Positions 1 through 64,000 of a stretch of DNA of 64,000 nt are shown piece by piece. Numbering within the stretch: the stretch's first letter is position 1; the number at the start of each line of letters is the position of its first letter. A model generated the notes under the pieces. That model saw only the letters and a program-made list of their open reading frames with translations. It did not search any database and had not been told where the DNA came from. Position numbers and translations under genes: made by a program. This DNA comes from Roseomonas sp. (GTDB taxonomy: Bacteria; Pseudomonadota; Alphaproteobacteria; Acetobacterales; Acetobacteraceae), in contig JADCFA010000019.1 in the NCBI GenBank assembly GCA_020249775.1, forward strand, positions 27,463-91,462, in the 5' to 3' direction.

Positions 1-1254
1 AATCTGGGTAATGCGCAGGTGCTGGTGGTATCCACCGCCGTGAAGCGCGACAATCCGGAAGTCGCCGCCGCGCGGCAACGCTTGATCCCGATTGTGCGCC
101 GCGCTGAGATGTTGGCTGAGCTCATGCGCCTCAAATGGTCCATCGCCATTGGTGGCACGCATGGCAAGACCACCACGACAAGCCTGGTCGCTGCCGTGCT
201 GGAAGCGGCGCGGCTTGATCCTACGGTGATCAATGGCGGCATCATCAATGCCTATGGCACCAATACGCGCATGGGCAGCGGCGAATGGATGGTGGTGGAA
301 GCTGATGAAAGCGATGGGTCCTTCCTGAAACTTCCCGCCGTTGTTGCCGTGGTTACGAATATGGACCCCGAACATTTGGACCATTGGGGCACGGAAGAAG
401 CGATGAAGGAAGGCTATGCCCAATTCGTCGGCAATATTCCCTTTTATGGCTTTGCTGTGCTTTGCATTGATCATCCCGAAGTACAGGCAATGATCCCGCG
501 CCTTTCGGATCGGCGCATCGTGACCTATGGCTTTTCCCCGCAGGCCGATGTGCGCGCGGATCGTGTGATCACGGACCGTATGGGCGCCACATTTGAAGTG
601 ACGGTGACGGATCGGCTGAGCGGGCGTGTGCGCAACATGAAGCCCTTCCGCCTGCCCATGCTGGGCCAGCATAATGTGCAGAATGCGCTGGCTGCTGTTG
701 CCATTGCGGCTGAGATGGGCGTGGATGAGGTAACCATCCGCACCGCGCTGGCCGGCTTCAAGGGCGTGAAGCGGCGCTTCACGCGCACCGGTGAAGCGGG
801 CGGCATTACGGTGATTGATGATTACGGCCACCATCCGGTGGAAATCGCCGCGGTATTGAAAGCCGCGCGGCAGGCCGGCGCGCGGGATGTCATTGCCGTA
901 GTGCAGCCGCATCGCTATTCGCGGCTTGCGTCCCTGTTCGAAGAATTTTGCGCCTGCATGAATGATGCAGGCACGGTGATTGTGGCCGATGTCTATGCCG
1001 CTGGCGAAGCGCCGATGGAAGGTGTGGACAAGGATGCGCTGGTGGAAGGCTTGCGCGCGCGCGGGCATCGTTCTGTGGTGCCGCTGCCCGGCCCAGATAG
1101 CCTGGCCGAGATGATCCATGCCATCGCGCGGCCTGGCGATTATGTTGTCTGCCTTGGTGCCGGCAGTATCACCAATTGGGCGCATGCGCTGCCAGCGCAA
1201 TTGACGGAATTGCAGGCGCGCGCGCGTGGACGCCTGGCGGGGGCGATGAAATGA
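1..1254 (+). CDS. murC: UDP-N-acetylmuramate--L-alanine ligase, 5'-truncated by the window edge
   Basis: The ORF is open to the window start. It has the Mur ligase P-loop [11 protein letters not shown]. It is followed by murB-ddl-ftsQAZ in canonical dcw order. Its TGA (1252..1254) overlaps the murB ATG. Confidence 0.93.
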
Positions 1255-2162
1255 TGCCTCAGCCCATCAGCCAAGCCGTGCTGCCCCCTTTGCGTGGTCG
1301 CGTAGAACGCGATGCGCCGCTCGGGCCGGCGAGCTGGTTTCGTGTGGGCGGGCCGGCGGATGTGCTGGTACGACCGGCCGATTTGGATGATCTGCTGTTG
1401 TTGCTGCGCGATATGCCTGCCGATATGCCGCTGACGGTGCTGGGTGCCGCTTCCAATCTGATCATTCGTGATGGCGGCATTGCTGGCGTGGTGCTGCGGC
1501 TCGCGCGCGGCTTTGGTGATATTGTGGTGGAAGCCGATGGCATCATCGCTGGTGCCGCCGCTTTGGATGTGACGGTGGCGGAAACTGCTGCCGCTGCCGG
1601 GCTTGGTGGGCTTGAGTTTCTGGTCGGCATTCCAGGCAGTATCGGTGGCGCGGTTGCGATGAATGCCGGTGCTTACGGCGTTGAGATCAGGGATGTTCTG
1701 GATTGGGCGGAAATCGCCAGCCCGGAAGGATTGCTGCGGCTTGATGCAGCTGCACTGCACTTCGCCTATCGCCATGCGCAATTGCCGCCGCGCGGCGTTG
1801 TGGCGCGCGCTAGGCTGCGGGCGACACCGGGTGACAAGACAGCGATTGCCGCGCGACTTGCTGAAATCCGTGCCGCGCGCGAGGCAACGCAGCCCGTCCG
1901 CGCACGCACTGGCGGTTCCACCTTCAAAAATCCGCCCGGCGACCGTAAGGCTTGGGAATTGATTGACGCCGCTGGCTGCCGCGGCCTGATGCGCGGGGCG
2001 GCGCAGGTCAGCGAAAAGCACTGCAATTTCCTGCTCAATCTGGGTGGCGCTTCTGCCGCTGATATCGAAGCGCTGGGTGAGGAAGTGCGTGCGCGCGTGC
2101 TGGCGCATTCCGGCATTGCGCTGGAATGGGAAATCCGCCGCATTGGGAGGGCGCTGCCATGA
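1251..2162 (+). CDS. murB: UDP-N-acetylenolpyruvoylglucosamine reductase
   Basis: The ORF track entry is 1176..2162. The internal ATG at 1251 overlaps the murC stop (ATGA). The N-terminus [29 protein letters not shown] and the GGSTFKNP motif are typical of MurB. Confidence 0.9.
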
Positions 2163-3085
2163 AGAAACGGGTTGCCGTGCTTTATGGTGGGCGTTCCGCG
2201 GAACGCGAAGTGTCGCTTTCTTCCGGCCGACAGGTGATTGCTGCCTTGCAGGAAGCCGCTTTCGCTGTGACGCCGATTGATGTTGGCGATGATCTGGCTG
2301 CGGTGATTCATGCGCTCAGCGATCCGCGCCCTGATGTTGTCTTCAACGCGCTGCATGGGCGCTTTGGTGAAGATGGCTGCATCCAGGGAATGCTGGATTG
2401 GCTTGGTCTGCCCTACACGCATTCAGGCTTGCGTGCCTCGGCGCTTGCCATGGACAAGGCTGCGGCCAAGGCTGTGTTTCGCGCTGCTGGGCTGCCGGTT
2501 GCGGATGATCGTGTGGTGACGCGTGCTGAATTGGAAGCGGCGGACCCGCTGCCGCGCCCCTTTGTGGTGAAGCCGGTGAATGAAGGATCATCTGTTGGCG
2601 TCACCATTTTGCAGGAAGGTGACAATCGCCGCGCCGCCATCGCGCGCGGTTGGACGCATGGCGATGCCATCATGGTGGAAAGTTTCATCCCCGGCCGCGA
2701 ATTGACCGTGGGTGTGATGGGGGATCGTGCGCTGGCGGTGACGGATATTCTGGCCGATGCCGGACAATTCTATGATTATGAGAGCAAATACGCCGCTGGC
2801 GGATCGCGCCATATCCTGCCCGCGCGTATGGCACCAGAAAGCTATGCCGAGGCTTTGGATATCGCGTTGCGGGCGCATCACGCGCTTGGTTGCCGCGGCG
2901 CGTCACGCACTGATCTGCGCTATGATGACACGCAGGGTGAACCTGGCCGGCTGGTATTGCTTGAAGTGAATACGCAGCCGGGCCTGACGCCAACATCGCT
3001 GCTGCCGGAACAGGCGGCGCATTGCGGCATGTCCTTCCCCGCGCTTTGCGCTTGGATGGTGGAGCAAGCCCGCCATGGCGCGTGA
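2159..3085 (+). CDS. ddl: D-alanine--D-alanine ligase
   Basis: [23 protein letters not shown] is a classic Ddl N-terminus. The ATG at 2159 overlaps the murB TGA. The body has an ATP-grasp fold. Confidence 0.92.
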
Positions 3086-3953
3086 ACGCTTGGTCACCAC
3101 CTCAACCCGCAAGAAGAAGGAACAGGGCCGGCCTTCCGCACTGCGCATCGCGCTGCGTCGTTCGCGTCGTTTTGCGCGGCCTGCGCTTTATGGTGTGCTG
3201 ATTCTTTGCGGCTTTGGCGCAATTGCCTATGGCATTGCAATGGTGGACCCGGCGGGTCAGGCGCGGCGCATGCTCGATCAGGTCGCGATGATCGGGCCGG
3301 ATCGCAGCATGACGGTGCAGGCAGTGATTGTGGATGGTCGGCAGAATACGCCGCTGCCATTGATTCGCGAAGCGCTTGGTGTCTCACGCGGGGATTCCAT
3401 GCTGGAATTTTCGCCGGAGGCAGCACGGCAACGCTTGGAATCCATCCCCTGGATCGCGCGTGCGCATGTTGAGCGCCATTTGCCGGCCACCATCGTATTG
3501 CGGCTGGAAGAACGTCGCCCCTTTGCCATTTGGCAAAATCAAGGCCGCTTTGTGATTGTGGACCGTGAAGGCAAAACGGTTGCCACTGATGGGCTCGATC
3601 AATTCGGCCCGCTGCCGCTGATTGTTGGGCCCGGTGCGGATCGCGCCGCCGCTGCGCTTTACGATCTTTTAGCGGCTGAAGCGGCGGTTGCGGAACGCGT
3701 GCAAGCCATGGTGCGCATAGGTGAAAGGCGCTGGAATCTGCGCCTGCATAGCGGCACGGATGTGCTGCTGCCTGAAGCGGCTGAAGCGGCTGCCATCAAG
3801 CGCCTTGCGGAATTGCAGCAGGAAGCGAAGCTTTTAGATCGCCCGCTGGCGGCGATTGATCTGCGCCTGCCTGATCGGCTGGTGGTGCGCACCAATCGTG
3901 AAACACCGGAAACTCAGCCGGCGCGCCCGGTCGCGCGGAGGGAACGCGGATGA
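3075..3953 (+). CDS. ftsQ: cell division protein FtsQ
   Basis: It sits between ddl and ftsA. It has a basic N-terminus, one TM segment ([21 protein letters not shown]) and a POTRA-like body. It overlaps both neighbours. Confidence 0.85.
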
Positions 3954-5248
3954 ACCAACTCACCCGCCTACCCGGCGCCTTCGAACCCGCCGCCGCACCG
4001 CCACGGCGCCGCCGTCAGGCGCGTAGTGGCGTTTTCGGTGTGCTGGATATCGGCTCCACTAAAGTGGTCTGCCTGATTGCGCGCATCGAAAGCGATGGCA
4101 GCCCCCGGGTATTGGGCTTTGGCTGGCAGCGGGGACGCGGCGTGAAGGGCGGTTCCATTGTGGATCTGGAAGAAGCCGAACGCGCCATTCGCGCCGCGGT
4201 TGGTCAGGCCGAGGAAATGGCCGACACAAGGCTTTCAGGTGCCATCGTCAATCTTTCCTGCGGGCAGCCAGATAGCCGGCCTTTGCACCTGCAATGGGAA
4301 ATCGCCGGCCGCGCCGTGAATGAGGTTGATCTGCGTGCCATTCTGCATGATGGGCGCCGACGCACCGCGGAAGAAGGTCGCGAAACGGTTCACGCCATTC
4401 CGCTTGGCTTCACCGTGGATGCGACACCGGGTGTTGATGATCCGCGCGGCATGATCTGCGATGTGCTCGGTGCGCGGCTGCATATGGTTTCGGCGGCCGA
4501 AGCGTCGCTCCGTAATCTTGGTGCCTGCCTGATGCGCTGCGATCTGGAAGTGGAGGAATTGGTCTCCGCACCCTTTGCCGCTGGTCTTGCAACGCTGGTG
4601 GAAGATGAAAAGCAACTTGGCGCCACGGTAATTGATATGGGCGGCGGCACCACAAGCCTTGCGGTCTTCAGCGAAGGCCATCTGGTGCATACCGCGCAAA
4701 TCCCGGTGGGTGGTGGCCAGGTGACGAATGATCTGGCCACTATCCTGTCCACGCCTGTTGCGCATGCGGAACGGATGAAAACGCTGCACGGTGCCGTGCA
4801 TGGCGGCGCGGATGATGAACGCGAATACCTGCCCGTGCCGCTTTTGGGCGAAGACGAACATCACATCGCGCGGATTCCGCGCGCCATGGTGGTTGGCATC
4901 ATCAAGCCGCGACTTGAAGAAACCTTCGAACTTCTCAAGGATAAACTCGATCAAAGCGGCCTTGGCAAGGAAGGTGGCGCGCGCGTGGTGCTGACCGGCG
5001 GCGCATCCCAGCTTGTTGGCGTGCGGGAAATGGCTGCGCGCATTCTGGACCGCCAGGTGCGGTTAGGTCGTCCGCAACCCTTGCGCGGTTTGGCCGAAGC
5101 CGCATCCGGCCCCGCTTTTGCGGGCGCTGTCGGGCTTTTGCTGTGGGGTGCTGGCGAAGGCCGCCCCGTTCTCGATATCGCGCCCGGCCCGGTGAAGACC
5201 GGTGGCGCGTTTCGTCGCCTGATCCATTGGCTGAAGGACCGCGTGTGA
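3950..5248 (+). CDS. ftsA: cell division protein FtsA
   Basis: Actin-like ATPase motifs are present (VLDIGSTKVVCLIA, VIDMGGGTTSLAVF). It lies directly upstream of ftsZ. The ATGA junction overlaps ftsQ. Confidence 0.92.
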   Translation: MNQLTRLPGAFEPAAAPPRRRRQARSGVFGVLDIGSTKVVCLIARIESDGSPRVLGFGWQRGRGVKGGSIVDLEEAERAIRAAVGQAEEMADTRLSGAIVNLSCGQPDSRPLHLQWEIAGRAVNEVDLRAILHDGRRRTAEEGRETVHAIPLGFTVDATPGVDDPRGMICDVLGARLHMVSAAEASLRNLGACLMRCDLEVEELVSAPFAAGLATLVEDEKQLGATVIDMGGGTTSLAVFSEGHLVHTAQIPVGGGQVTNDLATILSTPVAHAERMKTLHGAVHGGADDEREYLPVPLLGEDEHHIARIPRAMVVGIIKPRLEETFELLKDKLDQSGLGKEGGARVVLTGGASQLVGVREMAARILDRQVRLGRPQPLRGLAEAASGPAFAGAVGLLLWGAGEGRPVLDIAPGPVKTGGAFRRLIHWLKDRV

Positions 5249-5312
5249 TGCCCTGCCCTTCCGCTGCCCATCATAACCCGAACCGCCCATCACCGCATGA
5301 GGAGGAAATGCC

Positions 5313-6827
5313 ATGACCCTGAACCTGACGATTCCGCAAAATCAACACACGGATTTCACGCCACGAATCACGGTGGTTGGTGTTGGTGGTGGTGGCACCA
5401 ATGCCGTCAACAACATGATTTCCATGGGGTTGGATGGCGTGGAATTCCTGGTGGCGAATACGGATGCGCAATCGCTGATCCATTCCCGCGCTGATCGCCG
5501 CGTGCAACTTGGCCCGCACCTGACGCAAGGCCTTGGCGCCGGTGCAAAGCCAGAAATCGGCCGCGCCGCCGCCGAAGAAGCGACTGAAGAATTGGCCCGC
5601 CATATCGAAGGCATGCACATGATCTTCATCACCGCCGGCATGGGCGGTGGCACCGGCACCGGGGCGGCACCGGTGATTGCGCGCATGGCACAAGAACGTG
5701 GCATCCTGACGGTTGGCGTGGTGACCAAGCCCTTTGATTTCGAAGGCCCGAAGCGGCGCAAATCCGCCGATCAGGGGATCGAGGAATTGCAGCAATTCGT
5801 GGATACGCTGATCATCATCCCCAATCAGAACCTGTTCCGCCTGGCCAATGAACGCACGACATTCCAGGAAGCCTTCAAAATGGCCGATAACGTCCTTTAC
5901 ATGGGCGTGCGCGGTGTGACGGACCTGATGATCAATCCTGGAATCGTCAATCTGGATTTTGCCGATATCCGCACCATCATGGCCGAAATGGGCAAGGCCA
6001 TGATGGGCACTGGCGAAGCCGATGGCGAAGACCGCGCCCGCCGCGCCGCCGAATCCGCTATCAGCAATCCTTTGCTGGAAGATATCTCCATGCGCGGCGC
6101 CAAGGGCGTGCTGATCAACATCACCGGCGGCTATGATATGACGCTGTTTGAAGTGGATGGCGCCGTGAATCGCATCCGTGAGGAGGTGGAAGAAGACGCC
6201 AATATTATCTTTGGCACCTCGGTTGACGAATCCATGAATGGGCGCATCAGGGTTTCCGTGGTCGCGACGGGCATTGATGTGGCAAGCCAGCGCGAAGCGG
6301 AAAAGCCGAAGCTGGTTGCCGTTGGTGGCGGCGCGGCGCAACCGCTGAATGCCGTTGCCAGCCAGACTATCAGCACCGCGCCGACAGGCCCTGGGCTACC
6401 CTTCATGCGCCGTGCCGCGCAAGCGGCGCCGGCGATGCGGCCCGCCGTGGTTGACACGGCGCCGGAAGCAATGCCCGAAGTGGCGCCCGCGCCAGAACCG
6501 CCCGTGATGTTGGCGCCGCAGCCCGCCGCATTCCCGGAAGCGCCGCAGCTTCGCGTGCCTGTCGCGGAACCGGTGGAACCAGAAGCGCCGCAGGCGCAGC
6601 CGCGCTCAGCTGGATTGCGCGGCCTTTTCGGTAAGGTCACCGGTATGGGTGGCATGATGAAGCGCAATCTTCCGCCGCAGGCAGAAGCGCAAAACCTGGC
6701 ACCGGAAGCGCCTCAGCCCGCTCGGATGGAGCCAACACCCTCACCACGGTTTGAAGCGGCCCGGCCGGCGCAACAGGATGAAATGAGCCTGGAAATCCCA
6801 GCTTTCCTACGGCGGCAGCGGAGCTGA
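5313..6827 (+). CDS. ftsZ: cell division GTPase FtsZ with a long Pro/Ala-rich C-terminal linker
   Basis: The tubulin signature [13 protein letters not shown] and [15 protein letters not shown] are present. A GGAGGA Shine-Dalgarno lies upstream of the ATG at 5313. The C-terminal peptide is [10 protein letters not shown]. Confidence 0.97.
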
Positions 6828-6863
6828 AAAACCGGATGGGCGGATCATTCGCTCAAACAAGGA

Positions 6864-6916
6864 CTGTGGCGCGGCCCATCAAAAGGGATCGCGCCGCAGG
6901 TGTCAGACTTTTTGTT
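6864..6916 (+). terminator. candidate rho-independent terminator between convergent ftsZ and azlD
   Basis: A 10-bp stem joins ctgtggcgcg (6864..6873) and cgcgccgcag (6890..6899), with one G-U pair. It is followed by a T-run at 6909..6913. Confidence 0.5.
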
Positions 6917-6925
6917 GCTGAGGTG

Positions 6926-7252
6926 TTAGAATTTCATCACCGCCCGCAAGGCCAACATCGCCACCAGCCCAACCAAAAGCGCCGGCAGCAGATTGCGCCC
7001 GAAGGCAAGGCACACCGCAACCCCGACGCCAAGCCCGAAGAGCCGCGCGGCCAAAGGCACATCGGCCAGCGCCCCGGTTGGTGCGATGATCGCCAGCATC
7101 ACAAAGGCCGCAAGCGTTGCCTGCGCAATCGCCGTCGCCCAGGCAATCACGGGATGATCGCTACCAAGCCCGCCCGCCAGCCACACGCCCGCACTCCGCA
7201 GCATCAGACAAGCAAGCGCGGTCAGCGCGAGGGCGATATCAGCGGCTTCCAC
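6926..7252 (-). CDS. azlD: AzlD-family branched-chain amino acid transport protein
   Basis: A 108-aa very hydrophobic protein that overlaps the end of the AzlC-like ORF. The azlCD pairing is standard. Confidence 0.75.
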   Translation of the reverse strand: MEAADIALALTALACLMLRSAGVWLAGGLGSDHPVIAWATAIAQATLAAFVMLAIIAPTGALADVPLAARLFGLGVGVAVCLAFGRNLLPALLVGLVAMLALRAVMKF

Positions 7253-7952
7253 GCTTGCGCCCCCACAAAAAAGCGGCGGTTCCGCCGATGATCCCCGCCG
7301 CCAAAAGCCCCATGGAAGCTGGCAGGATAAAGGTCAGCCCCGCTGCCGCCGCGCCGCATAGAATGGCGCGGCGCGGCGCGGGCTTATTCACATCAGCGGC
7401 CAGCAGCAGCGCGTAATAAAGCGGATTGACGAATAGCAACGCCGCGCGCGCGTGATCATCCAACATGCCCGCCACATAAAACCCCGCGAGTGCGGCAAGC
7501 CCCGCCACCACCCAGCTTGTCAGGCCAAAACCCAAAAACCAGGAAAGCCGGACGGAAGCTGCAATTTCGGGAAAGGCGCGCATCGCCGCCGCCCAAGGGG
7601 TCACCGCAATGAAGGGAATGGCCGGTATCAGGCGCTTGCGCTCATGCACGCCAAAAAGCGGTGTGATGGCAATCGCCATCGGCAGGAAGCGCGCATTCAC
7701 CGCAATGGCACCCATCACCGCAGGCGCGATGCCGCCCACAAAACCCGTGCTGGCGGCTTGCACCAAAACCAATTGCCCCGGCATGCCATAAATCGCCCAA
7801 CACGCCACCAAAGCCCAACCTGGCGGCAGCCCCGCTTCCCGCACGGCAGCACCGAAGGCGAGGAAAGTGGCCGCCATGGCAACGCCCGCCGCCCCAACGG
7901 CATCGCGCGCGCCAAAAAGCGCCGCACTGCGTGATGAGGTGACGCTACCCAT
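7239..7952 (-). CDS. azlC: AzlC-family branched-chain amino acid exporter subunit
   Basis: A 237-aa polytopic membrane protein immediately upstream of, and overlapping, azlD. Confidence 0.75.
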   Translation of the reverse strand: MGSVTSSRSAALFGARDAVGAAGVAMAATFLAFGAAVREAGLPPGWALVACWAIYGMPGQLVLVQAASTGFVGGIAPAVMGAIAVNARFLPMAIAITPLFGVHERKRLIPAIPFIAVTPWAAAMRAFPEIAASVRLSWFLGFGLTSWVVAGLAALAGFYVAGMLDDHARAALLFVNPLYYALLLAADVNKPAPRRAILCGAAAAGLTFILPASMGLLAAGIIGGTAAFLWGRKRGSR

Positions 7953-7998
7953 GCGCGCGCGGAGGCGGAACAGCGTAGGGCGAAGCAGCCTTCATGCG

Positions 7999-10900
7999 CT
8001 AAAGCTTCACCACCCCGGCACCGATCAAGCCCGCGAGCCGCGCCGCGATGGCGGTTTGCGCATTGGCATCCAGCCCCAGCAGGCGATGAATACCGGCGGC
8101 GAGTTCCGCTTCTGTTGTCACCGGGCGCAGCGCCAGGAGTTTTTCGGCAGCCGCAGCGATTTCGCGTGGCGAAACCGCAGCGGCGCGGCGTAAATGAGCG
8201 CCGGCCGCGCGGCGATCCCGCGGCACAATCGCGGCACCATCGGCCAAAAGAAAACCCTGTTCCTCCTTTACGCCGTGCAATTGCCGCGCAAGCGCAAGCG
8301 CCTGGCGCAACGCGTCACGCGCCGGTGTAGGCAGCGCTTCCAATCCCCATAACAACCGAACGCGTTCGGCAAGGCTTTCGGTTGTGATCGGCGATTCGAC
8401 AGTGATGATTTCAGCCAGAATGCCAGCGAGTGTGGCGAAGGGCACATCGGCAATGGCGGTGCTTTTTGGCACATCTGGCGCGGCTTCGCGGTAAGGCTCA
8501 ACGAGGCCGGTTTCTGGTGCGGGTGCTGCGGTTTCAACGCTTGCTGCGGCAGGTGCGGCGCCAAGCAAGGCAGCGATACGCGCGGCCTCGGCCTCTGGCC
8601 TGCCATACCAGGAAAGCGACCAGGCGCGCGCCAGTTTCCAGCCCATTGCCTCAAGCGCGCTGGCACGGCCCCTTTCACGGTCGCGTGCGGAGCGCAGCGC
8701 GGCCCAATCGCCGGCATCGGCTTCAATGCCCAGCACGTAATTGCCGGAATCGCGCGCTGCGACATCCAGAAAAAGCCCTGCCATACCCACGCGCGGCACG
8801 GCTTCCTTGCCCGCGGCTTCTATCGCCTTTCCAATGGCCGCTGCGATGGGCGCGGCCTGGGTTTTTGCTGCTGCGGTGCGCGGTGCCTCCCCGGCGGCGG
8901 CGAAGGCGAGGAAGGATTTCAGCGTCGCAACCCCGCGCCCCGAGGCGCGCGCAAGGTCAATGTCATCCGCACCGATTGAGGAAAACACAATGCAGCGCTT
9001 CTTGGCGCGCGTGATCAACACATTCAGCCGGCGTTCGCCGCCATCGGCGGAAAGTGGGCCGAAGCGCATGGCAAGCTTGCCGTCAGCGCCACGCCCATAG
9101 CCCACCGAAATCATGATCGAATCGCGTTCATCCCCCTGAACATTTTCCAGGTTTTTGACGAAGAAGGGTTCATCCGGATGCGCGCTGAAAAACGCTTCCG
9201 TATCCGCATTGTCGCGCCGCGCCGCCTCAACGGCATTCAGGATCGCATCGCGCTGGCGAATGGAAAACGCCGCAACGCCCAATGTATCGCCGGGCGTTTC
9301 GCGCGCATGGGTGATCACCGCTTCCGCAACCGCGCGGGCTTCTTCCGCATTGGTGCCGGTGCCGCCCGTGTCAAACCGCCCCTCAACGCGGCGCAGTGAA
9401 AGCCCAAGCGCGGCCGAACGCGCGCGCGGCGATGGCAGGATGAAAAGCCGATTGTCGTAAAACTCCGCATTCGATGTTGCGATCAGGCTTTCATGCCGGC
9501 TGCGATAATGCCAGCGCAGCATGGCCGATGGCAGGCCGCGCGCATTGCAAAGCCCGAGAATGCTTTCCACATCGCGCGCCGCAACAACATCGGACGCATC
9601 TTCGGCGGCTTCTTCCGCTTCTTCACCTGTCATACGCTGGAAGAAGCGCGTGGGCGGCATTTGCTTGTCGTCGCCCACCACCACCACCTGCCGGCAGCGT
9701 GCAATGGCGCCGAGTGCATCCACGGGTTCCACCTGGCTTGCTTCATCAATCACCAGCAGGTCGAAGGAAAGCCCAGGCCTCAGCCCATGCGGGGGGCTCA
9801 GGAATTGCGCCACTGAAAGCGGGCTCATCATGAAAATTGGCTTGGCCTTTTGCACGGCTTGCGACGCACGCAGCAACAATTCGCGCACCGGCAAATGGCC
9901 GCGCTTCTTTTCCATCTCACCGCGCAGCACCGCCATCCCTTGCGCGCCATCGCGCACTTCCTTCACGCGCTGCGCATGGGCATAGGCCGCTTCAGCGCGC
10001 GTCAGCGTGATGCGCGCGCGATCGGCTTCGCGGAAATCCTCAACCAGCCGATCCGCCGCCGCACCATCAAACGCCGCCAATTCCGGATGCTCTGCCATGG
10101 CAGCGCGGAGCAAGCCTTCATACAGCGCGAAGGAAAACACATCCTCCGCCGCTTCGGGCGCGACACGGCCATCGGCCAGGCGTTCCAGCAAGGGTTCAAG
10201 TCCGCTGGCCGAAGCGCCCGCGCGGCGCCAACCAAGCCAGGCATCAAGCGCTTCCGGCGCCGCCGCCCAATCGCCAAGCCGCGCGGCAAGGGCGGTGAAG
10301 GAAGGTTCATCCATGCCGAAGGCGATACGTCCATCAAACTTCGTTGCCTGCTGCATTTCCTGAAAGGCAGCCAGCGCCTTTTCCAGCGGTGCGGTGTCTG
10401 CCGGCTTGGCGCCATGCGCGAGTGCCGTCAGCGCCGCCGCGCCATAGGTCTTGCGCCATGCAAGCAAGGCGGTGAGCGGCGCGGGATCGCTCGCCTCATG
10501 CTGCCAGAGCGTGCCGAAAGCCGCGCGCCCCAAGGCATCGCCCAGGCGCAAGGCTTCGCGCGCAGCCTGTCCAGCCAGCGCGGCATCAAGCGCCGGCAGC
10601 GGGTTTTCCGCATCGCGCGCAACACGCGCCGCGAGCGCCTTGGCATCACGCCGCGCACCGGACAGAAAACCAAAAACGCCGCCCGCTTCGGCCAGCGTCG
10701 CACGCGCTTCCGTAATGCCGACCACATCCAAGGCGCCGGGTAAAAGCTGCGGATCAGCCTTGGCTTTTTGCAAATCGCCAAGTGCCTGCACCAGGGCTGC
10801 CAGCGGCGCCAGATCGCCCGCCCAGGCTTCATGCTTCAGCGCCGTTGCATCATGTGCGGGTGCCGCCGCCAAGGCAGGGTTCAAAGCGAGCGCAGCCTCC

Positions 10901-12513
10901 GCCTCCTTCGGCCCGGCCTCCGCCCCCAGCGTCGCACCGGCCGCAGCAAAGGCACGAATCCAGCCAGGCAACCGCCCCAGCAGCCGATCCACATCGGCCG
11001 GCCCGATTTCGGCCATCACGCCGCGCCAGGGGCTTTGCGCGCCGCCATCCGCTGCATAGCCGGCCAGCAACTTGATCGCATCGCGCCGCGCTTCAATCGC
11101 GCCCGCATCCCAATCCGTGACATTCGCGGCAAAATCCGGCGCGGCCACACCGCGTTGGCGCAAGCCAACCAGCGCGCCAATCACCTGATGCAGCGCTAGA
11201 CCCGAAGCACCGACCGTTGCGCGCATTGCCGCCGCATGGCGATTGATCCGCCCGCGCAAAGACCCAAGCCGGCGCACCACCGCATCACGATCAGGCTTGG
11301 GCGGCATGGGCAGGGATAGTGTCGCGCGCAATTCATCCAGCACCGCACGCTTTGATTGCTTTTCCGAATGTAATTCCAGGCAGGCGGCACCAAGGCCGAT
11401 ACTCTCCAGCCGGCGCTTCACTACCTCCAGCGCGGCGAGCTTTTCGGCCACGAACAAAACACTCCGCCCATCCAGCACGGCCTGGGCGATGATATTGCTG
11501 ATGGTCTGGCTTTTGCCGGTGCCGGGCGGGCCTTGAATAACAACATGCCCGCCGCGCCGGACCGCTTCCGCCGCAAGCGCCTGGCTGCCATCCACATCCA
11601 TCACATGATCAAGCCGCTCCACCGGGATTTCCGCATCCACGTCGGCGTCATCGGCAAAGACAGGCGGGATGGAAAGTGCCTCACCGCCCACCAGCGCGCG
11701 CACCATGGGGTGATCGGCAAGGCCCGGATTTTCCTCAGGCCCCAGGTCACGCCACATCAGAAATTTAGCGAAGGAGAATAGCCCAATCGCCAGCGCATCC
11801 GCATCCACCCGCCAAGTGGCGCGTTCCGTCACCAGCGCCGCGACGGCTTCCGCCCAGGCGGTGGGCGTATAGGCCTCAGCGTCGAAATCCGGTAGTGCGG
11901 TCTTGAAATTCACCTTCAGCATTTCGCGGAGCGATAGATTCTCCGCAATATCGCCCACCGTCCCGCGCAGCTTGAAATTCTGCGATACGCCCTCGCGCTC
12001 CAGCGCAACAGGCAGCAGCGCAAGCGGTGCGCGCCGTTCGGTCTCGGGTGTTGCGGGATCGCGCCAGATCAGCGCGCCAAGCGCCAGGTAAAGTGTCGGC
12101 ACGCCGGTTTCTTCGCGGGCCGTGCGCGCATCCTGCATGATGTCGCGCAGCCGGCGCACCAGATCAGCGGGTGGCAATTGCACGCGCAGCCTATCATCGC
12201 GCTGATAGTCTTCCCGCGCCGCATCGGCTTTGGCGGTGCCAATACCTTCCGGCTTTACCTTCGCGCTACGCGCGCGGCGCGGTTTGCCGGGGCTGGCTTC
12301 CTGAGGCACCGCTTCCGGCGCGGTGGCTGAGGCTTCAAAGCCAAAGGCGCGGCCTGCTTGCAGTGCGCCAAGCACGAAATCCGCATCCTCATCATCCAGA
12401 ATAATAACACCGCGCGATGCGCCCGGCTTTGGCAGTGAAAGCAGCCGGTTGCGCGTGGAAAGATCAAGCAAGCCCCTGCGGGCTTCTTCCAGCGCAGTGC
12501 GAAGATCCGTCAT
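7999..12513 (-). CDS. giant Upf1-like SF1 helicase with four parts: DUF4011-like N-terminus, AAA_11/AAA_12 core, restriction-endonuclease-like segment and DUF3320-like C-terminus
   Basis: - Walker A GPPGTGKS lies at 11509..11532.
- Helicase motifs LLVIDEASQV, VVVVGDDKQMPP, LRWHYRSRHESL, VQGDERD and LNVLITRAKK are present.
- The N-terminus LLDLSTRNRLLSLPK is typical of DUF4011.
- A nuclease-like segment YVLGIEADAG..RDRERGRASALEAMGWKLARAW lies at about 8608..8799.
- The start was chosen at the ATG at 12513 (MTDLRT); the ORF track start is 12537. Confidence 0.85.
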   Translation of the reverse strand: MTDLRTALEEARRGLLDLSTRNRLLSLPKPGASRGVIILDDEDADFVLGALQAGRAFGFEASATAPEAVPQEASPGKPRRARSAKVKPEGIGTAKADAAREDYQRDDRLRVQLPPADLVRRLRDIMQDARTAREETGVPTLYLALGALIWRDPATPETERRAPLALLPVALEREGVSQNFKLRGTVGDIAENLSLREMLKVNFKTALPDFDAEAYTPTAWAEAVAALVTERATWRVDADALAIGLFSFAKFLMWRDLGPEENPGLADHPMVRALVGGEALSIPPVFADDADVDAEIPVERLDHVMDVDGSQALAAEAVRRGGHVVIQGPPGTGKSQTISNIIAQAVLDGRSVLFVAEKLAALEVVKRRLESIGLGAACLELHSEKQSKRAVLDELRATLSLPMPPKPDRDAVVRRLGSLRGRINRHAAAMRATVGASGLALHQVIGALVGLRQRGVAAPDFAANVTDWDAGAIEARRDAIKLLAGYAADGGAQSPWRGVMAEIGPADVDRLLGRLPGWIRAFAAAGATLGAEAGPKEAEAALALNPALAAAPAHDATALKHEAWAGDLAPLAALVQALGDLQKAKADPQLLPGALDVVGITEARATLAEAGGVFGFLSGARRDAKALAARVARDAENPLPALDAALAGQAAREALRLGDALGRAAFGTLWQHEASDPAPLTALLAWRKTYGAAALTALAHGAKPADTAPLEKALAAFQEMQQATKFDGRIAFGMDEPSFTALAARLGDWAAAPEALDAWLGWRRAGASASGLEPLLERLADGRVAPEAAEDVFSFALYEGLLRAAMAEHPELAAFDGAAADRLVEDFREADRARITLTRAEAAYAHAQRVKEVRDGAQGMAVLRGEMEKKRGHLPVRELLLRASQAVQKAKPIFMMSPLSVAQFLSPPHGLRPGLSFDLLVIDEASQVEPVDALGAIARCRQVVVVGDDKQMPPTRFFQRMTGEEAEEAAEDASDVVAARDVESILGLCNARGLPSAMLRWHYRSRHESLIATSNAEFYDNRLFILPSPRARSAALGLSLRRVEGRFDTGGTGTNAEEARAVAEAVITHARETPGDTLGVAAFSIRQRDAILNAVEAARRDNADTEAFFSAHPDEPFFVKNLENVQGDERDSIMISVGYGRGADGKLAMRFGPLSADGGERRLNVLITRAKKRCIVFSSIGADDIDLARASGRGVATLKSFLAFAAAGEAPRTAAAKTQAAPIAAAIGKAIEAAGKEAVPRVGMAGLFLDVAARDSGNYVLGIEADAGDWAALRSARDRERGRASALEAMGWKLARAWSLSWYGRPEAEAARIAALLGAAPAAASVETAAPAPETGLVEPYREAAPDVPKSTAIADVPFATLAGILAEIITVESPITTESLAERVRLLWGLEALPTPARDALRQALALARQLHGVKEEQGFLLADGAAIVPRDRRAAGAHLRRAAAVSPREIAAAAEKLLALRPVTTEAELAAGIHRLLGLDANAQTAIAARLAGLIGAGVVKL

Positions 12514-12517
12514 GCGG

Positions 12518-12679
12518 CTATTTTTTCCGCAAGGCAAAGGTGATCAGCAGCACGCAGCCAACCAGCGCCAGAATGGCCAGCATGCCCTGGACAACCTCAA
12601 AATTCGGCGAGTCAGGATGGATGAAAATGGACGCAGCCGCGGCGCCCATCATCAGCAGGGTTTGCAGTATCCATTCCAT
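12518..12679 (-). CDS. hypothetical 53-aa two-TM membrane peptide, below the 60-aa cut-off of the ORF track
   Basis: My own translation is MEWILQTLLMMGAAAASIFIHPDSPNFEVVQGMLAILALVGCVLLITFALRKK. A G-rich Shine-Dalgarno (GAGGGG) lies about 7 nt upstream of the ATG at 12679. The TAG at 12518..12520 lies 4 nt before the helicase ATG. Confidence 0.35.
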   Translation of the reverse strand: MEWILQTLLMMGAAAASIFIHPDSPNFEVVQGMLAILALVGCVLLITFALRKK

Positions 12680-12766
12680 CAAAGCGCCCCTCACCCCTCG
12701 GCCAGGGCGGATGCCATGGCCGTGCGGTAGTCTTGCATATCCGCCACGCCAGTCGAGGGGTGATTT

Positions 12767-13291
12767 TCACGGAACCGAAGGCGGGTTGGGCAGGATGCGA
12801 TTTTCCAATACCTCGATACGCGACAGCGATGTCTTGAGCAGTGAAATCAGCTCCGCCACCTGCTGTTCGCGCAGCAGGTCCAGCTTTTCATGCAGCAGGC
12901 TGATTTCGGCCTCGGCGCGGATATTCACCTGGTAATCGGCAATGGACCGGATGCGGTCTATATCCGCCTGGCGGTTCTGGCTCATCATAATGATGGGCGC
13001 CGTATAGGCCGCCTGGAAGGATAGCATCAGGTTCAGCAGAATGAAGGGATAGGGGTCCCAGGCATTTCCGCCCGAGGCGATATTGGCGATCAGCCAGGCC
13101 AGCAATAGCCCCGATTGGATCAGGATAAAGCGCCAGGACCCGACCGTTTCCGCGACAAGGTCGGAAAGCCTTTCGCCGAGCGTCAGTGGCGGCGCCGGCC
13201 CTTCACCGCGCCGCCTTTCCCGGGCGCGCGACAGGGCTGTGCGCAAATGGCTATGGCGGCGCTGATGATGAGGTTCCGGATGCTCGGCCAT
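12767..13291 (-). CDS. DUF1003-family membrane protein
   Basis: It contains WRFILIQSGLLLAWLIANI..NAWDPYPFILLNLMLSFQAAYTAPIIMMSQNRQ and a C-terminal coiled coil. The ATG at 13291 is preferred over the TTG at 13309. Confidence 0.8.
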   Translation of the reverse strand: MAEHPEPHHQRRHSHLRTALSRARERRRGEGPAPPLTLGERLSDLVAETVGSWRFILIQSGLLLAWLIANIASGGNAWDPYPFILLNLMLSFQAAYTAPIIMMSQNRQADIDRIRSIADYQVNIRAEAEISLLHEKLDLLREQQVAELISLLKTSLSRIEVLENRILPNPPSVP

Positions 13292-13354
13292 GCAGAATTC
13301 CCCCTGCAAAGCGCGAAGTCTGCACCATTCATCCCGGCCGGAACATGATAAATA

Positions 13355-14782
13355 TCAACTCCGCCCGTAAGTATCCTCAAAGCGCACGATATCATCTTCG
13401 CCGAGGTAGGAGCCGGATTGCACCTCAATCAGGGTCAGCGGGATCTTGCCCGGGTTTTCCATGCGATGGATGCAGCCCAGCGGCAGATAGACGCTTTCAT
13501 TCTCCCGCAGCATGATGTCTTCCCCGTCACGGCGCACAATGGCAGTGCCGGAAACCACCACCCAATGCTCGGCGCGATGAAAATGCTTTTGCAGGGAAAG
13601 CTTGGCGCCGGGGCGAACCTCGATTTTCTTGACCTGGAAACGCTCACCCATGATCAGGCCTTCATAATGGCCCCAGGGGCGATAGGCGCGGCGATGTTCG
13701 GTCGCTTCCTTGGCACCACGCGCCTTCAGCCTATCCACCAGCTTTTTCACATCCTGCGCATGGTCGCGATGCATGGCCAGCACGGCATCATCTGTCACCA
13801 CCACCACGGCGTCTTGCAGCCCGATCACGCCGGTCAGGATGGTTTCGCTCCGCACATAGCAATTCTTGGCATCTACCAATTCAACGGGGCCGAGCGTCGC
13901 ATTGCCCGCCGCATCCTTCGGCTGAATTTCCCACAATGCCGCCCAGGAACCGATATCCGACCAGCCAATGGCAGCCGGCACCACGGCGGCTTTTTGCGTG
14001 CGTTCCATCACCGCGTAATCAATGCTGATGGATGGTGTCGCGGAGAAAGCCGCGGCTTCCAGGCGGATGAAATCCCCATCGCGCGCGGCACCGGCAACCG
14101 CAGCGCGGACACTCTTCAGCACCTCTGGCGCTTGGGTTTCAAGCTCGGCCAACATGGTCGCGGCGGTCGCGACAAACATGCCGGAATTCCATAAATGCCG
14201 CCCGGTTTTGAGAAACTCCGCCGCGCGGGCCGCATCGGGCTTTTCCACAAAGCGCGCGATGCGCTTCACGCCATCACTGCCCGGCAAGGCATCACCGGCT
14301 TCGATATAGCCATAGCCGGTTTCGGGCGCGGTGGGCTGCATGCCGAAGGTAACAATCGCCCCCGCTTTCGCTGCAGCGGCGGCCTTGGCCAGCGCGGCTT
14401 GCAGCGCCGCCACATCACCAATCGCTGCATCGGCGGCCATGAACCACAGCACCGCGCCGGGTGCGGTTTCCTCGGCAAGCAATGCCGCGGCGGCAATGGC
14501 GGGCGCGCTATTGCGGCCCACCGGTTCCAGAACGATGGCCGCACCCTTGTCGCGCAATTGTTCGGCCACCAGGAAGCGATGCGCTTCATTGCAAACAACC
14601 ATGGGCGGCAGGAAGCCCGCGCCTGAGCCCCGCGCGGCGGTTTCCGCCAGCATGGTCTTGTCAGACGCCAAGGGCCAGAACTGCTTAGGGTAGCTTTCGC
14701 GCGACAGCGGCCATAGCCGCGTGCCGGTGCCGCCGGAAAGGATCACGGGCAGGATTGGGGGGGAAGAGGCGTTCATGGGCAA
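13355..14782 (-). CDS. manC: bifunctional mannose-1-phosphate guanylyltransferase / mannose-6-phosphate isomerase
   Basis: It has the N-terminal nucleotidyltransferase motif ILSGGTGTRLWPLSR. The C-terminal cupin reads HRAEHWVVVSGTA..GSYLGEDDIVRFEDTYGR. At 475 aa it is the typical size. Confidence 0.9.
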   Translation of the reverse strand: MPMNASSPPILPVILSGGTGTRLWPLSRESYPKQFWPLASDKTMLAETAARGSGAGFLPPMVVCNEAHRFLVAEQLRDKGAAIVLEPVGRNSAPAIAAAALLAEETAPGAVLWFMAADAAIGDVAALQAALAKAAAAAKAGAIVTFGMQPTAPETGYGYIEAGDALPGSDGVKRIARFVEKPDAARAAEFLKTGRHLWNSGMFVATAATMLAELETQAPEVLKSVRAAVAGAARDGDFIRLEAAAFSATPSISIDYAVMERTQKAAVVPAAIGWSDIGSWAALWEIQPKDAAGNATLGPVELVDAKNCYVRSETILTGVIGLQDAVVVVTDDAVLAMHRDHAQDVKKLVDRLKARGAKEATEHRRAYRPWGHYEGLIMGERFQVKKIEVRPGAKLSLQKHFHRAEHWVVVSGTAIVRRDGEDIMLRENESVYLPLGCIHRMENPGKIPLTLIEVQSGSYLGEDDIVRFEDTYGRS

Positions 14783-14911
14783 TCATTACTCCGCATTCGG
14801 CGGCGCTTAGGGGCAAATCGGGGCAAAGCCAAGGCAGGGGCTTAGGGCGTTTCCCTGGGCGGGCTTCCGGTATAGAGCTTCTCGCCCGATTCAGCCTGAA
14901 AGTCGCCTGCC

Positions 14912-15349
14912 TTGGATAACCCTATTGCCCCCGCCATTCCGGAGGGCTTTGTGCCCCGCCCCGCCGGCGGGCCGTTTCTGGAACCCATTGGCCCCATCAT
15001 GATCCGGCGGGATCACGGGCCGCTTGCCTTTGGGCTGCGGGTCGAAAAGCGCCATTGCAACAGCAAGGACATGGCGCATGGCGGCATGTTGGCGACTTTT
15101 GCTGACCTTGCCTTGGGCATCGGCGGCTTCACCCTGGCCGGGGTGACGGGCTTCTTCACCACCATCAGCCTGAATTCGGATTATCTGGCGCCGGCCAAGC
15201 TTGGCACTTGGCCGCAATGTGAACCGGTGCTGCTGCGCCGCACCCGCACGCTGGTTTTCGCGCAAGGCGTCTGCATGGCGGATGGCAAGCCTGTGCTGCG
15301 CGCCAGCGGGGTTTTCGCCCTGCCGCGGGAGCCCGCGGCAGGCGCGTGA
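14912..15349 (+). CDS. PaaI-family hotdog-fold thioesterase
   Basis: It contains NSKDMAHGGMLATFADLALG and is about 145 aa. The start is a TTG, so the start coordinate is uncertain. Confidence 0.7.
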   Translation: MDNPIAPAIPEGFVPRPAGGPFLEPIGPIMIRRDHGPLAFGLRVEKRHCNSKDMAHGGMLATFADLALGIGGFTLAGVTGFFTTISLNSDYLAPAKLGTWPQCEPVLLRRTRTLVFAQGVCMADGKPVLRASGVFALPREPAAGA

Positions 15350-15358
15350 TCTACCCGT

Positions 15359-16144
15359 TCATACCACCGGGCTTTTGCCGCCATCCACATTGATGGCGGT
15401 GCCGCTGATGAAGCCGCCCTGTTCGCTGGCGAGCAGCAGCGCCATGGCGGCGAATTCCTCGGCCTTGCCGATGCGGCCAAGCGGCACGGCCTTGCCCTGT
15501 TCGGCCTTCCAATCTTCCCAGGTGATGTTGCGCTTTTCGGCGGCGTGGCGACGCACCCATTGGTCGCTTTCGATAATGCCGACCAGCATGGCATTCACCA
15601 GCACATTATGGGGCGCGAATTCATTCGCCATGGCCTTGGTGAGCGCCATGCCCGCCGCGCGAGACACTGAGGTAGGCGTGGACCCGCCCGGCGGTGCCTT
15701 GGCGCCGATATTGAGCACATTGATGATGCGGCCCCATTTGCGATCCCGCATGGCGGGCAACGCAAGCCGGGAAAGCCGGATGGCCGCAAACAGCTTCAGG
15801 TCCAGATCATCCTGCCAAAGCGCGTCTGACACCTCCAGGAAGCCGCCGCGCTGCGATGTGCCGGCATTATTGATCAGGATATCCACCTGGCCGAGGCCCT
15901 TCACCGCCGCGGCATAAGCGGCTTCGCAGCCTTCTGCCGTGCGGATATCGGCGGCAATGGCGGCGACCTTGGCGTTGGGCGCAGCGGCGCGGATTTCCGC
16001 TTCCGCCTTGGCAAGGCTTTCCGCCCCGCGCGCGACAATGGCGACATGCCCGCCCGATTCAGCGAACATCTTCGCCATGGCAAGGCCGAGGCCCTTGGAC
16101 CCACCGGTAATAAGCGCCGCGCGCCCGTTCAAGGTGATATTCAT
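15359..16144 (-). CDS. SDR-family oxidoreductase
   Basis: It has the Rossmann motif ALITGGSKGLGLA and NNAG. The start was chosen at the ATG at 16144 (MNITLNG). Confidence 0.88.
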   Translation of the reverse strand: MNITLNGRAALITGGSKGLGLAMAKMFAESGGHVAIVARGAESLAKAEAEIRAAAPNAKVAAIAADIRTAEGCEAAYAAAVKGLGQVDILINNAGTSQRGGFLEVSDALWQDDLDLKLFAAIRLSRLALPAMRDRKWGRIINVLNIGAKAPPGGSTPTSVSRAAGMALTKAMANEFAPHNVLVNAMLVGIIESDQWVRRHAAEKRNITWEDWKAEQGKAVPLGRIGKAEEFAAMALLLASEQGGFISGTAINVDGGKSPVV

Positions 16145-16211
16145 GGATCGCTCCCCCACATGATGGGGGCCATCCTGCCGGAAGTGGGGCGGGACGCAAG
16201 CGGTGGGGGGA

Positions 16212-16286
16212 TGGAGCGGGCGGGGGGAATCGAACCCCCGACATTCAGCTTGGGAAGCTGACGTTCTACCTCTGAACTACGCCCGC
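16212..16286 (-). tRNA. tRNA-Gly (anticodon CCC)
   Basis: I folded the cloverleaf by hand on the reverse complement.
- Acceptor stem: GCGGGCG/CGCCCGC.
- D stem: GTTC/GAAC.
- Anticodon stem TCAGC/GCTGA with loop TTCCCAA.
- T stem GGGGG/CCCCC with loop TTCGATT.
- The CCA tail is encoded. Confidence 0.93.
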
Positions 16287-16529
16287 GCCGCGGTGGGGAT
16301 ATACCCGCCAGGTTAGGGGTTGGGCAAGCTCCTCGGCATTGCGGGCCGGAATGGTGTTGTCAATTACGTCGGGGCACTCACGGTCCTCGCTTGTCTGGCA
16401 GGGGCGACGATTAAGGGAAAGCCTAGTTGAGCTAAATCTGCCCTTCCTGGGCTGCAACCGGCCCGTCCCTCACGGAACAAACCGATTTGCTCAAGATTGG
16501 ATTTCATCCACCCGTGATCTGGGCTAAAA

Positions 16530-17603
16530 ATGGTTAATGCCGCAATTCTCTTATTTATGCTCGTCGGTTGTGCGGTGAGCACCGCTGCCGGGTTAAAGGG
16601 ACAGCCCCCGTTCAAAATACTCTCTCTAAGCGGAGGGGGCTATCTTGGGCTGTATTCGGCTTCCGTGCTCGCGGCACTAGAAGAACGCATTGGAGAACCT
16701 ATTCACTCGCGCTTCGACCTCATTGCTGGAACGTCAGTCGGTGGCATCATCGCGTTAGGCTTGGCTGCTGGGGTCAGAGCCGCAGACATACGCGATACTT
16801 TTCGTTCGAAGGGCGTAGAAATCTTTTCTGGTCGGGGGGCGCCGAAGGGCCATTTCTCTGCCTTGTGGGACATATGCCGCTCCGTCCTGCGGCCGAAATA
16901 TAGCAATGCAGCACTGCGCCGAGTTATCGTCAGCTTGGTAGGTGAAGAGCGGCGCCTCGGCGATTTGGACCGCCCCGTCTTGATCCCCGCCGTGAACCTA
17001 ACAAAGGGAGGGCCGCAAGTCTTTAAAACGCCGCATCACCCCCACTTTCAGCGAGACAAACTACTCAAAGTTGTTGATGTCGCGCTCGCCACCTCAGCCG
17101 CTCCAACTTTTTTTCCTATTGTGGAGATCGAGTCATCTTTATACGCGGATGGTGGATTATTCGCCAATTCGCCGGACTTAATGGCAGTGCATGAAGCCGA
17201 ACATTTTTTCAAAATTCCCAGAGAAAGAATCCAGTTACTTAGTATCGGTACTACGACATCTTCCTTCTCGTTTTCTCACAGCACATCTCGCGAATTAGGC
17301 TTATTTGGGTGGGCGAAGAATCAAAGGCTTATCCAAGCGATGCTGGCATCTCAGCAGCAGATGGTACGCCACATGCTCGAGCATTCGCTGGAGGATAGAT
17401 ACCTTCGTATAGATACCTTCCAGTCCGCAGAGCAGCAGAAGGATTTAGTTTTGGATGTGGCGAACGAAGCGGCGCAGAAGACCTTGATCGGTTTAGCTGA
17501 TGCTAGTTCCCAGGGGGCCATCAACCAGAGGCTTGTCATGGCGATGCTTTCGCATCGAGCGGATACCACTTTGTTCATTGAACCCCGTATGGACCTGAGG
17601 TGA
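16530..17603 (+). CDS. patatin-like phospholipase, the CapV/CapE-type CBASS effector candidate
   Basis: - Oxyanion hole: GGGYLG.
- Nucleophile elbow: GTSVG, with the Ser codon at 16734..16736.
- Catalytic Asp: YADGGL.
- At 357 aa it is about the size of CapV.
- Its stop overlaps the next ORF.
- The start is ambiguous: ATG 16530, ATG 16557 or GTG 16575. Confidence 0.85.
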   Translation: MVNAAILLFMLVGCAVSTAAGLKGQPPFKILSLSGGGYLGLYSASVLAALEERIGEPIHSRFDLIAGTSVGGIIALGLAAGVRAADIRDTFRSKGVEIFSGRGAPKGHFSALWDICRSVLRPKYSNAALRRVIVSLVGEERRLGDLDRPVLIPAVNLTKGGPQVFKTPHHPHFQRDKLLKVVDVALATSAAPTFFPIVEIESSLYADGGLFANSPDLMAVHEAEHFFKIPRERIQLLSIGTTTSSFSFSHSTSRELGLFGWAKNQRLIQAMLASQQQMVRHMLEHSLEDRYLRIDTFQSAEQQKDLVLDVANEAAQKTLIGLADASSQGAINQRLVMAMLSHRADTTLFIEPRMDLR

Positions 17604-17608
17604 TTTGC

Positions 17609-17944
17609 ATGGGCTTAGCGTCAAGCTTTTTCTTTAGCTCGAATGATAGCGAGAAGCAGACATTATATCGGCGCGTTACCCCGACAGAGGCGCAATTCGA
17701 TGCACAAACAACACGTTGGAATGAGCTTGCCGAGTATCTGCTCTCGGACCTTAAATCAACCACCGGATATCCAACCAGAAGTTGGCTTCAGGGCAGCTAT
17801 AAATTTGGGACACAAGTCCGCCCGCCTTCCAAGTTTGGAGAATTCGACATTGACCTTGGGATATACTTTGAATGGGAGGGCAACCCGGATGCGGCAGGCT
17901 ATGACCCATCCGAATTGCAGGGACTAGTTCAAGACTGCCTCTAA
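17609..17944 (+). CDS. N-terminal fragment of the CD-NTase (GS and DxD motifs)
   Basis: This is the alternative description of the previous entry, as it would be called by a gene finder. It terminates at the TAA at 17942..17944. Confidence 0.55.
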   Translation: MGLASSFFFSSNDSEKQTLYRRVTPTEAQFDAQTTRWNELAEYLLSDLKSTTGYPTRSWLQGSYKFGTQVRPPSKFGEFDIDLGIYFEWEGNPDAAGYDPSELQGLVQDCL

Positions 17945-17980
17945 AGATACGCAAACGGTAGAGCGGAAATCAAGAGTGTT

Positions 17981-19006
17981 GTGCGACCACCTAAGAAACG
18001 CTGCTGCCGTATTCACTACAAAGATAACTTTCATATCGATGTTCCCTGTTATCATCTCGATCCGACGCGTGACCATCGGAGTTTGGCCACATTAGACGGC
18101 TGGGAGAAGAGCGATCCGAAGGCACTCTATGTCTGGTTCCGCGATAGCTTCGAAGAAGCCGACCGGGCAAAAGTTAGGCGACAAATCAAATACTTAAAGG
18201 CATGGGCGGCGCTGAAATGGAAAACTGATGCGGGTCGGCCCTCTTCGGTCCTGCTAACCGTTCTTGGAGCCGAAGCTGCAAAGAGGGTTCCTCTTTCTCA
18301 GCCAGATGATGATTTACTAATTTCAATATTGAACGATATCCACCGCCGTATGGTTGCCAATCCAGTTATTTCGAATCCTACGAACAAGACCGAGAACCTA
18401 AACCGACTTGAACACGCGCAAAATCTAGAGTTCGTGGATCGGCTTTCCAAGTTTAAGGACGTCGCGGACCGGGCTCGTGAGGCTGCGGAAGAGAGCACGG
18501 CAGCAGTCGTTTGGGCCGAGGCGTTCGAACATTTTTTTCCGATGCCTGAGCTCGGAGAAAGCTCAATTTCCCTGCAAGCAATGAATAAGTCGGGCGCACT
18601 GGTCCCGATTACACTACCGGATATCCACGTCACCGCGGTCAACAAGGAAAATCCGCACCTTCGGTATGCGGGCACTAATTGCATTGGCCCCATCCCGAGA
18701 AACTGCACCCTTACCTTCACTATACCGGAAGCCTGGCGGCTTCCTCATGGCGCCACCGTGGAGTGGGTGGTACGTAACGGTGAGGGAGAAGCGGAGGCGG
18801 AAAATGACCTCGGTCACTCAAGTGGGATAGGTACAACTAAAACGGAGACATCTGCTTATAATGGGACGCATTTCATGGACGTTATCTTCAGAGTGAGTGG
18901 CGACATCATCGGTGCACGACGAGTTACCGTGACTGTTCGAGATGTGCCAATCCGGAAACGCAATCCTCCACAGCCGCAATATGTAAGGCTACGCGGGCGG
19001 CGATGA
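17981..19006 (+). CDS. C-terminal fragment of the CD-NTase (third catalytic Asp, helical lobe, AGS-C-like extension)
   Basis: This is the alternative description. Its GTG start has only a weak upstream purine run. The in-frame sense codons at 17945..17980 argue that it is a fragment and not an independent gene. Confidence 0.5.
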   Translation: MRPPKKRCCRIHYKDNFHIDVPCYHLDPTRDHRSLATLDGWEKSDPKALYVWFRDSFEEADRAKVRRQIKYLKAWAALKWKTDAGRPSSVLLTVLGAEAAKRVPLSQPDDDLLISILNDIHRRMVANPVISNPTNKTENLNRLEHAQNLEFVDRLSKFKDVADRAREAAEESTAAVVWAEAFEHFFPMPELGESSISLQAMNKSGALVPITLPDIHVTAVNKENPHLRYAGTNCIGPIPRNCTLTFTIPEAWRLPHGATVEWVVRNGEGEAEAENDLGHSSGIGTTKTETSAYNGTHFMDVIFRVSGDIIGARRVTVTVRDVPIRKRNPPQPQYVRLRGRR

Positions 19007-19051
19007 GCCTATTTCGACTGTCTCTCTTTGATCGCCTGTGTAGTCATAATC

Positions 19052-19513
19052 TCACCCCTCAGCCGCCTTATCCCGCGCCGCCGTCGCCAGCGCATCCGCG
19101 CGTTCATTCATGGGGTCGCCGGCATGGCCGCGCACCCAATGCCATTCAATCTCATGCGGCTTGGCCGCGGCCAGAATGGCCTGCCACAGATCAAGGTTCT
19201 TCACCGGCTCCTTCGCCGCATTGCGCCAATTGGCGCGCACCCAGCCATGGATCCAGCGGCTGATGCCGTTCCGCAGATATTCGCTATCGGTATGCAACGC
19301 CACGCGACAGGGTTTTTTCAGCGCCTCAAGCGCCTTGAGTGCCGCGGTCAATTCCATGCGGTTATTGGTGGTCTCGGCCTCACCGCCTGAGAGCTCTCGT
19401 TCATGCTCGCCAAAGCGCAGAATGGCGGCCCAGCCGCCGGGGCCGGGGTTGGGTTTGCAGCCGCCATCGGTCCAAATCTCGACCAAGGGGCGCGGGTCAG
19501 CGCTGCCAGTCAC
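19052..19513 (-). CDS. rnhA: ribonuclease HI
   Basis: It contains [27 protein letters not shown] and [14 protein letters not shown], and is 153 aa long. Confidence 0.95.
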
Positions 19514-20490
19514 AGCCCAAAGGCCGCAAGCGTTTCGGCGCCGCTGAAGAACCGTAGCTTGCGCAAATATTCCACCGGGTCCTTCCGCGTCACCAGCGCG
19601 CCTTCGGGCGTGTGGGTCCAGTCATAAAGCCGCGTCAGCAGAAAGCGCAGCGCCGCACCGCGGCAGAGAACGGGCAGCGCGGCCAATTCAGCCTCATTCA
19701 ATGGGCGCATGGCGCGATAGGCGCCCAGCATGGCGCGCGCGCGGGTGACGTTGAAGGAATAATCCGCCTCAAAGCACCAGGCATTCAGGCAGACGGCGAT
19801 GTCATAGGCGAAAAGATCCGTGCAGGCGAAATAGAAATCAATCACGCCGGAAACACGCGGCTGGCCATCGGCGCCCGGCAGGAAAAACGCATTATCGGGG
19901 AAAAGATCGGCGTGGATTTGCCCAACCGGCAGGCCGCCTTCGGCCGGCCAGGCGGAAAGAATGCCCGCAAGAGCCGCATCAAGTTCCGCAATCAGGCCTG
20001 GCTGCACTTCATCTCCCCGCGCGCGGCAGCCATCCAGCAAGGGTGCCCAGCCCTTGGGGCCAAGCGCATTGGGCCGGCGCATCGCAAACCCCGCCCCGGC
20101 CAAATGCATTTCTGCCAAGGCCTTGCCGAGCGGCGCGCAATGTTCCGCCCGCACGCGGCGCGGCCAAACTCCCGGCAGAAAGGTGACAATCGCTGCCGGC
20201 CGCCCCGCCAATTCCCGCAGCGCCGCGCCATCGCGCCCATGCACCGGCGTGGGGCAGGCCATGCCGCGCGCGGCCAGATGTTCCATCAGGCCAAGGAAAT
20301 AGGGCAATTCCGCCGGGTCCACACGCTTTTCATACAGCGTCAGGATGAAATCGCCCGCTTCGGTTTTCAGCGCGTAGTTGGAATTCTCCACACCCTCCGC
20401 GATGCCACGAAACGCCAGCAATTCACCCAGCGCATAATCGGCCAGGAAGGCACGGAGCGCCTCATCCGAAACTTCGGTATAGACAGCCAT
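19510..20490 (-). CDS. thrB: homoserine kinase, protein-kinase-fold type
   Basis: It has the N-terminus [37 protein letters not shown] and the HADLFPDN catalytic loop. It overlaps rnhA. Confidence 0.88.
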
Positions 20491-21461
20491 TACTCGGCGG
20501 CGAGCCCGCGCGGCAGGCGGAAGGTGATTTGTTCTACGGCCACCACCACTTCTTCGATTTCCAGCGCATAGGCTTCACGAAGCCGGGCAAGTACTTCTTC
20601 CACCAGCACTTCGGGCGCGCTGGCGCCGGCGGTCACCCCCACGGTCTTGCAGCCCTGCACAAGGGAAAGATCAAGATCAGCGCCTCGCTGCACCATGACC
20701 GCGCGGCGTGCGCCGCTGCGCTCCGCCACTTCGCGCAGGCGTTGGCTGTTTGATGAATTAGGCGCACCCACCACCACCACCAGATCGGACCGCGCAGCAA
20801 TCGCCTTCACCGCCGCCTGACGATTGGTGGTGGCGTAGCAGATATCTTCCTTGGCGGGGCCACGAATATCGGGGAAGCGCTGTTGCAAGATGCCGATGAT
20901 TTCCGCCGTGTCATCCACTGAAAGCGTGGTTTGCGTGGTGAAGGCAAGCATTGCGCCCTCGGGCGGCATCACGCGCCGCGCATCATCCGCATCCTGCACC
21001 AGGGTCACGGCACCTTCGGGCAATTGGCCCATGGTGCCGATCACTTCCGGATGGCCGGCATGGCCAATCAGGAAAAGATGGCGGCCATGTTCATGATGGC
21101 GTTCGGCTTCGCGATGCACCTTGCTCACCAGCGGGCAGGTGGCATCAAGCGCGAACATCATGCGTTTGGCGGCCTCGGCCGGGACAGATTTCGGCACGCC
21201 ATGGGCGGAAAACACCACGGGCTGGCCATCATTCGGGATTTCACTCAGTTCCTCGACGAATATCGCGCCCTGCTTTTCCAGGCTTTCCACCACGAAGCGG
21301 TTATGGACAATCTCATGCCGCACATAGACCGGCGCGCCGTGGCGTTTCAGCGCTTCCTCCACAATCTTGATGGCGCGGTCCACGCCGGCGCAAAAGCCGC
21401 GCGGGCCGGCGAGCAGAAGGTGAAGGGGCGGCTTGGCAGAGGCCATGGGCGCGGGGTCCAT
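20490..21461 (-). CDS. ispH: 4-hydroxy-3-methylbut-2-enyl diphosphate reductase
   Basis: It contains [21 protein letters not shown] and SAHGV. The alternative start is the ATG at 21446. Confidence 0.93.
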
Positions 21462-21547
21462 CCAAGGGGGCCGGCCACGGGTTGCGGCGCGACGCGAAGA
21501 ATGGTCAGACTAGCCCGCAGCCCGTTCGGGTCAAAGGGGGTTCCAGC

Positions 21548-22069
21548 ATGCGGCGCTTCGGGGTTTTGGTTCTGGCGGGGCTGGTCGCGGCTTGTGGTTC
21601 GTCCAGCAAGGAGCAGGTGCTGGCACCTTGCCCGAGGGTGACCATCCTGGCCGATGGCGCGGATATCACCCGCTACCGGCCCGGCGCGCCGCCCGATTTG
21701 GCCGCGATGCTGGTGGATGGCCGGATCGCGGGGGTGGGTGTCACTTGCGATTACGTCCGGGGCGGCGGGGTGGAGGTAAAGGTCGCCGCCATCATGGATG
21801 TTGAACGCGGCCCCGCCACGCGCGGCAATCGGGCAGAGTTCCCCTGGTTCCTGGCGGTGACCAGCGGCGATGACAGCCAATTGGTCGAACGCAAGGAAGC
21901 GCTGCTGACCGTGAATTTTGAAGGCAATCAGACCCGCACGCGGGTGACCACGGCGCCGGAGAGCATCATCTTCCCGGCGGGGCGCAACCCGGCATTCTAC
22001 CGCGTGCGGATTTCCTTCGCCCTGAACGCCGAGGAGCTGGACCGCAACCGCCGCCGCGGGCCCCGTTAA
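21548..22069 (+). CDS. hypothetical lipoprotein
   Basis: MRRFGVLVLAGLVAACGSS is a signal peptide with a lipobox (LVAAC). Its function is unknown. Confidence 0.65.
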   Translation: MRRFGVLVLAGLVAACGSSSKEQVLAPCPRVTILADGADITRYRPGAPPDLAAMLVDGRIAGVGVTCDYVRGGGVEVKVAAIMDVERGPATRGNRAEFPWFLAVTSGDDSQLVERKEALLTVNFEGNQTRTRVTTAPESIIFPAGRNPAFYRVRISFALNAEELDRNRRRGPR

Positions 22070-22102
22070 CCCGTCTTTTTGCGTCCGATCGGGCCGGGGC
22101 AT

Positions 22103-22181
22103 CTTGTCTCGCCCGGCACGGTTACATACATGCCCTGCATGGCCGCGACCCCGTTGGGCGCGGCTCAATTCAACCCCATCC
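22103..22181 (+). promoter_or_regulatory. candidate RpoH (sigma-32) heat-shock promoter region upstream of dnaK
   Basis: There are two candidates. One is CTTG (22103) followed by 18 nt and CATACAT. The other is gTTG (22153) followed by 17 nt and CCCCATCC (22174). Neither has been verified. Confidence 0.3.
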
Positions 22182-22267
22182 GCGGTGGCGCTTCGCCATC
22201 GTATAGCACAGGGGGTCGCCGTGGTGCCATATCGGGCCGCCGCGATCCGCCGCAGAGGAGACTTCGG

Positions 22268-24190
22268 ATGAGTAAGGTCATTGGCATAGACCTCGGCACC
22301 ACCAATTCCTGCGTCGCGATTCTTGAAGGCAAGGATGTGCGCGTGATTGAAAACGCCGAAGGTGCGCGCACCACGCCTTCCATGATCGCGTTTGCGAAGA
22401 ATGGCGAAAGGCTGGTCGGGCAATCGGCGAAGCGCCAGGCGGTCACCAATCCCACGGGCACGCTTTACGCGGTGAAGCGCCTGATTGGGCGGCGCTTTGA
22501 TGACCCGATGGTGCAGAAGGATATCGGGCTTGCCCCCTTCAAGATCACCAAGGCGCCCAATGGCGACGCCTGGGTTGAGGTGGATGGCAAGACCTATGCG
22601 CCGCAGCAGATCAGCGCCATGGTGTTGACCAAGATGAAGGAAACCGCCGAGGCGCATCTCGGTGAGAAAGTTTCCCAGGCGGTCATTACCGTTCCGGCCT
22701 ATTTCAATGACGCCCAGCGCCAGGCGACCAAGGAAGCCGGCACGGTCGCCGGGCTTGAAGTGCTGCGCATCATCAATGAACCAACCGCCGCCGCGCTCGC
22801 CTATGGCATGGACCAGAAGAAGGGCGGCACAATCGCGGTCTATGACCTTGGTGGCGGCACCTTCGACGTTTCCATCCTGGAAATCGGCGATGGCGTGTTT
22901 GAAGTGAAATCCACCAATGGTGACACCTTCCTAGGTGGTGAGGATTTCGACCAGCGCATCATTGACTATCTGGCCGATGAATTCCGCAAGGAACAGGGCA
23001 TTGACCTGCGCGGCGACAAGCTTGCGCTGCAACGCCTGAAGGAAGCGGCAGAAAAGGCAAAGATCGAGCTTTCCTCTTCCAAGGAAACCGAAGTCAACCT
23101 GCCCTTCATCACCGCCGATGCCTCTGGCCCCAAGCATCTGGTGATGAAAGTCACGCGCTCAAAGCTGGAAGCCTTGGTGGATGATCTGATCAGCCGCACC
23201 TTGGAACCCTGCCGCCAGGCGCTGAAGGATGCCGGCCTTGCCGCCAATGAAGTGGATGAGGTGATCCTTGTCGGCGGCATGACACGCATGCCGAAGGTTG
23301 TGGAAGCGGTTCGCCAATTCTTCGGCAAGGAACCCGCGCGCAACGTCAACCCCGATGAGGTTGTCGCCATTGGCGCGGCCATTCAGGGCGGCGTGCTGAA
23401 GGGCGATGTCAAGGATGTGCTGCTGCTGGATGTGACGCCGCTCAGCCTTGGGATTGAAACCTTGGGTGGCGTCTTCACGCGGTTGATTGATCGCAACACG
23501 ACGATCCCGACGAAAAAAAGCCAGACTTTCTCCACTGCCGATGATAATCAAACCGCGGTCACCATCAAGGTCTATCAGGGCGAACGTGAAATGGCTGCCG
23601 ATAACAAGCAGCTTGGCACTTTCGACCTGACGGGCATTCCCCCTGCGCCGCGTGGCGTGCCGCAGGTGGAAGTGACCTTTGACATTGACGCGAACGGCAT
23701 TGTCAGCGTCAGCGCGAAGGACAAGGCAACCGGCAAGGAACAGCAAATCCGCATCCAGGCGAAGTCGGGTCTGTCTGACGCCGATATCGAACGCATGGTG
23801 AAGGATGCTGAAGCCAATGCGGAAGCCGACCGCAAGCGGCGCGAAGCGGTGGAAGCGCGCAACCAGCTTGATGCGCTGGTGCATTCCACCGACAGGACGC
23901 TGAAGGAAAGCGGGGAAAAGGTGCCGCCGGCTGAAAAGGTGGAGGTGGAATCGGCGCTCGCCGCTGCCCGCACCGCCATGGAAGGCCAGGACGCCGATGC
24001 AATCCGTGAGGCTTCTGAAAAGCTTTCCCAGGCCGCGATGAAAATGGGTGAGGCGCTTTACAAGGCCGAACAGGCCGCGCCGAAGCCCGAAGAACCAGCG
24101 GCCGGTGGCAGCGCGGGTGGTGCTTCCAAGGACAAGGTAGTGGATGCCGAGTTTGAGGAAGTGGACCCGAACAAGAAGAAGCCTTCCTGA
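22268..24190 (+). CDS. dnaK: molecular chaperone DnaK (Hsp70)
   Basis: It has the N-terminus [17 protein letters not shown] and the motifs [10 protein letters not shown] and [11 protein letters not shown]. The ATG at 22268 was chosen inside the longer ORF 22079..24190. Confidence 0.98.
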
Positions 24191-24227
24191 TCCCTTTCGG
24201 GGTGGTAGCTCCTTTGACCAAGTTTTT

Positions 24228-24253
24228 CCCCTGGTGCCTGCTGGCGCCAGGGG
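24228..24253 (+). promoter_or_regulatory. strong intercistronic stem-loop between dnaK and dnaJ
   Basis: An 11-bp stem joins cccctggtgcc and ggcgccagggg (one G-U pair) around the loop tgct. It is not followed by a clear T-tract. Confidence 0.4.
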
Positions 24254-24283
24254 GCGTCTTGTGTCGGAAACGGTAGCCCGATC

Positions 24284-25438
24284 ATGGCAAAACGCGATTA
24301 TTACGAGGTTCTCGGCGTCGCGCGCGATGCGGGCGAGGATGACCTCAAGAAATCCTATCGTAAGCTCGCGATGCAATGGCACCCTGATCGCAATCAGGGC
24401 AATACGGAAGCGGAAGCCAAATTCAAGGAATTGAATGAGGCTTACGATGTGCTGAAGGATGCCGAAAAGCGCGCGGCCTATGACCGCTTCGGCCATGCTG
24501 CCTTTGAACAGGGCGGGCCTGGTGGCGGTGGCGGCTTCGGCGGCGGCAGCCCCTTCGGTGGCGGCGGGTTCGAGGATATTTTTGAGGAAATGTTCGGTCG
24601 CTTCGGCGGCGGCGGGCGCGGGCAGCGCGCGGCTTCCGGGCGCGGTTCTGATTTGCGCACGCAGGTGGAGGTTTCCTTGCAAGAAGCCTTTGCCGGTGCG
24701 AAAAAAACCATCCGCTTCGCCACCAGCGTTTCCTGCGAAGCCTGTAAGGGCGTTGGTGCGGAAGGCGGTGCGGCATCTGGCGTGCAGAATTGCGGCACCT
24801 GCCAAGGCAGCGGCAAGGTTCGCGCGCAGCAGGGGTTTTTCCTGGTCGAGCGCACCTGCCCCACCTGTAGCGGCCAGGGCCGAACCATCAAGAACCCTTG
24901 CAAGATTTGCCGTGGTGCGGGGCGCGTGCAGCGCGAACGCAGCCTGAATGTCTCGGTCCCTGCCGGCGTTGATGATGGCACGCGCATTCGCCTGAGCGGC
25001 GAGGGTGAGGCCGGGCAGCGCGGCGCACCGGCGGGCGATCTTTACGTGGATATCGCAGTGCGGCCGCATCCGATTTTCCAGCGCGATGGCGCGAATATTC
25101 TGGTGCGCGTGCCGCTGCGTATGACTCAAGCGGCACTTGGCGGCCATGTGGAAGTGCCGAGCATTGATGGCGGGCGTTCAAAAGTGACGATCCCTGCCGG
25201 CACGCAAACCGGCGATCAATTCCGTCTGCGTGGCAAGGGGTTTTCCGTGCTGCGGTCCGCGGCGCGCGGCGATATGTATGTGCAGGTTGTGGTGGAAACG
25301 CCGCAGAACCTCTCACCCAAGCAGCGCGAATTGCTCGAACAATTCGAAGCCGAGGCAGAGAAGGGCGGGCGCACCAGCCCGGAAAGCGAAGGCTTCTTCG
25401 CCAAGGTCAAGGAATTCTGGGACGGGTTGGGGCGATAA
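24284..25438 (+). CDS. dnaJ: molecular chaperone DnaJ
   Basis: It has the J-domain [11 protein letters not shown], a G/F-rich region and four CxxCxGxG zinc-finger repeats. Confidence 0.97.
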
Positions 25439-25444
25439 TTCTGC

Positions 25445-26641
25445 CTAAAACCCGCCGCGCCAGGAAAGCCGCGCCAGCACCGCATGGGTGGTGCCGAGCT
25501 GGCCGGACTCCTCGATCACTTGCCTTCCATATTGGTAGCCGACATCAAGCCCGAAGCCTCGGCCAATATCGCGCCCGATGGAAGCTTCCAGGTAGTTTTC
25601 CGTGGGCAGCGTATCCACGCTGCGCTTGCGCTGGTCACGCTGCCAGGCAAGCGTGCCGCGCCAATCATCAATGCGATGCTGCGCGCCCAAGGTGATGAAG
25701 TTGCGCTGTTCAGCGATGGTGGTTTCCTCACCATCATCGGTTTGAAAACGCGGGCGGCCATCGGCGTTGCGGAACTGCACTGCCTCGGCGAAGAACAGCG
25801 TGCGATGCGCCGCTGACCAGCGCTGTTCATAACGCAGCGCGGCGGAATAGCCCCATTCGCGCGCCGTGCCATCTTCCTTGGCCACGCCACGGGAAACCAG
25901 CGAAAGTTGATAGGAAAGCCCAGGTGCGAAATCGAATTTATCGCCATCGAGCGACAGGGCGAAGCTGTCCATCTGCCCGTTATTTGCAGGCCCGCCCTGT
26001 TGTTCCGTGTTGCGGTTGTAGCGTTCATAACGCTCATCACAGCAGCGCCGGCGCGTGAGCCAGGTTGAGGATAAAAAGGTCCGGTCAAGCGTGAATGCGG
26101 CGGCGGAAATATCGTGCTCGCCAAAGTGAGGGTCTGAGAGGAAATTCCAGGTGCCGCCGACACCCAGGGCATCGCCCACCATTTGCACTTCATGGGCGCG
26201 GATGCGGGTCAGTATGCCGGGGAAATCATGATGGCCGCGGCCAAAAGGGGCGACGAACCGCCCGCCATAAAGGGTCAGCACATCATCCGGTTTCCATTCG
26301 GCGAAAAACGCTTCCAGAAAGGCGGATTGGCGGCGAAAGCCGATCACGCCATCGGCGGGAAAGCCGCCCAAGGCATCGCCTTCGCCAATCGGTTCGAACA
26401 TGACTACCGTTTGCAGTGACAGACCCGGCGCGATGTGAAAGCCGGTGGCGACTTCCCCCCAAATATAGAGGCTTGTGCCGCGCCGGTCGGAATCCTTGGC
26501 ATTGACGGTGGATACGCCGTAGAGGCCCAGATCCGCCTCACCAGAGACATGCGGCGTAAAGCCCTGCGCCTGCGCGCCGGCGATGCCGTAAAAGCTTGCC
26601 ATGAAAGCCAAGGCGAATGCGCGAAAACTGCCAAGTGTCAC
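25445..26641 (-). CDS. putative outer-membrane beta-barrel protein
   Basis: It has the signal peptide ..FYGIAGAQAQG, alternating beta-strand-like composition and a C-terminal ..LSWRGGF (terminal Phe). It overlaps the stop of the upstream ZnuA-like gene. Confidence 0.6.
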   Translation of the reverse strand: MTLGSFRAFALAFMASFYGIAGAQAQGFTPHVSGEADLGLYGVSTVNAKDSDRRGTSLYIWGEVATGFHIAPGLSLQTVVMFEPIGEGDALGGFPADGVIGFRRQSAFLEAFFAEWKPDDVLTLYGGRFVAPFGRGHHDFPGILTRIRAHEVQMVGDALGVGGTWNFLSDPHFGEHDISAAAFTLDRTFLSSTWLTRRRCCDERYERYNRNTEQQGGPANNGQMDSFALSLDGDKFDFAPGLSYQLSLVSRGVAKEDGTAREWGYSAALRYEQRWSAAHRTLFFAEAVQFRNADGRPRFQTDDGEETTIAEQRNFITLGAQHRIDDWRGTLAWQRDQRKRSVDTLPTENYLEASIGRDIGRGFGLDVGYQYGRQVIEESGQLGTTHAVLARLSWRGGF

Positions 26642-27582
26642 GGCGCATCCCCCCGCATCGCCGGCACCATCAGGGAAAGATTGTGCCGGAACATCGCCTC
26701 ATAGGTTGGTGCCGGGCCGGTTTCAGCGGAAAGCGCATCGGCATAAAGACGGCCACGCACGCGCAAGCCGGTTTCCTGCGCTATGCGTTGCAGCGTGGCC
26801 GGGTTGGTCATGTTTTCCATGAACAGCGCGGTGATGTTTTCCGCCTTGATCTGGCGGATCAATCGCCCGACTTCGGCGGCTGAGGGTTCGGCCTCGGTGG
26901 AGACACCCTGGGGTGCGAGGAAGCGCACGCCATAGGCTTCGCCGAAATAGCCGAAGGCATCATGGCTGGTGACAATCTTGCGGCGCGCTGCGGGCACTTT
27001 GGCGATTTCGGCCCGCACCCATTGGTCAAGCGCGGCAAGCCGCGCGGCATAGGCTTCTGCATTGCGACGATACAACGCCTCTCCAGCCGGATCGGCAGCG
27101 ACCAGCCCACCAGTGATGTTGCGGATATAGTGCTGCGCCAGGCCCAGATCCTGCCAGCCATGCGGATCGGGCACCTGGCGCGGCCCGACTGAATGATTGT
27201 GCCGCCGCCCAGCGCCGCCATGATCATGCCCGTGATGATGCGCCTGCATCATGCGCGGCGTGATGCCATCGGTTGCGGTCACCAAGGCGCCCTTGAAGCC
27301 GGAAGACCGGATCATGCGATCAAGCCAGCCTTCAAAGCCTAGCCCATTTCGGATCACCACTGCTGCATTGGTCAACGCGGCGGCATCCGATGGCTTGGGC
27401 TGAAACCCATGCGCATCCTGATCCGGCCCGGCAATGGCGCGCAGCGCAATACGCTCCCCGCCGATCTGGCGCGTCATATCCGCAAGGATGGAAAAGGACG
27501 CGGTGACCGAAGGCCGCTGCTGGGCGTGGGCGGGGCGGATCAGCAAGAGGGCGGGGGAGAAAAGGATGGCGCGACGAAGCAT
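26638..27582 (-). CDS. znuA: zinc ABC-transporter substrate-binding protein (ZnuA/TroA family) with a His-rich loop
   Basis: It has the His-rich loop MMQAHHHGHDHGGAGRRHNHS and FSILADMTRQIGGERI..DAHGFQPKPSD. The ATG at 27582 (MLRRAILFSPALLL) is preferred because the ATG at 27627 lies inside the predicted operator. Confidence 0.8.
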   Translation of the reverse strand: MLRRAILFSPALLLIRPAHAQQRPSVTASFSILADMTRQIGGERIALRAIAGPDQDAHGFQPKPSDAAALTNAAVVIRNGLGFEGWLDRMIRSSGFKGALVTATDGITPRMMQAHHHGHDHGGAGRRHNHSVGPRQVPDPHGWQDLGLAQHYIRNITGGLVAADPAGEALYRRNAEAYAARLAALDQWVRAEIAKVPAARRKIVTSHDAFGYFGEAYGVRFLAPQGVSTEAEPSAAEVGRLIRQIKAENITALFMENMTNPATLQRIAQETGLRVRGRLYADALSAETGPAPTYEAMFRHNLSLMVPAMRGDAP

Positions 27583-27606
27583 AGGCGAGGGCCTTTGGGA
27601 TGAATA

Positions 27607-27631
27607 TGAAATGTTATAATGTAACATATTT
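27607..27631. promoter_or_regulatory. Zur-box-like AT-rich palindrome upstream of znuA
   Basis: The sequence tgaaATGTTAtaatgTAACATattt has ATGTTA-N5-TAACAT inverted arms. It stands out as AT-rich in a GC-rich intergenic region 25 nt upstream of the znuA start. Confidence 0.5.
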
Positions 27632-27684
27632 ACTGCCTGTCAAGCACCATGGCCCTACCCGGCGCAACAGTTTAGGCTACCCGC

Positions 27685-28050
27685 ATGAGTGACGTCCTGA
27701 CCCCTGCCCCGGAAGCGGAGGACGCGGCGCGGCTTGCCGAAAATGCCGCGCTGGCGGCGCGCCTGCTGCGCGCGCTCGCCAATGAAAGGCGGCTTTTGGT
27801 GCTGTGTGATCTGGTCGCGGCGGGGGAGAAATCCGTCAATGACCTTGCCGCCACGATCGGGCTATCGCAATCGGCACTGTCACAGCACTTGGCGCTGTTG
27901 CGTGATGAAGGCTTGGTCGCGACCCGGCGCGCGGGCACGGTGATCTATTACCGTCTGGCGGACCCGAAGGCCGAGGCGGTGCTGCACACGCTGCACCGCC
28001 TGTTTTGCCAAGCACCCATTCAGTCGGGCGGGGTTTCCTCGGGCGGGTAG
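27685..28050 (+). CDS. ArsR/SmtB-family metalloregulatory transcription factor
   Basis: It contains LANERRLLVLCDL..KSVNDLAATIGLSQSALSQHLALLRDEGLV (a winged HTH). It is transcribed divergently from znuA. Confidence 0.85.
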   Translation: MSDVLTPAPEAEDAARLAENAALAARLLRALANERRLLVLCDLVAAGEKSVNDLAATIGLSQSALSQHLALLRDEGLVATRRAGTVIYYRLADPKAEAVLHTLHRLFCQAPIQSGGVSSGG

Positions 28051-28424
28051 TTCAGCTCCACCGCGACACCATTCGGATCATGCAGGAAGATTTGCGTCTG
28101 CCGATCACGCGGGATGACGCGCGCCGTATAGGTCACCTTGTGCTTGTCCAAATGCGCGCGCATGGCGGCAAGCCCGGTGCAGGAAAAGGCGATGTGATCC
28201 ACAAGGCCCGTATGGCCGACCTTGCGTTCCGGTAGCCCTTCCTCACCCTGACGATCACCGATCAAATGAACGGTGGGGTTGTCGCCGCAATAAAGCCAAT
28301 AGCCGGGGAAAGTCAGCGGCGGGCGATAGCCCAATTCCAGCCCGAGAATTTTCTCGTAAAAATCCTTGGTCGCTTCCAGATCCACCGGGCGAAGCGTGTA
28401 ATGGTTCAGACCTTGCAAGCCCAT
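28020..28424 (-). CDS. VOC (glyoxalase/bleomycin-resistance/dioxygenase) family protein
   Basis: It is 134 aa long and contains LNHYTLRPVDLEATKDFYEKILGL. Its 3' end overlaps the arsR-like gene by 31 nt in convergent orientation. Confidence 0.75.
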   Translation of the reverse strand: MGLQGLNHYTLRPVDLEATKDFYEKILGLELGYRPPLTFPGYWLYCGDNPTVHLIGDRQGEEGLPERKVGHTGLVDHIAFSCTGLAAMRAHLDKHKVTYTARVIPRDRQTQIFLHDPNGVAVELNYPPEETPPD

Positions 28425-28448
28425 GTTGTTTTTCCTCCGTGCCGTTTT

Positions 28449-29651
28449 TTAAAGAAAGCGCGCATGCGGCGTCTGCCCCAGCAGATGCTGCCCCACCGCT
28501 TCAAAATGCGCGCTACGGCCCTGCACCTGTTGGCTGACCGCATGCATGTCGCGGAAGCGCCGTTCAAAAGGATTGTCTTCGAAAATCGCGGTGGAACCGG
28601 CTTCCTGATAGATGGTTTCAACCACCTCGCGCGAGGTCTGGATGGCGAAGGTGGAAGCAAGGCGAATGGACACGCGTTCATCATTCGTCATCTCAAGCCC
28701 TGCCTCCGCGCGCGGCCAGCATTCGCGCAGCGTTTCCAGCAAAAGACTGCGCGCTGAGCGCCAGCGCGCTTCGGAACGCGCGACCAGGCTTTGAATGACA
28801 TGGCTGTCGCGCATTGGGCGCGTTGTCGCCGCCGGGGTTTTGTCAGACGCGAGCTTGATGAATTCATCCAGCATGCCGCGGCAAATGCCGAGCGCCACCC
28901 CGGCAAAGCCCGACGCATAGGCATGCGTCGTGGTGAAATGGTATAAAGTCCCACCAGTTTGCCGATTGGACGGCAAATCACGCTGCACCGTGTAATCATC
29001 CGGCACAAAAAGATCCGTCACCTCATAGGTGTCGCTGCCGGTGCCGCGCAGGCCCATGACGCGCCAATTATCGGTAATCTTCGGCACTTCGCGCTTGAAC
29101 AGCATGGTGCGCTCAATCGGGTTGCCTTCGGCATCACCGCGCAAGGACCCATCGCGTTCGACAACCTTGCAATGCCCGCCAAGCCAAGTGCAGTGCCGGC
29201 TGCCGCTGGCGAAATTCCATTTGCCGGTCACGCGATAGCCGCCATCCACAACATAAGCGCGCGAGGCCGGCCCCATGCCCCAGGCAAGAACGGCACGCGG
29301 ATCAGCGCCCCAAATCTCATAGGCGATTTCGGGTTTCAGATAGGCTGCCGCCATGGAACAGCCGGAAGCCTGGCCCACGCACCAGGCGGTGCTGGCATCG
29401 GCCGCGGCGATCACGATCTGCATCTGCACGAAATCATGCAGCGGCACTTCCTCTCCCCGGAAGGCGCGCGGCAGCAGGGTGCGGAACAGCGCCGCGCCAT
29501 GCAGCGCATCCAGCAATTCCTTGGGCAAAGCGCGGTCGCTTTCGATCTGGCTGGCATGGGCGGCGATGATGGGGGCGATGCGCTTGGCGCGTTCCGCGGG
29601 GGCTTCACCGCCAAAATAGCGGGCTTGGGTGATTTCCTGCGCTGCGCTCAT
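28449..29651 (-). CDS. acyl-CoA dehydrogenase-fold flavoprotein (possibly a two-component monooxygenase type)
   Basis: It has the ACAD-like three-domain layout. The start was chosen at the ATG at 29651 (MSAAQEI). The substrate is unknown. Confidence 0.7.
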   Translation of the reverse strand: MSAAQEITQARYFGGEAPAERAKRIAPIIAAHASQIESDRALPKELLDALHGAALFRTLLPRAFRGEEVPLHDFVQMQIVIAAADASTAWCVGQASGCSMAAAYLKPEIAYEIWGADPRAVLAWGMGPASRAYVVDGGYRVTGKWNFASGSRHCTWLGGHCKVVERDGSLRGDAEGNPIERTMLFKREVPKITDNWRVMGLRGTGSDTYEVTDLFVPDDYTVQRDLPSNRQTGGTLYHFTTTHAYASGFAGVALGICRGMLDEFIKLASDKTPAATTRPMRDSHVIQSLVARSEARWRSARSLLLETLRECWPRAEAGLEMTNDERVSIRLASTFAIQTSREVVETIYQEAGSTAIFEDNPFERRFRDMHAVSQQVQGRSAHFEAVGQHLLGQTPHARFL

Positions 29652-29843
29652 GCTACGGCTTCCTCCCGCTTTCGGGCCGGCAGCCGCCATTGGGTCAAGG
29701 CGCTGTCTCAGCCCCGTGTAAATCAGTCGCTTGACCAAATACCGCGCTGGGCGATTTTCGTCAATTTAGTCGTTTTCGATTGCCCCCGCCGCGAATCGGC
29801 CTAGATTGCCCATATCGGTCGCCTGACCAAAAGCCCGGAGCCC

Positions 29844-30530
29844 ATGACCAGCCTGCTTGCCCCGATTGACCCATCAGCCAGTGTGCGCGACCGGATTTTG
29901 GATGTCGCGCAAATGCTCTTTGCCGATCATGGCTATACGGGCGCCTCCACCCGCGCCATTGCGCTGGCCGCCGGGGTCAATCTGGCGCAGTTGCATTATT
30001 ATTTCGGGTCCAAGCGGGATTTGTTTCGCGCTGCCTATATGCGCGGGGCGGAGCAGGTTACGGCAGCGCGGCGGCGCGCCTTGGAAGTTGCCAAGGCGAC
30101 TTGGCCTGAAGGCCGCGTCCCGATTGAAGTCCTGGTGCGCGCTTTTGTCACCCCCTTCATGCTGAATGGCAAAACCCCTGAAGGCCGCGCGACTATGCGC
30201 ATGCATGCCAGGCTGAACACGGAACCCGATGATATTTCAAAGGAAGTGCTGAGCACGGTCTATGACGACACGACGCTCGCTTACGTGGAAGCCTTCCGGC
30301 AAGTGCTGCCCAATCTGCCGCCCGAGGTCCTATATTGGCGGCTCTATTTCATGATGGGCGCCTATCGCTACACTCTGCTGCGGTCGGGCCGGCTTGAAAT
30401 GATGTCGGGCGGGGTATGCGATTCGGGCGATTTCGACATGGCGGTGGAACAAATTCTGCCCTTTCTCTGCGCCGGGCTTTCCGCCCCGGCGCCAGCCGAA
30501 CCTGCCCCGCCTATTCCAGTAAAGCGCTGA
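29844..30530 (+). CDS. TetR-family transcriptional regulator
   Basis: It has the N-terminal HTH RILDVAQMLFADHGYTGASTRAIALAAGVNLAQLHYYF. It is divergent from the ACAD-like gene. Confidence 0.88.
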   Translation: MTSLLAPIDPSASVRDRILDVAQMLFADHGYTGASTRAIALAAGVNLAQLHYYFGSKRDLFRAAYMRGAEQVTAARRRALEVAKATWPEGRVPIEVLVRAFVTPFMLNGKTPEGRATMRMHARLNTEPDDISKEVLSTVYDDTTLAYVEAFRQVLPNLPPEVLYWRLYFMMGAYRYTLLRSGRLEMMSGGVCDSGDFDMAVEQILPFLCAGLSAPAPAEPAPPIPVKR

Positions 30531-30532
30531 TT

Positions 30533-31510
30533 TTACTGGACGCTGATTTTCGAGACCTGGATCACTTCCCGCCAGATCGGCACTTCACGGGCGACTCGGG
30601 CGCGCAGTTCCTCAGGCCCGCCGCCCACCACCGGGGCGCCGGCTTCGCGGTAACGCTGCTGCACTTCGGGCCGTTGCAGGGCTTTCACCACCTCCCGCGC
30701 CAGCAATTCCTGGATCGGGGCCGGGGTGGCGGCGGGGGCGAAAAGCGCCAGGAAGGTTTCGGAATTGGCGTCCTTGATGCCGAGTTCTTCCTGGGTTGGG
30801 ACATCGGGCAGGTCGGCCACGCGAGTCGGCCCAGTTTGCACAATGGCGCGCAATTCGCCCGAACGAAGCTGCGCCATCACGGAGCCCTGCGCCGCGCTGA
30901 TCACCTGGGTGGTGCCGGCCAAGGCGGCCTGGGTCGCGGGACCGGCGCCGCTGAAGGGCACGTGCTGCATTTCAAACCCGGCGCGGAGCTTCAGCAATTC
31001 GCCCGCCAGGTGCGGCGTGGTGCCAATCCCAGGGCTGGCATAGTTGAATTTGTCCGGGTTGGCCTTGGCCTGGGCGATCAAGTCCTGAAGGGAAGCGACG
31101 CCGCTATGGGGGCGTACCGCCAGCACATTGGGCGAAGCGCCGAGCGTGCTGATGGGCGCGAAATCCCGGAAGGGATCATAGGGTGGGTTGCGGTAAAGGC
31201 TTGGATTGACGACGAAAGCGCTGGAGGTGACCAGCAACGTATAGCCATCCCCCGCCGCGCGGGCGACATAGCCAATGCCGATATTCGCACCGGCTCCGCC
31301 GCGATTTTCGATAACCACCGGCTTGCCCAAGGCCTCACTGAGCGGTGGGGCAAGGATTCGGGCCAGGATATCCGTGGCGCCCCCCGGCGGAAAACTCACC
31401 GAAAGCGTGATGGCGCGTTCCGGAAAGGCGGCATGGGCGGGGGAAAATGGCAGTAGGGCAGCGGCCGCGCCGGCCAAAAGAGCGCCGCGCCGGCTGAATT
31501 CGGGTGACAT
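30533..31510 (-). CDS. Bug/TctC-family tripartite tricarboxylate transporter substrate-binding protein
   Basis: It has a Tat-like signal (SRRGALLAGAAAALL), then FPERAITLSVSFPPGGATDILAR and a C-terminal WREVIQVSKISVQ. Confidence 0.85.
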   Translation of the reverse strand: MSPEFSRRGALLAGAAAALLPFSPAHAAFPERAITLSVSFPPGGATDILARILAPPLSEALGKPVVIENRGGAGANIGIGYVARAAGDGYTLLVTSSAFVVNPSLYRNPPYDPFRDFAPISTLGASPNVLAVRPHSGVASLQDLIAQAKANPDKFNYASPGIGTTPHLAGELLKLRAGFEMQHVPFSGAGPATQAALAGTTQVISAAQGSVMAQLRSGELRAIVQTGPTRVADLPDVPTQEELGIKDANSETFLALFAPAATPAPIQELLAREVVKALQRPEVQQRYREAGAPVVGGGPEELRARVAREVPIWREVIQVSKISVQ

Positions 31511-31750
31511 GACCAAGGCGTTTCCTTCTTTTTTGGGCGTGGTGCCGCTTATGCACAAAGCCTGCGATTGGCGGCGAAGTGCTGTCAAGCAGCATGGGTG
31601 CGGTAGAATTTGCGCAATTCAGGCGAAAGCGCGCGCAAAAATGCCGCTGGCTCGGTTGCGGTGCGGTAAACCCTATGGTAAGGCCCCGCCCGCGTCGGGA
31701 GACCGCCCGGCATATCGTTTTTCGCGTAAGAAACAGGACCGGGAAAACCC

Positions 31751-32356
31751 GTGGCTGCCACAGACCAGACCATTGAAAAGGCCGCGCCTTCGGCGCCCAG
31801 CGCTGTGGGCGTTGCCGCGCGCTATGCCAAGGCGCTTCTCGACCTTGCCGATGAAAAGCGCGCGTCGGATGCCGGCGCGGCTGATCGTATCGGAGCGGAG
31901 CTTGAAGCGCTGTTCACGCTCTGCCGCGACAATGCGGATATGCGCAATTTCATTGCCGATCCGCGCTTTAATGCATCCATTCAGCGTGAGCGCATGTTCA
32001 AAATTCTTGAGAGTGCCGGCATCACCGGTGAAGTGCGCAACCTGGTTGGCGTGCTGATTGCCAATCGGCGCCTTTCCGCGCTGCCATCGGTCGCGCATGC
32101 CTTTGGTGCACTGATCGCAGCGCGCCGCGGCCAACAGACCGCTGAAGTCACCACCGCGCATGCGCTGAGCGACACGCAGCGCGCGCAAATCGTGGCGCGG
32201 CTCACGGAAGCCGGCTATTCCAATGTTCGCCTGTCTGAGACAGTGGACAAATCCATCCTGGGTGGGCTGATCGTTCGGATCGGTTCCCGCCTTTACGACA
32301 ATTCCATCAAATCCAAGTTGCAACGTTTGCAATACGCCATGAAGGGGGCTGCCTGA
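31751..32356 (+). CDS. atpH: F0F1 ATP synthase subunit delta
   Basis: It lies upstream of atpA and contains [13 protein letters not shown], an OSCP-like N-terminus. The start is a GTG. Confidence 0.88.
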
Positions 32357-32358
32357 CC

Positions 32359-33891
32359 ATGGAAATCCGTCCGGCTGAAATTTCGGAAATCCTCAAGCAG
32401 CAGATCGCTGGCTTTGACGCTGAAGCGAATGTTGCTGAGGTCGGCACTGTGCTGACCGTGGGCGATGGTATCGCCCGCGTCTATGGCCTGCAGAATGTCA
32501 TGGCTGGTGAGCTGGTGGATTTCCCCGCTTCCGGCGTGAAGGGCATGGCGCTGAACCTTGAAACCGACAATGTCGGCGTCGTGATTTTCGGCTCCGACCT
32601 TTCGGTGCGCGAAGGCGATACGGTCAGCCGTACCGGTGACATCGTTGACGTGCCCGTGGGTAAGGGCCTGCTGGGGCGCGTTGTGGATGGCCTTGGCAAT
32701 CCGATTGACGGCAAGGGCCCGCTGACCGACGTGGTGCGCATGCGCGCCGAGGTGAAGGCGCCTGGCATTATTCCGCGCAAGTCCGTGCACGAGCCGATGC
32801 AGACCGGCATCAAGGCGATTGACGCGCTGATCCCGATTGGCCGTGGCCAGCGTGAGCTGATCATCGGTGACCGTCAGACCGGCAAGACCGCCGTTATCGT
32901 GGACACCATCATCAACCAGAAGACCATCAATGCTGGTGATGATGAATCGAAGAGGCTCTATTGCATCTATGTTGCCATTGGGCAGAAGCGTTCCACCGTT
33001 GCCCAGCTGGTGAAGACGCTGGAAGAACAGGGTGCGCTGCAGTATTCCATCATCGTTGCCGCCACCGCTTCCGATCCGGCGCCGATGCAGTTCCTGGCCC
33101 CCTATACGGGCTGCGCCATGGGTGAATATTTCCGCGATAATGGCATGCATGCGGTCATTTTCTATGATGACCTTTCCAAGCAGGCCGTTGCCTATCGTCA
33201 GATGTCGCTGCTGCTGCGCCGTCCGCCGGGCCGCGAAGCCTATCCGGGTGACGTCTTCTATCTGCATTCGCGCCTGCTGGAGCGTGCAGCGAAGATGGGC
33301 GATGCTGCTGGCAATGGTTCATTGACGGCGCTGCCGGTCATTGAAACCCAGGCGGGTGACGTTTCGGCCTATATTCCGACGAATGTGATTTCGATCACCG
33401 ATGGCCAGATCTTCCTTGAAACCGAATTGTTCTTCAAGGGCATCCGTCCCGCGGTGAATGTCGGTCTGTCGGTGTCCCGCGTTGGTTCCGCAGCGCAGGT
33501 CAAGGCGATGAAGCAGGTGGCCGGCAAGATCAAGCTGGAACTGGCGCAGTACCGCGAAATGGCGGCCTTCGCGCAGTTCTCCTCGGACCTTGATGCCTCC
33601 ACCCAGGCGTTGCTGGCGCGTGGTGCGCGTTTGACTGAATTGCTGAAGCAGCCGCAGTTCAAGCCGGTTGCCGTGGAAGATCAGGTGATTGCGATCTTTG
33701 CTGGCACGCGTGGTTATCTGGATCGCCTGCCCTTGAACAAGGTTGGTGAATTCGAAAGCCGCCTGCTGGGTGAATTGAAGGCGACCGCGCCGGATATCGT
33801 GACCAGTATCCGCAATGATCGTGAGATCAAGAAGGATACTGAAGCGAAGCTTGTTGCCTTCCTTGACAGCTTTACCAAGTCCTTTGCTTGA
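32359..33891 (+). CDS. atpA: F0F1 ATP synthase subunit alpha
   Basis: It has the P-loop GDRQTGKT and is 510 aa long. Confidence 0.98.
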
Positions 33892-33916
33892 ATTGGGGCC
33901 TTCGGGAGAGTAACCA

Positions 33917-34789
33917 ATGCCCAGCCTGAAGAGCCTCCGCCTGCGGATCAATAGCGTGAAATCCACGCGCAAGATTACGCAGGCGATGAAAATGGTGGCG
34001 GCGGCCAAGCTGCGCCGGGCGCAAAGCCAGGCCGAGGCCGCGCGCCCCTATGCTGATCGCATGGAACGGATGCTGGCATCCCTTGGTGCTTCGGTTGCCG
34101 GTTCGCCGGATGCGCCGAAGCTGCTGGTCGGTACGGGTGCCGATAAGGTGCATCTGCTGGTGGTGGTGACGGCCGAACGCGGTCTTTGCGGTGGCTTCAA
34201 CACCAATGTCGGCCGCTTCGCGCGCGCGCAGATCCGCGCCCTGGAAGCCGAAGGCAAGACGGTGAAGGTGCTTACGGTGGGTCGCAAGGGTGCGGTCTAC
34301 CTGAAGCGCGAATTCGCGAACCGTATTGTTGAGGAAGTCAGCTTCGCCAATAAGAAGCGCATCGGCTTCGAAGACGCCGCTGAGGTCAGCGCCAAGATCA
34401 GCGAAATGCTGGATTCTGGCCAATTTGATGTCTGTACGCTGATCTATAACCGCTTCCGGAATGTGATCAGCCAGACGCCGGTCGGCCAGCAGTTGATCCC
34501 GGCGCCGCTGCCGGAAGTGGCGGCCGATAGTGGCGCGCAATATGAATTCGAACCGACTGAGGAAGAAATTCTGGCACGGCTTCTGCCGCAGAACCTCGCC
34601 ATCCAGATCTATCGTGCCCTGCTGGATAATGCGGCCGGCTTCTATGGCAGCCAGATGACTGCCATGGACAATGCCACGCGCAATGCGGGCGAAATGATCA
34701 ACAAGCTGACGCTGAATTACAATCGGACCCGTCAAGCCAACATCACCCGCGAGCTGATTGAAATCATCTCCGGTGCTGAAGCGCTTTAA
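33917..34789 (+). CDS. atpG: F0F1 ATP synthase subunit gamma
   Basis: It has [32 protein letters not shown] and a C-terminal [15 protein letters not shown]. Confidence 0.97.
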
Positions 34790-36232
<1,443 letters not shown>

Positions 36233-36237
36233 TCACC

Positions 36238-36651
36238 ATGGCGAGTTTCCAACTCGAACTCGTTTCACCGGAAAAGCTGCTGCTCTCCCGCGCGGTAGAG
36301 ATGGTGGTGTTTCCGGCAGCTGAAGGCGAAATGGGCGTCCTGGCTGGCCATGCGCCAATGATCGTGTCGCTGCGGGGCGGTGTGATTTCTGTGCGCGAAG
36401 GCGGCCAGGTGACGGAACAGCTTTTCGTGGCCGGCGGCTTTGCGGAAGTGGCGGCGGATCGCGTGACGATTCTGGCCGAGGAGGCGACGCCGCTTGCCAA
36501 CCTTTCCAAATCCGAGGCTCAGCTCCGGCTGAATGAGGCGGAGGCCGCCATGGCAGCGGCGGCGAATGATGCTTCGATGGAAAAGCGCGAAGCCGCGATG
36601 GCGCGGGTGCAATCCGCCCGGGCGATGCTGGATGCCGCGACGGCGGCCTGA
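36238..36651 (+). CDS. atpC: F0F1 ATP synthase subunit epsilon
   Basis: It is the last gene of the atpHAGDC order, 137 aa long, with the N-terminus FQLELVSPEKLL. Confidence 0.93.
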   Translation: MASFQLELVSPEKLLLSRAVEMVVFPAAEGEMGVLAGHAPMIVSLRGGVISVREGGQVTEQLFVAGGFAEVAADRVTILAEEATPLANLSKSEAQLRLNEAEAAMAAAANDASMEKREAAMARVQSARAMLDAATAA

Positions 36652-36676
36652 AGCCTTATCAATTGTCATGTTTTGG

Positions 36677-36709
36677 CGGGCGGGTCATTGATCCGCCCGT
36701 TTCTTTTTC
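36677..36709 (+). terminator. rho-independent terminator of the atp operon
   Basis: A perfect 7-bp GC stem joins cgggcgg (36677..36683) and ccgcccg (36693..36699). It is followed by tttcttttt. Confidence 0.7.
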
Positions 36710-36815
36710 GGGTGGGCCTGTGTAGCCCTGCCTTGAAACCGCCGCATCTTCATACAAAAACATAATGCGTCAGGGTCGCGATGGCCCATCATGGCAAGGC
36801 GCTTGGGGTAGGCTC

Positions 36816-37676
36816 ATGAAGCACTGGCACATTGATGAGGTTGCTTGGGATCGCTTCGATCCTTCCAAGGTTGATCCCGAGATCGTGCCGCTGATCAAGG
36901 CTGCCGCCATGGTCGAACGCAATGCGGCGGATTATGTGACATACCTTACGCGCGTTTTTGCCGATGATCCTGATTTCAGCGCGGCCGCCGAACATTGGGG
37001 TGTGGAAGAAACCCAGCATGGCGATGCGCTGGGCCGTTGGGGCATGTTGGCCGATCCCGGCTGGGATTTCGCCGCGGCGTTTGAACGCTATCGCGCCGGC
37101 TATAAAATCCAATTGGATGCGGAAGCTTCCATTCGTGGCAGCCGCACCGGCGAATTGATCGCGCGCTGCATGGTGGAAACCGGGACCAGCAGCTATTACA
37201 CCGCGCTTGGTGATGCCACGGAAGAACCTGTGCTGAAGCAGGTCTGCCGGCTGATTGCCGCTGATGAATACCGCCATTTCAAGCTGTTTTATGACCATAT
37301 GAAGCGCTATCTGGCGCGCGAGAATCTTTCCTTCGCCAAGCGCCTGCGCGTGGCACTTGGCCGCATTGGGGAGACAGAGGATGATGAGCTCGCCTTCGCC
37401 TTCCACAGCGCCAATGAGCCTGAGGGCACACCCTATGACCATGAACGCTGCACCACTGGCTATATGGGGCGCGCAATCGGGTTTTATCGCTTCCGGCATA
37501 TCGAACGCGGCATGGGGATGATCTTCAAGACCATCGGGCTTGAACCGCGCGGGCGGGTTTCGGACCTGGCGGCCAAGGCTTCCTGGCGGCTGCTGCAATG
37601 GCGGCGGGAGAAGTATCGTGTGGCGCTTGCGCGATATGCAGAGGAAAGCGCGGTGCTTTTCAAGCGCGCAGCCTGA
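36816..37676 (+). CDS. ferritin-like (di-iron carboxylate) domain protein
   Basis: Paired E..EExxH-type motifs are present (WGVEETQHGDAL, AADEYRHFKLF). The start is the ATG at 36816 (MKHWHI). Confidence 0.65.
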   Translation: MKHWHIDEVAWDRFDPSKVDPEIVPLIKAAAMVERNAADYVTYLTRVFADDPDFSAAAEHWGVEETQHGDALGRWGMLADPGWDFAAAFERYRAGYKIQLDAEASIRGSRTGELIARCMVETGTSSYYTALGDATEEPVLKQVCRLIAADEYRHFKLFYDHMKRYLARENLSFAKRLRVALGRIGETEDDELAFAFHSANEPEGTPYDHERCTTGYMGRAIGFYRFRHIERGMGMIFKTIGLEPRGRVSDLAAKASWRLLQWRREKYRVALARYAEESAVLFKRAA

Positions 37677-37747
37677 CCCGCCGGCAATTCCGGCAGATAA
37701 AACGCGCGCTTGGTGCATTCAGCATCTTGTCGGATGGCGCAAAATAA

Positions 37748-38875
<1,128 letters not shown>

Positions 38876-38908
38876 GCCGCGCAAGCACTTCGCGTTGCAT
38901 CATAATCG

Positions 38909-38938
38909 GGCCGCCTGGGCAATCGGGCGGCCTTTTTT
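38909..38938 (+). terminator. rho-independent terminator after ilvC
   Basis: The stem joins ggccgcc (38909..38915) and ggcggcc (38926..38932). It is followed by tttttt (38933..38938). Confidence 0.7.
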
Positions 38939-38952
38939 CATATGTGGGACCC

Positions 38953-39270
38953 ATGGCTTGGATTTATCTTTTTCTCGCGGGGCTCTGCGAAATCGGCTGG
39001 CCCATTGGCCTGAAGCTCGGCTGGACGCAGGCGGGCTTGCGCTTCGGATGGCTCGCCTTCGCCATCGCCTGCATTGTCGCAAGTGGCGGCTTGTTGCTGC
39101 TGGCGCTGCGCGAAATTCCGGTGGGCACGGCCTATGCTGTTTGGACTGGCATTGGCGCCATTGGCGCCTTTCTGGTGGGCATTACGCTATTCGGCGATGC
39201 GAATACCGCGCTACGCTGGGCTTCCGTGGCGCTGATTACCGCGGGCATTATCGGGCTGAAATTGGCGTGA
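38953..39270 (+). CDS. sugE: SMR-family small multidrug resistance / guanidinium exporter (SugE/Gdx-like)
   Basis: It begins MAWIYLFLAGLCEIGWPIGLK, has four TM segments and is about 105 aa. Confidence 0.85.
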   Translation: MAWIYLFLAGLCEIGWPIGLKLGWTQAGLRFGWLAFAIACIVASGGLLLLALREIPVGTAYAVWTGIGAIGAFLVGITLFGDANTALRWASVALITAGIIGLKLA

Positions 39271-39340
39271 GGCGCATGTCCGAGCCAAGTGGCTTCACTT
39301 GGCGACTCGGGACATGCGCCCAACGAAAGGAGAAGGTGAT

Positions 39341-40282
39341 ATGACAGACACTTCCCATATGATGGCGGCGGATACGGATTATCCGCGTGATTTCCTGGGC
39401 TATGGCGCCAATCCGCCCGATCCGAAATGGCCGAATGGCGCGAAGCTCGCGCTTTCCTTTGTGCTGAATTACGAGGAAGGTGGTGAGAATACCGTGCTGA
39501 ATGGCGATGCCGGCAGCGAATTGTATTTGCATGAAGTGCCGGGCGGTTCGCCCATTTTGGGTGAACGTAATCGTACCGTGGAAAGCCAATTCGATTACGG
39601 CGCGCGCGCTGGTGTTTGGCGCATTCTGCGTGCCTTTGCCGCGCGCAAGCTGCCATTGACCGTTTATGGTGTAGGCCGTGCGCTGGAATTGAACCCTACT
39701 GTGGCACGCGCCTTCGCCGATGCGGGGCATGAGGTCGCTTCCCATGCCTGGCGCTGGATTGATTATCACAATGTGGATGAGACAACGGAGCGTGCAGAAA
39801 TCGCGCGTTGCGTTGAAGTGATTGAACGCCTGACCGGAACGCGGCCTGTCGGTTGGTACACGGGGCGTATCAGCCCGAATACGCGCCGCTTGGTCGCGGA
39901 ATATGGCGGGTTTTTGTATGATTCGGATTCATATGCGGATGATCTGCCGTTTTACGTGACGGCAGCGGGCAAGCCGATGCTGATCATTCCCTACACACTC
40001 GACAATAACGACATGAAATATGCCGTGCCGCCTGGCTTCACCGCGCCGGATGGTTGGGAACAATATGTCACGGATTCATTCGAGACTTTGCTTGCGGAAG
40101 GTCGCGCGGGCGCGCCGAAAATGATGTCGGTTGGCTTGCATTGCCGGCTGATCGGCCGGCCAGGACGCGCCGCGGCGCTGGCGCGGTTTCTGGATCGCGT
40201 GGCGGCGACGCCGGATGTTTGGGTGTGTCGCCGTGCGGATATTGCGCGCCATTGGTGGGCGCAGCATCCGCCGAAAGCGTGA
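39341..40282 (+). CDS. puuE: allantoinase PuuE (polysaccharide-deacetylase fold)
   Basis: It contains DYPRDFLGYGANPPDPKWPNGAKLALSFVLNYEEGGEN. The AGGAGAAGG Shine-Dalgarno lies upstream of the ATG at 39341. Confidence 0.8.
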   Translation: MTDTSHMMAADTDYPRDFLGYGANPPDPKWPNGAKLALSFVLNYEEGGENTVLNGDAGSELYLHEVPGGSPILGERNRTVESQFDYGARAGVWRILRAFAARKLPLTVYGVGRALELNPTVARAFADAGHEVASHAWRWIDYHNVDETTERAEIARCVEVIERLTGTRPVGWYTGRISPNTRRLVAEYGGFLYDSDSYADDLPFYVTAAGKPMLIIPYTLDNNDMKYAVPPGFTAPDGWEQYVTDSFETLLAEGRAGAPKMMSVGLHCRLIGRPGRAAALARFLDRVAATPDVWVCRRADIARHWWAQHPPKA

Positions 40283-40293
40283 GGGTAAACGCC

Positions 40294-40611
40294 ATGTCCT
40301 ATCCTTTGGAAAAGCGCGAATTGATCGCCGAAGCGCCGGGGCTTCGTATGCAGATCCTGACGCTCGCCGCCGGGCAGGAAGTGCCCTGGCATTGGCATAG
40401 TGAGGTGACGGATACCTTCTGGTGCATGGATGGCCCAATGGTGATTGAAATGCGCGCCCCGCGTGAGGAAGTGGAACTTGCGCCTGGCCAGATGCATGCG
40501 GTGCCTGCGAAGCGCGCGCATCGCGTGACCGGCAAGGATGGGGGGCGCTGCCGCTTTGCCATTCTGCAGGGGATTGGAACCTATGATTTTCAGCCCGTCG
40601 GCGGTGCGTAA
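40294..40611 (+). CDS. small cupin-domain protein
   Basis: It is 105 aa long with the cupin motif pair GQEVPWHWH.. and ..GQMHAVPAKRAHRV. The ATG at 40294 was chosen inside ORF 40054..40611. Confidence 0.7.
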   Translation: MSYPLEKRELIAEAPGLRMQILTLAAGQEVPWHWHSEVTDTFWCMDGPMVIEMRAPREEVELAPGQMHAVPAKRAHRVTGKDGGRCRFAILQGIGTYDFQPVGGA

Positions 40612-40640
40612 GTTTCAGGTTTAGAAGAAGGAAAACCCCC

Positions 40641-41606
40641 ATGTTGGAACGTCGTACCCTGTTGGCGCTTGCCGGAAGCGCCTTGGCCAGCCCTGCCCTG
40701 GCGCAAAGCCGTTACCCGTCGCGACCCATTCGCGTGATTGTGCCCTTTGCGGCCGGCGGCATCATTGATGTGGTTGCGCGCATCGTGACAGAGCCCCTGC
40801 CACGCGTGTTGGGTCAGCCTGTTGTGGTGGAAAATCAACCGGGGGCGGGCAGCACTATCGGTGCGCGGGCTGTGGCGCGAGCAGCGCCGGATGGGCATAC
40901 GCTATTGCTGAATGGTGCGGCGCATAGCGTGATTCCGGCGCTTTACCCGGATGTCGGTTTCGATTCGATCACTGATTTCATCCCGATTTCTACATTGGGC
41001 GATCAAAGCTTTCTGGTGGCGGTGCATCCATCATTGCCGGTGCGTGATGTGCCGCAATTGCTGGCCTGGCTGCGTGATAAGCGCGGGGAAGCGACCTTCG
41101 CCACCACCGGCATTGGTGCCGCTTCGCATCTGGCCGGTGAATTGCTGAAGAAGCTTGCCGGCGTGGATTTCACGATTGTGCAATATCGCGGCACGCCGGC
41201 GGCGGTGACGGATTTCATGGCAGGCCGTGTTGATTTCATGATTGATAGCCAAACACTGCTCGCCCCTTTGGTGCGCGATGGCCGCGCGCGCGGCCTCGCG
41301 GTGACCACCCCGCGGCGTTCGCAATTGCTGCCTGATTTGCCGACACTTCAGGAAGCGGGTGTCGCGGGTTACGCTGCTTCATCGTGGCAGGCGCTTTATG
41401 CGCCGGCAGGCACACAAGCCGAGATCGTCACCATACTTTCAACCGCGGTAACGGCGGTGTTGAATGATCCCGCCATTCGCCAGCGCTTTGCCGATGCCGG
41501 CGTTGATCCGCTGCCAAATGATCCCGCTGCATCCGCGCGCTTCATTCGTGCCGAGACCGACAAATGGGTGCCGATCCTGCGCGCAACGGGCGCGAAGCCT
41601 GGCTGA
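40641..41606 (+). CDS. Bug/TctC-family substrate-binding protein
   Basis: It has a signal peptide, then YPSRPIRVIVPFAAGGIIDVVARI and a C-terminal ETDKWVPILRATGAKPG. Confidence 0.85.
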   Translation: MLERRTLLALAGSALASPALAQSRYPSRPIRVIVPFAAGGIIDVVARIVTEPLPRVLGQPVVVENQPGAGSTIGARAVARAAPDGHTLLLNGAAHSVIPALYPDVGFDSITDFIPISTLGDQSFLVAVHPSLPVRDVPQLLAWLRDKRGEATFATTGIGAASHLAGELLKKLAGVDFTIVQYRGTPAAVTDFMAGRVDFMIDSQTLLAPLVRDGRARGLAVTTPRRSQLLPDLPTLQEAGVAGYAASSWQALYAPAGTQAEIVTILSTAVTAVLNDPAIRQRFADAGVDPLPNDPAASARFIRAETDKWVPILRATGAKPG

Positions 41607-41608
41607 AT

Positions 41609-43606
41609 TCAGTCGCCATCCGCAGCGGCGAATTGAATCAGGATTTGCCCTTCGCGCACGGTTTCACCAACCCGGCAGGAAATGGTTTCAATCCTACCGG
41701 CGCGTGGTGCGGTCAGGCGAAAGACAGTCTTCATCGCCTCAAGCACTGCAAGCACATCGCCGCGCGCGACTTCCTGGCCTTCGCTGGCCAATAGCTGCGT
41801 GACCTGCCCGGGCAGGGGTGCCAGCAGCCGGTCATCACCGCCTTCTTCCTCACCAGCGCGCGCGATGGGGTCCGGCAGGCGGAAGCGCCAGCTTTGTCCG
41901 GCATGGCGCAGATTAATGTTTTCCCCGGCCCGATGGATGGAAGCGGAAAGCCGCATGCCATCCAGCAGCGCATGAATGCGCCCATCGTCAAGCTTGGCGT
42001 GGCGCGCGATGATTGCAGTATCGCCCGCCGAGATGCGCCAGCCATCCGCTGAAGGTATCAGGGTAACGGCATGCACCTCATCATCAAGGTGGAAATCAAA
42101 TAGGCGGGATGGGCGCGTATTGATCCACCAATGATCCGTTGCATGCCAGGGTGAATACGGATCGGCGCTGGTCGCCGCCTGGGCCCGCGCGGCCTCTTCC
42201 TCCAAGGCAAGCACGCCAAGCGCGGTAAGGGCCAGCGTTTGCGCGGAAGGTTGCAGCCTTGGCGTCAGCAATGTTTCGGCGTTGCGCCCAATGAAGCCGG
42301 TATCAATGCTGCCTGCCGCGAAATCTGGGTGCGCCAGAATACGATCCAACATATCCAGATTATGCGCGACACCAATAATGTCCGAATGCGCCAGGCCAGC
42401 ACGCAGCCGGGCAATCGCCTCTGCACGGCTTGGAGCATGGGCAATCATTTTCGCAACCATGGCATCATAATGGATGCTGATGCGATCGCCGGCGACGAAG
42501 CCTGAATCAATTCGCAAGCCCTGATTGGAAAGCCGGAACACCTGAAGCACACCAATAGAGGGTGCAAAATCCCGCGCCGGATCTTCGGCGTAAAGGCGGA
42601 GTTCCATCGCGTGCCCTTGGGCGCGGATATCTTGCTGCTGCGCCGGAAGCTTTTCGCCTGCCGCCACGCGCAATTGCCATTCCACCAGATCAAAACCGGT
42701 GATGGCCTCGGTCACTGGGTGCTCCACCTGCAAGCGCGTATTCATTTCTAGAAAATAGAAGCCGCCATCCTGCGCGATGAATTCAACCGTGCCGGCGCCC
42801 TGGTATTGCACAGTCTTGGCGGCGGCCACCGCAGCGGCACCCATGGCGTTGCGCATTTCAGCGCTGATGCCAGGCGCGGGGGCTTCCTCGATCACCTTCT
42901 GGTGGCGGCGCTGGGCAGAGCAATCGCGTTCGAACAAATGCACTGCATTACCATGGCTATCGCCAAACACCTGCACTTCGATATGGCGCGGGCGTTCCAG
43001 ATAGCGTTCGATCAGCACCCGATCATCACCAAAGGCCGAGGCGCCTTCCTGTCGTGCGGCACGCAGCGCATCTGCGAAATCGCTCGCGTCCCGCACCACG
43101 CGCATCCCCCGCCCGCCACCGCCAGCGACTGCCTTGATTACCAGCGGGAAGCCGATGCGCAGTGCCTCACCGGCCAGGAAATCTGCATCCTGTTCCACGC
43201 CGTGATAGCCAGGCAACAGCGGCACACCGGCCTTTTCCATCAACGCCTTGGCCGAGCCCTTGGAACCCATGGCGCGCATGGCAGAAGCTGTTGGGCCAAC
43301 AAAGATTATTCCCGCATCCGCGCAGGCTTCCGCAAAGGCAGGGTTTTCCGACAGAAACCCATAACCAGGATGGATCGCATCCGCCCCAGCGCGCTTCGCG
43401 GCGGCGATAATGGCAGCGATGTTCAGGTAACTTTCGCGCGCGGGCGCGGCACCGATATGGATGGCCTCATCAGCCATTTGCACATGCTGTGCGGTTTCAT
43501 CTGCGTCTGAAAATACCGCAATACTGCGCAACCCCATGCGGCGCGCGGTGCGGATAATTCGGCAGGCGATTTCGCCGCGATTGGCAATCAGCAGGTTCTG
43601 GAACAT
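41609..43606 (-). CDS. mccA: methylcrotonyl-CoA carboxylase alpha subunit (biotin carboxylase + BCCP)
   Basis: It begins MFQNLLIANRGEIACRIIRTARRMG and has a C-terminal biotinyl motif, EAMKT. It is adjacent to the carboxyltransferase subunit and ivd. Confidence 0.85.
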   Translation of the reverse strand: MFQNLLIANRGEIACRIIRTARRMGLRSIAVFSDADETAQHVQMADEAIHIGAAPARESYLNIAAIIAAAKRAGADAIHPGYGFLSENPAFAEACADAGIIFVGPTASAMRAMGSKGSAKALMEKAGVPLLPGYHGVEQDADFLAGEALRIGFPLVIKAVAGGGGRGMRVVRDASDFADALRAARQEGASAFGDDRVLIERYLERPRHIEVQVFGDSHGNAVHLFERDCSAQRRHQKVIEEAPAPGISAEMRNAMGAAAVAAAKTVQYQGAGTVEFIAQDGGFYFLEMNTRLQVEHPVTEAITGFDLVEWQLRVAAGEKLPAQQQDIRAQGHAMELRLYAEDPARDFAPSIGVLQVFRLSNQGLRIDSGFVAGDRISIHYDAMVAKMIAHAPSRAEAIARLRAGLAHSDIIGVAHNLDMLDRILAHPDFAAGSIDTGFIGRNAETLLTPRLQPSAQTLALTALGVLALEEEAARAQAATSADPYSPWHATDHWWINTRPSRLFDFHLDDEVHAVTLIPSADGWRISAGDTAIIARHAKLDDGRIHALLDGMRLSASIHRAGENINLRHAGQSWRFRLPDPIARAGEEEGGDDRLLAPLPGQVTQLLASEGQEVARGDVLAVLEAMKTVFRLTAPRAGRIETISCRVGETVREGQILIQFAAADGD

Positions 43607-43615
43607 GGCCGCCCC

Positions 43616-45223
43616 CTACATCCGGAACACGCCGAAGCGTGTCTGTTCAATCGGTGCATTGCAGGCAACCGCGAGCGACAACCCAAGAATACGCCGTGTG
43701 TCAGCGGGGTTGATGATGCCATCATCCCAAAGCCGCGCGCTGGCGTGATAGGGATGGCCTTCGGTTTCATATTTGGCGCGGATTGGGGCTTTGAAGGCTT
43801 CTTCCTCCTCCCCTGGCCATGGCTTGCCCTGCGCTTCCATATTGTCGCGCCGGAGTTGCGCCAGCACGCTGGCGGCCTGTTCGCCGCCCATGACGGAAAT
43901 CCGCGCATTGGGCCACATGAACATGAAGCGCGGATCATAAGCGCGCCCGCACATGCCGTAATTGCCGGCACCATAGCTGCCGCCGATCACCACGGTGAAT
44001 TTCGGCACGCCTGCGGTCGCAACCGCTGTCACCAGCTTCGCGCCATCCCGCGCAATGCCGCCGGCTTCATATTTCCGCCCCACCATAAAGCCCGAGATAT
44101 TTTGCAGAAAAAGCAGCGGAATGCCGCGCTGGCAGCAAAGTTCAATGAAATGTGCACCCTTCAGCGCGGATTCCGAAAAAAGGATGCCATTATTGGCAAG
44201 AATGCCGATGGGATAGCCATGGATATGCGCGAAGCCGCACACCAGGGTTGTGCCATATAGCCGCTTGAACTCGTCAAACTCACTGCCATCCGTGAGGCGC
44301 GCGATCACTTCCCGCACATCATAGGGTGCGCGGATATCGGCAGGCACGACGCCCAGCAATTCGCGTTCATCATAAAGCGGCGCGCGCGGTGCGCGTAGCA
44401 CCAATTGCGGCGCAATCCGTGGCCCAAGGCCAGCGACGATGCGCCGACAAATCGCCAAGGCATGGCGATCATCCTGCGCGTAATGATCCACCACACCGGA
44501 TTGGCGCGCATGTACATCCGCACCGCCCAATTCCTCGGCTGTGACAACCTCTCCGGTTGCAGCGCGCACCAAAGGCGGGCCGCCCAGAAAGATGGTGCCC
44601 TGTTGGCGGACGATGATGCTCTCATCCGACATGGCGGGGACATAGGCGCCGCCTGCGGTGCAGCTTCCCATCACCACGGCGATTTGCGGAATGCCTTCCG
44701 CCGACATATTCGCTTGGTTGAAAAAGATGCGCCCGAAATGCTCTCGGTCCGGGAAGATCTCGTCCTGTTGCGGCAGAAAGGCGCCACCGGAATCCACCAG
44801 ATAAATGCAGGGCAGGCGATTGGCGCGGGCGATTTCCTGCGCGCGCACATGCTTCTTCACCGTCATCGGGAAATAGGTGCCACCCTTCACTGTGGCGTCA
44901 TTGGCGATGATCACGCATTCACGGCCCGTCACGCGCCCAATGCCGGAGATAATGCCAGCACAAGGCACCTCCCCACCATAAAGCCCATGGGCGGCAAGCT
45001 GAGACAATTCCAGAAAAGGTGAGCCCGGATCAATCAGTGCGCGCACGCGTTCGCGCGGCAGCAGCTTATTGCGCGCCAGGTGCTTGTCCCGCGCAGTCTT
45101 GCCGCCGCCCTGTTCCGCCAGGGCGATGGTTCTTTCCAAATCCGCCACCAGCGTCGCCATGGCTGCGGCATTGGCGGCGAAGTTCTCACTGCCCGTATCG
45201 AGCGTGCTGCGCAAAATGCTCAT
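43616..45223 (-). CDS. mccB: methylcrotonyl-CoA carboxylase beta (carboxyltransferase) subunit
   Basis: It is a 535-aa carboxyltransferase-fold protein. It overlaps ivd and lies next to the biotin carboxylase subunit. Confidence 0.85.
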
Positions 45224-46398
45224 GCGGTTTCGCGGAACAATTCCCGCCCGATCAGCATGCGTCGGATTTCCGATGTGCCGGCGCCAATCTCATACAGCTT
45301 GGCGTCACGCAGCAGCCGGCCCGTTGCGTAGTCATTGATATAGCCATTGCCGCCGAGGCATTGGATGGCTTCCAGCGTCATCCAGGTGGCTTTTTCGGCT
45401 GCGTATAAAATGGCGCCGGCGGCATCCTTGCGCGTAGTCTGGCCGCGATCGCACGCCTTGGCGACGGTGTAGATATAGGATTTCGCCGCATTCATGGTGG
45501 TGTACATATCGGCGATTTTGGCCTGCATGATCTGGAATTCACCAATCGCCTGACCGAATTGCTTGCGTTCATGCACATAGGGCAGCACGATATCCATGCA
45601 GGCCTGCATGATACCAAGCGGCCCGGCGGCCAGCACAGCGCGTTCATAATCAAGCCCACTCATCAGCACACGCACACCGCCATTGAGTTCGCCGAGCACA
45701 TTTTCTGCGGGCACTTCACAATCCTGAAACACCAATTCGCCGGTATTGGACCCGCGCATGCCAAGCTTGTCGAGCTTTTGTGCGCATGAAAAACCGGGAA
45801 AGCTCCTTTCGACCAGAAAGGCGGTGATGCCTTTCGGGCCGGCGGACGGATCGGTCTTGGCATAGATCACCAGCACATCCGCATCCGGGCCATTGGTGAT
45901 CCACATTTTCGTGCCGTTCAGCACATAGCGATCACCACGCTTTTCAGCGCGCAGCCGCATGGAAACCACATCTGAACCGGCGCCCGGTTCACTCATCGCC
46001 AGCGCGCCCACATGCTCACCGGAAATCAGCTTGGACAGATAGCGCCGCTTCTGATCTTCCGTGCCATTGCGCCTGATTTGGTTCACGCAAAGATTGGAAT
46101 GCGCACCATAGGAAAGCCCGACCGAGGCTGAAGCGCGGGAGATTTCCTCCATGGCGATGACATGGTCCAGATAGCCCATGCCGGCGCCGCCATATTCTTC
46201 CTCAACCGTAATGCCGAGCACACCAAGATCGCCGAATTTACGCCACAGATCGGCAGGGAAGTCGTTGGTCTTGTCTATATCCGCAGCGCGCGGCGCGATT
46301 TCAGCAGCCGAGAATGCCGCCACCTGGTCGCGCAGCATATCCGCGGTCTCACCCAGATCAAAATCAAGCCCCGGAAGGCGGTTCGGGATGTTTGCCAT
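45220..46398 (-). CDS. ivd: isovaleryl-CoA dehydrogenase
   Basis: It has the ACAD fold and ends in [20 protein letters not shown]. It is the first gene of the ivd-mccB-mccA order. The start is the ATG at 46398. Confidence 0.85.
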
Positions 46399-46534
46399 GC
46401 ATGACCTGTTGCGTTTCTGAGATTGAGGAGCCGGGAAGATAGGGGCCGGCGGCCGGAAGGCCAAGGAAATATTGCAATAATCGCTGCGCCCCGCCAAGAA
46501 TGCGCCACAGAGAGAAGCCCCAGGGAGACTGCCG

Positions 46535-48229
46535 ATGACGAGCCCCGCCCTTAGCTACGTGACCGGCCAAAGCAATCAGCCTTTGATTGGCGAAACCATT
46601 GGCCTGAATTTCGACCGGACCATTGCCCAATGGGGCGATCGCCCGGGCCTGATTGTGCGCCAACAGGGCATTCGCTGGAGCTATGCGGAATTGGGTGCGA
46701 AGGTGGATGCCTTCGCCGCCGGGCTGCTGGCGCTAGGGCTGCAACCAGGTGAAAGGGTTGGCATCTGGTCGCCCAATAATGCGGAATGGGTCATTACCCA
46801 ATTTGCCACTGCCAAGGCAGGGCTGGTGCTGGTAAATATCAATCCGGCCTATCGGCTTTCTGAGCTTGAATATGCGCTGAACAAGGTAGGTTGCCGCGCG
46901 CTGATTATCGCGACACGCTTCAAGACATCCGATTATGTCGGCATGGTGAATACCCTGGCGCCGGAATTGGCGCGCGCCTTGCCTGGCCGACTGACGGCGG
47001 AGAAGCTGCCAAAGCTTGAGATGGTGATTGAAATCAACGCGACCCCATCCCCCGGTATGATTCCCTTCCACAGCATTCTGGAAATGGGCGCGGCGGCGCA
47101 TCATGAACGTCTGCGCGATCTGGCCGGCAAGCTGCAATTTGATGATCCGATCAACATCCAATTCACGTCCGGCACCACCGGCGCGCCCAAGGGCGCGACG
47201 CTGACGCATCATAACATTCTCAATAACGGCTTCTTCATCGGGGAAGCGATGAAGCTGACACCGCAGGACAAGCTTTGCATTCCGGTCCCGCTCTATCATT
47301 GCTTTGGTATGGTGCTGGGCAACCTGGCCTGCACCACGCATGGCACAGCCATGGTCTATCCGGGTGAGGGGTTTGATCCGCTGGCAACGCTGCAAACCGT
47401 GGCGGAAGAACGCTGCACCGGCCTGCATGGCGTGCCCACCATGTTCATCGCACAAATGGAACATCCGCAATTCGCAAGCTTCGATCTTTCATCGCTGCGC
47501 ACGGGCATCATGGCCGGCGCACCCTGCCCGATTGAGGTGATGCGGCGCGCGGTGGATACGATGAATCTGCGCGAAATCACCATCGCCTATGGGATGACCG
47601 AAACCAGCCCGGTCAGTTTCCAAACCAGCGTGGATGATCCGCTTGATCGGCGTGTTTCCACCGTGGGGCGCGTGCAGCCGCATCTGGAAGTGAAGATCAT
47701 AGACAGTGAAGGCCGCATCGTGCCGCGCGGCGTGCCGGGAGAGCTTTGCACGCGCGGCTATGCGGTGATGCTCGGCTATTGGGAAGACGCGGAACGCACC
47801 GCGCAAGCGATTGATGCCGCGCGTTGGATGCATACCGGCGATCTGGCGACGATTGATGAGGAAGGTTTCTGCAATATCGTTGGTCGGATCAAGGATATGG
47901 TGATCCGTGGCGGGGAGAATATCTACCCGCGGGAGGTGGAGGAATTTCTCTATCGCCACCCCAAGATTGAAGATGTACAGGTATTCGGCGTGCCTGATCA
48001 GCGCTTTGGCGAGGAACTCTGCGCCTGGATCAAGTTGCGCGCGCATGAACACATGACCGCGGATGATGTGCGCGCCTTCTGTGCGGGGCAGATCGCGCAT
48101 TACAAGGTGCCGCGGCATATCAAATTCGTGGAAGGCTTCCCCATGACAGTGACTGGCAAGATGCAGAAATTCATCATGCGTGATGAAATGACCCGCGAAT
48201 TGGGCTTGCAAGAAGCGAAGACAGCCTGA
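46535..48229 (+). CDS. AMP-dependent acyl-CoA synthetase/ligase
   Basis: It has the AMP-binding motif [18 protein letters not shown] and the late motifs [11 protein letters not shown] and VTGKMQK. Confidence 0.88.
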
Positions 48230-48230
48230 A

Positions 48231-49556
48231 GTGATGAGCAACAGCCTTTTCGCCTCGGAATTCAAGACCCGCCCTTGGTGGTGGGAAGCGGCGGAACCGC
48301 CGACGCGCGACAACGCCTTGCCGGATCACACGCCGGTGGCGGTGATTGGCGGCGGCTATGCCGGGCTTTCGGCCGCGCTTAGTCTCGCACGGCTTGGCCA
48401 TCAGGTGACGGTGCTGGATGCGGAACGCATCGGCTGGGGCGCATCTTCGCGCAATGGGGGCATGGTGTCTGGCGGGCTCAAGGTGGCAAGCACGGCGCTG
48501 AAGGAAAAGCTTGGTGCGGAAAAGGCGCGCAACATCGCCATGGCCGCCGCAGCGTCCTTCCCCTTCATTGAAGAAACCATCGCGCGGGAAGGGATTGACT
48601 GCGACTATACACGTTGCGGGCGCTTTGTCGCGGCCTGGACGCCCAAGCATTATGACATGCTGGCGCGGCAATCCGATTACATCGCGGAAATCACCGGCCT
48701 GCCCACGGAAATGCTGCCGCCATCGCGCCAGCATGAGGCACTTGGGTCAGACCATTATTGCGGCGGCATGAAGGCTGGCGCCACGGGCAGTATCCATCCT
48801 GGCAAATATGCGCGCGGGCTTGCGGCAGCGGCGGAGCGCGCCGGCGCCAGGCTGGTGGATAACACGCGCGTTGGCGGCATTCGCGCTGATGGCTCTGGCT
48901 TTCGCATTGCGACCAATCGCGGCGAATTGCACGCCGATGCCGTGCTGGTCGCGACCAATGGCTATTCGCGCGGTGCGGATGGGCAAAGCGCCATGCCCTG
49001 GCTCGCGCGGCGCATGATCCCCGTCGCGTCCTACATTATCGCGACCGAAGAACTATCCGCTGAGACCATGGACCGGCTTTTCCCGGGCCGGCGCATGATC
49101 AGCGACACCAAGCGCGTGCTGAATTATTTTCGTCCAGCACCCTATGGAAATCGCATATTATGGGGTGGGCGCGCACGTTTCGGCCCCAATGCGCCGGAAG
49201 CCGCCGCGCCGCGCTTGCATGGCTTCATGACCGCAGTGTTTCCTGAGCTTAGCAAGGTGAAAATCACCCATGCCTGGACCGGGAATGTCGCCTTTACTTT
49301 CGATTTTCTGCCGCATATCGGTGTGCAGGATGGCATTCATTACGCGGCCGGCTGCCAGGGCTCAGGTGTCGCCATGGCAACCTGGCTTGGCCATAACGCC
49401 GCACTGAAAATTGCCGGTGCCGCCAATCAACGCTTCGCACTGGATGGTTTGGAATTCCCGACGGTTGCGCTTTACAACGGCAACCCGAATTGGTTCCTGC
49501 CCATCATCGGCGGTTGGTATCGCCTGCGCGATCGCATTGATCGGCTGGCGGCGTGA
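48231..49556 (+). CDS. FAD-dependent oxidoreductase (DAO family)
   Basis: It has the dinucleotide-binding motif VAVIGGGYAGLSAA and is 441 aa long. Confidence 0.8.
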   Translation: MMSNSLFASEFKTRPWWWEAAEPPTRDNALPDHTPVAVIGGGYAGLSAALSLARLGHQVTVLDAERIGWGASSRNGGMVSGGLKVASTALKEKLGAEKARNIAMAAAASFPFIEETIAREGIDCDYTRCGRFVAAWTPKHYDMLARQSDYIAEITGLPTEMLPPSRQHEALGSDHYCGGMKAGATGSIHPGKYARGLAAAAERAGARLVDNTRVGGIRADGSGFRIATNRGELHADAVLVATNGYSRGADGQSAMPWLARRMIPVASYIIATEELSAETMDRLFPGRRMISDTKRVLNYFRPAPYGNRILWGGRARFGPNAPEAAAPRLHGFMTAVFPELSKVKITHAWTGNVAFTFDFLPHIGVQDGIHYAAGCQGSGVAMATWLGHNAALKIAGAANQRFALDGLEFPTVALYNGNPNWFLPIIGGWYRLRDRIDRLAA

Positions 49557-49565
49557 AACGCGGCT

Positions 49566-50399
49566 TTACGTGAACTCAGCCAATACCGGCAAAAGATAGG
49601 GGCGCAGTGCGGCGTAATCCTCACTCATGGGGAAATGGCCAAGGCCCTTCATGATTTGTACCTTGGCGCCGGGGATGGCGGCGGCGGTCGCCTCGGTATC
49701 CTCGGGCTTGCAGGAATAATCATAATTGCCGGTCAGCATATGGACGGGGCAGCGCTTGGTATCAATGCGCGCCAGCTTCGGGCGCAAATCGCCTTCCCCC
49801 TTGTAGAAATGGAGATCACCGCGAAACACACCTGGCCCGCCCTGCATGTAATGCCAGAGCGTTTCCCAGCGCGAAGCGTCCGGCGCATGCGGGCCAATCA
49901 GGCCGGAGACGATGCCGCCGCATACCTCCCCACCATGCACATGCGGATGATGCAGCCAGGATGTGTCGTAATAGGGTGAAAGAAACGCCGCCGATTGCAG
50001 GCCTATCACGCCGCGCAATTCATCTGCATGTTCGGCCGCGAGATCCAGCACAATGCGCCCACCAATCGAACAGCCCATCACCACGGGCCGATCCAGGCCA
50101 AGGGCACGCGCCACCGCCATAATCATGCCCGTATAGCGCGCGGTGGTGAGTTGATAGGTCTCATTCTCCCACCCCTCAGGCGGGCTGGATTTGCCATGCC
50201 AGGGCATGTCAAAAGTCACGCAGCGAAAGCGTGCTGTCACTTCCGTATCATTCAACAGCCCGCGCCATTGCCGGCCATCACTGCCCGCTGTGTGCAGCAA
50301 CAATAATGGTATGCCCTGGCCGGCTTCCTCAAAATACAAGCGATGCGCCCGACCTTCGAGGTCAAGGCGCAGATAGCGCCCGGTGATGGCTTCGATCAT
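49566..50399 (-). CDS. alpha/beta-fold hydrolase
   Basis: It contains LLLLHTAGSD and the nucleophile elbow GCSIGG. The ATG at 50399 overlaps the stop of the upstream gene (ATGA). Confidence 0.75.
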   Translation of the reverse strand: MIEAITGRYLRLDLEGRAHRLYFEEAGQGIPLLLLHTAGSDGRQWRGLLNDTEVTARFRCVTFDMPWHGKSSPPEGWENETYQLTTARYTGMIMAVARALGLDRPVVMGCSIGGRIVLDLAAEHADELRGVIGLQSAAFLSPYYDTSWLHHPHVHGGEVCGGIVSGLIGPHAPDASRWETLWHYMQGGPGVFRGDLHFYKGEGDLRPKLARIDTKRCPVHMLTGNYDYSCKPEDTEATAAAIPGAKVQIMKGLGHFPMSEDYAALRPYLLPVLAEFT

Positions 50400-50761
50400 G
50401 TGCGGGGCTCCCTGAGGAGGGCGAGCACGCCCTTGAACCAAAAAATATGCGCCATGAACAGCGCGACATTGCCTTCCACCTTGAAGGTGCCAAGGCGCAC
50501 CAGCCCCATAATGTCATGCCAACCAGGCGGCGGCGGGTCTTGCAGGAAGCGCGCGAAATCCTCGGCGCCCGCGCGGATGGCAAGGTCATAGCTTGGCATG
50601 AGGGGAGGCGCGGGGTTGGCGGATATCAGCACCCCCTTATGGATCGCCAGAATCCAGGCAGCATCACCGACGCTGAAGAATACATCCGCCGTCAGGTCGC
50701 GCCCCCAGCGCTTCAGGCCAGGCGCGGCGGCGGCACGGGCGGGCAAGGCCGCGACATTCAT
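50396..50761 (-). CDS. small SCP2-like / hypothetical protein
   Basis: It is about 121 aa from the ATG at 50761 and is translationally coupled to the hydrolase. The family assignment is weak. Confidence 0.45.
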   Translation of the reverse strand: MNVAALPARAAAAPGLKRWGRDLTADVFFSVGDAAWILAIHKGVLISANPAPPLMPSYDLAIRAGAEDFARFLQDPPPPGWHDIMGLVRLGTFKVEGNVALFMAHIFWFKGVLALLREPRT

Positions 50762-50909
50762 GGTGAAACCCCCGCAACTGGCCCTGCCATGGTATCCTCC
50801 CCCAATCGGCTGGCGAGAGGTTAGGAAAGGCCGCGCGAGAGCGCAAACCCCCATGACCAGGCGCGCCGGTTGCGCTAGAACACTTCCCAAAAGCAATAGG
50901 GTTTCCGCC

Positions 50910-52340
50910 GTGGTTCAGATCACCTCGCCGCAATTCAAGAAAAACGCCGCCCGCGCTATGGGCGATGCCGGGCTGCAAAAGGCTTTGGGTAAGGCCAAAG
51001 GCGCCTTCCTGCAGCGCCGCGGCGATGCCGTGGCGCGCCTGCCGGAATTCGAGCAACTCCGAGAAATCGGGCGTGACATCAAGAACCACACCCTCGCTAA
51101 TCTGGATTTCTATTTGGAAACCTATGCCGCCAATGTGGAGGCCGCCGGCGGCAAGGTGCATTGGTGCTCCACCGCGGAAGAAGCCCGCGCTGCGGTGCTG
51201 GAGATTTGCCGCAATGCCGGCGCGAAGACCGTCACCAAGGGCAAATCCATGATCTCCGAAGAACTCGGGATCAATGACCATCTGGAAGCGCACGGGATTG
51301 AACCGGTCGAAACCGATCTTGGCGAATACATCATCCAGCTTCGGCGCGAACATCCATCCCATATCATTGCGCCGGCGTTCCATTTGAACCGAGAGGATTG
51401 GGAGAAATCCTTCCGTGAAATGCACACGGACCTGCCGAAGGATCGCGTATTCAGCGAAAGGCGCGATATCCTGACCGAAGCGCGCACCAAGCTGCGTCAT
51501 CGCTTCCTGGCCGCTGATGTCGGCATTACGGGTGCCAATTTCCTGATTGCGGAATCGGGCAGCAGTGTGATTGTCACCAATGAAGGCAATGGGGATCTGA
51601 CGCAAACTCTGCCGCGTGTGCATATTGCACTGGCGAGCATCGAAAAAATGGTGCCAACGCTGAATGATGCCTGCGCGCTGCTGCGCCTTTTGGCCCGTTC
51701 CGCCACGGGGCAGGATTTTTCAGTCTATACTACTTTTTCCACCGGCGGCCGGCGGCCGGGCGATTTGGATGGTCCGGAAGAATATCATGTCGTGCTGATT
51801 GATAATGGCCGGTCCAATATGTTCGGCACGGAATTTCAGGAAATGCTGCGCTGTATCCGCTGTGCCGCCTGCATGAATCACTGCCCGGTTTATGGCGTGA
51901 CAGGTGGGCATGCCTATGGTTGGGTCTATCCCGGCCCGATGGGGAGCGTGCTGACGCCAACGCTGATTGGCGTGGATAAGGCCGGGCATTTGCCCAATGC
52001 CTCGACCTTTTGTGGGCGCTGCGAATCCGTCTGCCCGGTCAAGATTCCCCTGCCGAAAATGATGCGCCATTGGCGCGAACGCGAATTTGAGCGGCATTTG
52101 TCGCCAGTTGCCGTACGGCGCAATCTTGGGCTTTGGGCCTATATCGCGCAGCGCCCGGCGCTCTATCGCATGGCGACGAAACTTGCCGTCAGTGCGCTTG
52201 GCCTAATGGCGCAGGGCAAGGGCGCGTTTCGGTCCTTGCCATTGGCTGGCGGTTGGACTCAGGGGCGGGATTTGCCGGTGCCGGAAGGTGGCACCTTCAT
52301 GGATCGCTACGCCAAAACCAAGCGCAATGGCGGGGCCTGA
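50910..52340 (+). CDS. lutB: LutB/LldF-family lactate-utilization iron-sulfur protein
   Basis: It has the ferredoxin motifs CIRCAACMNHCPVY and FCGRCESVCPVKIP. The GTG at 50910 gives about 476 aa, the typical LutB length. The upstream part of ORF 50598.. is antisense to another gene. Confidence 0.82.
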   Translation: MVQITSPQFKKNAARAMGDAGLQKALGKAKGAFLQRRGDAVARLPEFEQLREIGRDIKNHTLANLDFYLETYAANVEAAGGKVHWCSTAEEARAAVLEICRNAGAKTVTKGKSMISEELGINDHLEAHGIEPVETDLGEYIIQLRREHPSHIIAPAFHLNREDWEKSFREMHTDLPKDRVFSERRDILTEARTKLRHRFLAADVGITGANFLIAESGSSVIVTNEGNGDLTQTLPRVHIALASIEKMVPTLNDACALLRLLARSATGQDFSVYTTFSTGGRRPGDLDGPEEYHVVLIDNGRSNMFGTEFQEMLRCIRCAACMNHCPVYGVTGGHAYGWVYPGPMGSVLTPTLIGVDKAGHLPNASTFCGRCESVCPVKIPLPKMMRHWREREFERHLSPVAVRRNLGLWAYIAQRPALYRMATKLAVSALGLMAQGKGAFRSLPLAGGWTQGRDLPVPEGGTFMDRYAKTKRNGGA

Positions 52341-52343
52341 GCG

Positions 52344-53048
52344 ATGAGCAAGGAAGCAATTCTGAATGCCATTCGCCGCGGCCTGAAGCGCGGGCCGCTG
52401 CCCGCTGATCAACGCGCCATGTTGGAAGCGCGCATGATCGCGCGCCCACGGCACTTGATCCCCGCGCGGTCGCGCGTGGCGCGGCCGGACCAGATCAAGC
52501 TCTTTATCGCCAATGTGGAAAAGGAATTCGGCACCGTCACGCGTGTTGCCGATGTGAAGGAAATCCCCGGCGCGGTGGCGGAATATCTTTCGCAACAGAA
52601 CCTGGCACCACGCTTTGTCATGGCGCCGCACCCGGAATTGCAAGCGCTGCCCTGGTCTGATCGCGCCATGCTGGAGTTTGAGACGCGCCGCGCTGAGGCA
52701 AGCGATCTGGTCTCTGTCCAGCATGGTTATGCCGGCATTGCGGAAACCGGTACGCTGATGCTGCCATCCGATCCCGCGCGCCCTACTACGCTCAATCTGC
52801 TGGCGGAGACTGAAATCGTCGTGCTCCGCGCATCGCGCATTACCGGGCCATATGAGGATGCCTGGGATATGCTGCGCGCGGAACGGCAGGATGTTGTCTC
52901 TGGCGGTTTCATGCCGCGCAATGTCATGTTGGTCACCGGCCCGTCGCGCAGCGCGGATATTGAACAAACGCTTGAACTCGGCGCGCATGGGCCGCGGCGG
53001 TTGCATGTGATTGTGGTGGATGATGATCCCGCCGCGCTAGCGGGATGA
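52344..53048 (+). CDS. lutC: LutC / LUD-domain lactate-utilization protein
   Basis: It is 234 aa long, lies immediately after lutB and ends like a LUD domain (GPSRSADIEQTL). Confidence 0.78.
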   Translation: MSKEAILNAIRRGLKRGPLPADQRAMLEARMIARPRHLIPARSRVARPDQIKLFIANVEKEFGTVTRVADVKEIPGAVAEYLSQQNLAPRFVMAPHPELQALPWSDRAMLEFETRRAEASDLVSVQHGYAGIAETGTLMLPSDPARPTTLNLLAETEIVVLRASRITGPYEDAWDMLRAERQDVVSGGFMPRNVMLVTGPSRSADIEQTLELGAHGPRRLHVIVVDDDPAALAG

Positions 53049-53584
53049 GCCTTTCACGTCGCCGCGCCCGCGCGCTGAGTGCTGCGGATCGCGCCCTGTG
53101 GCAAGCCTATGTGGCGAGTGTGGAGCCCCTGCCTGGACGCGCGCTACCAGCACCCGAACCGGCTGAAACGCCGCCCGTCATAACCGCGCCGCAGACAGTT
53201 CTTCCGGTGCAGCCCACTGCACCCCAAGCCTGGCAGCCACCGCCCATTCAGGTGAATGTCACGCCTGCCGGTTTGGATGGCAAACGCTGGCGCGCCTTGC
53301 GCAAGGGCCGGATGAAACCAGAACGCACGATTGATTTGCATGGCCGCCGCGCGCAGGAAGCGCATGATGCCGTGCGTAGTTTTTTGCTGGATGCTTTCGC
53401 CGATGGGCTGCGTTGTGTCGCCGTGATCACCGGGCGCGGTTCATCGCCGGAAGGTGGCGTGCTGCGCCGTGAATTGCCGCATTGGCTGAATGCGCCGGAT
53501 ATGCGGCGCATGCTGATGGCGGCAGCGCACCCACATGCGGCGAATACCGGCGCGGTGCATCTGATGCTGCGGCGGCGCAAGTGA
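53045..53584 (+). CDS. Smr-domain (MutS2-related nuclease domain) protein
   Basis: It contains TIDLHGRRAQEAHDAVRSFLLDA...VITGRGS. The ATGA junction overlaps lutC. Confidence 0.8.
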   Translation: MSLSRRRARALSAADRALWQAYVASVEPLPGRALPAPEPAETPPVITAPQTVLPVQPTAPQAWQPPPIQVNVTPAGLDGKRWRALRKGRMKPERTIDLHGRRAQEAHDAVRSFLLDAFADGLRCVAVITGRGSSPEGGVLRRELPHWLNAPDMRRMLMAAAHPHAANTGAVHLMLRRRK

Positions 53585-53949
53585 CACCCTTCGGCGCCAG
53601 GCTGCGCGCATTGCGCGCCGAACGCGGCGTTGCGTTGAAGGACCTTGCCGCCGCCTTGCAGGTTTCCGCGGCCTATCTCTCCGCCTTGGAACATGGGCGG
53701 CGCGGCCAGCCATCCGCCGGGCTGGTGCATCAGGTCAATGAATTCTTCGGCCTGATCTGGGATGATGCGGAAGAATTGGCGCGACTTGCGCGGCAATCCA
53801 ACCCGCGCGTGGTGCTGGAAACCGGCGGTCTGACACCTGAAGCGACGGCGCTCGCCAATCGGCTGGCGCGGGATTTCCGCCGCCTGACGCCGGATACTAT
53901 TGCAACCATTGAAGCCGCCTTGGATAAATTGCCGAAGGAAAGACGTTGA
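53581..53949 (+). CDS. XRE-family helix-turn-helix protein
   Basis: It begins with FGARLRALRAERGVALKDLAAALQVSAAYLSALEHGRR. The GTG at 53581 overlaps the Smr stop (GTGA). Confidence 0.7.
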   Translation: MTPFGARLRALRAERGVALKDLAAALQVSAAYLSALEHGRRGQPSAGLVHQVNEFFGLIWDDAEELARLARQSNPRVVLETGGLTPEATALANRLARDFRRLTPDTIATIEAALDKLPKERR

Positions 53950-55088
53950 TGCCGATGCAAGCGATATCGGCGGGGCTATTGGCGGGGATTGTGGGTTTTG
54001 CCTCATCCTTCGCGGTGGTGCTGCAAGGTTTTGTGGCCATGGGCGCGAGCCCTTCCCAGGCGGCATCGGGGTTGATGGCGGTTTCCATCGCCATGGGGCT
54101 TTGCGGGATTTTGCTGTCGCTCTGGAAGCGCATGCCGATAAGCTGCGCCTGGTCCACGCCGGGGGCCGCGCTGATGGCAGCTTCCATCATGCCGGCGGGC
54201 GGTTTTGCCGAAGCGGTGGGCGCTTTCATCATCTGCGCCTTGTTGTTGATTCTGGCAGGGTTATGGAAACCCTTGGGGCGGGCGGTGGCGGCGATTCCAG
54301 CTTCACTCGCCAATGCCATGCTCGCGGGGATTTTGTTTGGCTTATGTCTGGCGCCGGTGCGCGCGGTGGCGGAAGCGCCCATCGCTGCCCTCGCCATCAT
54401 CGCTGCCTGGATCATTGCCGGGCGCTGGCACAAGCTGGCGACGGTGCCGGCGGCGGTGATTGTCGCGGGCATGATCATCGCGTTTCAGGCACCGATTCCT
54501 CAGGGCAATTGGGCGCCGAGCCCAGAATGGGTGACGCCGGTGTTTTCCGTGACCGCCATCACAGGTTTGGCGCTGCCGCTGTTTATCGTGACCATGGCAT
54601 CACAAAATATTCCAGGCATGGCGGTGCTGAGCGCAAATAATTATCGTCCCAATCCAGGCCCGCTTTTTTCTATCACCGGAATCTTCAGTCTTTTCGCCGC
54701 GCCTTTCGGTGGGCATGCGGTGAATCTGGCCGCCATTACCGCCGCGATGTGTGCCGGCGATGGCGCAGGGCCTGATCCTGTGCGGCGCTGGCCTGCGGCT
54801 GTCATGGCCGGCTTGGTCTATACGGCGTGCGGTTTGGCTGCCGGCATGGCGAGCGGGCTTGTCGCTATCGCACCACCGATCCTGATCGAAGCTGTTGCGG
54901 GGCTTGCGCTGCTTGGTTCCTTCGCGGGCGCGCTGATGGGCGCGGTGCGCGAAGACAAGGATCGTGAAGCAGCGGTGATTTGTTTTTTGATCGCGGCTTC
55001 CGGTGTGGCCTTTCTGGGTATTGGTGGCGCGTTCTGGGGTTTGCTGGCAGGTGGCGGCATGTTGGCGCTGTCGCGTTGGCGCAGTTAG
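53946..55088 (+). CDS. benE: BenE-family benzoate/H+ symporter
   Basis: It is a 380-aa polytopic membrane protein with the N-terminus ISAGLLAGIVGFASSFAVVLQG. It overlaps the HTH gene stop. Confidence 0.8.
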   Translation: MMPMQAISAGLLAGIVGFASSFAVVLQGFVAMGASPSQAASGLMAVSIAMGLCGILLSLWKRMPISCAWSTPGAALMAASIMPAGGFAEAVGAFIICALLLILAGLWKPLGRAVAAIPASLANAMLAGILFGLCLAPVRAVAEAPIAALAIIAAWIIAGRWHKLATVPAAVIVAGMIIAFQAPIPQGNWAPSPEWVTPVFSVTAITGLALPLFIVTMASQNIPGMAVLSANNYRPNPGPLFSITGIFSLFAAPFGGHAVNLAAITAAMCAGDGAGPDPVRRWPAAVMAGLVYTACGLAAGMASGLVAIAPPILIEAVAGLALLGSFAGALMGAVREDKDREAAVICFLIAASGVAFLGIGGAFWGLLAGGGMLALSRWRS

Positions 55089-55942
55089 CGCGCGGGCATT
55101 ACGCGTGCGAGAAATTCCGGCACGCGTCGCAAAGCATCTTCGCGGGCTGCGGGATGCGTCCCGATGGTGGCCGTGCCGCTGCTGGTGGCGCCAATACCGC
55201 GCAAAACGCGTTGCGGCGTATCGGGCGCGTCAAAATCATGATGCGCGCCGGGATAGATGCGCGCTTCCAAACGCGGGCCGGTGCGTGCTGCGAGTGTCGC
55301 GCAGGGTGGCGCGGGCGTCCAATCATCCGCCTCACCTACCAGCAGCAGCACGGGTGCCACGGGCTGCCAGGCTTCCCGCCTTTCTGACAGTGTGCGGCAC
55401 CCAGGGTAAAACGCGATACCAGCAGCGAAATCATGCCTCAGCCCCGCGGGGCGCGCGCGATTGTCGCGCGACAAGGTCCACAGCACCGTACCGCCACCAT
55501 TGGACCAGCCCATCAGCGCAATACGATCCGCCCGCACATCTGCGCGCGCTTGCAGAAAAAGCAGCCCGGCATAGGCATCACGCGCGCGTTCCACACTCAT
55601 GCGCACGCGCCTATCATTCCCCTTTCCGCAAAGGCTGCCTTCATTGCGCGGCGTCAGGCTATCCACTTGCAACACCAGATAGCCAAGCTGCGAGAGGCGC
55701 CGCGCCCAATCCGCGTCCCGCGCGAGGGGCTGGCCCGTGCGCGTATTCATACCCGCACAGCCATGCATCAGCACAAGCGCCGCATGCGGCCCGCGCCCTA
55801 TTGGTTGCCAGAGTACTGCGTTCAGCGTGGCTGGGCCATTGGCAGCCTGTTCCGCAGGATGCGCAGGAATGGCGATTGCTTGGGGCTACGCCATGGCTGG
55901 CATAGCCAAAAGCGGCAGCAGCAGGAATATCAGGCACAGCAT
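55085..55942 (-). pseudogene. secreted dienelactone-hydrolase-like alpha/beta hydrolase interrupted by an in-frame TAG at 55886..55888
   Basis: The signal peptide MLCLIFLLLPLLAMPAMA (55889..55942) lies in the same frame as PQAIAIPAHPAEQAANGPATLNAVLWQPIGRGPHAALVLMHGCAG... Between the TAG and the GTG at 55774 there is no ATG, GTG or TTG. Yet that stretch already reads like the conserved pre-HG strand. Confidence 0.6.
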
Positions 55943-56062
55943 TGCACCATGAAAAAGCAGCCAAGCCACGACAGTCAATATGAAATTTTGACGAAGACCA
56001 ATGCAAGATGAAAGGATGCGTTTTGAACCAGCCCTTGCCGCCATGTCATCAGGATCAGCAAC

Positions 56063-57067
56063 ATGAAACTCCGTGTTTTTCTCTCGCATACACCAGAAAT
56101 GTTCGAAGGCTATTACGGCCCGCGCGCCCTTGCGGCCTTGGCTGAATATGCCGAGGTTATTCGCAACCCTGGGGCAAGCGTGCTTTCTGGCGCAGCCTTG
56201 GCGGAAGCGGCGCGTGGCTGCCATGCCATTGTCGCAGATCGCGCAACACCGGGGCTTCCCGAAACCTTCGCTGCGACGCCTGAACTTTTGGCATTTCTGC
56301 GCGTGGCGGTGGATATCTCCACCATCAATGTGCCTGCCGCCAGTGCTGCGGGCGTCTTGGTAACGCGTGCGACACCTGGCTTTGTGGATGCGGTGGTGGA
56401 ATTGGCGCTTGGCTTCATGGTGGATTTGGCGCGTGATGTCAGCACCATGGCCGGTACCTATCGCAAAGGCGGCTTGCCGCAAGGGCATATGGGGTTGCAG
56501 CTTTCGGCGGCACGGCTTTGTATTATTGGCTATGGCCGTATTGGGCAGCGTTTGGCGGAAGTGGCTTTGGCGCTTGGCATGCAGGTCGCGGTCTTTGATC
56601 CCGTCGCCAAGGTTGCTGATCCCCGCCTGAGGCAAGCGGGTTTCACGGAAGTACTCGCGACTTCTGACATTGTTGTCTGCCTTGCCATTTCCGATCCATC
56701 AACGAGGCATTTGTTCAACGCGGCCGCTTTTGCCGCCATGAAGCCCGGTGCGCGCTTCATCAACCTCGCGCGCGGCGAATTGGTGGATGAAGCGGCATTG
56801 ATGGCAGCACTCGATTCCAAGCACCTCACCGGCGCTGCCATAGATGTCGGCAGCGCGCCGGATCAAAGACCGAACCCGGCGCTGGCCGCGCGCGCTGATG
56901 TAATCGCCACACCCCATATTGGCGGCATGACGCCAGAAGCGATGGAACATCAGGCCATGGATACGGTGCGCCAAATCGCTGCCCTTGCAAGCGGGGAAAT
57001 GCCCGAAGGCGCCGTGAATGCCGATGCCGCCTTCAGAGTCAGGGAGTATCTGGCGCGCGGTCGCTGA
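56063..57067 (+). CDS. D-isomer-specific 2-hydroxyacid dehydrogenase family protein
   Basis: It has the NAD-binding motif CIIGYGRIGQRLA and the late PHIGG motif. Confidence 0.8.
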   Translation: MKLRVFLSHTPEMFEGYYGPRALAALAEYAEVIRNPGASVLSGAALAEAARGCHAIVADRATPGLPETFAATPELLAFLRVAVDISTINVPAASAAGVLVTRATPGFVDAVVELALGFMVDLARDVSTMAGTYRKGGLPQGHMGLQLSAARLCIIGYGRIGQRLAEVALALGMQVAVFDPVAKVADPRLRQAGFTEVLATSDIVVCLAISDPSTRHLFNAAAFAAMKPGARFINLARGELVDEAALMAALDSKHLTGAAIDVGSAPDQRPNPALAARADVIATPHIGGMTPEAMEHQAMDTVRQIAALASGEMPEGAVNADAAFRVREYLARGR

Positions 57068-57073
57068 TAGGCT

Positions 57074-58279
57074 TCAGCCCTGCACCGGCTTGCGCAGTGC
57101 CCAAAATACGCAGGCGCCGGTTGCATAGGCGGCAATGGAAAGCATGAAGCCAAGCTGGTAGCTGCCCGTCAGGTCAAACAGGAAGCCCGCGCCCCAGGCG
57201 CCAAGCCCAGCACCCAGGCCAGAGCCAATGGTGATCAGACCAAGAATAGTGCCAAGCCTGGGGCCGCCGAAAAGATCCGCGGTCTTCGCGGTTATCGCAG
57301 GCCCACGCGCGCCCCAGGTAATGCCAAAGCAGCACGCATGCACCCAGAACAGCAGATGTTGATCAGCGCCATCAATCAGCAATGCGGCAGCAACACCGAT
57401 GATGGAAATCACATAGGCGAGAATCGCGGCCCCTTCGCGCCCGATATAATCTGAAATTGTCCCAGTAAGGATAACACCTGGCAGTGCAAGCAAACTCCCG
57501 AGTCCAAGTACAAAGGCGGCATAAAGCGGATCGAAACCGCGATCCACCGCGAAGGCCAATTGATGCAAGGAAACAAGAAAACTGCCGATGCTGGTCAGGC
57601 CATAGACTATAAGCAGCAACCAGAAATGCCGCGTGCGAATAGCTTCCGCCACTGACCAATCACGCTCGGGTGCGCTATCCGTATTGCGTTTGGCAATTTG
57701 TGTTTGCTCCGCGCCACGAAACAGCGCAGCTAGCGGCAAAACCAGCAGCGCCATTACCCCCGCTTGCAGCAGATAGGCGTGGCGCCAGCCCATATCACTC
57801 ACCATAAGCTGCGCGATCGGCACGGAAATCGCGCGGCCAAAACCATTTGCCGATTGCAGCATGGACATGGCCATGCCGCGCCGCGCGATGAAAAGGCGTG
57901 AGATCAACGGCGCGAATACCACCATGCTGATGCAATTGGCGCCAAGCGTCATCACCACGCCATACAGCAGCACAACCTGCCAAAGGGATGTCGCGAAGGC
58001 GCTGCCAAGCAGGCCAAGCGCAAGCAGGCAACCGCCCAGCAGCACCATGCGTCGCGCGCCAAGCCTATCCACCATGCCGCCCACCAGCGGCGAAGAAACG
58101 CCGCCCACCACCTGCCCGACCGAATAGGCGATGGAACTTTCACCGCGGCTCCAGCGAAACTCTGCAATGAATGCAAGCAGAAACACGCTATAGGCATGCA
58201 TCAGGCTGGCGCTGATGGTGAAGGCCAGAAAGCCGCCGGCCAGAATGAACCAGGCGCGGCGGGAAGGGGCTTCCTTCAT
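57074..58279 (-). CDS. MFS transporter
   Basis: It has about 12 TM segments and contains GGMVDRLGARRM. The start was chosen at the ATG at 58279 (MKEAPSRRAWF). Confidence 0.8.
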   Translation of the reverse strand: MKEAPSRRAWFILAGGFLAFTISASLMHAYSVFLLAFIAEFRWSRGESSIAYSVGQVVGGVSSPLVGGMVDRLGARRMVLLGGCLLALGLLGSAFATSLWQVVLLYGVVMTLGANCISMVVFAPLISRLFIARRGMAMSMLQSANGFGRAISVPIAQLMVSDMGWRHAYLLQAGVMALLVLPLAALFRGAEQTQIAKRNTDSAPERDWSVAEAIRTRHFWLLLIVYGLTSIGSFLVSLHQLAFAVDRGFDPLYAAFVLGLGSLLALPGVILTGTISDYIGREGAAILAYVISIIGVAAALLIDGADQHLLFWVHACCFGITWGARGPAITAKTADLFGGPRLGTILGLITIGSGLGAGLGAWGAGFLFDLTGSYQLGFMLSIAAYATGACVFWALRKPVQG

Positions 58280-58447
58280 GCCCGGTCCTTCCCTGGCAAA
58301 GCGCCCTTGTGCTGCACCCGATACTGCCTCCGGCCTCATGTTGCCAAAGCCGCAGCATGGCGCCGGCGCATGCCATGCGCAATCCCGCCCCTTGGCGGCA
58401 GGCGTCTGCCGGTTCATGCTGCGTCCGAAAGCGCATTCGGAGGAAAC

Positions 58448-59413
58448 ATGAAGCCGCGTATTGTTGTTGTCACCCAATCCATGGTGGATGAGGCAGTGAT
58501 CCAGGAAATGGCGCCGGATGGTTTTGATCTGCGTATCGCCAAACCCGGCGGTGCCGATTGGAAGGAGGCGATGGGTGGGGCCGAATATCTGGTCGGCTTC
58601 GTTGATATGCTGGTGAAGGATGAACTTTACGCCATCGCCCCCAAGCTGAAGCTGATTCAGGTATTAAGCGCGGGTTATGACCGCGCGGATATCGCTGCCG
58701 CGCGGCGCGGTGGCGTGCCCTTTGCCAATAATGGTGGCGCGAATTCAACGGCTGTTTCTGAACATGCAGTGCTGCTGATGTTGGCAGTTTCACGCCAATT
58801 GATTCGCCAGCACGCAAATGTCGCCGCGGGCCGTTGGCGCGGCAATCAAACGCCGAAGCTTTATGAATTGCGTGGGCGCACGCTTGGCATTGTGGGCCTT
58901 GGCACCATCGGCAAGAAGACCGCGCGGCTTGCGCAGGCTTTCGGCATGACAGTGCATTACTATGATATCGCCAGGCTGCGCGAAGAAACCGAAGATGCGC
59001 TGAATGTGCGCTTCAGATTATATCGGGAATTGCTGCGGACATCTGATATCGTCTCGCTCCATGTGCCGCTTAATGCCAGCACCAAGGGGTTGTTGGGTGA
59101 AGCGGAATTGGCGCTGATGAAGCCCACCGCCTTCCTGATCAATACCAGCCGCGGGCCAGTGGTGGATGAAGCGGCGCTTTACCGCGCGCTGTCATCGGGG
59201 CAGATCGCTGGTGCTGGGCTTGATGTGTTTGATCAGGAACCGCCGCCGCCGGATAATCCGCTCTTCAACCTGGATAATGTGGTGCTGACCGCGCATATGG
59301 CCGGCCCCACGCAGGACAGCAATGTCGCCCGCCTGCGCAATGCTTTTGACAATGTGCAGCGCGTCGCACGCGGTGAGGCACCGCTTTGGGTCATTCCGGA
59401 ATTGAACGAATAG
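58448..59413 (+). CDS. D-isomer-specific 2-hydroxyacid dehydrogenase family protein (second paralog)
   Basis: It contains GIVGLGTIGKKTA and TAHMAG. The ATG at 58448 is preceded by GGAGGAAAC. Confidence 0.8.
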   Translation: MKPRIVVVTQSMVDEAVIQEMAPDGFDLRIAKPGGADWKEAMGGAEYLVGFVDMLVKDELYAIAPKLKLIQVLSAGYDRADIAAARRGGVPFANNGGANSTAVSEHAVLLMLAVSRQLIRQHANVAAGRWRGNQTPKLYELRGRTLGIVGLGTIGKKTARLAQAFGMTVHYYDIARLREETEDALNVRFRLYRELLRTSDIVSLHVPLNASTKGLLGEAELALMKPTAFLINTSRGPVVDEAALYRALSSGQIAGAGLDVFDQEPPPPDNPLFNLDNVVLTAHMAGPTQDSNVARLRNAFDNVQRVARGEAPLWVIPELNE

Positions 59414-59424
59414 GAAAGCCGATC

Positions 59425-60180
59425 ATGTCATCTGAAACCATCACGCGCGCGATTGAAAAACTGGTCGCAGTCCATAAGGGCGGTGCGCCGATTACCAATC
59501 TCGGCGATACCGCACCAAGCAATGAGGCCGATATCTTCGCCATCCAACGCGGTGTGCTGAAGGCGCTTGGTGGCGCCATTGGCGGTTGGAAATGCGCGAC
59601 CCCGCCTGGCAAGCCCACCAATTTCGGTATCATGGCCGCAGCTGGCGCACGCCAATCGGCCGGGCGTTGGGGTGTTGCGAATACACGGCCTATTGGTCTT
59701 GAAACCGAGGTTGCTTTTCGTCTGAAGCGTGATCTGCCGCCGCGCAGCCACGCCTATAGCCGCGAAGAAGTGCTGGATGCGGTGGACGCTGCCTTCCCGC
59801 TGCTGGAATTGGTGCAATCGCGCTATGCTGATCACAAGCTGGTGTCACCTGCTGAAGGCATGGCAGATAACATCGCGCATCTTGGCTATGTGGTGGGCGC
59901 TGATGTCGCGGATTGGCGGCGTTTTGACCTGCCCAATCTTGCCGTGCGGCAATCCTATGCCGGCGCGGTGCAGGTGGACCAGAAGGGAGGCAATCCCTCC
60001 GGCGATCCGGTGCTGCCTTTGGTTTGGCTCGCCAATCATTTGCATGGGCTTGGTGAGCATTTGCGCGCCGGTCAGGTCGTGACGACTGGCACCTATACCG
60101 GCTGCATTTTTGTCCCACCCGGTCAGCGCGTGCAGGCCGGTTTTGCGGGATTTGGCGAAATCACTTTCGATCTCACCTAA
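59425..60180 (+). CDS. 2-keto-4-pentenoate hydratase-like (FAH-fold hydratase/decarboxylase) protein
   Basis: It is about 251 aa and contains IGGWKCA and TTGTYTG. The family call is moderate. Confidence 0.6.
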   Translation: MSSETITRAIEKLVAVHKGGAPITNLGDTAPSNEADIFAIQRGVLKALGGAIGGWKCATPPGKPTNFGIMAAAGARQSAGRWGVANTRPIGLETEVAFRLKRDLPPRSHAYSREEVLDAVDAAFPLLELVQSRYADHKLVSPAEGMADNIAHLGYVVGADVADWRRFDLPNLAVRQSYAGAVQVDQKGGNPSGDPVLPLVWLANHLHGLGEHLRAGQVVTTGTYTGCIFVPPGQRVQAGFAGFGEITFDLT

Positions 60181-60188
60181 CCCAATCG

Positions 60189-61238
60189 CTATAATCCAAG
60201 CTTGCCGGCCACGCCCAATTCGCCGGCAAGCTTGGTCAATACTTCAATCGTCTTGTCTTCAATCTCAATGCCATTGGCGCGGCGATCAGCCTCACGCATT
60301 GCTTCCAGCTCACCGGGGTAGAAGACGCCTGGGCTGCCTTCGGCGGGCGGCGTATCCTTCAGATAGCGCGCGAAATCCGCAACTTCCTGTTTGAATTGCG
60401 CCAGCGGGCGGAAGGCATCCACCTTGAACACCGCCATGAAGCAACCGTCATTATGCCTGCCCGTGGGTTCCACGCCAAAGCCAAGCCCGGTCAGCAACCC
60501 GCAGAGAATTTCCACCATCGCGGCCAGGCCAAAACCCTTATAGCCTTCCGTGCCTCCCAAAGGCAGCAGCGCACCGCCCTTCTTCAATTGCGCAGGATCG
60601 CGCGTGGGCTTGCCATCCGCGCCAATCACCCAACCATCCGGGACTTCCTGCCCGCGCGCTTGTGCCAGAAACACCTTACCCGCAGCGGCGGCCGAGGTTG
60701 CCATATCCAGCACAAAAGGCCCGGCCAAATCGGATGGCACCGCAATGGAAATCGGGTTGGTGCCAAGCCGTGCTTCGCGCCCGCCGAAAGGTGCTACCGC
60801 CTTGGGTGAGCGCCCGGAATCCGCCGTGCAAATGCCAATCATGCCGGCTTCGGCGGCCATCAGCGGATAGCTTGCCAAGCGGCCAATATGCCCCTGCCGA
60901 AACACGGTTGCGGCAGCAACATTGGATGTTTGCGCTTTTTCGATGGTGTAGCGCATGGCCTTTTCATTGGCGACATAACCAAAACCCCAATGCCCATCAA
61001 TCACCGATGTGGTGGCGCTTTCCTGCACAATCTTCCACGGCGCACCGGGCACAATATGCCCCACCTTGATCCTTTCGATATAGCCCGGGATCATGATGAT
61101 GCCATGCGAATCATGGCCCACCAGATTGGCGCTGGTGCAATGCCGCGCGACGGTTTCCGCCTCATCTGCCGGCGCGCCGGCTGCGATCAGAAGTGTGCGG
61201 CCAATTTCCTTGACGCGATCAGCGCTGAGTTTTGGCAT
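60189..61238 (-). CDS. Ldh_2-family (malate/L-lactate/sulfolactate dehydrogenase type 2) oxidoreductase
   Basis: It contains NLVGHDSHGIIMIPGYIERIKVG and is 349 aa long. Confidence 0.8.
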   Translation of the reverse strand: MPKLSADRVKEIGRTLLIAAGAPADEAETVARHCTSANLVGHDSHGIIMIPGYIERIKVGHIVPGAPWKIVQESATTSVIDGHWGFGYVANEKAMRYTIEKAQTSNVAAATVFRQGHIGRLASYPLMAAEAGMIGICTADSGRSPKAVAPFGGREARLGTNPISIAVPSDLAGPFVLDMATSAAAAGKVFLAQARGQEVPDGWVIGADGKPTRDPAQLKKGGALLPLGGTEGYKGFGLAAMVEILCGLLTGLGFGVEPTGRHNDGCFMAVFKVDAFRPLAQFKQEVADFARYLKDTPPAEGSPGVFYPGELEAMREADRRANGIEIEDKTIEVLTKLAGELGVAGKLGL

Positions 61239-61385
61239 TTTATTCCCCTATTCCATCGCGCAGCCCGCGCTTGTTCAGCAAGGCTAAGCCTGCCCGCGCC
61301 CATTCGGCAAGCCGGCAGCGTAAGGCTTGAAAGCGCCGCCGCTTCGGATCAGGCTGTCCGCACCGAAGTTGAAAGGAAATGCGCC

Positions 61386-61844
61386 ATGACCGATCTACCA
61401 AAAGCCGATGCCGCAACGCGCGCCTGGTTTGATGCCTGGCTTGAACGCTTCGCCGGTTTTGTGCGTGACGTTGATTACGCTTCTGCGCGCCCACTTTTTC
61501 ATCCCGATGTGCTGGCTTTTGGCACGCATCGCGATGTGATCCCAGGGCTCGCTGCCTGGCAGGCGACGCAATGGGATAATGTCTGGCCAAAGACCGAGGA
61601 TTTTCGTTTCACCCTTGCGCAAACCCATGTGCTGGCCTCAGAAGATAAATCCATGGTGGTTGTCGTCGCACCCTGGACCAGCACTGGCTTTCACCCGGAT
61701 GGGACGCGCTTTGAAAGGCCAGGGCGTGCCACCATGATTTTCCATGGCAAGCCTGATGCGTGGTTCTGTGTGCATTCGCATATGTCGCTCAATCGCGGGG
61801 TGCCGCAATCAAGCCACGCGAATCGTCCCGTGAAAGCGCCCTAA
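61386..61844 (+). CDS. SnoaL/NTF2-like fold protein
   Basis: It is 152 aa from the ATG at 61386. Its N-terminus WFDAWLERFAGFV resembles this fold. The functional call is weak. Confidence 0.55.
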   Translation: MTDLPKADAATRAWFDAWLERFAGFVRDVDYASARPLFHPDVLAFGTHRDVIPGLAAWQATQWDNVWPKTEDFRFTLAQTHVLASEDKSMVVVVAPWTSTGFHPDGTRFERPGRATMIFHGKPDAWFCVHSHMSLNRGVPQSSHANRPVKAP

Positions 61845-61899
61845 ATTTGCCCCTTTGGGAACGCAAACACCTTCTGTCGCACTTGCCGGAGCAAACCCG

Positions 61900-63885
61900 A
61901 TGCGTCGCTTGACCCTTGCCCTTACGCTGATTGCCCCTGCTGCGCTTGCGGCTGAAATGCCGGTTCGTGGCGTCACGCTTTCTTCCGCCGGCATTGCGCA
62001 GATTGAACGCGCCGGCGAAGTGGCGGCTGATCAGCCGGTCGTGTTTCGCGCGCCGCTTGGTGATGTTGATGATCTCTTGCGATCGCTCATGATCCTTGAT
62101 CCCGCTGGCCGGGTTGAGGGCCTTAGCCTGCCAGCGCGGGATTTGTTGAATGAGGCATTTCGTGGCCTGCCACTCCGCCCCGCGGATTTCGAAAACCGCG
62201 TGAGCCTCTTGAATGCTTTGCGTGGCCAGGAGGCTGAGGCCGCGGGGGCGCGCGGGCGCATTGCCGCCGCAGCGGAGACCGAGGCCGGGCTGCATCTTTC
62301 GCTCATTGGGCCGCGTGGCTTGCTCTCGGTGCTCCTGAAATCGGGTGATGAGGTCACACTGACCGACCCTGCCCTGGCGGCGCGTGTGGCGCGCGCGGCG
62401 GAAGCACTCGCGGCAGCGCGCAGCGATGATGAAAGGCGCATCGAAATCCGCCTGAGGTCTGATCGCGCGCGGCAGGTGGCGGTGATCTATATTGCCGGTG
62501 CGCCGCTTTGGAAGCCTTCTTATCGGCTGATGGCGCCGGCGCTCGGTGCAACGGGTGGGCAGGCGCGGTTGATGGGCTGGGCCGTGGTGGAAAATGCCTC
62601 CGGCAGTGATTGGGACGGGGTGCGGGTTTCGCTGGTGTCGGACGACGCTGCGGCATTTCGCCAGCCGATTTTCGAACCCATCACCGTGCCGCGCCCTGAA
62701 TTGCCGGTGCGCATTGCGGAAGCCATTCGCGTGCGGCCCGATACTGGCCCGATGCCTATGGTAGCAGCAGCAGCGCCGATGATGGAGCCGCCGCCCGCAC
62801 CGGCCCCTGCACCGCGCGCCGCCATGCGTGTGGAAGCTGCGCCAGCGCCACTTGCCGTGAATGTTGCGGCGGAAGCCGCTGCCGGGCGCGTCGCCTTCAC
62901 CCTTGAACAGCCCGTCAGCATCCGCAGCGGAGAGACCGCCAACCTGCCCTTCCTTGATCTCAATCTGCCAGCGGAACGGCTTTGGTGGGTGCAGAATGTG
63001 CTGGCCACGCATCCGTTGCAGGCGCTGCGCTTCCGCAACACCTCCAACCACGTGCTGCCCGATGGGCTGGTCACGGTTTATGGTGGGCCGGATGCGCCGA
63101 GCTTTCTCGGTGATGCCGAAATGCGCGCGCTATCACCGGGCGACCAACGTCTGATCGCCTTCGCGCGGGATCGTGATCTGCGCATGACCAGTCAATACAG
63201 CAGCCGAGACGACATTACGCGTATCAGCCTTCGACGTGGTTTCATCACCCTTGAGTCAAAGCGCATCGAAGAAACCACCATCGCGATTGATCCGCGCGGC
63301 ACAAGCGGCGTGATGGTGATTGACCTGCCGCGTCCCCCGGGTGCTACGCCGCGCTTCCCGGTGGCGGCGGAAGGTGAATTTGGCCTGCGTCATGAAACGC
63401 GCCTGGAAGCACAAGCCAAGACCATCCGGCTTGGCTTTGAACGTGACCAGCGCCGGGATGTATCGCTCTGGGATCAGGGCCTTGGCGATCCGCTCCTACT
63501 GCAACCGGCGCAGTTCGATCTTGAGGCGTCGCTCCGCCGCCTTCCCGGCGGGCCGGGTTCGGTTGAGGGCTTGCAGGAAATCCTCTCCCGCACCGGCGCC
63601 GATGTGCCGGGGCGCGATGTGCTGGCCTCCACCATCACCGCACTTCAGCAAATCCGCGTTTTGCTTGATGCCGCACGCCTTGCCGCACGCGAAGCACGCT
63701 CCGCTGATCAGGCGCTGGCCCGCGCCCGTCAGGCGGTGGAAGATCGCACCGGTGGGGAACAGCAGGCCGCGCGTCAGCGGCTGAATGCCGCCAGCCGAGA
63801 GGCCGAGGCGACAGGCGCCGCATCAAGCCGCGCCTTTGAAGCCTGGCAGCGTGCGGTGATTGCGCTACTGCAACAGGGTAGCTGA
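61900..63885 (+). CDS. secreted hypothetical protein with a central Pro/Ala-rich linker (DUF4139-like, low confidence on the family)
   Basis: It has the signal peptide MRRLTLALTLIAPAALAAE, a low-complexity linker AAAAPMMEPPPAPAPAPRAA and a C-terminal coiled-coil-like Ala/Arg-rich tail. Confidence 0.7.
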   Translation: MRRLTLALTLIAPAALAAEMPVRGVTLSSAGIAQIERAGEVAADQPVVFRAPLGDVDDLLRSLMILDPAGRVEGLSLPARDLLNEAFRGLPLRPADFENRVSLLNALRGQEAEAAGARGRIAAAAETEAGLHLSLIGPRGLLSVLLKSGDEVTLTDPALAARVARAAEALAAARSDDERRIEIRLRSDRARQVAVIYIAGAPLWKPSYRLMAPALGATGGQARLMGWAVVENASGSDWDGVRVSLVSDDAAAFRQPIFEPITVPRPELPVRIAEAIRVRPDTGPMPMVAAAAPMMEPPPAPAPAPRAAMRVEAAPAPLAVNVAAEAAAGRVAFTLEQPVSIRSGETANLPFLDLNLPAERLWWVQNVLATHPLQALRFRNTSNHVLPDGLVTVYGGPDAPSFLGDAEMRALSPGDQRLIAFARDRDLRMTSQYSSRDDITRISLRRGFITLESKRIEETTIAIDPRGTSGVMVIDLPRPPGATPRFPVAAEGEFGLRHETRLEAQAKTIRLGFERDQRRDVSLWDQGLGDPLLLQPAQFDLEASLRRLPGGPGSVEGLQEILSRTGADVPGRDVLASTITALQQIRVLLDAARLAAREARSADQALARARQAVEDRTGGEQQAARQRLNAASREAEATGAASSRAFEAWQRAVIALLQQGS

Positions 63886-63889
63886 CCGC

Positions 63890-64000
63890 CTATTCAGGCT
63901 TCACACCCGCAGCGCGCAGCACGGCGGCGCTGCGCGCCAATTCTTCGCGCACATAAGCGCCGAAGGCTGCGGTGGTTGCGTATTGCGGTTCGATTTCGAC
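63890..64000 (-). CDS. 3' end of a third Bug/TctC-family substrate-binding protein, truncated by the window edge
   Basis: My translation of the minus strand is VEIEPQYATTAAFGAYVREELARSAAVLRAAGVKPE*. This is a typical TctC C-terminus. Confidence 0.6.
   Translation of the reverse strand, partial: VEIEPQYATTAAFGAYVREELARSAAVLRAAGVKPE

What the first reader, a model, noticed from the sequence alone, without database searches (positions are those of the whole stretch)
16287..19051. Low-GC two-gene islet between tRNA-Gly(CCC) and rnhA: patatin phospholipase plus CD-NTase/SMODS cyclase (minimal type I CBASS-like module)
**Seen in the sequence**
- The ORF at 16530..17603 carries a complete patatin active site: GGGYLG, GTSVG and ADGG.
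- The next reading frame (17609..19006) carries the pol-beta/CD-NTase triad layout: QGSYKFGT, EFDIDLG and HIDVP.
- The two genes are coupled. The patatin TGA lies at 17601..17603, GAGG lies 8 nt before the ATG at 17609, and a GTGA overlap is also possible.
- My hand-counted 60-nt lines inside the islet are about 40% G+C, against about 68% in the flanking rnhA.

**From established knowledge**
- A phospholipase followed by a cyclase is the capV-dncV arrangement of CBASS.

**Inferred from what is absent**
- I saw no Cap2/Cap3, HORMA/Trip13 or SAVED genes, which would make this a type I module.
- It is the only clearly foreign DNA in 64 kb and the best candidate for an immune system here.
- The particular combination is not one I can name a characterised example of: a patatin effector with a cyclase that carries a C-terminal extension, in this lineage.
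Basis: partly seen in the sequence, partly recalled or inferred. Interest (0 to 1): 0.8.

Follow-up and report, generated by a model that had tools for sequence, protein, structure and literature searches.

The report
Broken two-gene CBASS phage-defence islet
This is an ordinary two-gene CBASS anti-phage module (a cGAMP-type signal synthase plus a membrane-destroying phospholipase) inserted between rnhA and a tRNA gene of a freshwater Roseomonas-like bacterium, and here the synthase gene carries a premature stop codon, so the system is probably switched off.

Summary
A 2,719-bp insert (window 16332..19050) lies exactly between the rnhA stop codon and the tRNA-Gly(CCC) promoter.

It encodes CapV (NCBIfam CBASS_lipase, 388 bits) and a CD-NTase fused to an AGS-C domain (PADLOC cyclase model, 543 bits, end to end). 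The closest solved fold to the intact allele is BfCdnB (TM 0.87). There is no room for Cap2/Cap3 or HORMA genes, so this is type I CBASS.

The architecture is well catalogued:
- About 40% of type I operons carry AGS-C fusions.
- capV sits directly upstream of the cyclase in 7 of 7 distant relatives checked.

In this genome the cyclase is cut at codon 112 by TAA (GAA>TAA), before the third catalytic Asp. The same lesion appears in seven independent assemblies and in NCBI MAG records, so it is real. Sibling lineages carry intact alleles at the same site. No further decay is detectable, so the knockout is recent.

The islet is accessory. Four close relatives have a clean empty site, and 76 more distant species lack it. 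capV and cyclase alleles reassort between lineages.

Verdict: a known kind of system, probably inactive here, of low interest.

The parts
16212..16286 (-). tRNA-Gly(CCC), the left anchor of the insertion site
   Evidence: ARAGORN. Rfam tRNA at 73.7 bits.
16287..16331 (-). Conserved upstream region of the tRNA gene. It holds a putative promoter, TTGCCC at 16322-16327 and TATATC at 16298-16303 with an 18-nt spacer. It is not part of the insert.
   Evidence: It aligns with the empty-site relatives L008, L009, L010 and L015 up to position 16331. The promoter assignment is my inference from conservation; the consensus scan did not call it.
16332..19050 (.). The inserted islet, 2,719 bp. It is absent from four close relatives, where the rnhA stop codon abuts the tRNA promoter. 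Only a GAG microhomology marks the junctions.
   Evidence: BLASTN and MAFFT junctions. G+C 0.522 against 0.616, z = -5.3. No terminal direct or inverted repeats.
16332..16574 (+). Non-coding leader of the operon, presumably holding its promoter. The 62-aa ORF at 16339..16527 is not conserved in frame in L088.
   Evidence: No Rfam match and no consensus promoter. It is 94-95% identical to L092, about 84% to L088 and unalignable in L094.
16575..17603 (+). capV, a patatin-like CBASS phospholipase effector, intact. It is 342 aa from the GTG at 16575; alternative starts are the ATGs at 16530 (357 aa) and 16557 (348 aa). Motifs present: GGGYLG, GTSVG, ADGG.
   Evidence: Pfam Patatin 98 bits, NCBIfam CBASS_lipase 388 bits (cut-off 200), PADLOC phospholipase effector 395 bits. 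Solved CapV structures match at E = 3e-60.
17609..19006 (+). CD-NTase (CdnB-like) fused to AGS-C, 465 codons, interrupted by a stop at codon 112. Catalytic residues are G62-S63, D80-x-D82 and D144.
   Evidence: AF2 model of the intact allele P0001 has pLDDT 88.7. Top Foldseek match is BfCdnB 7ljo, TM 0.87.
17942..17944 (+). In-frame TAA. Intact alleles have Glu or Asp here, so the change is a single GAA>TAA substitution. It falls in helix 100-115, upstream of the third catalytic Asp.
   Evidence: The identical lesion is in assemblies L001-L007 and in L096/L097.
17981..19006 (+). The residual 341-aa ORF (GTG start), covering the CD-NTase C-lobe and AGS-C. NCBI MAGs annotate it as 'hypothetical protein' of 341 or 307 aa.
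18671..18937 (+). AGS-C (Ig-like beta-sandwich) domain, residues 355-443
   Evidence: Pfam PF18134 at 44.2 bits (cut-off 26.7). The model shows beta-strands across residues 340-443.
19052..19513 (-). rnhA (RNase H), the right anchor. It converges on the cyclase gene with a 45-nt gap.
   Evidence: Pfam RNase_H on the called gene. It is 94-97% identical in the empty-site relatives.

Best explanation
This is a type I CBASS operon: capV followed by a clade-B-like CD-NTase fused to an Ig-like AGS-C domain.

**How the intact version most likely works (inferred from characterised relatives)**
1. During phage infection the cyclase is activated. The AGS-C domain probably tunes which phages are sensed.
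2. The cyclase makes a cyclic dinucleotide, most likely 3'3'-cGAMP.
3. The nucleotide binds CapV, which forms filaments and hydrolyses membrane phospholipids.
4. The infected cell dies before phage are released.

**State in this genome**
A single GAA>TAA change at cyclase codon 112 ends translation before the third catalytic Asp, the C-lobe and AGS-C. No signal can be made, CapV stays latent, and the system is a recent loss-of-function allele.

**How the islet is maintained**
It is an accessory cassette at a recombination hot spot between rnhA and tRNA-Gly in one freshwater Roseomonas-like clade. It carries no mobility genes. It appears to spread and reshuffle by homologous recombination through its conserved flanks and within the operon.

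**Shown versus inferred**
- Shown: family membership, architecture, the stop codon, presence/absence at the site, and the mosaic of alleles.
- Inferred: the nucleotide product, the trigger, the abortive-infection outcome, and loss of function.
For: **Families**
- Both proteins pass curated cut-offs.
- The catalytic motifs are intact and invariant across 50 homologues.
- Fold: the AF2 model has pLDDT 88.7. Its best PDB matches are BfCdnB (E = 1.7e-20, TM 0.87), then DwCdnB and DncV.

**Product (inference)**
- The cyclase passes the NCBIfam 'CBASS cGAMP synthase' equivalog cut-off and CapV passes the 'cGAMP-activated phospholipase' equivalog cut-off.
- BfCdnB makes mainly 3'3'-cGAMP and uses an acidic 'lid 3' residue (PMC10442399). 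By my residue count in the alignment, that residue aligns with the invariant E262 here.
- The CapV mechanism is described in PMC12480259.

**Type I**
- The 2,719-bp insert holds only the two genes, and its flanks are housekeeping genes.

**The stop codon is real**
- The same 111-aa plus 341-aa split appears in seven Logan assemblies from two accession series and in NCBI MAG records.
- TAA closes 5 of 37 long frames in the window, so the genetic code is standard.

**The knockout is recent**
- On the window branch there are 7 synonymous and 7 non-synonymous changes (the nonsense included), against 9 and 6 on the intact sister branch.
- Polarised amino-acid changes are 6 against 7.
- Carriers are nearly clonal, 99.99-100% identical over 16-21 kb.

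**The islet is accessory**
- Clean empty sites occur in L008, L009, L010 and L015.
- No capV or cyclase lies near thrB-rnhA in any of 80 species representatives.
- Filled and empty lineages interleave on the flank tree.

**Recombination**
- capV of the window is 97.5% identical to L092 but about 84% to L098 and L099.
- The cyclase is 97-98% identical to L098 and L099 but 92% to L092.
Against: - No experiment or expression data is available, so loss of function is inferred from the position of the stop codon alone.
- capV is fully intact and the cyclase shows no second lesion. That also fits continued selection, for example low-level readthrough or a two-piece enzyme.
- Only 64 kb of the genome was visible, so a second CD-NTase that could feed CapV in trans cannot be excluded.
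- Clade B assignment rests on the nearest solved structures at 25% identity, not on a phylogeny with the reference CD-NTase set.
- The predicted product could be wrong, because CD-NTase products vary within clades.
- The flank tree uses only 1.4 kb next to a recombining site.
Confidence: 0.85

Rival explanations
1. The system still works despite the stop codon. Either occasional readthrough of TAA occurs, or the 111-aa N-fragment (GS and DxD motifs) and the 341-aa C-fragment (third Asp, C-lobe, AGS-C) assemble into a two-piece cyclase.
For: - capV is intact and no further lesions have accumulated in the cyclase.
- A GTG at 17981 with an AAGAG 4 nt upstream could restart translation.
- The allele is fixed in a widely sampled population.
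Against: - The carrier population is almost clonal, so the absence of decay is explained equally well by youth.
- Residues 113-124, including strand 121-124 of the core sheet, would be missing from both fragments.
- No recoding signal is evident.
- All 120 best homologues listed are single chains, nearly all of about 456-485 aa. The only shorter ones are a 429-aa entry and one truncated 280-aa entry.
Confidence: 0.07
2. The stop codon is a sequencing or assembly error and the cyclase is intact in the organism.
For: It is a single-base difference from intact alleles that are 96-98% identical.
Against: - The same TAA is found in seven independent assemblies from different sequencing runs and in several NCBI MAGs.
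- It is a substitution, not a homopolymer indel.
Confidence: 0.02
3. The cyclase is dead, but CapV is retained as a receiver for a cyclic nucleotide made by another CD-NTase elsewhere in the genome, or as a housekeeping lipase.
For: capV is intact and under strong purifying selection between lineages (dN/dS 0.04-0.10).
Against: - No second CD-NTase is present in the 64-kb window.
- The low dN/dS reflects history before the knockout.
- capV is tightly coupled to this cyclase family in 7 of 7 relatives.
Confidence: 0.05
4. The pair is a conserved core function of the lineage and not an accessory defence cassette.
For: It sits at the same site in at least three lineages whose flanks differ by 8-10%.
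Against: - Four equally close lineages have clean empty sites.
- It is absent from 76 more distant species representatives.
- G+C is 9 points lower and GC3 about 20 points lower than in the host genes.
- Relatives sit beside restriction-modification genes, conjugative-element genes and on viral contigs.
Confidence: 0.01

Closest known systems
Type I CBASS with a CD-NTase-AGS-C fusion (for example the clade B06 CdnB-Cap15 operons tested by Richmond-Buccola et al., bioRxiv 10.1101/2023.05.21.541620)
   Same: - It is a two-gene operon with no Cap2/Cap3 or HORMA/TRIP13 genes.
- The cyclase carries the C-terminal Ig-like AGS-C domain.
- The nearest solved folds are CdnB enzymes.
   Different: - The effector here is CapV, not Cap15.
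- The cyclase is about 25% identical to BfCdnB, which itself lacks AGS-C in the crystallised chain.
- The host is a freshwater alphaproteobacterium.
- The cyclase carries a nonsense mutation.
Vibrio cholerae / E. coli capV-dncV (the CBASS prototype)
   Same: - The gene order is capV then cyclase, tightly coupled.
- The effector is a patatin phospholipase predicted to respond to cGAMP.
- Both proteins pass the NCBIfam equivalogs built around this system.
   Different: - The prototype is type II, with Cap2 and Cap3, and its clade A cyclase has no AGS-C.
- DncV is only about 18-20% identical in structural alignment.
Acinetobacter baumannii CapV and related solved CapV structures (9kh6, 9kh7, 9wn0, 8zr9; PMC12480259)
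   Same: - It has the same single-domain patatin fold and the same catalytic Ser-Asp dyad motifs.
- Sequence matches reach E = 3e-60 over residues 27-333.
   Different: - The characterised AbCapV comes from a type II operon.
- Ligand specificity was not tested for this protein.
Core-gene-flanked defence hot spots that carry interchangeable defence cassettes
   Same: - There is a presence/absence polymorphism at a fixed site between conserved genes.
- No mobility genes are present.
- Alleles are mosaic, and neighbouring variable cargo is seen in relatives.
   Different: - The site lies between a gene's stop codon and a tRNA promoter.
- Only CBASS or nothing was seen in this exact slot.
- The comparison rests on my general knowledge of such hot spots, not on a cited study.

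Membership tests
CBASS (cyclic-oligonucleotide-based anti-phage signalling system) | A CD-NTase/SMODS cyclase with the GS ... [DE]xD ... D catalytic signature | tested here: met
   Pfam DncV-like_NTFase 70 bits, NCBIfam cGAS 192 bits (cut-off 150), PADLOC cyclase 543 bits. G62-S63, D80, D82 and D144 are invariant in 50 homologues.
CBASS (cyclic-oligonucleotide-based anti-phage signalling system) | An adjacent effector gene of a recognised Cap class in the same operon | tested here: met
   capV ends 5 nt before the cyclase ATG. NCBIfam CBASS_lipase scores 388 bits against a cut-off of 200.
CBASS (cyclic-oligonucleotide-based anti-phage signalling system) | Both genes intact, so the system can function | tested here: not met
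   An in-frame TAA at cyclase codon 112 is reproduced in independent assemblies. Sibling alleles P0001, P0122, P0126 and P0133 are intact.
CBASS (cyclic-oligonucleotide-based anti-phage signalling system) | Protection against phage through nucleotide-triggered cell death | not testable with these tools
   This needs phage challenge and LC-MS.
CBASS type I | No ancillary genes (Cap2/Cap3, HORMA/TRIP13 or other signature genes) | tested here: met
   Empty-site comparison delimits a 2,719-bp insert that holds only capV and the cyclase. The neighbours are tRNA-Gly, rnhA, thrB, ispH and a short-chain dehydrogenase (SDR).
CD-NTase clade B (CdnB) | Phylogenetic placement within clade B of the reference CD-NTase tree | tested here: inconclusive
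   The best sequence and fold matches are BfCdnB 7ljo (E = 5e-18; TM 0.87) and DwCdnB. AGS-C fusion is near-universal in clades B and H. No tree with the reference set was built.
AGS-C domain fusion | A C-terminal Ig-like beta-sandwich of about 18 kDa that matches PF18134 | tested here: met
   PF18134 scores 44.2 bits against a cut-off of 26.7 at residues 355-443. The model shows an all-beta region over residues 340-443.
CapV (patatin-like, cyclic-dinucleotide-activated phospholipase) | Oxyanion GGGxxG, nucleophile GxSxG and catalytic DGG motifs in a single-domain protein of about 330-360 aa | tested here: met
   GGGYLG, GTSVG and ADGG are present. The alignment to solved CapV chains covers residues 27-333.
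CapV (patatin-like, cyclic-dinucleotide-activated phospholipase) | Activation by 3'3'-cGAMP | not testable with these tools
   This is inferred only from passing the equivalog cut-off and from characterised homologues.
tRNA-integrated genomic island | An integrase gene, insertion at the tRNA 3' end, and flanking direct repeats that duplicate the tRNA 3' end | tested here: not met
   There is no integrase. The insert lies upstream of the tRNA promoter. No repeats flank the insert, and the junctions share only a GAG microhomology.

The most novel reading that the evidence does not exclude
The nonsense allele is not simply dead. One possibility is that the cyclase works as a naturally split two-piece CD-NTase or through low-level TAA readthrough, which would give a damped, less autoimmune CBASS. 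The other is that the null allele is kept in the population, alongside intact alleles at the same hot spot, by balancing selection between phage pressure and the cost of abortive infection. In that case recombination within the operon would be the route back to function.
Probability: 0.07. Interest if true: 0.5.

Novelty: new member of a known kind. Interest (0 to 1): 0.15.

Why it matters
This adds little to knowledge of CBASS itself. The architecture is already covered end to end by PADLOC and NCBIfam models and is common in type I systems.

Three modest points of value remain:
- **Annotation.** Public MAG records label the cyclase fragment 'hypothetical protein' and miss the system entirely, because the gene is split.
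- **A natural matched pair.** A knockout allele and 96-98% identical intact alleles sit at one chromosomal site in related freshwater lineages sampled in lake-type metagenomes. This could be used to ask how often defence systems are lost and regained in the wild.
- **Allele reassortment.** Effector and cyclase alleles have different histories inside a two-gene operon that has no mobility genes.

Tried and rejected
- **Mobile-element ends.** I searched 16100-19300 for terminal direct or inverted repeats, a target-site duplication and an integrase. Only chance-level short repeats and a GAG microhomology turned up.
- **Structured RNA.** Rfam at a permissive threshold over 15800-19600 found only the tRNA.
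- **Promoters and terminators.** Hits were no more frequent than in shuffled sequence, and none fell in the leader or the cyclase-rnhA gap.
- **CapV lipoprotein signal.** The N-terminus 'LVGC' looks like a lipobox. I rejected it because homologues start downstream and L088 has a stop codon inside that stretch.
- **Metagenome scan for DNA of the intact allele.** It returned only 45-47% relatives. Exact-protein look-ups of cluster members supplied the DNA instead.
- **Alternative genetic code or TAA recoding.** Rejected, because TAA closes other long frames in the window.
- **Relaxed selection after the knockout.** No signal was found; the counts are too small and the carriers too clonal to say more.
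- **Origin of the rnhA-remnant contexts (L088, L099, L015).** The flanking genes were not found in any other fetched locus, so this stays unresolved.
- **ispH comparisons.** The dN/dS values for L092, L008 and L010 are artefacts of my coordinate extension across indels and were discarded.
Full report
**1. What is in the sequence**

The region holds a tRNA-Gly(CCC) at 16212..16286 on the minus strand. It also holds an ORF at 16530..17603 (+) and, 5 nt later, a frame at 17609..19006 (+). rnhA at 19052..19513 (-) converges on that frame.

So are the GAGG 8 nt before the ATG at 17609 and the GTGA at 17600-17603.

Two numerical points need correction.
- The islet has 52.2% G+C against 61.6% for the rest of the window. 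It is the lowest of 559 equally sized windows (z = -5.3). GC3 is 0.52-0.57 against 0.71-0.77 in flanking genes.
- The cyclase frame contains an in-frame TAA at 17942-17944, codon 112.

**2. What the genes are**

The first protein is a CapV.
- It passes Pfam Patatin at 98 bits.
- It passes the NCBIfam equivalog 'CBASS cGAMP-activated phospholipase' at 388 bits (cut-off 200).
- It matches a PADLOC phospholipase-effector model at 395 bits.
- It matches solved CapV structures at E = 3e-60.

The second protein, read through the stop, is a CD-NTase with an AGS-C domain.
- It matches Pfam DncV-like_NTFase at 70 bits and AGS_C at 44 bits.
- It matches NCBIfam 'CBASS cGAMP synthase' at 192 bits (cut-off 150).
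- It matches PADLOC cyclase model PDLC00824 at 543 bits over positions 1-465 of 466.

An AlphaFold2 model of the 97%-identical intact allele P0001, built on 50 homologues, has mean pLDDT 88.7. Its best PDB matches are Bacteroides fragilis CdnB (7ljo, E = 1.7e-20, target TM 0.87), then Deinococcus CdnB and DncV. Residues 340-443 form an all-beta domain, as expected for AGS-C.

The catalytic residues G62-S63, D80, D82 and D144 are invariant in the family.

**3. The insert and its site**

A scan of one genome per species with the neighbouring ThrB protein returned 80 loci. None has capV or a cyclase near thrB-rnhA.

The four closest are L008, L009, L010 and L015. They are freshwater Roseomonas-like or alphaproteobacterial MAGs, about 91% identical in DNA. 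In all four the rnhA stop codon is followed directly by the conserved tRNA-Gly upstream region.

This fixes the insert at window 16332..19050, a length of 2,719 bp. It lies between the rnhA stop and a conserved TTGCCC-18 nt-TATATC element upstream of the tRNA. I take that element to be the tRNA promoter; this is inference from conservation.

The junctions share only GAG. There is no integrase, target duplication or terminal repeat. The insert sits on the 5' side of the tRNA, so it is not a classical tRNA-integrated island.

With only two genes in the insert and housekeeping genes on both sides, the system is type I.

**4. The stop codon is real and recent**

Exact-protein look-ups found the same capV with the same split cyclase (111 aa plus 341 aa) in seven assemblies from two run series. 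All are 100% identical at the protein level.

The window from 8083 to 29006 is 100% identical to NCBI MAG contig JADCEZ010000009.1 (Roseomonas sp.). A second MAG differs by one base in 16 kb. NCBI records label the C-terminal fragment 'hypothetical protein'.

Intact alleles have Glu or Asp at codon 112, so the change is GAA>TAA. TAA ends other long frames in the window, so the genetic code is standard.

In the model the stop falls in helix 100-115. That is after the GS and DxD motifs but before D144, the C-lobe and AGS-C. A functional enzyme is therefore unlikely.

Polarising changes with outgroups gives similar counts on the two branches.
- The window branch has 7 synonymous and 7 non-synonymous substitutions, counting the nonsense.
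- The intact sister allele has 9 synonymous and 6 non-synonymous.
- Amino-acid changes are 6 against 7.

No decay is detectable, which fits a young knockout in a nearly clonal population.

**5. Distribution and history**

Intact copies occupy the same rnhA-tRNA-Gly slot in other lineages.
- L092 and L093 carry the P0122 allele, on a contig of about 1.3 Mb.
- L098 carries P0133.
- L094 and L095 carry the 84% allele in NCBI MAG GCA_020249285.1.

L010, an empty site, shares both outer flanks with L092 and L094, which are filled.

On a thrB+rnhA tree, filled and empty lineages interleave within one clade that is 7-11% divergent. Twenty outgroup loci from other genera have no tRNA near rnhA at all.

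The two genes have different histories.
- The capV of the window is 97.5% identical to L092 but about 84% to L098, L099 and L088.
- Its cyclase is 97-98% identical to L098 and L099, 92% to L092 and 86% to L088.

Cyclase and effector alleles therefore reassort by recombination inside the operon.

Synonymous divergence in the islet ranges from well below to somewhat above that of the flanks. dS is 0.06-0.50 in the islet against 0.27-0.37 in the flanks. This is what repeated exchange through the conserved flanks would produce.

**6. How it works (inferred)**

By analogy with characterised systems, the intact cyclase is activated during infection and makes a cyclic dinucleotide. CapV binds the nucleotide, forms filaments and degrades membrane phospholipids, which kills the infected cell (PMC12480259).

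3'3'-cGAMP is the likeliest signal, for two reasons.
- Both proteins pass the cGAMP-specific NCBIfam equivalogs.
- The nearest solved enzyme, BfCdnB, makes mainly 3'3'-cGAMP with an acidic 'lid 3' residue (PMC10442399). By my residue count in the alignment, that residue corresponds to the invariant E262 here.

AGS-C is an Ig-like domain of unknown mechanism that correlates with which phage families are restricted (bioRxiv 10.1101/2023.05.21.541620).

In this genome the chain is broken at the first step.

**7. Comparison with what is known**

- About 40% of type I CBASS operons encode a CD-NTase-AGS-C fusion, and clades B and H almost always do.
- CapV is the most widespread catalytic CBASS effector, present in more than 20% of operons.
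- The search returned hundreds of homologues, typically about 465 aa with the same domains.
- In 7 of 7 distant relatives (46-63% identical) with upstream sequence available, capV sits immediately before the cyclase. These relatives lie next to type I restriction-modification genes, on a conjugative element, or on IMG/VR viral contigs.

The architecture is therefore catalogued and common.

**8. Verdict**

The thing itself is a new member of a known kind, probably inactivated here. Interest is low (0.15).

The residual novel possibility is a working split or readthrough cyclase, or a null allele maintained by selection. I rate this at about 7%.

Noticed in passing
window 7999..12513 (-): A 1504-aa protein with DUF4011, an SF1 helicase (AAA_11/AAA_12) and an MTES_1575 nuclease domain. 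It matches the PADLOC defence candidate PDC-S37 end to end (1467 bits) and Hhe (646 bits). Its G+C is host-like. It lies about 4 kb from the tRNA-Gly 3' side, in a block not found next to the tRNA in any related lineage fetched.
   Followed up: partly
L088 3168-3284 and L099 2013-2095 (related loci): In two metagenome contigs the tRNA-Gly plus CBASS islet is followed by only about 40 nt of the rnhA 3' end. A PhhB-like (pterin dehydratase) gene then replaces the rest of rnhA. L088 also has a different gene, Bug/TctC-like, beyond the tRNA. The islet therefore also exists in a rearranged context that carries a scar of its rnhA neighbour.
   Followed up: partly
L015 1414-3144 (related locus, empty CBASS slot): Beyond the tRNA-Gly 3' end this relative carries a lower-GC RTX-repeat gene. 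After that comes an ORF (2788..3144) that fuses a Bug-like N-terminus to a 117-nt duplicate of the rnhA 3' end, and then a DHDPS-family gene. This is further evidence that the rnhA/tRNA-Gly junction is a rearrangement hot spot.
   Followed up: partly
window 16212..16331 compared with 20 outgroup loci (L011-L052): The rnhA-tRNA-Gly(CCC) adjacency is specific to this freshwater clade. Related genera (Falsiroseomonas, Roseomonas, Sediminicoccus, Rhodovarius and others) have no tRNA within 10 kb of rnhA. Among clade members the DNA on the tRNA 3' side differs: a short-chain dehydrogenase (SDR), 4HBT thioesterase and ManC genes in the window, Cupin and Zn-ribbon genes plus an ABC transporter in L092, L094 and L010, and other genes in L008, L015 and L088.
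   Followed up: partly
window ~25437-25447, compared with L010 3169-5051 and L092 17814-19696: Relatives carry about 1.9 kb of extra DNA here that the window lacks. In L092 it encodes CobW-family and DUF1826 genes. This is another small presence/absence difference downstream of dnaJ.
   Followed up: no
window 8083..29006: This stretch is 100% identical to NCBI MAG contig JADCEZ010000009.1 (GCA_020249765.1, Roseomonas sp.). In that MAG set capV is annotated as a 348-aa 'patatin-like phospholipase family protein' and the 307-aa cyclase fragment as 'hypothetical protein'. The CBASS system is therefore invisible in the public annotation.
   Followed up: yes

Follow-up and report, generated by a model that had tools for sequence, protein, structure and literature searches.

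Probable recent pseudogenization of a type I CBASS cyclase by a single nonsense mutation beside an intact lipase gene

The window, which is the whole 64 000-nucleotide stretch of DNA analysed here, carries a two-gene islet between a tRNA-Gly gene and rnhA (Table 1). The GC profile of the islet is about 50–55%, compared with about 63–67% in the flanks. Its two genes encode a complete patatin-like phospholipase and a CD-NTase (17609–19006, + strand), and an in-frame TAA (17942–17944) lies inside the CD-NTase gene. Between 16330 and 19051 only these two genes are present, with no integrase, transposase, Cap2/Cap3, HORMA/TRIP13 or type IV genes; since no further gene lies between tRNA-Gly and rnhA, the system is of type I. 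A locus in a Roseomonas sp. metagenome-assembled genome (L001) shows the same order of tRNA-Gly, lipase, cyclase, rnhA and thrB, and its rnhA, at the same position, is 95% identical at the amino-acid level. The islet can also be absent. In a contig of run X23, position 16291 is joined to 19052 via 38 nt homologous to window positions 16292–16329, and run X22 contains loose contig ends that match the X23 empty site. These empty-site contigs come from two unrelated freshwater metagenomes, and in them the tRNA flank runs straight into rnhA. The contigs, together with the homology of the filler to 16292–16329, indicate that the islet covers about 16330–19051 and is variably present among related strains.

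Table 1. Features of the CBASS islet and its flanks, in window coordinates.
Feature	Position	Strand	Evidence or remark
tRNA-Gly(CCC), conserved left flank	16212..16286	-	ARAGORN; Rfam tRNA 73.7 bits; also flanks the Roseomonas MAG L001 locus
Two-gene type I CBASS islet	16330..19051	+	About 2.7 kb; GC profile, empty-site contig
Patatin-like phospholipase, CapV-like, intact	16530..17603	+	Pfam Patatin 1e-27; PADLOC Effector PDLC00757 6.9e-119
SD-like GAGGTG	17596..17601	+	7 nt 5′ of ATG 17609; read from sequence
Cyclase codons 1–111	17609..17941	+	GS 17792–17797, DxD 17846–17854
Premature TAA, codon 112	17942..17944	+	G>T at 17942, from GAA (Glu)
Cyclase remainder, codons 113–465 and normal TGA, expected to be untranslated	17945..19006	+	PDLC00824 positions 113–465, E 7e-116
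Pro449Arg, window lineage	18953..18955	+	CGG versus CCG in other populations
rnhA (RNase H), conserved right flank	19052..19513	-	Pfam RNase_H 1.6e-45

Several features of the surroundings are recorded here in their own right. The islet is placed 5′ of tRNA-Gly and not on the usual 3′ side. An imperfect 13-nt direct repeat, CCCGCGCCGCGGT at 16282–16294 and CCCGCGCCGCCGT at 19072–19084, lies near both islet borders, and in GC-rich DNA it is probably due to chance. A promoter and terminator scan gave a site count no higher than in shuffled sequence. The protein encoded at 7999–12537 (− strand), about 4 kb from the islet, is 1512 aa long and combines DUF4011 with an SF1 helicase region (AAA_11/AAA_12) and an MTES_1575 restriction-endonuclease-like domain. 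Its match to the PADLOC candidate defence model PDC-S37 is full-length (1468 bits) and that to Hhe is partial, and its gene is a second candidate defence gene.

The lipase ORF is full length. Its score against NCBIfam NF041079, ‘CBASS cGAMP-activated phospholipase’, is 388 bits (cut-off 200), and it retains the motifs GGG (residues 35–37), GTSVG (67–71) and DGG. The dN/dS value of the lipase is 0.13 relative to L001 and 0.09 relative to L004, a locus from a JGI metagenome. The lipase stop codon (TGA 17601–17603) overlaps the SD-like GAGGTG of the cyclase, so the translation of the two genes is probably coupled. The ORF of the lipase opens with a hydrophobic 15-residue extension, MVNAAILLFMLVGCA (16530–16575), which does not occur in the 342-aa gene calls of its relatives; translation may in fact begin at the GTG near 16575, giving the 342-aa form, or the extension may be an N-terminal membrane or signal-like addition in this allele. 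Compared with L004 (window 16530–17603 against L004:771–1799), the lipase has a dS of 0.79, as against 0.20 for the adjacent cyclase; this contrast makes the islet alleles look mosaic and points to recombination within the operon.

We then consider the interrupted cyclase gene. A preliminary description of the window had placed the ORFs 17600–17944 and 17981–19006 in the same frame, and this is borne out by the sequence. The 12 codons past the TAA read RYANGRAEIKSV, and HIDVP then follows at a spacing like that in the homologues, also as described; this motif spans His142–Pro146 and includes the codon for the third Asp (GAT 18038–18040). Two details of the ORF coordinates change. First, the frame stands but the ORF-caller start GTG 17600 does not, and ATG 17609 (MGLASS…) takes its place; this is almost certainly the true cyclase start, judging from the homologues, which all begin with MG. 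Second, GTG 17981 is only the first start-like codon past the stop and is the internal codon of Val125, and directly before it lies codon 124 (GTT 17978–17980), a residue that varies between Val and Ile.

Read through the stop, with X at that position, the cyclase comprises 465 aa from ATG 17609. Residues 1–462 align to positions 1–465 of the 466 positions in the PADLOC cyclase model PDLC00824 (E 1.8e-163), and the Pfam DncV-like NTase domain (PF21654, 2.6e-19) crosses the stop, covering residues 57–148. This end-to-end match and the domain across the stop show that both ORFs come, in collinear order, from a single gene and are not chance neighbours. The read-through also scores 193.7 bits against NCBIfam NF041078, ‘CBASS cGAMP synthase’ (cut-off 150), and contains the complete GS…DxD…D signature (Gly62-Ser63, Asp80-x-Asp82 and Asp144). 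Codons 1–111, which are expected to be the sole translated part of the cyclase, match PDLC00824 positions 1–110 (E 4.4e-41) and positions 2–55 of the 90 in the Pfam DncV-like NTase model. The third catalytic Asp lies in the remainder, together with the helical lobe, a disordered linker and an Ig-like AGS-C domain (about 18626–18937). This C-terminal domain is recognized by Pfam AGS_C (PF18134) with E about 1.4e-11 to 2.3e-11, and Pfam DncV_C is also matched.

To place the break in the fold, we used an AlphaFold2 model of P0001, an intact protein that is 97% identical to the window cyclase (pLDDT 89, pTM 0.87). The best PDB match of this model is Bacteroides fragilis CdnB (7LJO), with a TM-score of 0.88 on the target; Deinococcus CdnB (DwCdnB) and DncV come next. 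Judged from these nearest structures alone, the cyclase appears to be clade-B-like. The model contains a disordered linker at residues 317–332 and an Ig-like β-sandwich at residues 340–443, which corresponds to Pfam AGS_C. Residue 112 lies in helix 100–115, between the strand that carries Asp80 and Asp82 (residues 79–88) and the strands at 121–167, which carry Asp144. On this model, the 111-aa product keeps GS, DxD and two core strands, whereas five core β-strands, the catalytic Asp144, the helical lobe and AGS-C are missing from it. The chain is thus cut before the third Asp and inside the catalytic core, so the 111-aa product should be inactive and catalysis should be lost in the TAA allele.

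The TAA itself is real. It is present without differences across the site in five runs (X1–X4 and X21), each from a separate sample of study P1, in Logan contigs of 4–22 kb and 8.6–17× depth that were assembled independently. The preliminary description had listed a sequencing or assembly error among its explanations, to be recognized by a sense codon at 17942–17944 in the reads, and that option is rejected, as the contigs of all five P1 runs have T at 17942. An organism that really has GAA would need only a single-base error, given that GAA alleles are found elsewhere; however, the same T in long, otherwise identical contigs of five separate assemblies, at a site outside any homopolymer or repeat, makes an artefact extremely improbable. 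The TAA allele is the dominant one in the sampled population; since Logan contigs drop minority variants, a minority GAA subpopulation may exist in the source samples. The five samples belong to a single study and perhaps to one source culture or site, and they exclude error rather than provide evidence of spread. Exact sequence words with the TAA were found in this one study only, and every other listed run, from about ten other studies, has just two of the five sampled words. Among RNA runs, none was found that contains the locus.

In run X6, from another study, a contig identical to the window stops at 17940, directly before the variable positions 17941–17944, which fits either a bubble between TAA and GAG alleles or low coverage (about 5×). 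The window strain is thus present in X6, but the position of the contig end makes this run uninformative on the allele at codon 112.

Related populations reveal the codon that preceded the stop. Contigs of X8, X23, X24, X32 and X25 have G at 17942, giving GAA (Glu), and for X23 this is the sole difference from the window over 191 nt. X5 and the JGI loci L004 and L005 have CTT GAG at the site, again encoding Glu, and the GAA and GAG contigs together span at least six other freshwater studies. At the protein level, Glu occupies the codon 112 column in P0001, the closest intact protein (465 aa), and in P0007. The orthologue in L001 has Asp (GAC) at this column in an uninterrupted ORF of 468 codons (465 aa from its ATG). 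More distant homologues have Lys, Thr, Gln, Leu or Ile, next to an invariant Leu111. Because Glu is found in the related populations and in the closest intact protein, the polarity, which is taken from Logan contigs and protein alignments, is GAA to TAA by one G>T transversion: the TAA is derived and the ancestral codon is GAA. The earlier reading of the lesion as a point nonsense change is borne out, GAA was among the five sense codons then listed as one substitution away, and the alignment of orthologous cyclases that was proposed as a check shows Glu or Asp at the column among the closest alleles and in L001.

The same alignments bear on the architecture of the gene. We identified 732 homologues (E < 1e-10). 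Among the best 120, 119 are single chains of 429–485 aa, nearly all of 456–470 aa, and the exception, P0007 (280 aa), is a frameshift fragment; this sole split relative represents the L004/L005 allele and is broken elsewhere, at about codon 270. Orthologues naturally split at codon 112, which would have spoken against a nonsense mutation, were thus not found among the best homologues, and L001 is likewise a single ORF. A natural two-gene architecture is ruled out by the 732 homologues and by the syntenic L001 orthologue. Scans of metagenomes and genomes returned one close locus, L001, and two relatives at about 45% identity. A full-length cyclase homologue of 45% identity, L002 (JAZKFG010000002.1, 6001–7356), lies on a contig of 292 kb whose label, Patescibacteria group MAG, names a host in which an AGS-C CBASS cyclase would not be expected.

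A real stop codon could still be bypassed in translation. In the window, TAA terminates 9 of the 47 long ORFs, including that of LytB/IspH, and the ORF of the 1512-aa helicase ends with TAG, so the earlier view that both act as ordinary stops is upheld. Judged by the stop usage in these 47 ORFs of the window, codon reassignment is very unlikely. Low-level read-through or suppression could in principle supply enough full-length cyclase for residual function, as the 353 downstream codons are still open and conserved and the base 3′ of the TAA is A; an A after the stop codon is not the strongest termination context. On the other hand, both release factors recognize UAA, which leaks less than the other bacterial stops and is a normal terminator in this DNA. 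No suppressor tRNA was found in the 64 000-nt window and no recoding RNA element at the site, where Rfam on the region gives the tRNA alone. A young mutation accounts just as well for a downstream frame that is still open. Taken together, residual function through read-through appears very unlikely.

The fragments could alternatively work together, with the 111-aa N-terminal fragment and a C-terminal fragment re-initiated, for example, at GTG 17981, assembling into an active cyclase. This GTG lies 36 nt past the stop and is preceded by a weak AAGAG; yet the codon and its context are ordinary coding sequence that is common to the intact alleles. When proteases nick a surface loop of CD-NTases, the enzymes stay assembled and even gain activity (PMC12991175), which shows that backbone continuity is not always needed. 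The activation loop of those enzymes, however, lies past the third Asp (residues ~184–218 in EcCdnG) and is described in clades A, D and G (PMC12991175); it is at another position and does not belong to AGS-C or clade-B-type enzymes. The idea that the TAA site is such a protease activation loop is ruled out by this difference in position and clade. Moreover, the break falls in a helix of the catalytic β-sheet core according to the model, none of the homologues consists of two genes divided at codon 112, and fragments translated separately would need to form the fold from two chains, whereas a nicked enzyme is cut after it has folded. A functional two-chain cyclase is hence scarcely credible. 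The preliminary description had ranked read-through and a two-chain enzyme as less likely, and the normal use of TAA as a stop, the lack of split orthologues and the break in the catalytic core agree with that ranking.

The age of the lesion was assessed from substitution rates. The islet genes have dS values of 0.37–0.50 relative to L001, and flanking rnhA and thrB have 0.33–0.37; with such flank-like values, the islet has stayed at the same site since the two species split. The dN/dS of the cyclase is 0.17 relative to L001 (0.11 upstream of the stop and 0.19 downstream) and 0.18 relative to the frame-corrected L005 allele. The value of 0.17 implies purifying selection on the cyclase during nearly all of the time since the split from L001. 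No second stop or frameshift occurs in the 353 codons downstream of the TAA. The low dN/dS and the lack of further lesions indicate that the knockout of the cyclase is recent. Polarization with P0001, P0002, P0003 and P0007 identifies six replacements specific to the window, all downstream of the stop, a distribution that is not significant under a uniform expectation (P ≈ 0.19). The sole radical replacement of the six is Pro449Arg, in the C-terminal tail past the AGS-C domain, at a position conserved as Pro in at least 90% of the homologues. X23, X22 and part of X6 have C instead of G at 18954, and X6 shows both alleles. Pro449Arg is possibly the first sign of relaxed constraint.

The cyclase has also been damaged in a sister allele. 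L004 and L005, from two separate JGI metagenomes, carry an allele with 92% nucleotide identity and GAG at codon 112 (L004:1805–2683 and L005:127–1525). In this allele, a +1 insertion of C near window position 18417 (CACGCCGCAA versus CACGCGCAA) splits the cyclase by a frameshift into ORFs of 280 and 190 aa, and the 342-aa lipase in L004 is intact. The frameshift in the sister and the nonsense mutation in the window indicate that the same gene was disabled twice independently.

This recurrence raises the question of why the cyclase was lost. Its loss may have been selected repeatedly, for example owing to a cost of autoimmunity or abortive infection, with the lipase spared as harmless without its signal. 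The independent frameshift beside an intact lipase and the occurrence of island-free strains are in line with such selection, as is the observation that 2 of 17 type I CBASS operons cloned in Escherichia coli were toxic (10.1101/2023.05.21.541620). Nevertheless, two lesions in about five distinct alleles are also in line with the neutral turnover of defence genes, which is typically high, and the cyclase (1.4 kb) is a bigger target than the lipase (1.07 kb), so two cyclase lesions are not improbable. We regard selected loss as a tentative and rather doubtful proposal; it refines the reason for the loss and is no alternative to pseudogenization itself. A further reading goes beyond this. It combines recurrent selective loss of the cyclase with retention of the lipase under selection as an orphan effector, maybe fed by another cyclase in the genome, or else lets the cyclase halves reassemble with altered regulation, by analogy with the protease-nicked CD-NTases; we consider this reading quite improbable.

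The reading that we favour, with a probability of about 0.9, is a recent pseudogenization of a type I CBASS cyclase by a single-base nonsense mutation, with the lipase intact. The locus is a minimal type I CBASS operon, in which the intact CD-NTase-AGS-C enzyme would make a cyclic nucleotide on phage infection, presumably cGAMP as the NCBIfam naming suggests. The patatin phospholipase encoded next to the cyclase would respond to this signal and kill the infected cell. The G>T change turned Glu112 (GAA) into TAA, so that translation would stop after 111 residues; the truncated cyclase would give no signal and the system would be off, leaving an intact lipase deprived of its activator. We infer that phage defence has been lost and that the lipase is now idle. 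Recent inactivation of the signal generator with the lipase kept was the first of the explanations offered initially, and the full-length lipase and the ancestral Glu codon support it.

This reading has practical consequences. In annotation, the ORFs 17600–17944 and 17981–19006 should be treated as one pseudogene of a CBASS cGAMP-synthase-like CD-NTase with a nonsense mutation at codon 112, and not as two hypothetical proteins, and the strain should count as CBASS-defective even though its lipase gene is intact. Four states coexist in one freshwater lineage, namely the intact operon, the nonsense allele, the frameshift allele and the empty site. The locus is thereby a modest natural snapshot of defence-system turnover, which could help population studies of what abortive-infection systems cost and how they decay, and it has no bearing on open mechanistic questions.

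Finally, we compared the locus with known systems. It has the CD-NTase signature, an adjacent effector and no ancillary genes, as type I CBASS does, but its cyclase ORF is not intact; it is a disabled, otherwise typical member of type I CBASS, with a CdnB-like-AGS-C cyclase and a CapV-like lipase. CD-NTase-AGS-C fusions are a hallmark of type I CBASS and occur almost throughout clades B and H (10.1101/2023.05.21.541620). Like those systems, the window locus combines a cyclase with one effector and has no Cap2, Cap3 or HORMA gene, and its cyclase shares the C-terminal Ig-like AGS-C domain, with CdnB (7LJO) as the best fold match. It differs in that the cyclase is cut at residue 112 and in having a patatin lipase as effector. 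Its host is a freshwater Roseomonas-like alphaproteobacterium and not a gammaproteobacterium.

Activation of a patatin effector by cGAMP is established for CapV, and the window locus resembles the DncV–CapV pair of Vibrio cholerae in its logic and gene order, with the lipase preceding the cyclase (PMC6042076, PMC12480259). Both genes of the window pass the NCBIfam cGAMP equivalogs, the product being assigned by family name only. In sequence, the window cyclase is only weakly similar to DncV (E of about 1e-9 to 1e-11). Unlike the window locus, the V. cholerae system is of type II with Cap2 and Cap3, and DncV belongs to clade A and lacks AGS-C. The protease-nicked EcCdnG, DncV and CdnD demonstrate that a CD-NTase can work as two polypeptide chains (PMC12991175). 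Their nick is post-translational and falls in a disordered loop of about 30 aa past the third Asp, in clades A, D and G, whereas the break in the window is genetic and interrupts a helix that precedes the third Asp; no such loop is present in the model.

A literature search on CBASS cyclase pseudogenes returned nothing specific. The locus belongs with ordinary defence-gene pseudogenes, which are nonsense or frameshift alleles in variable defence islands: one point mutation disables it, its accessory islet of low GC occurs in some strains and is absent from others, and a sister allele has a frameshift. The window locus shows an interrupted conserved domain, a sense codon at the site in orthologues and a base that is reproducible among contigs, as is characteristic of a nonsense pseudogene. 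In summary, it is an ordinary defence-gene pseudogene, and nothing of substance sets it apart from others of that kind.
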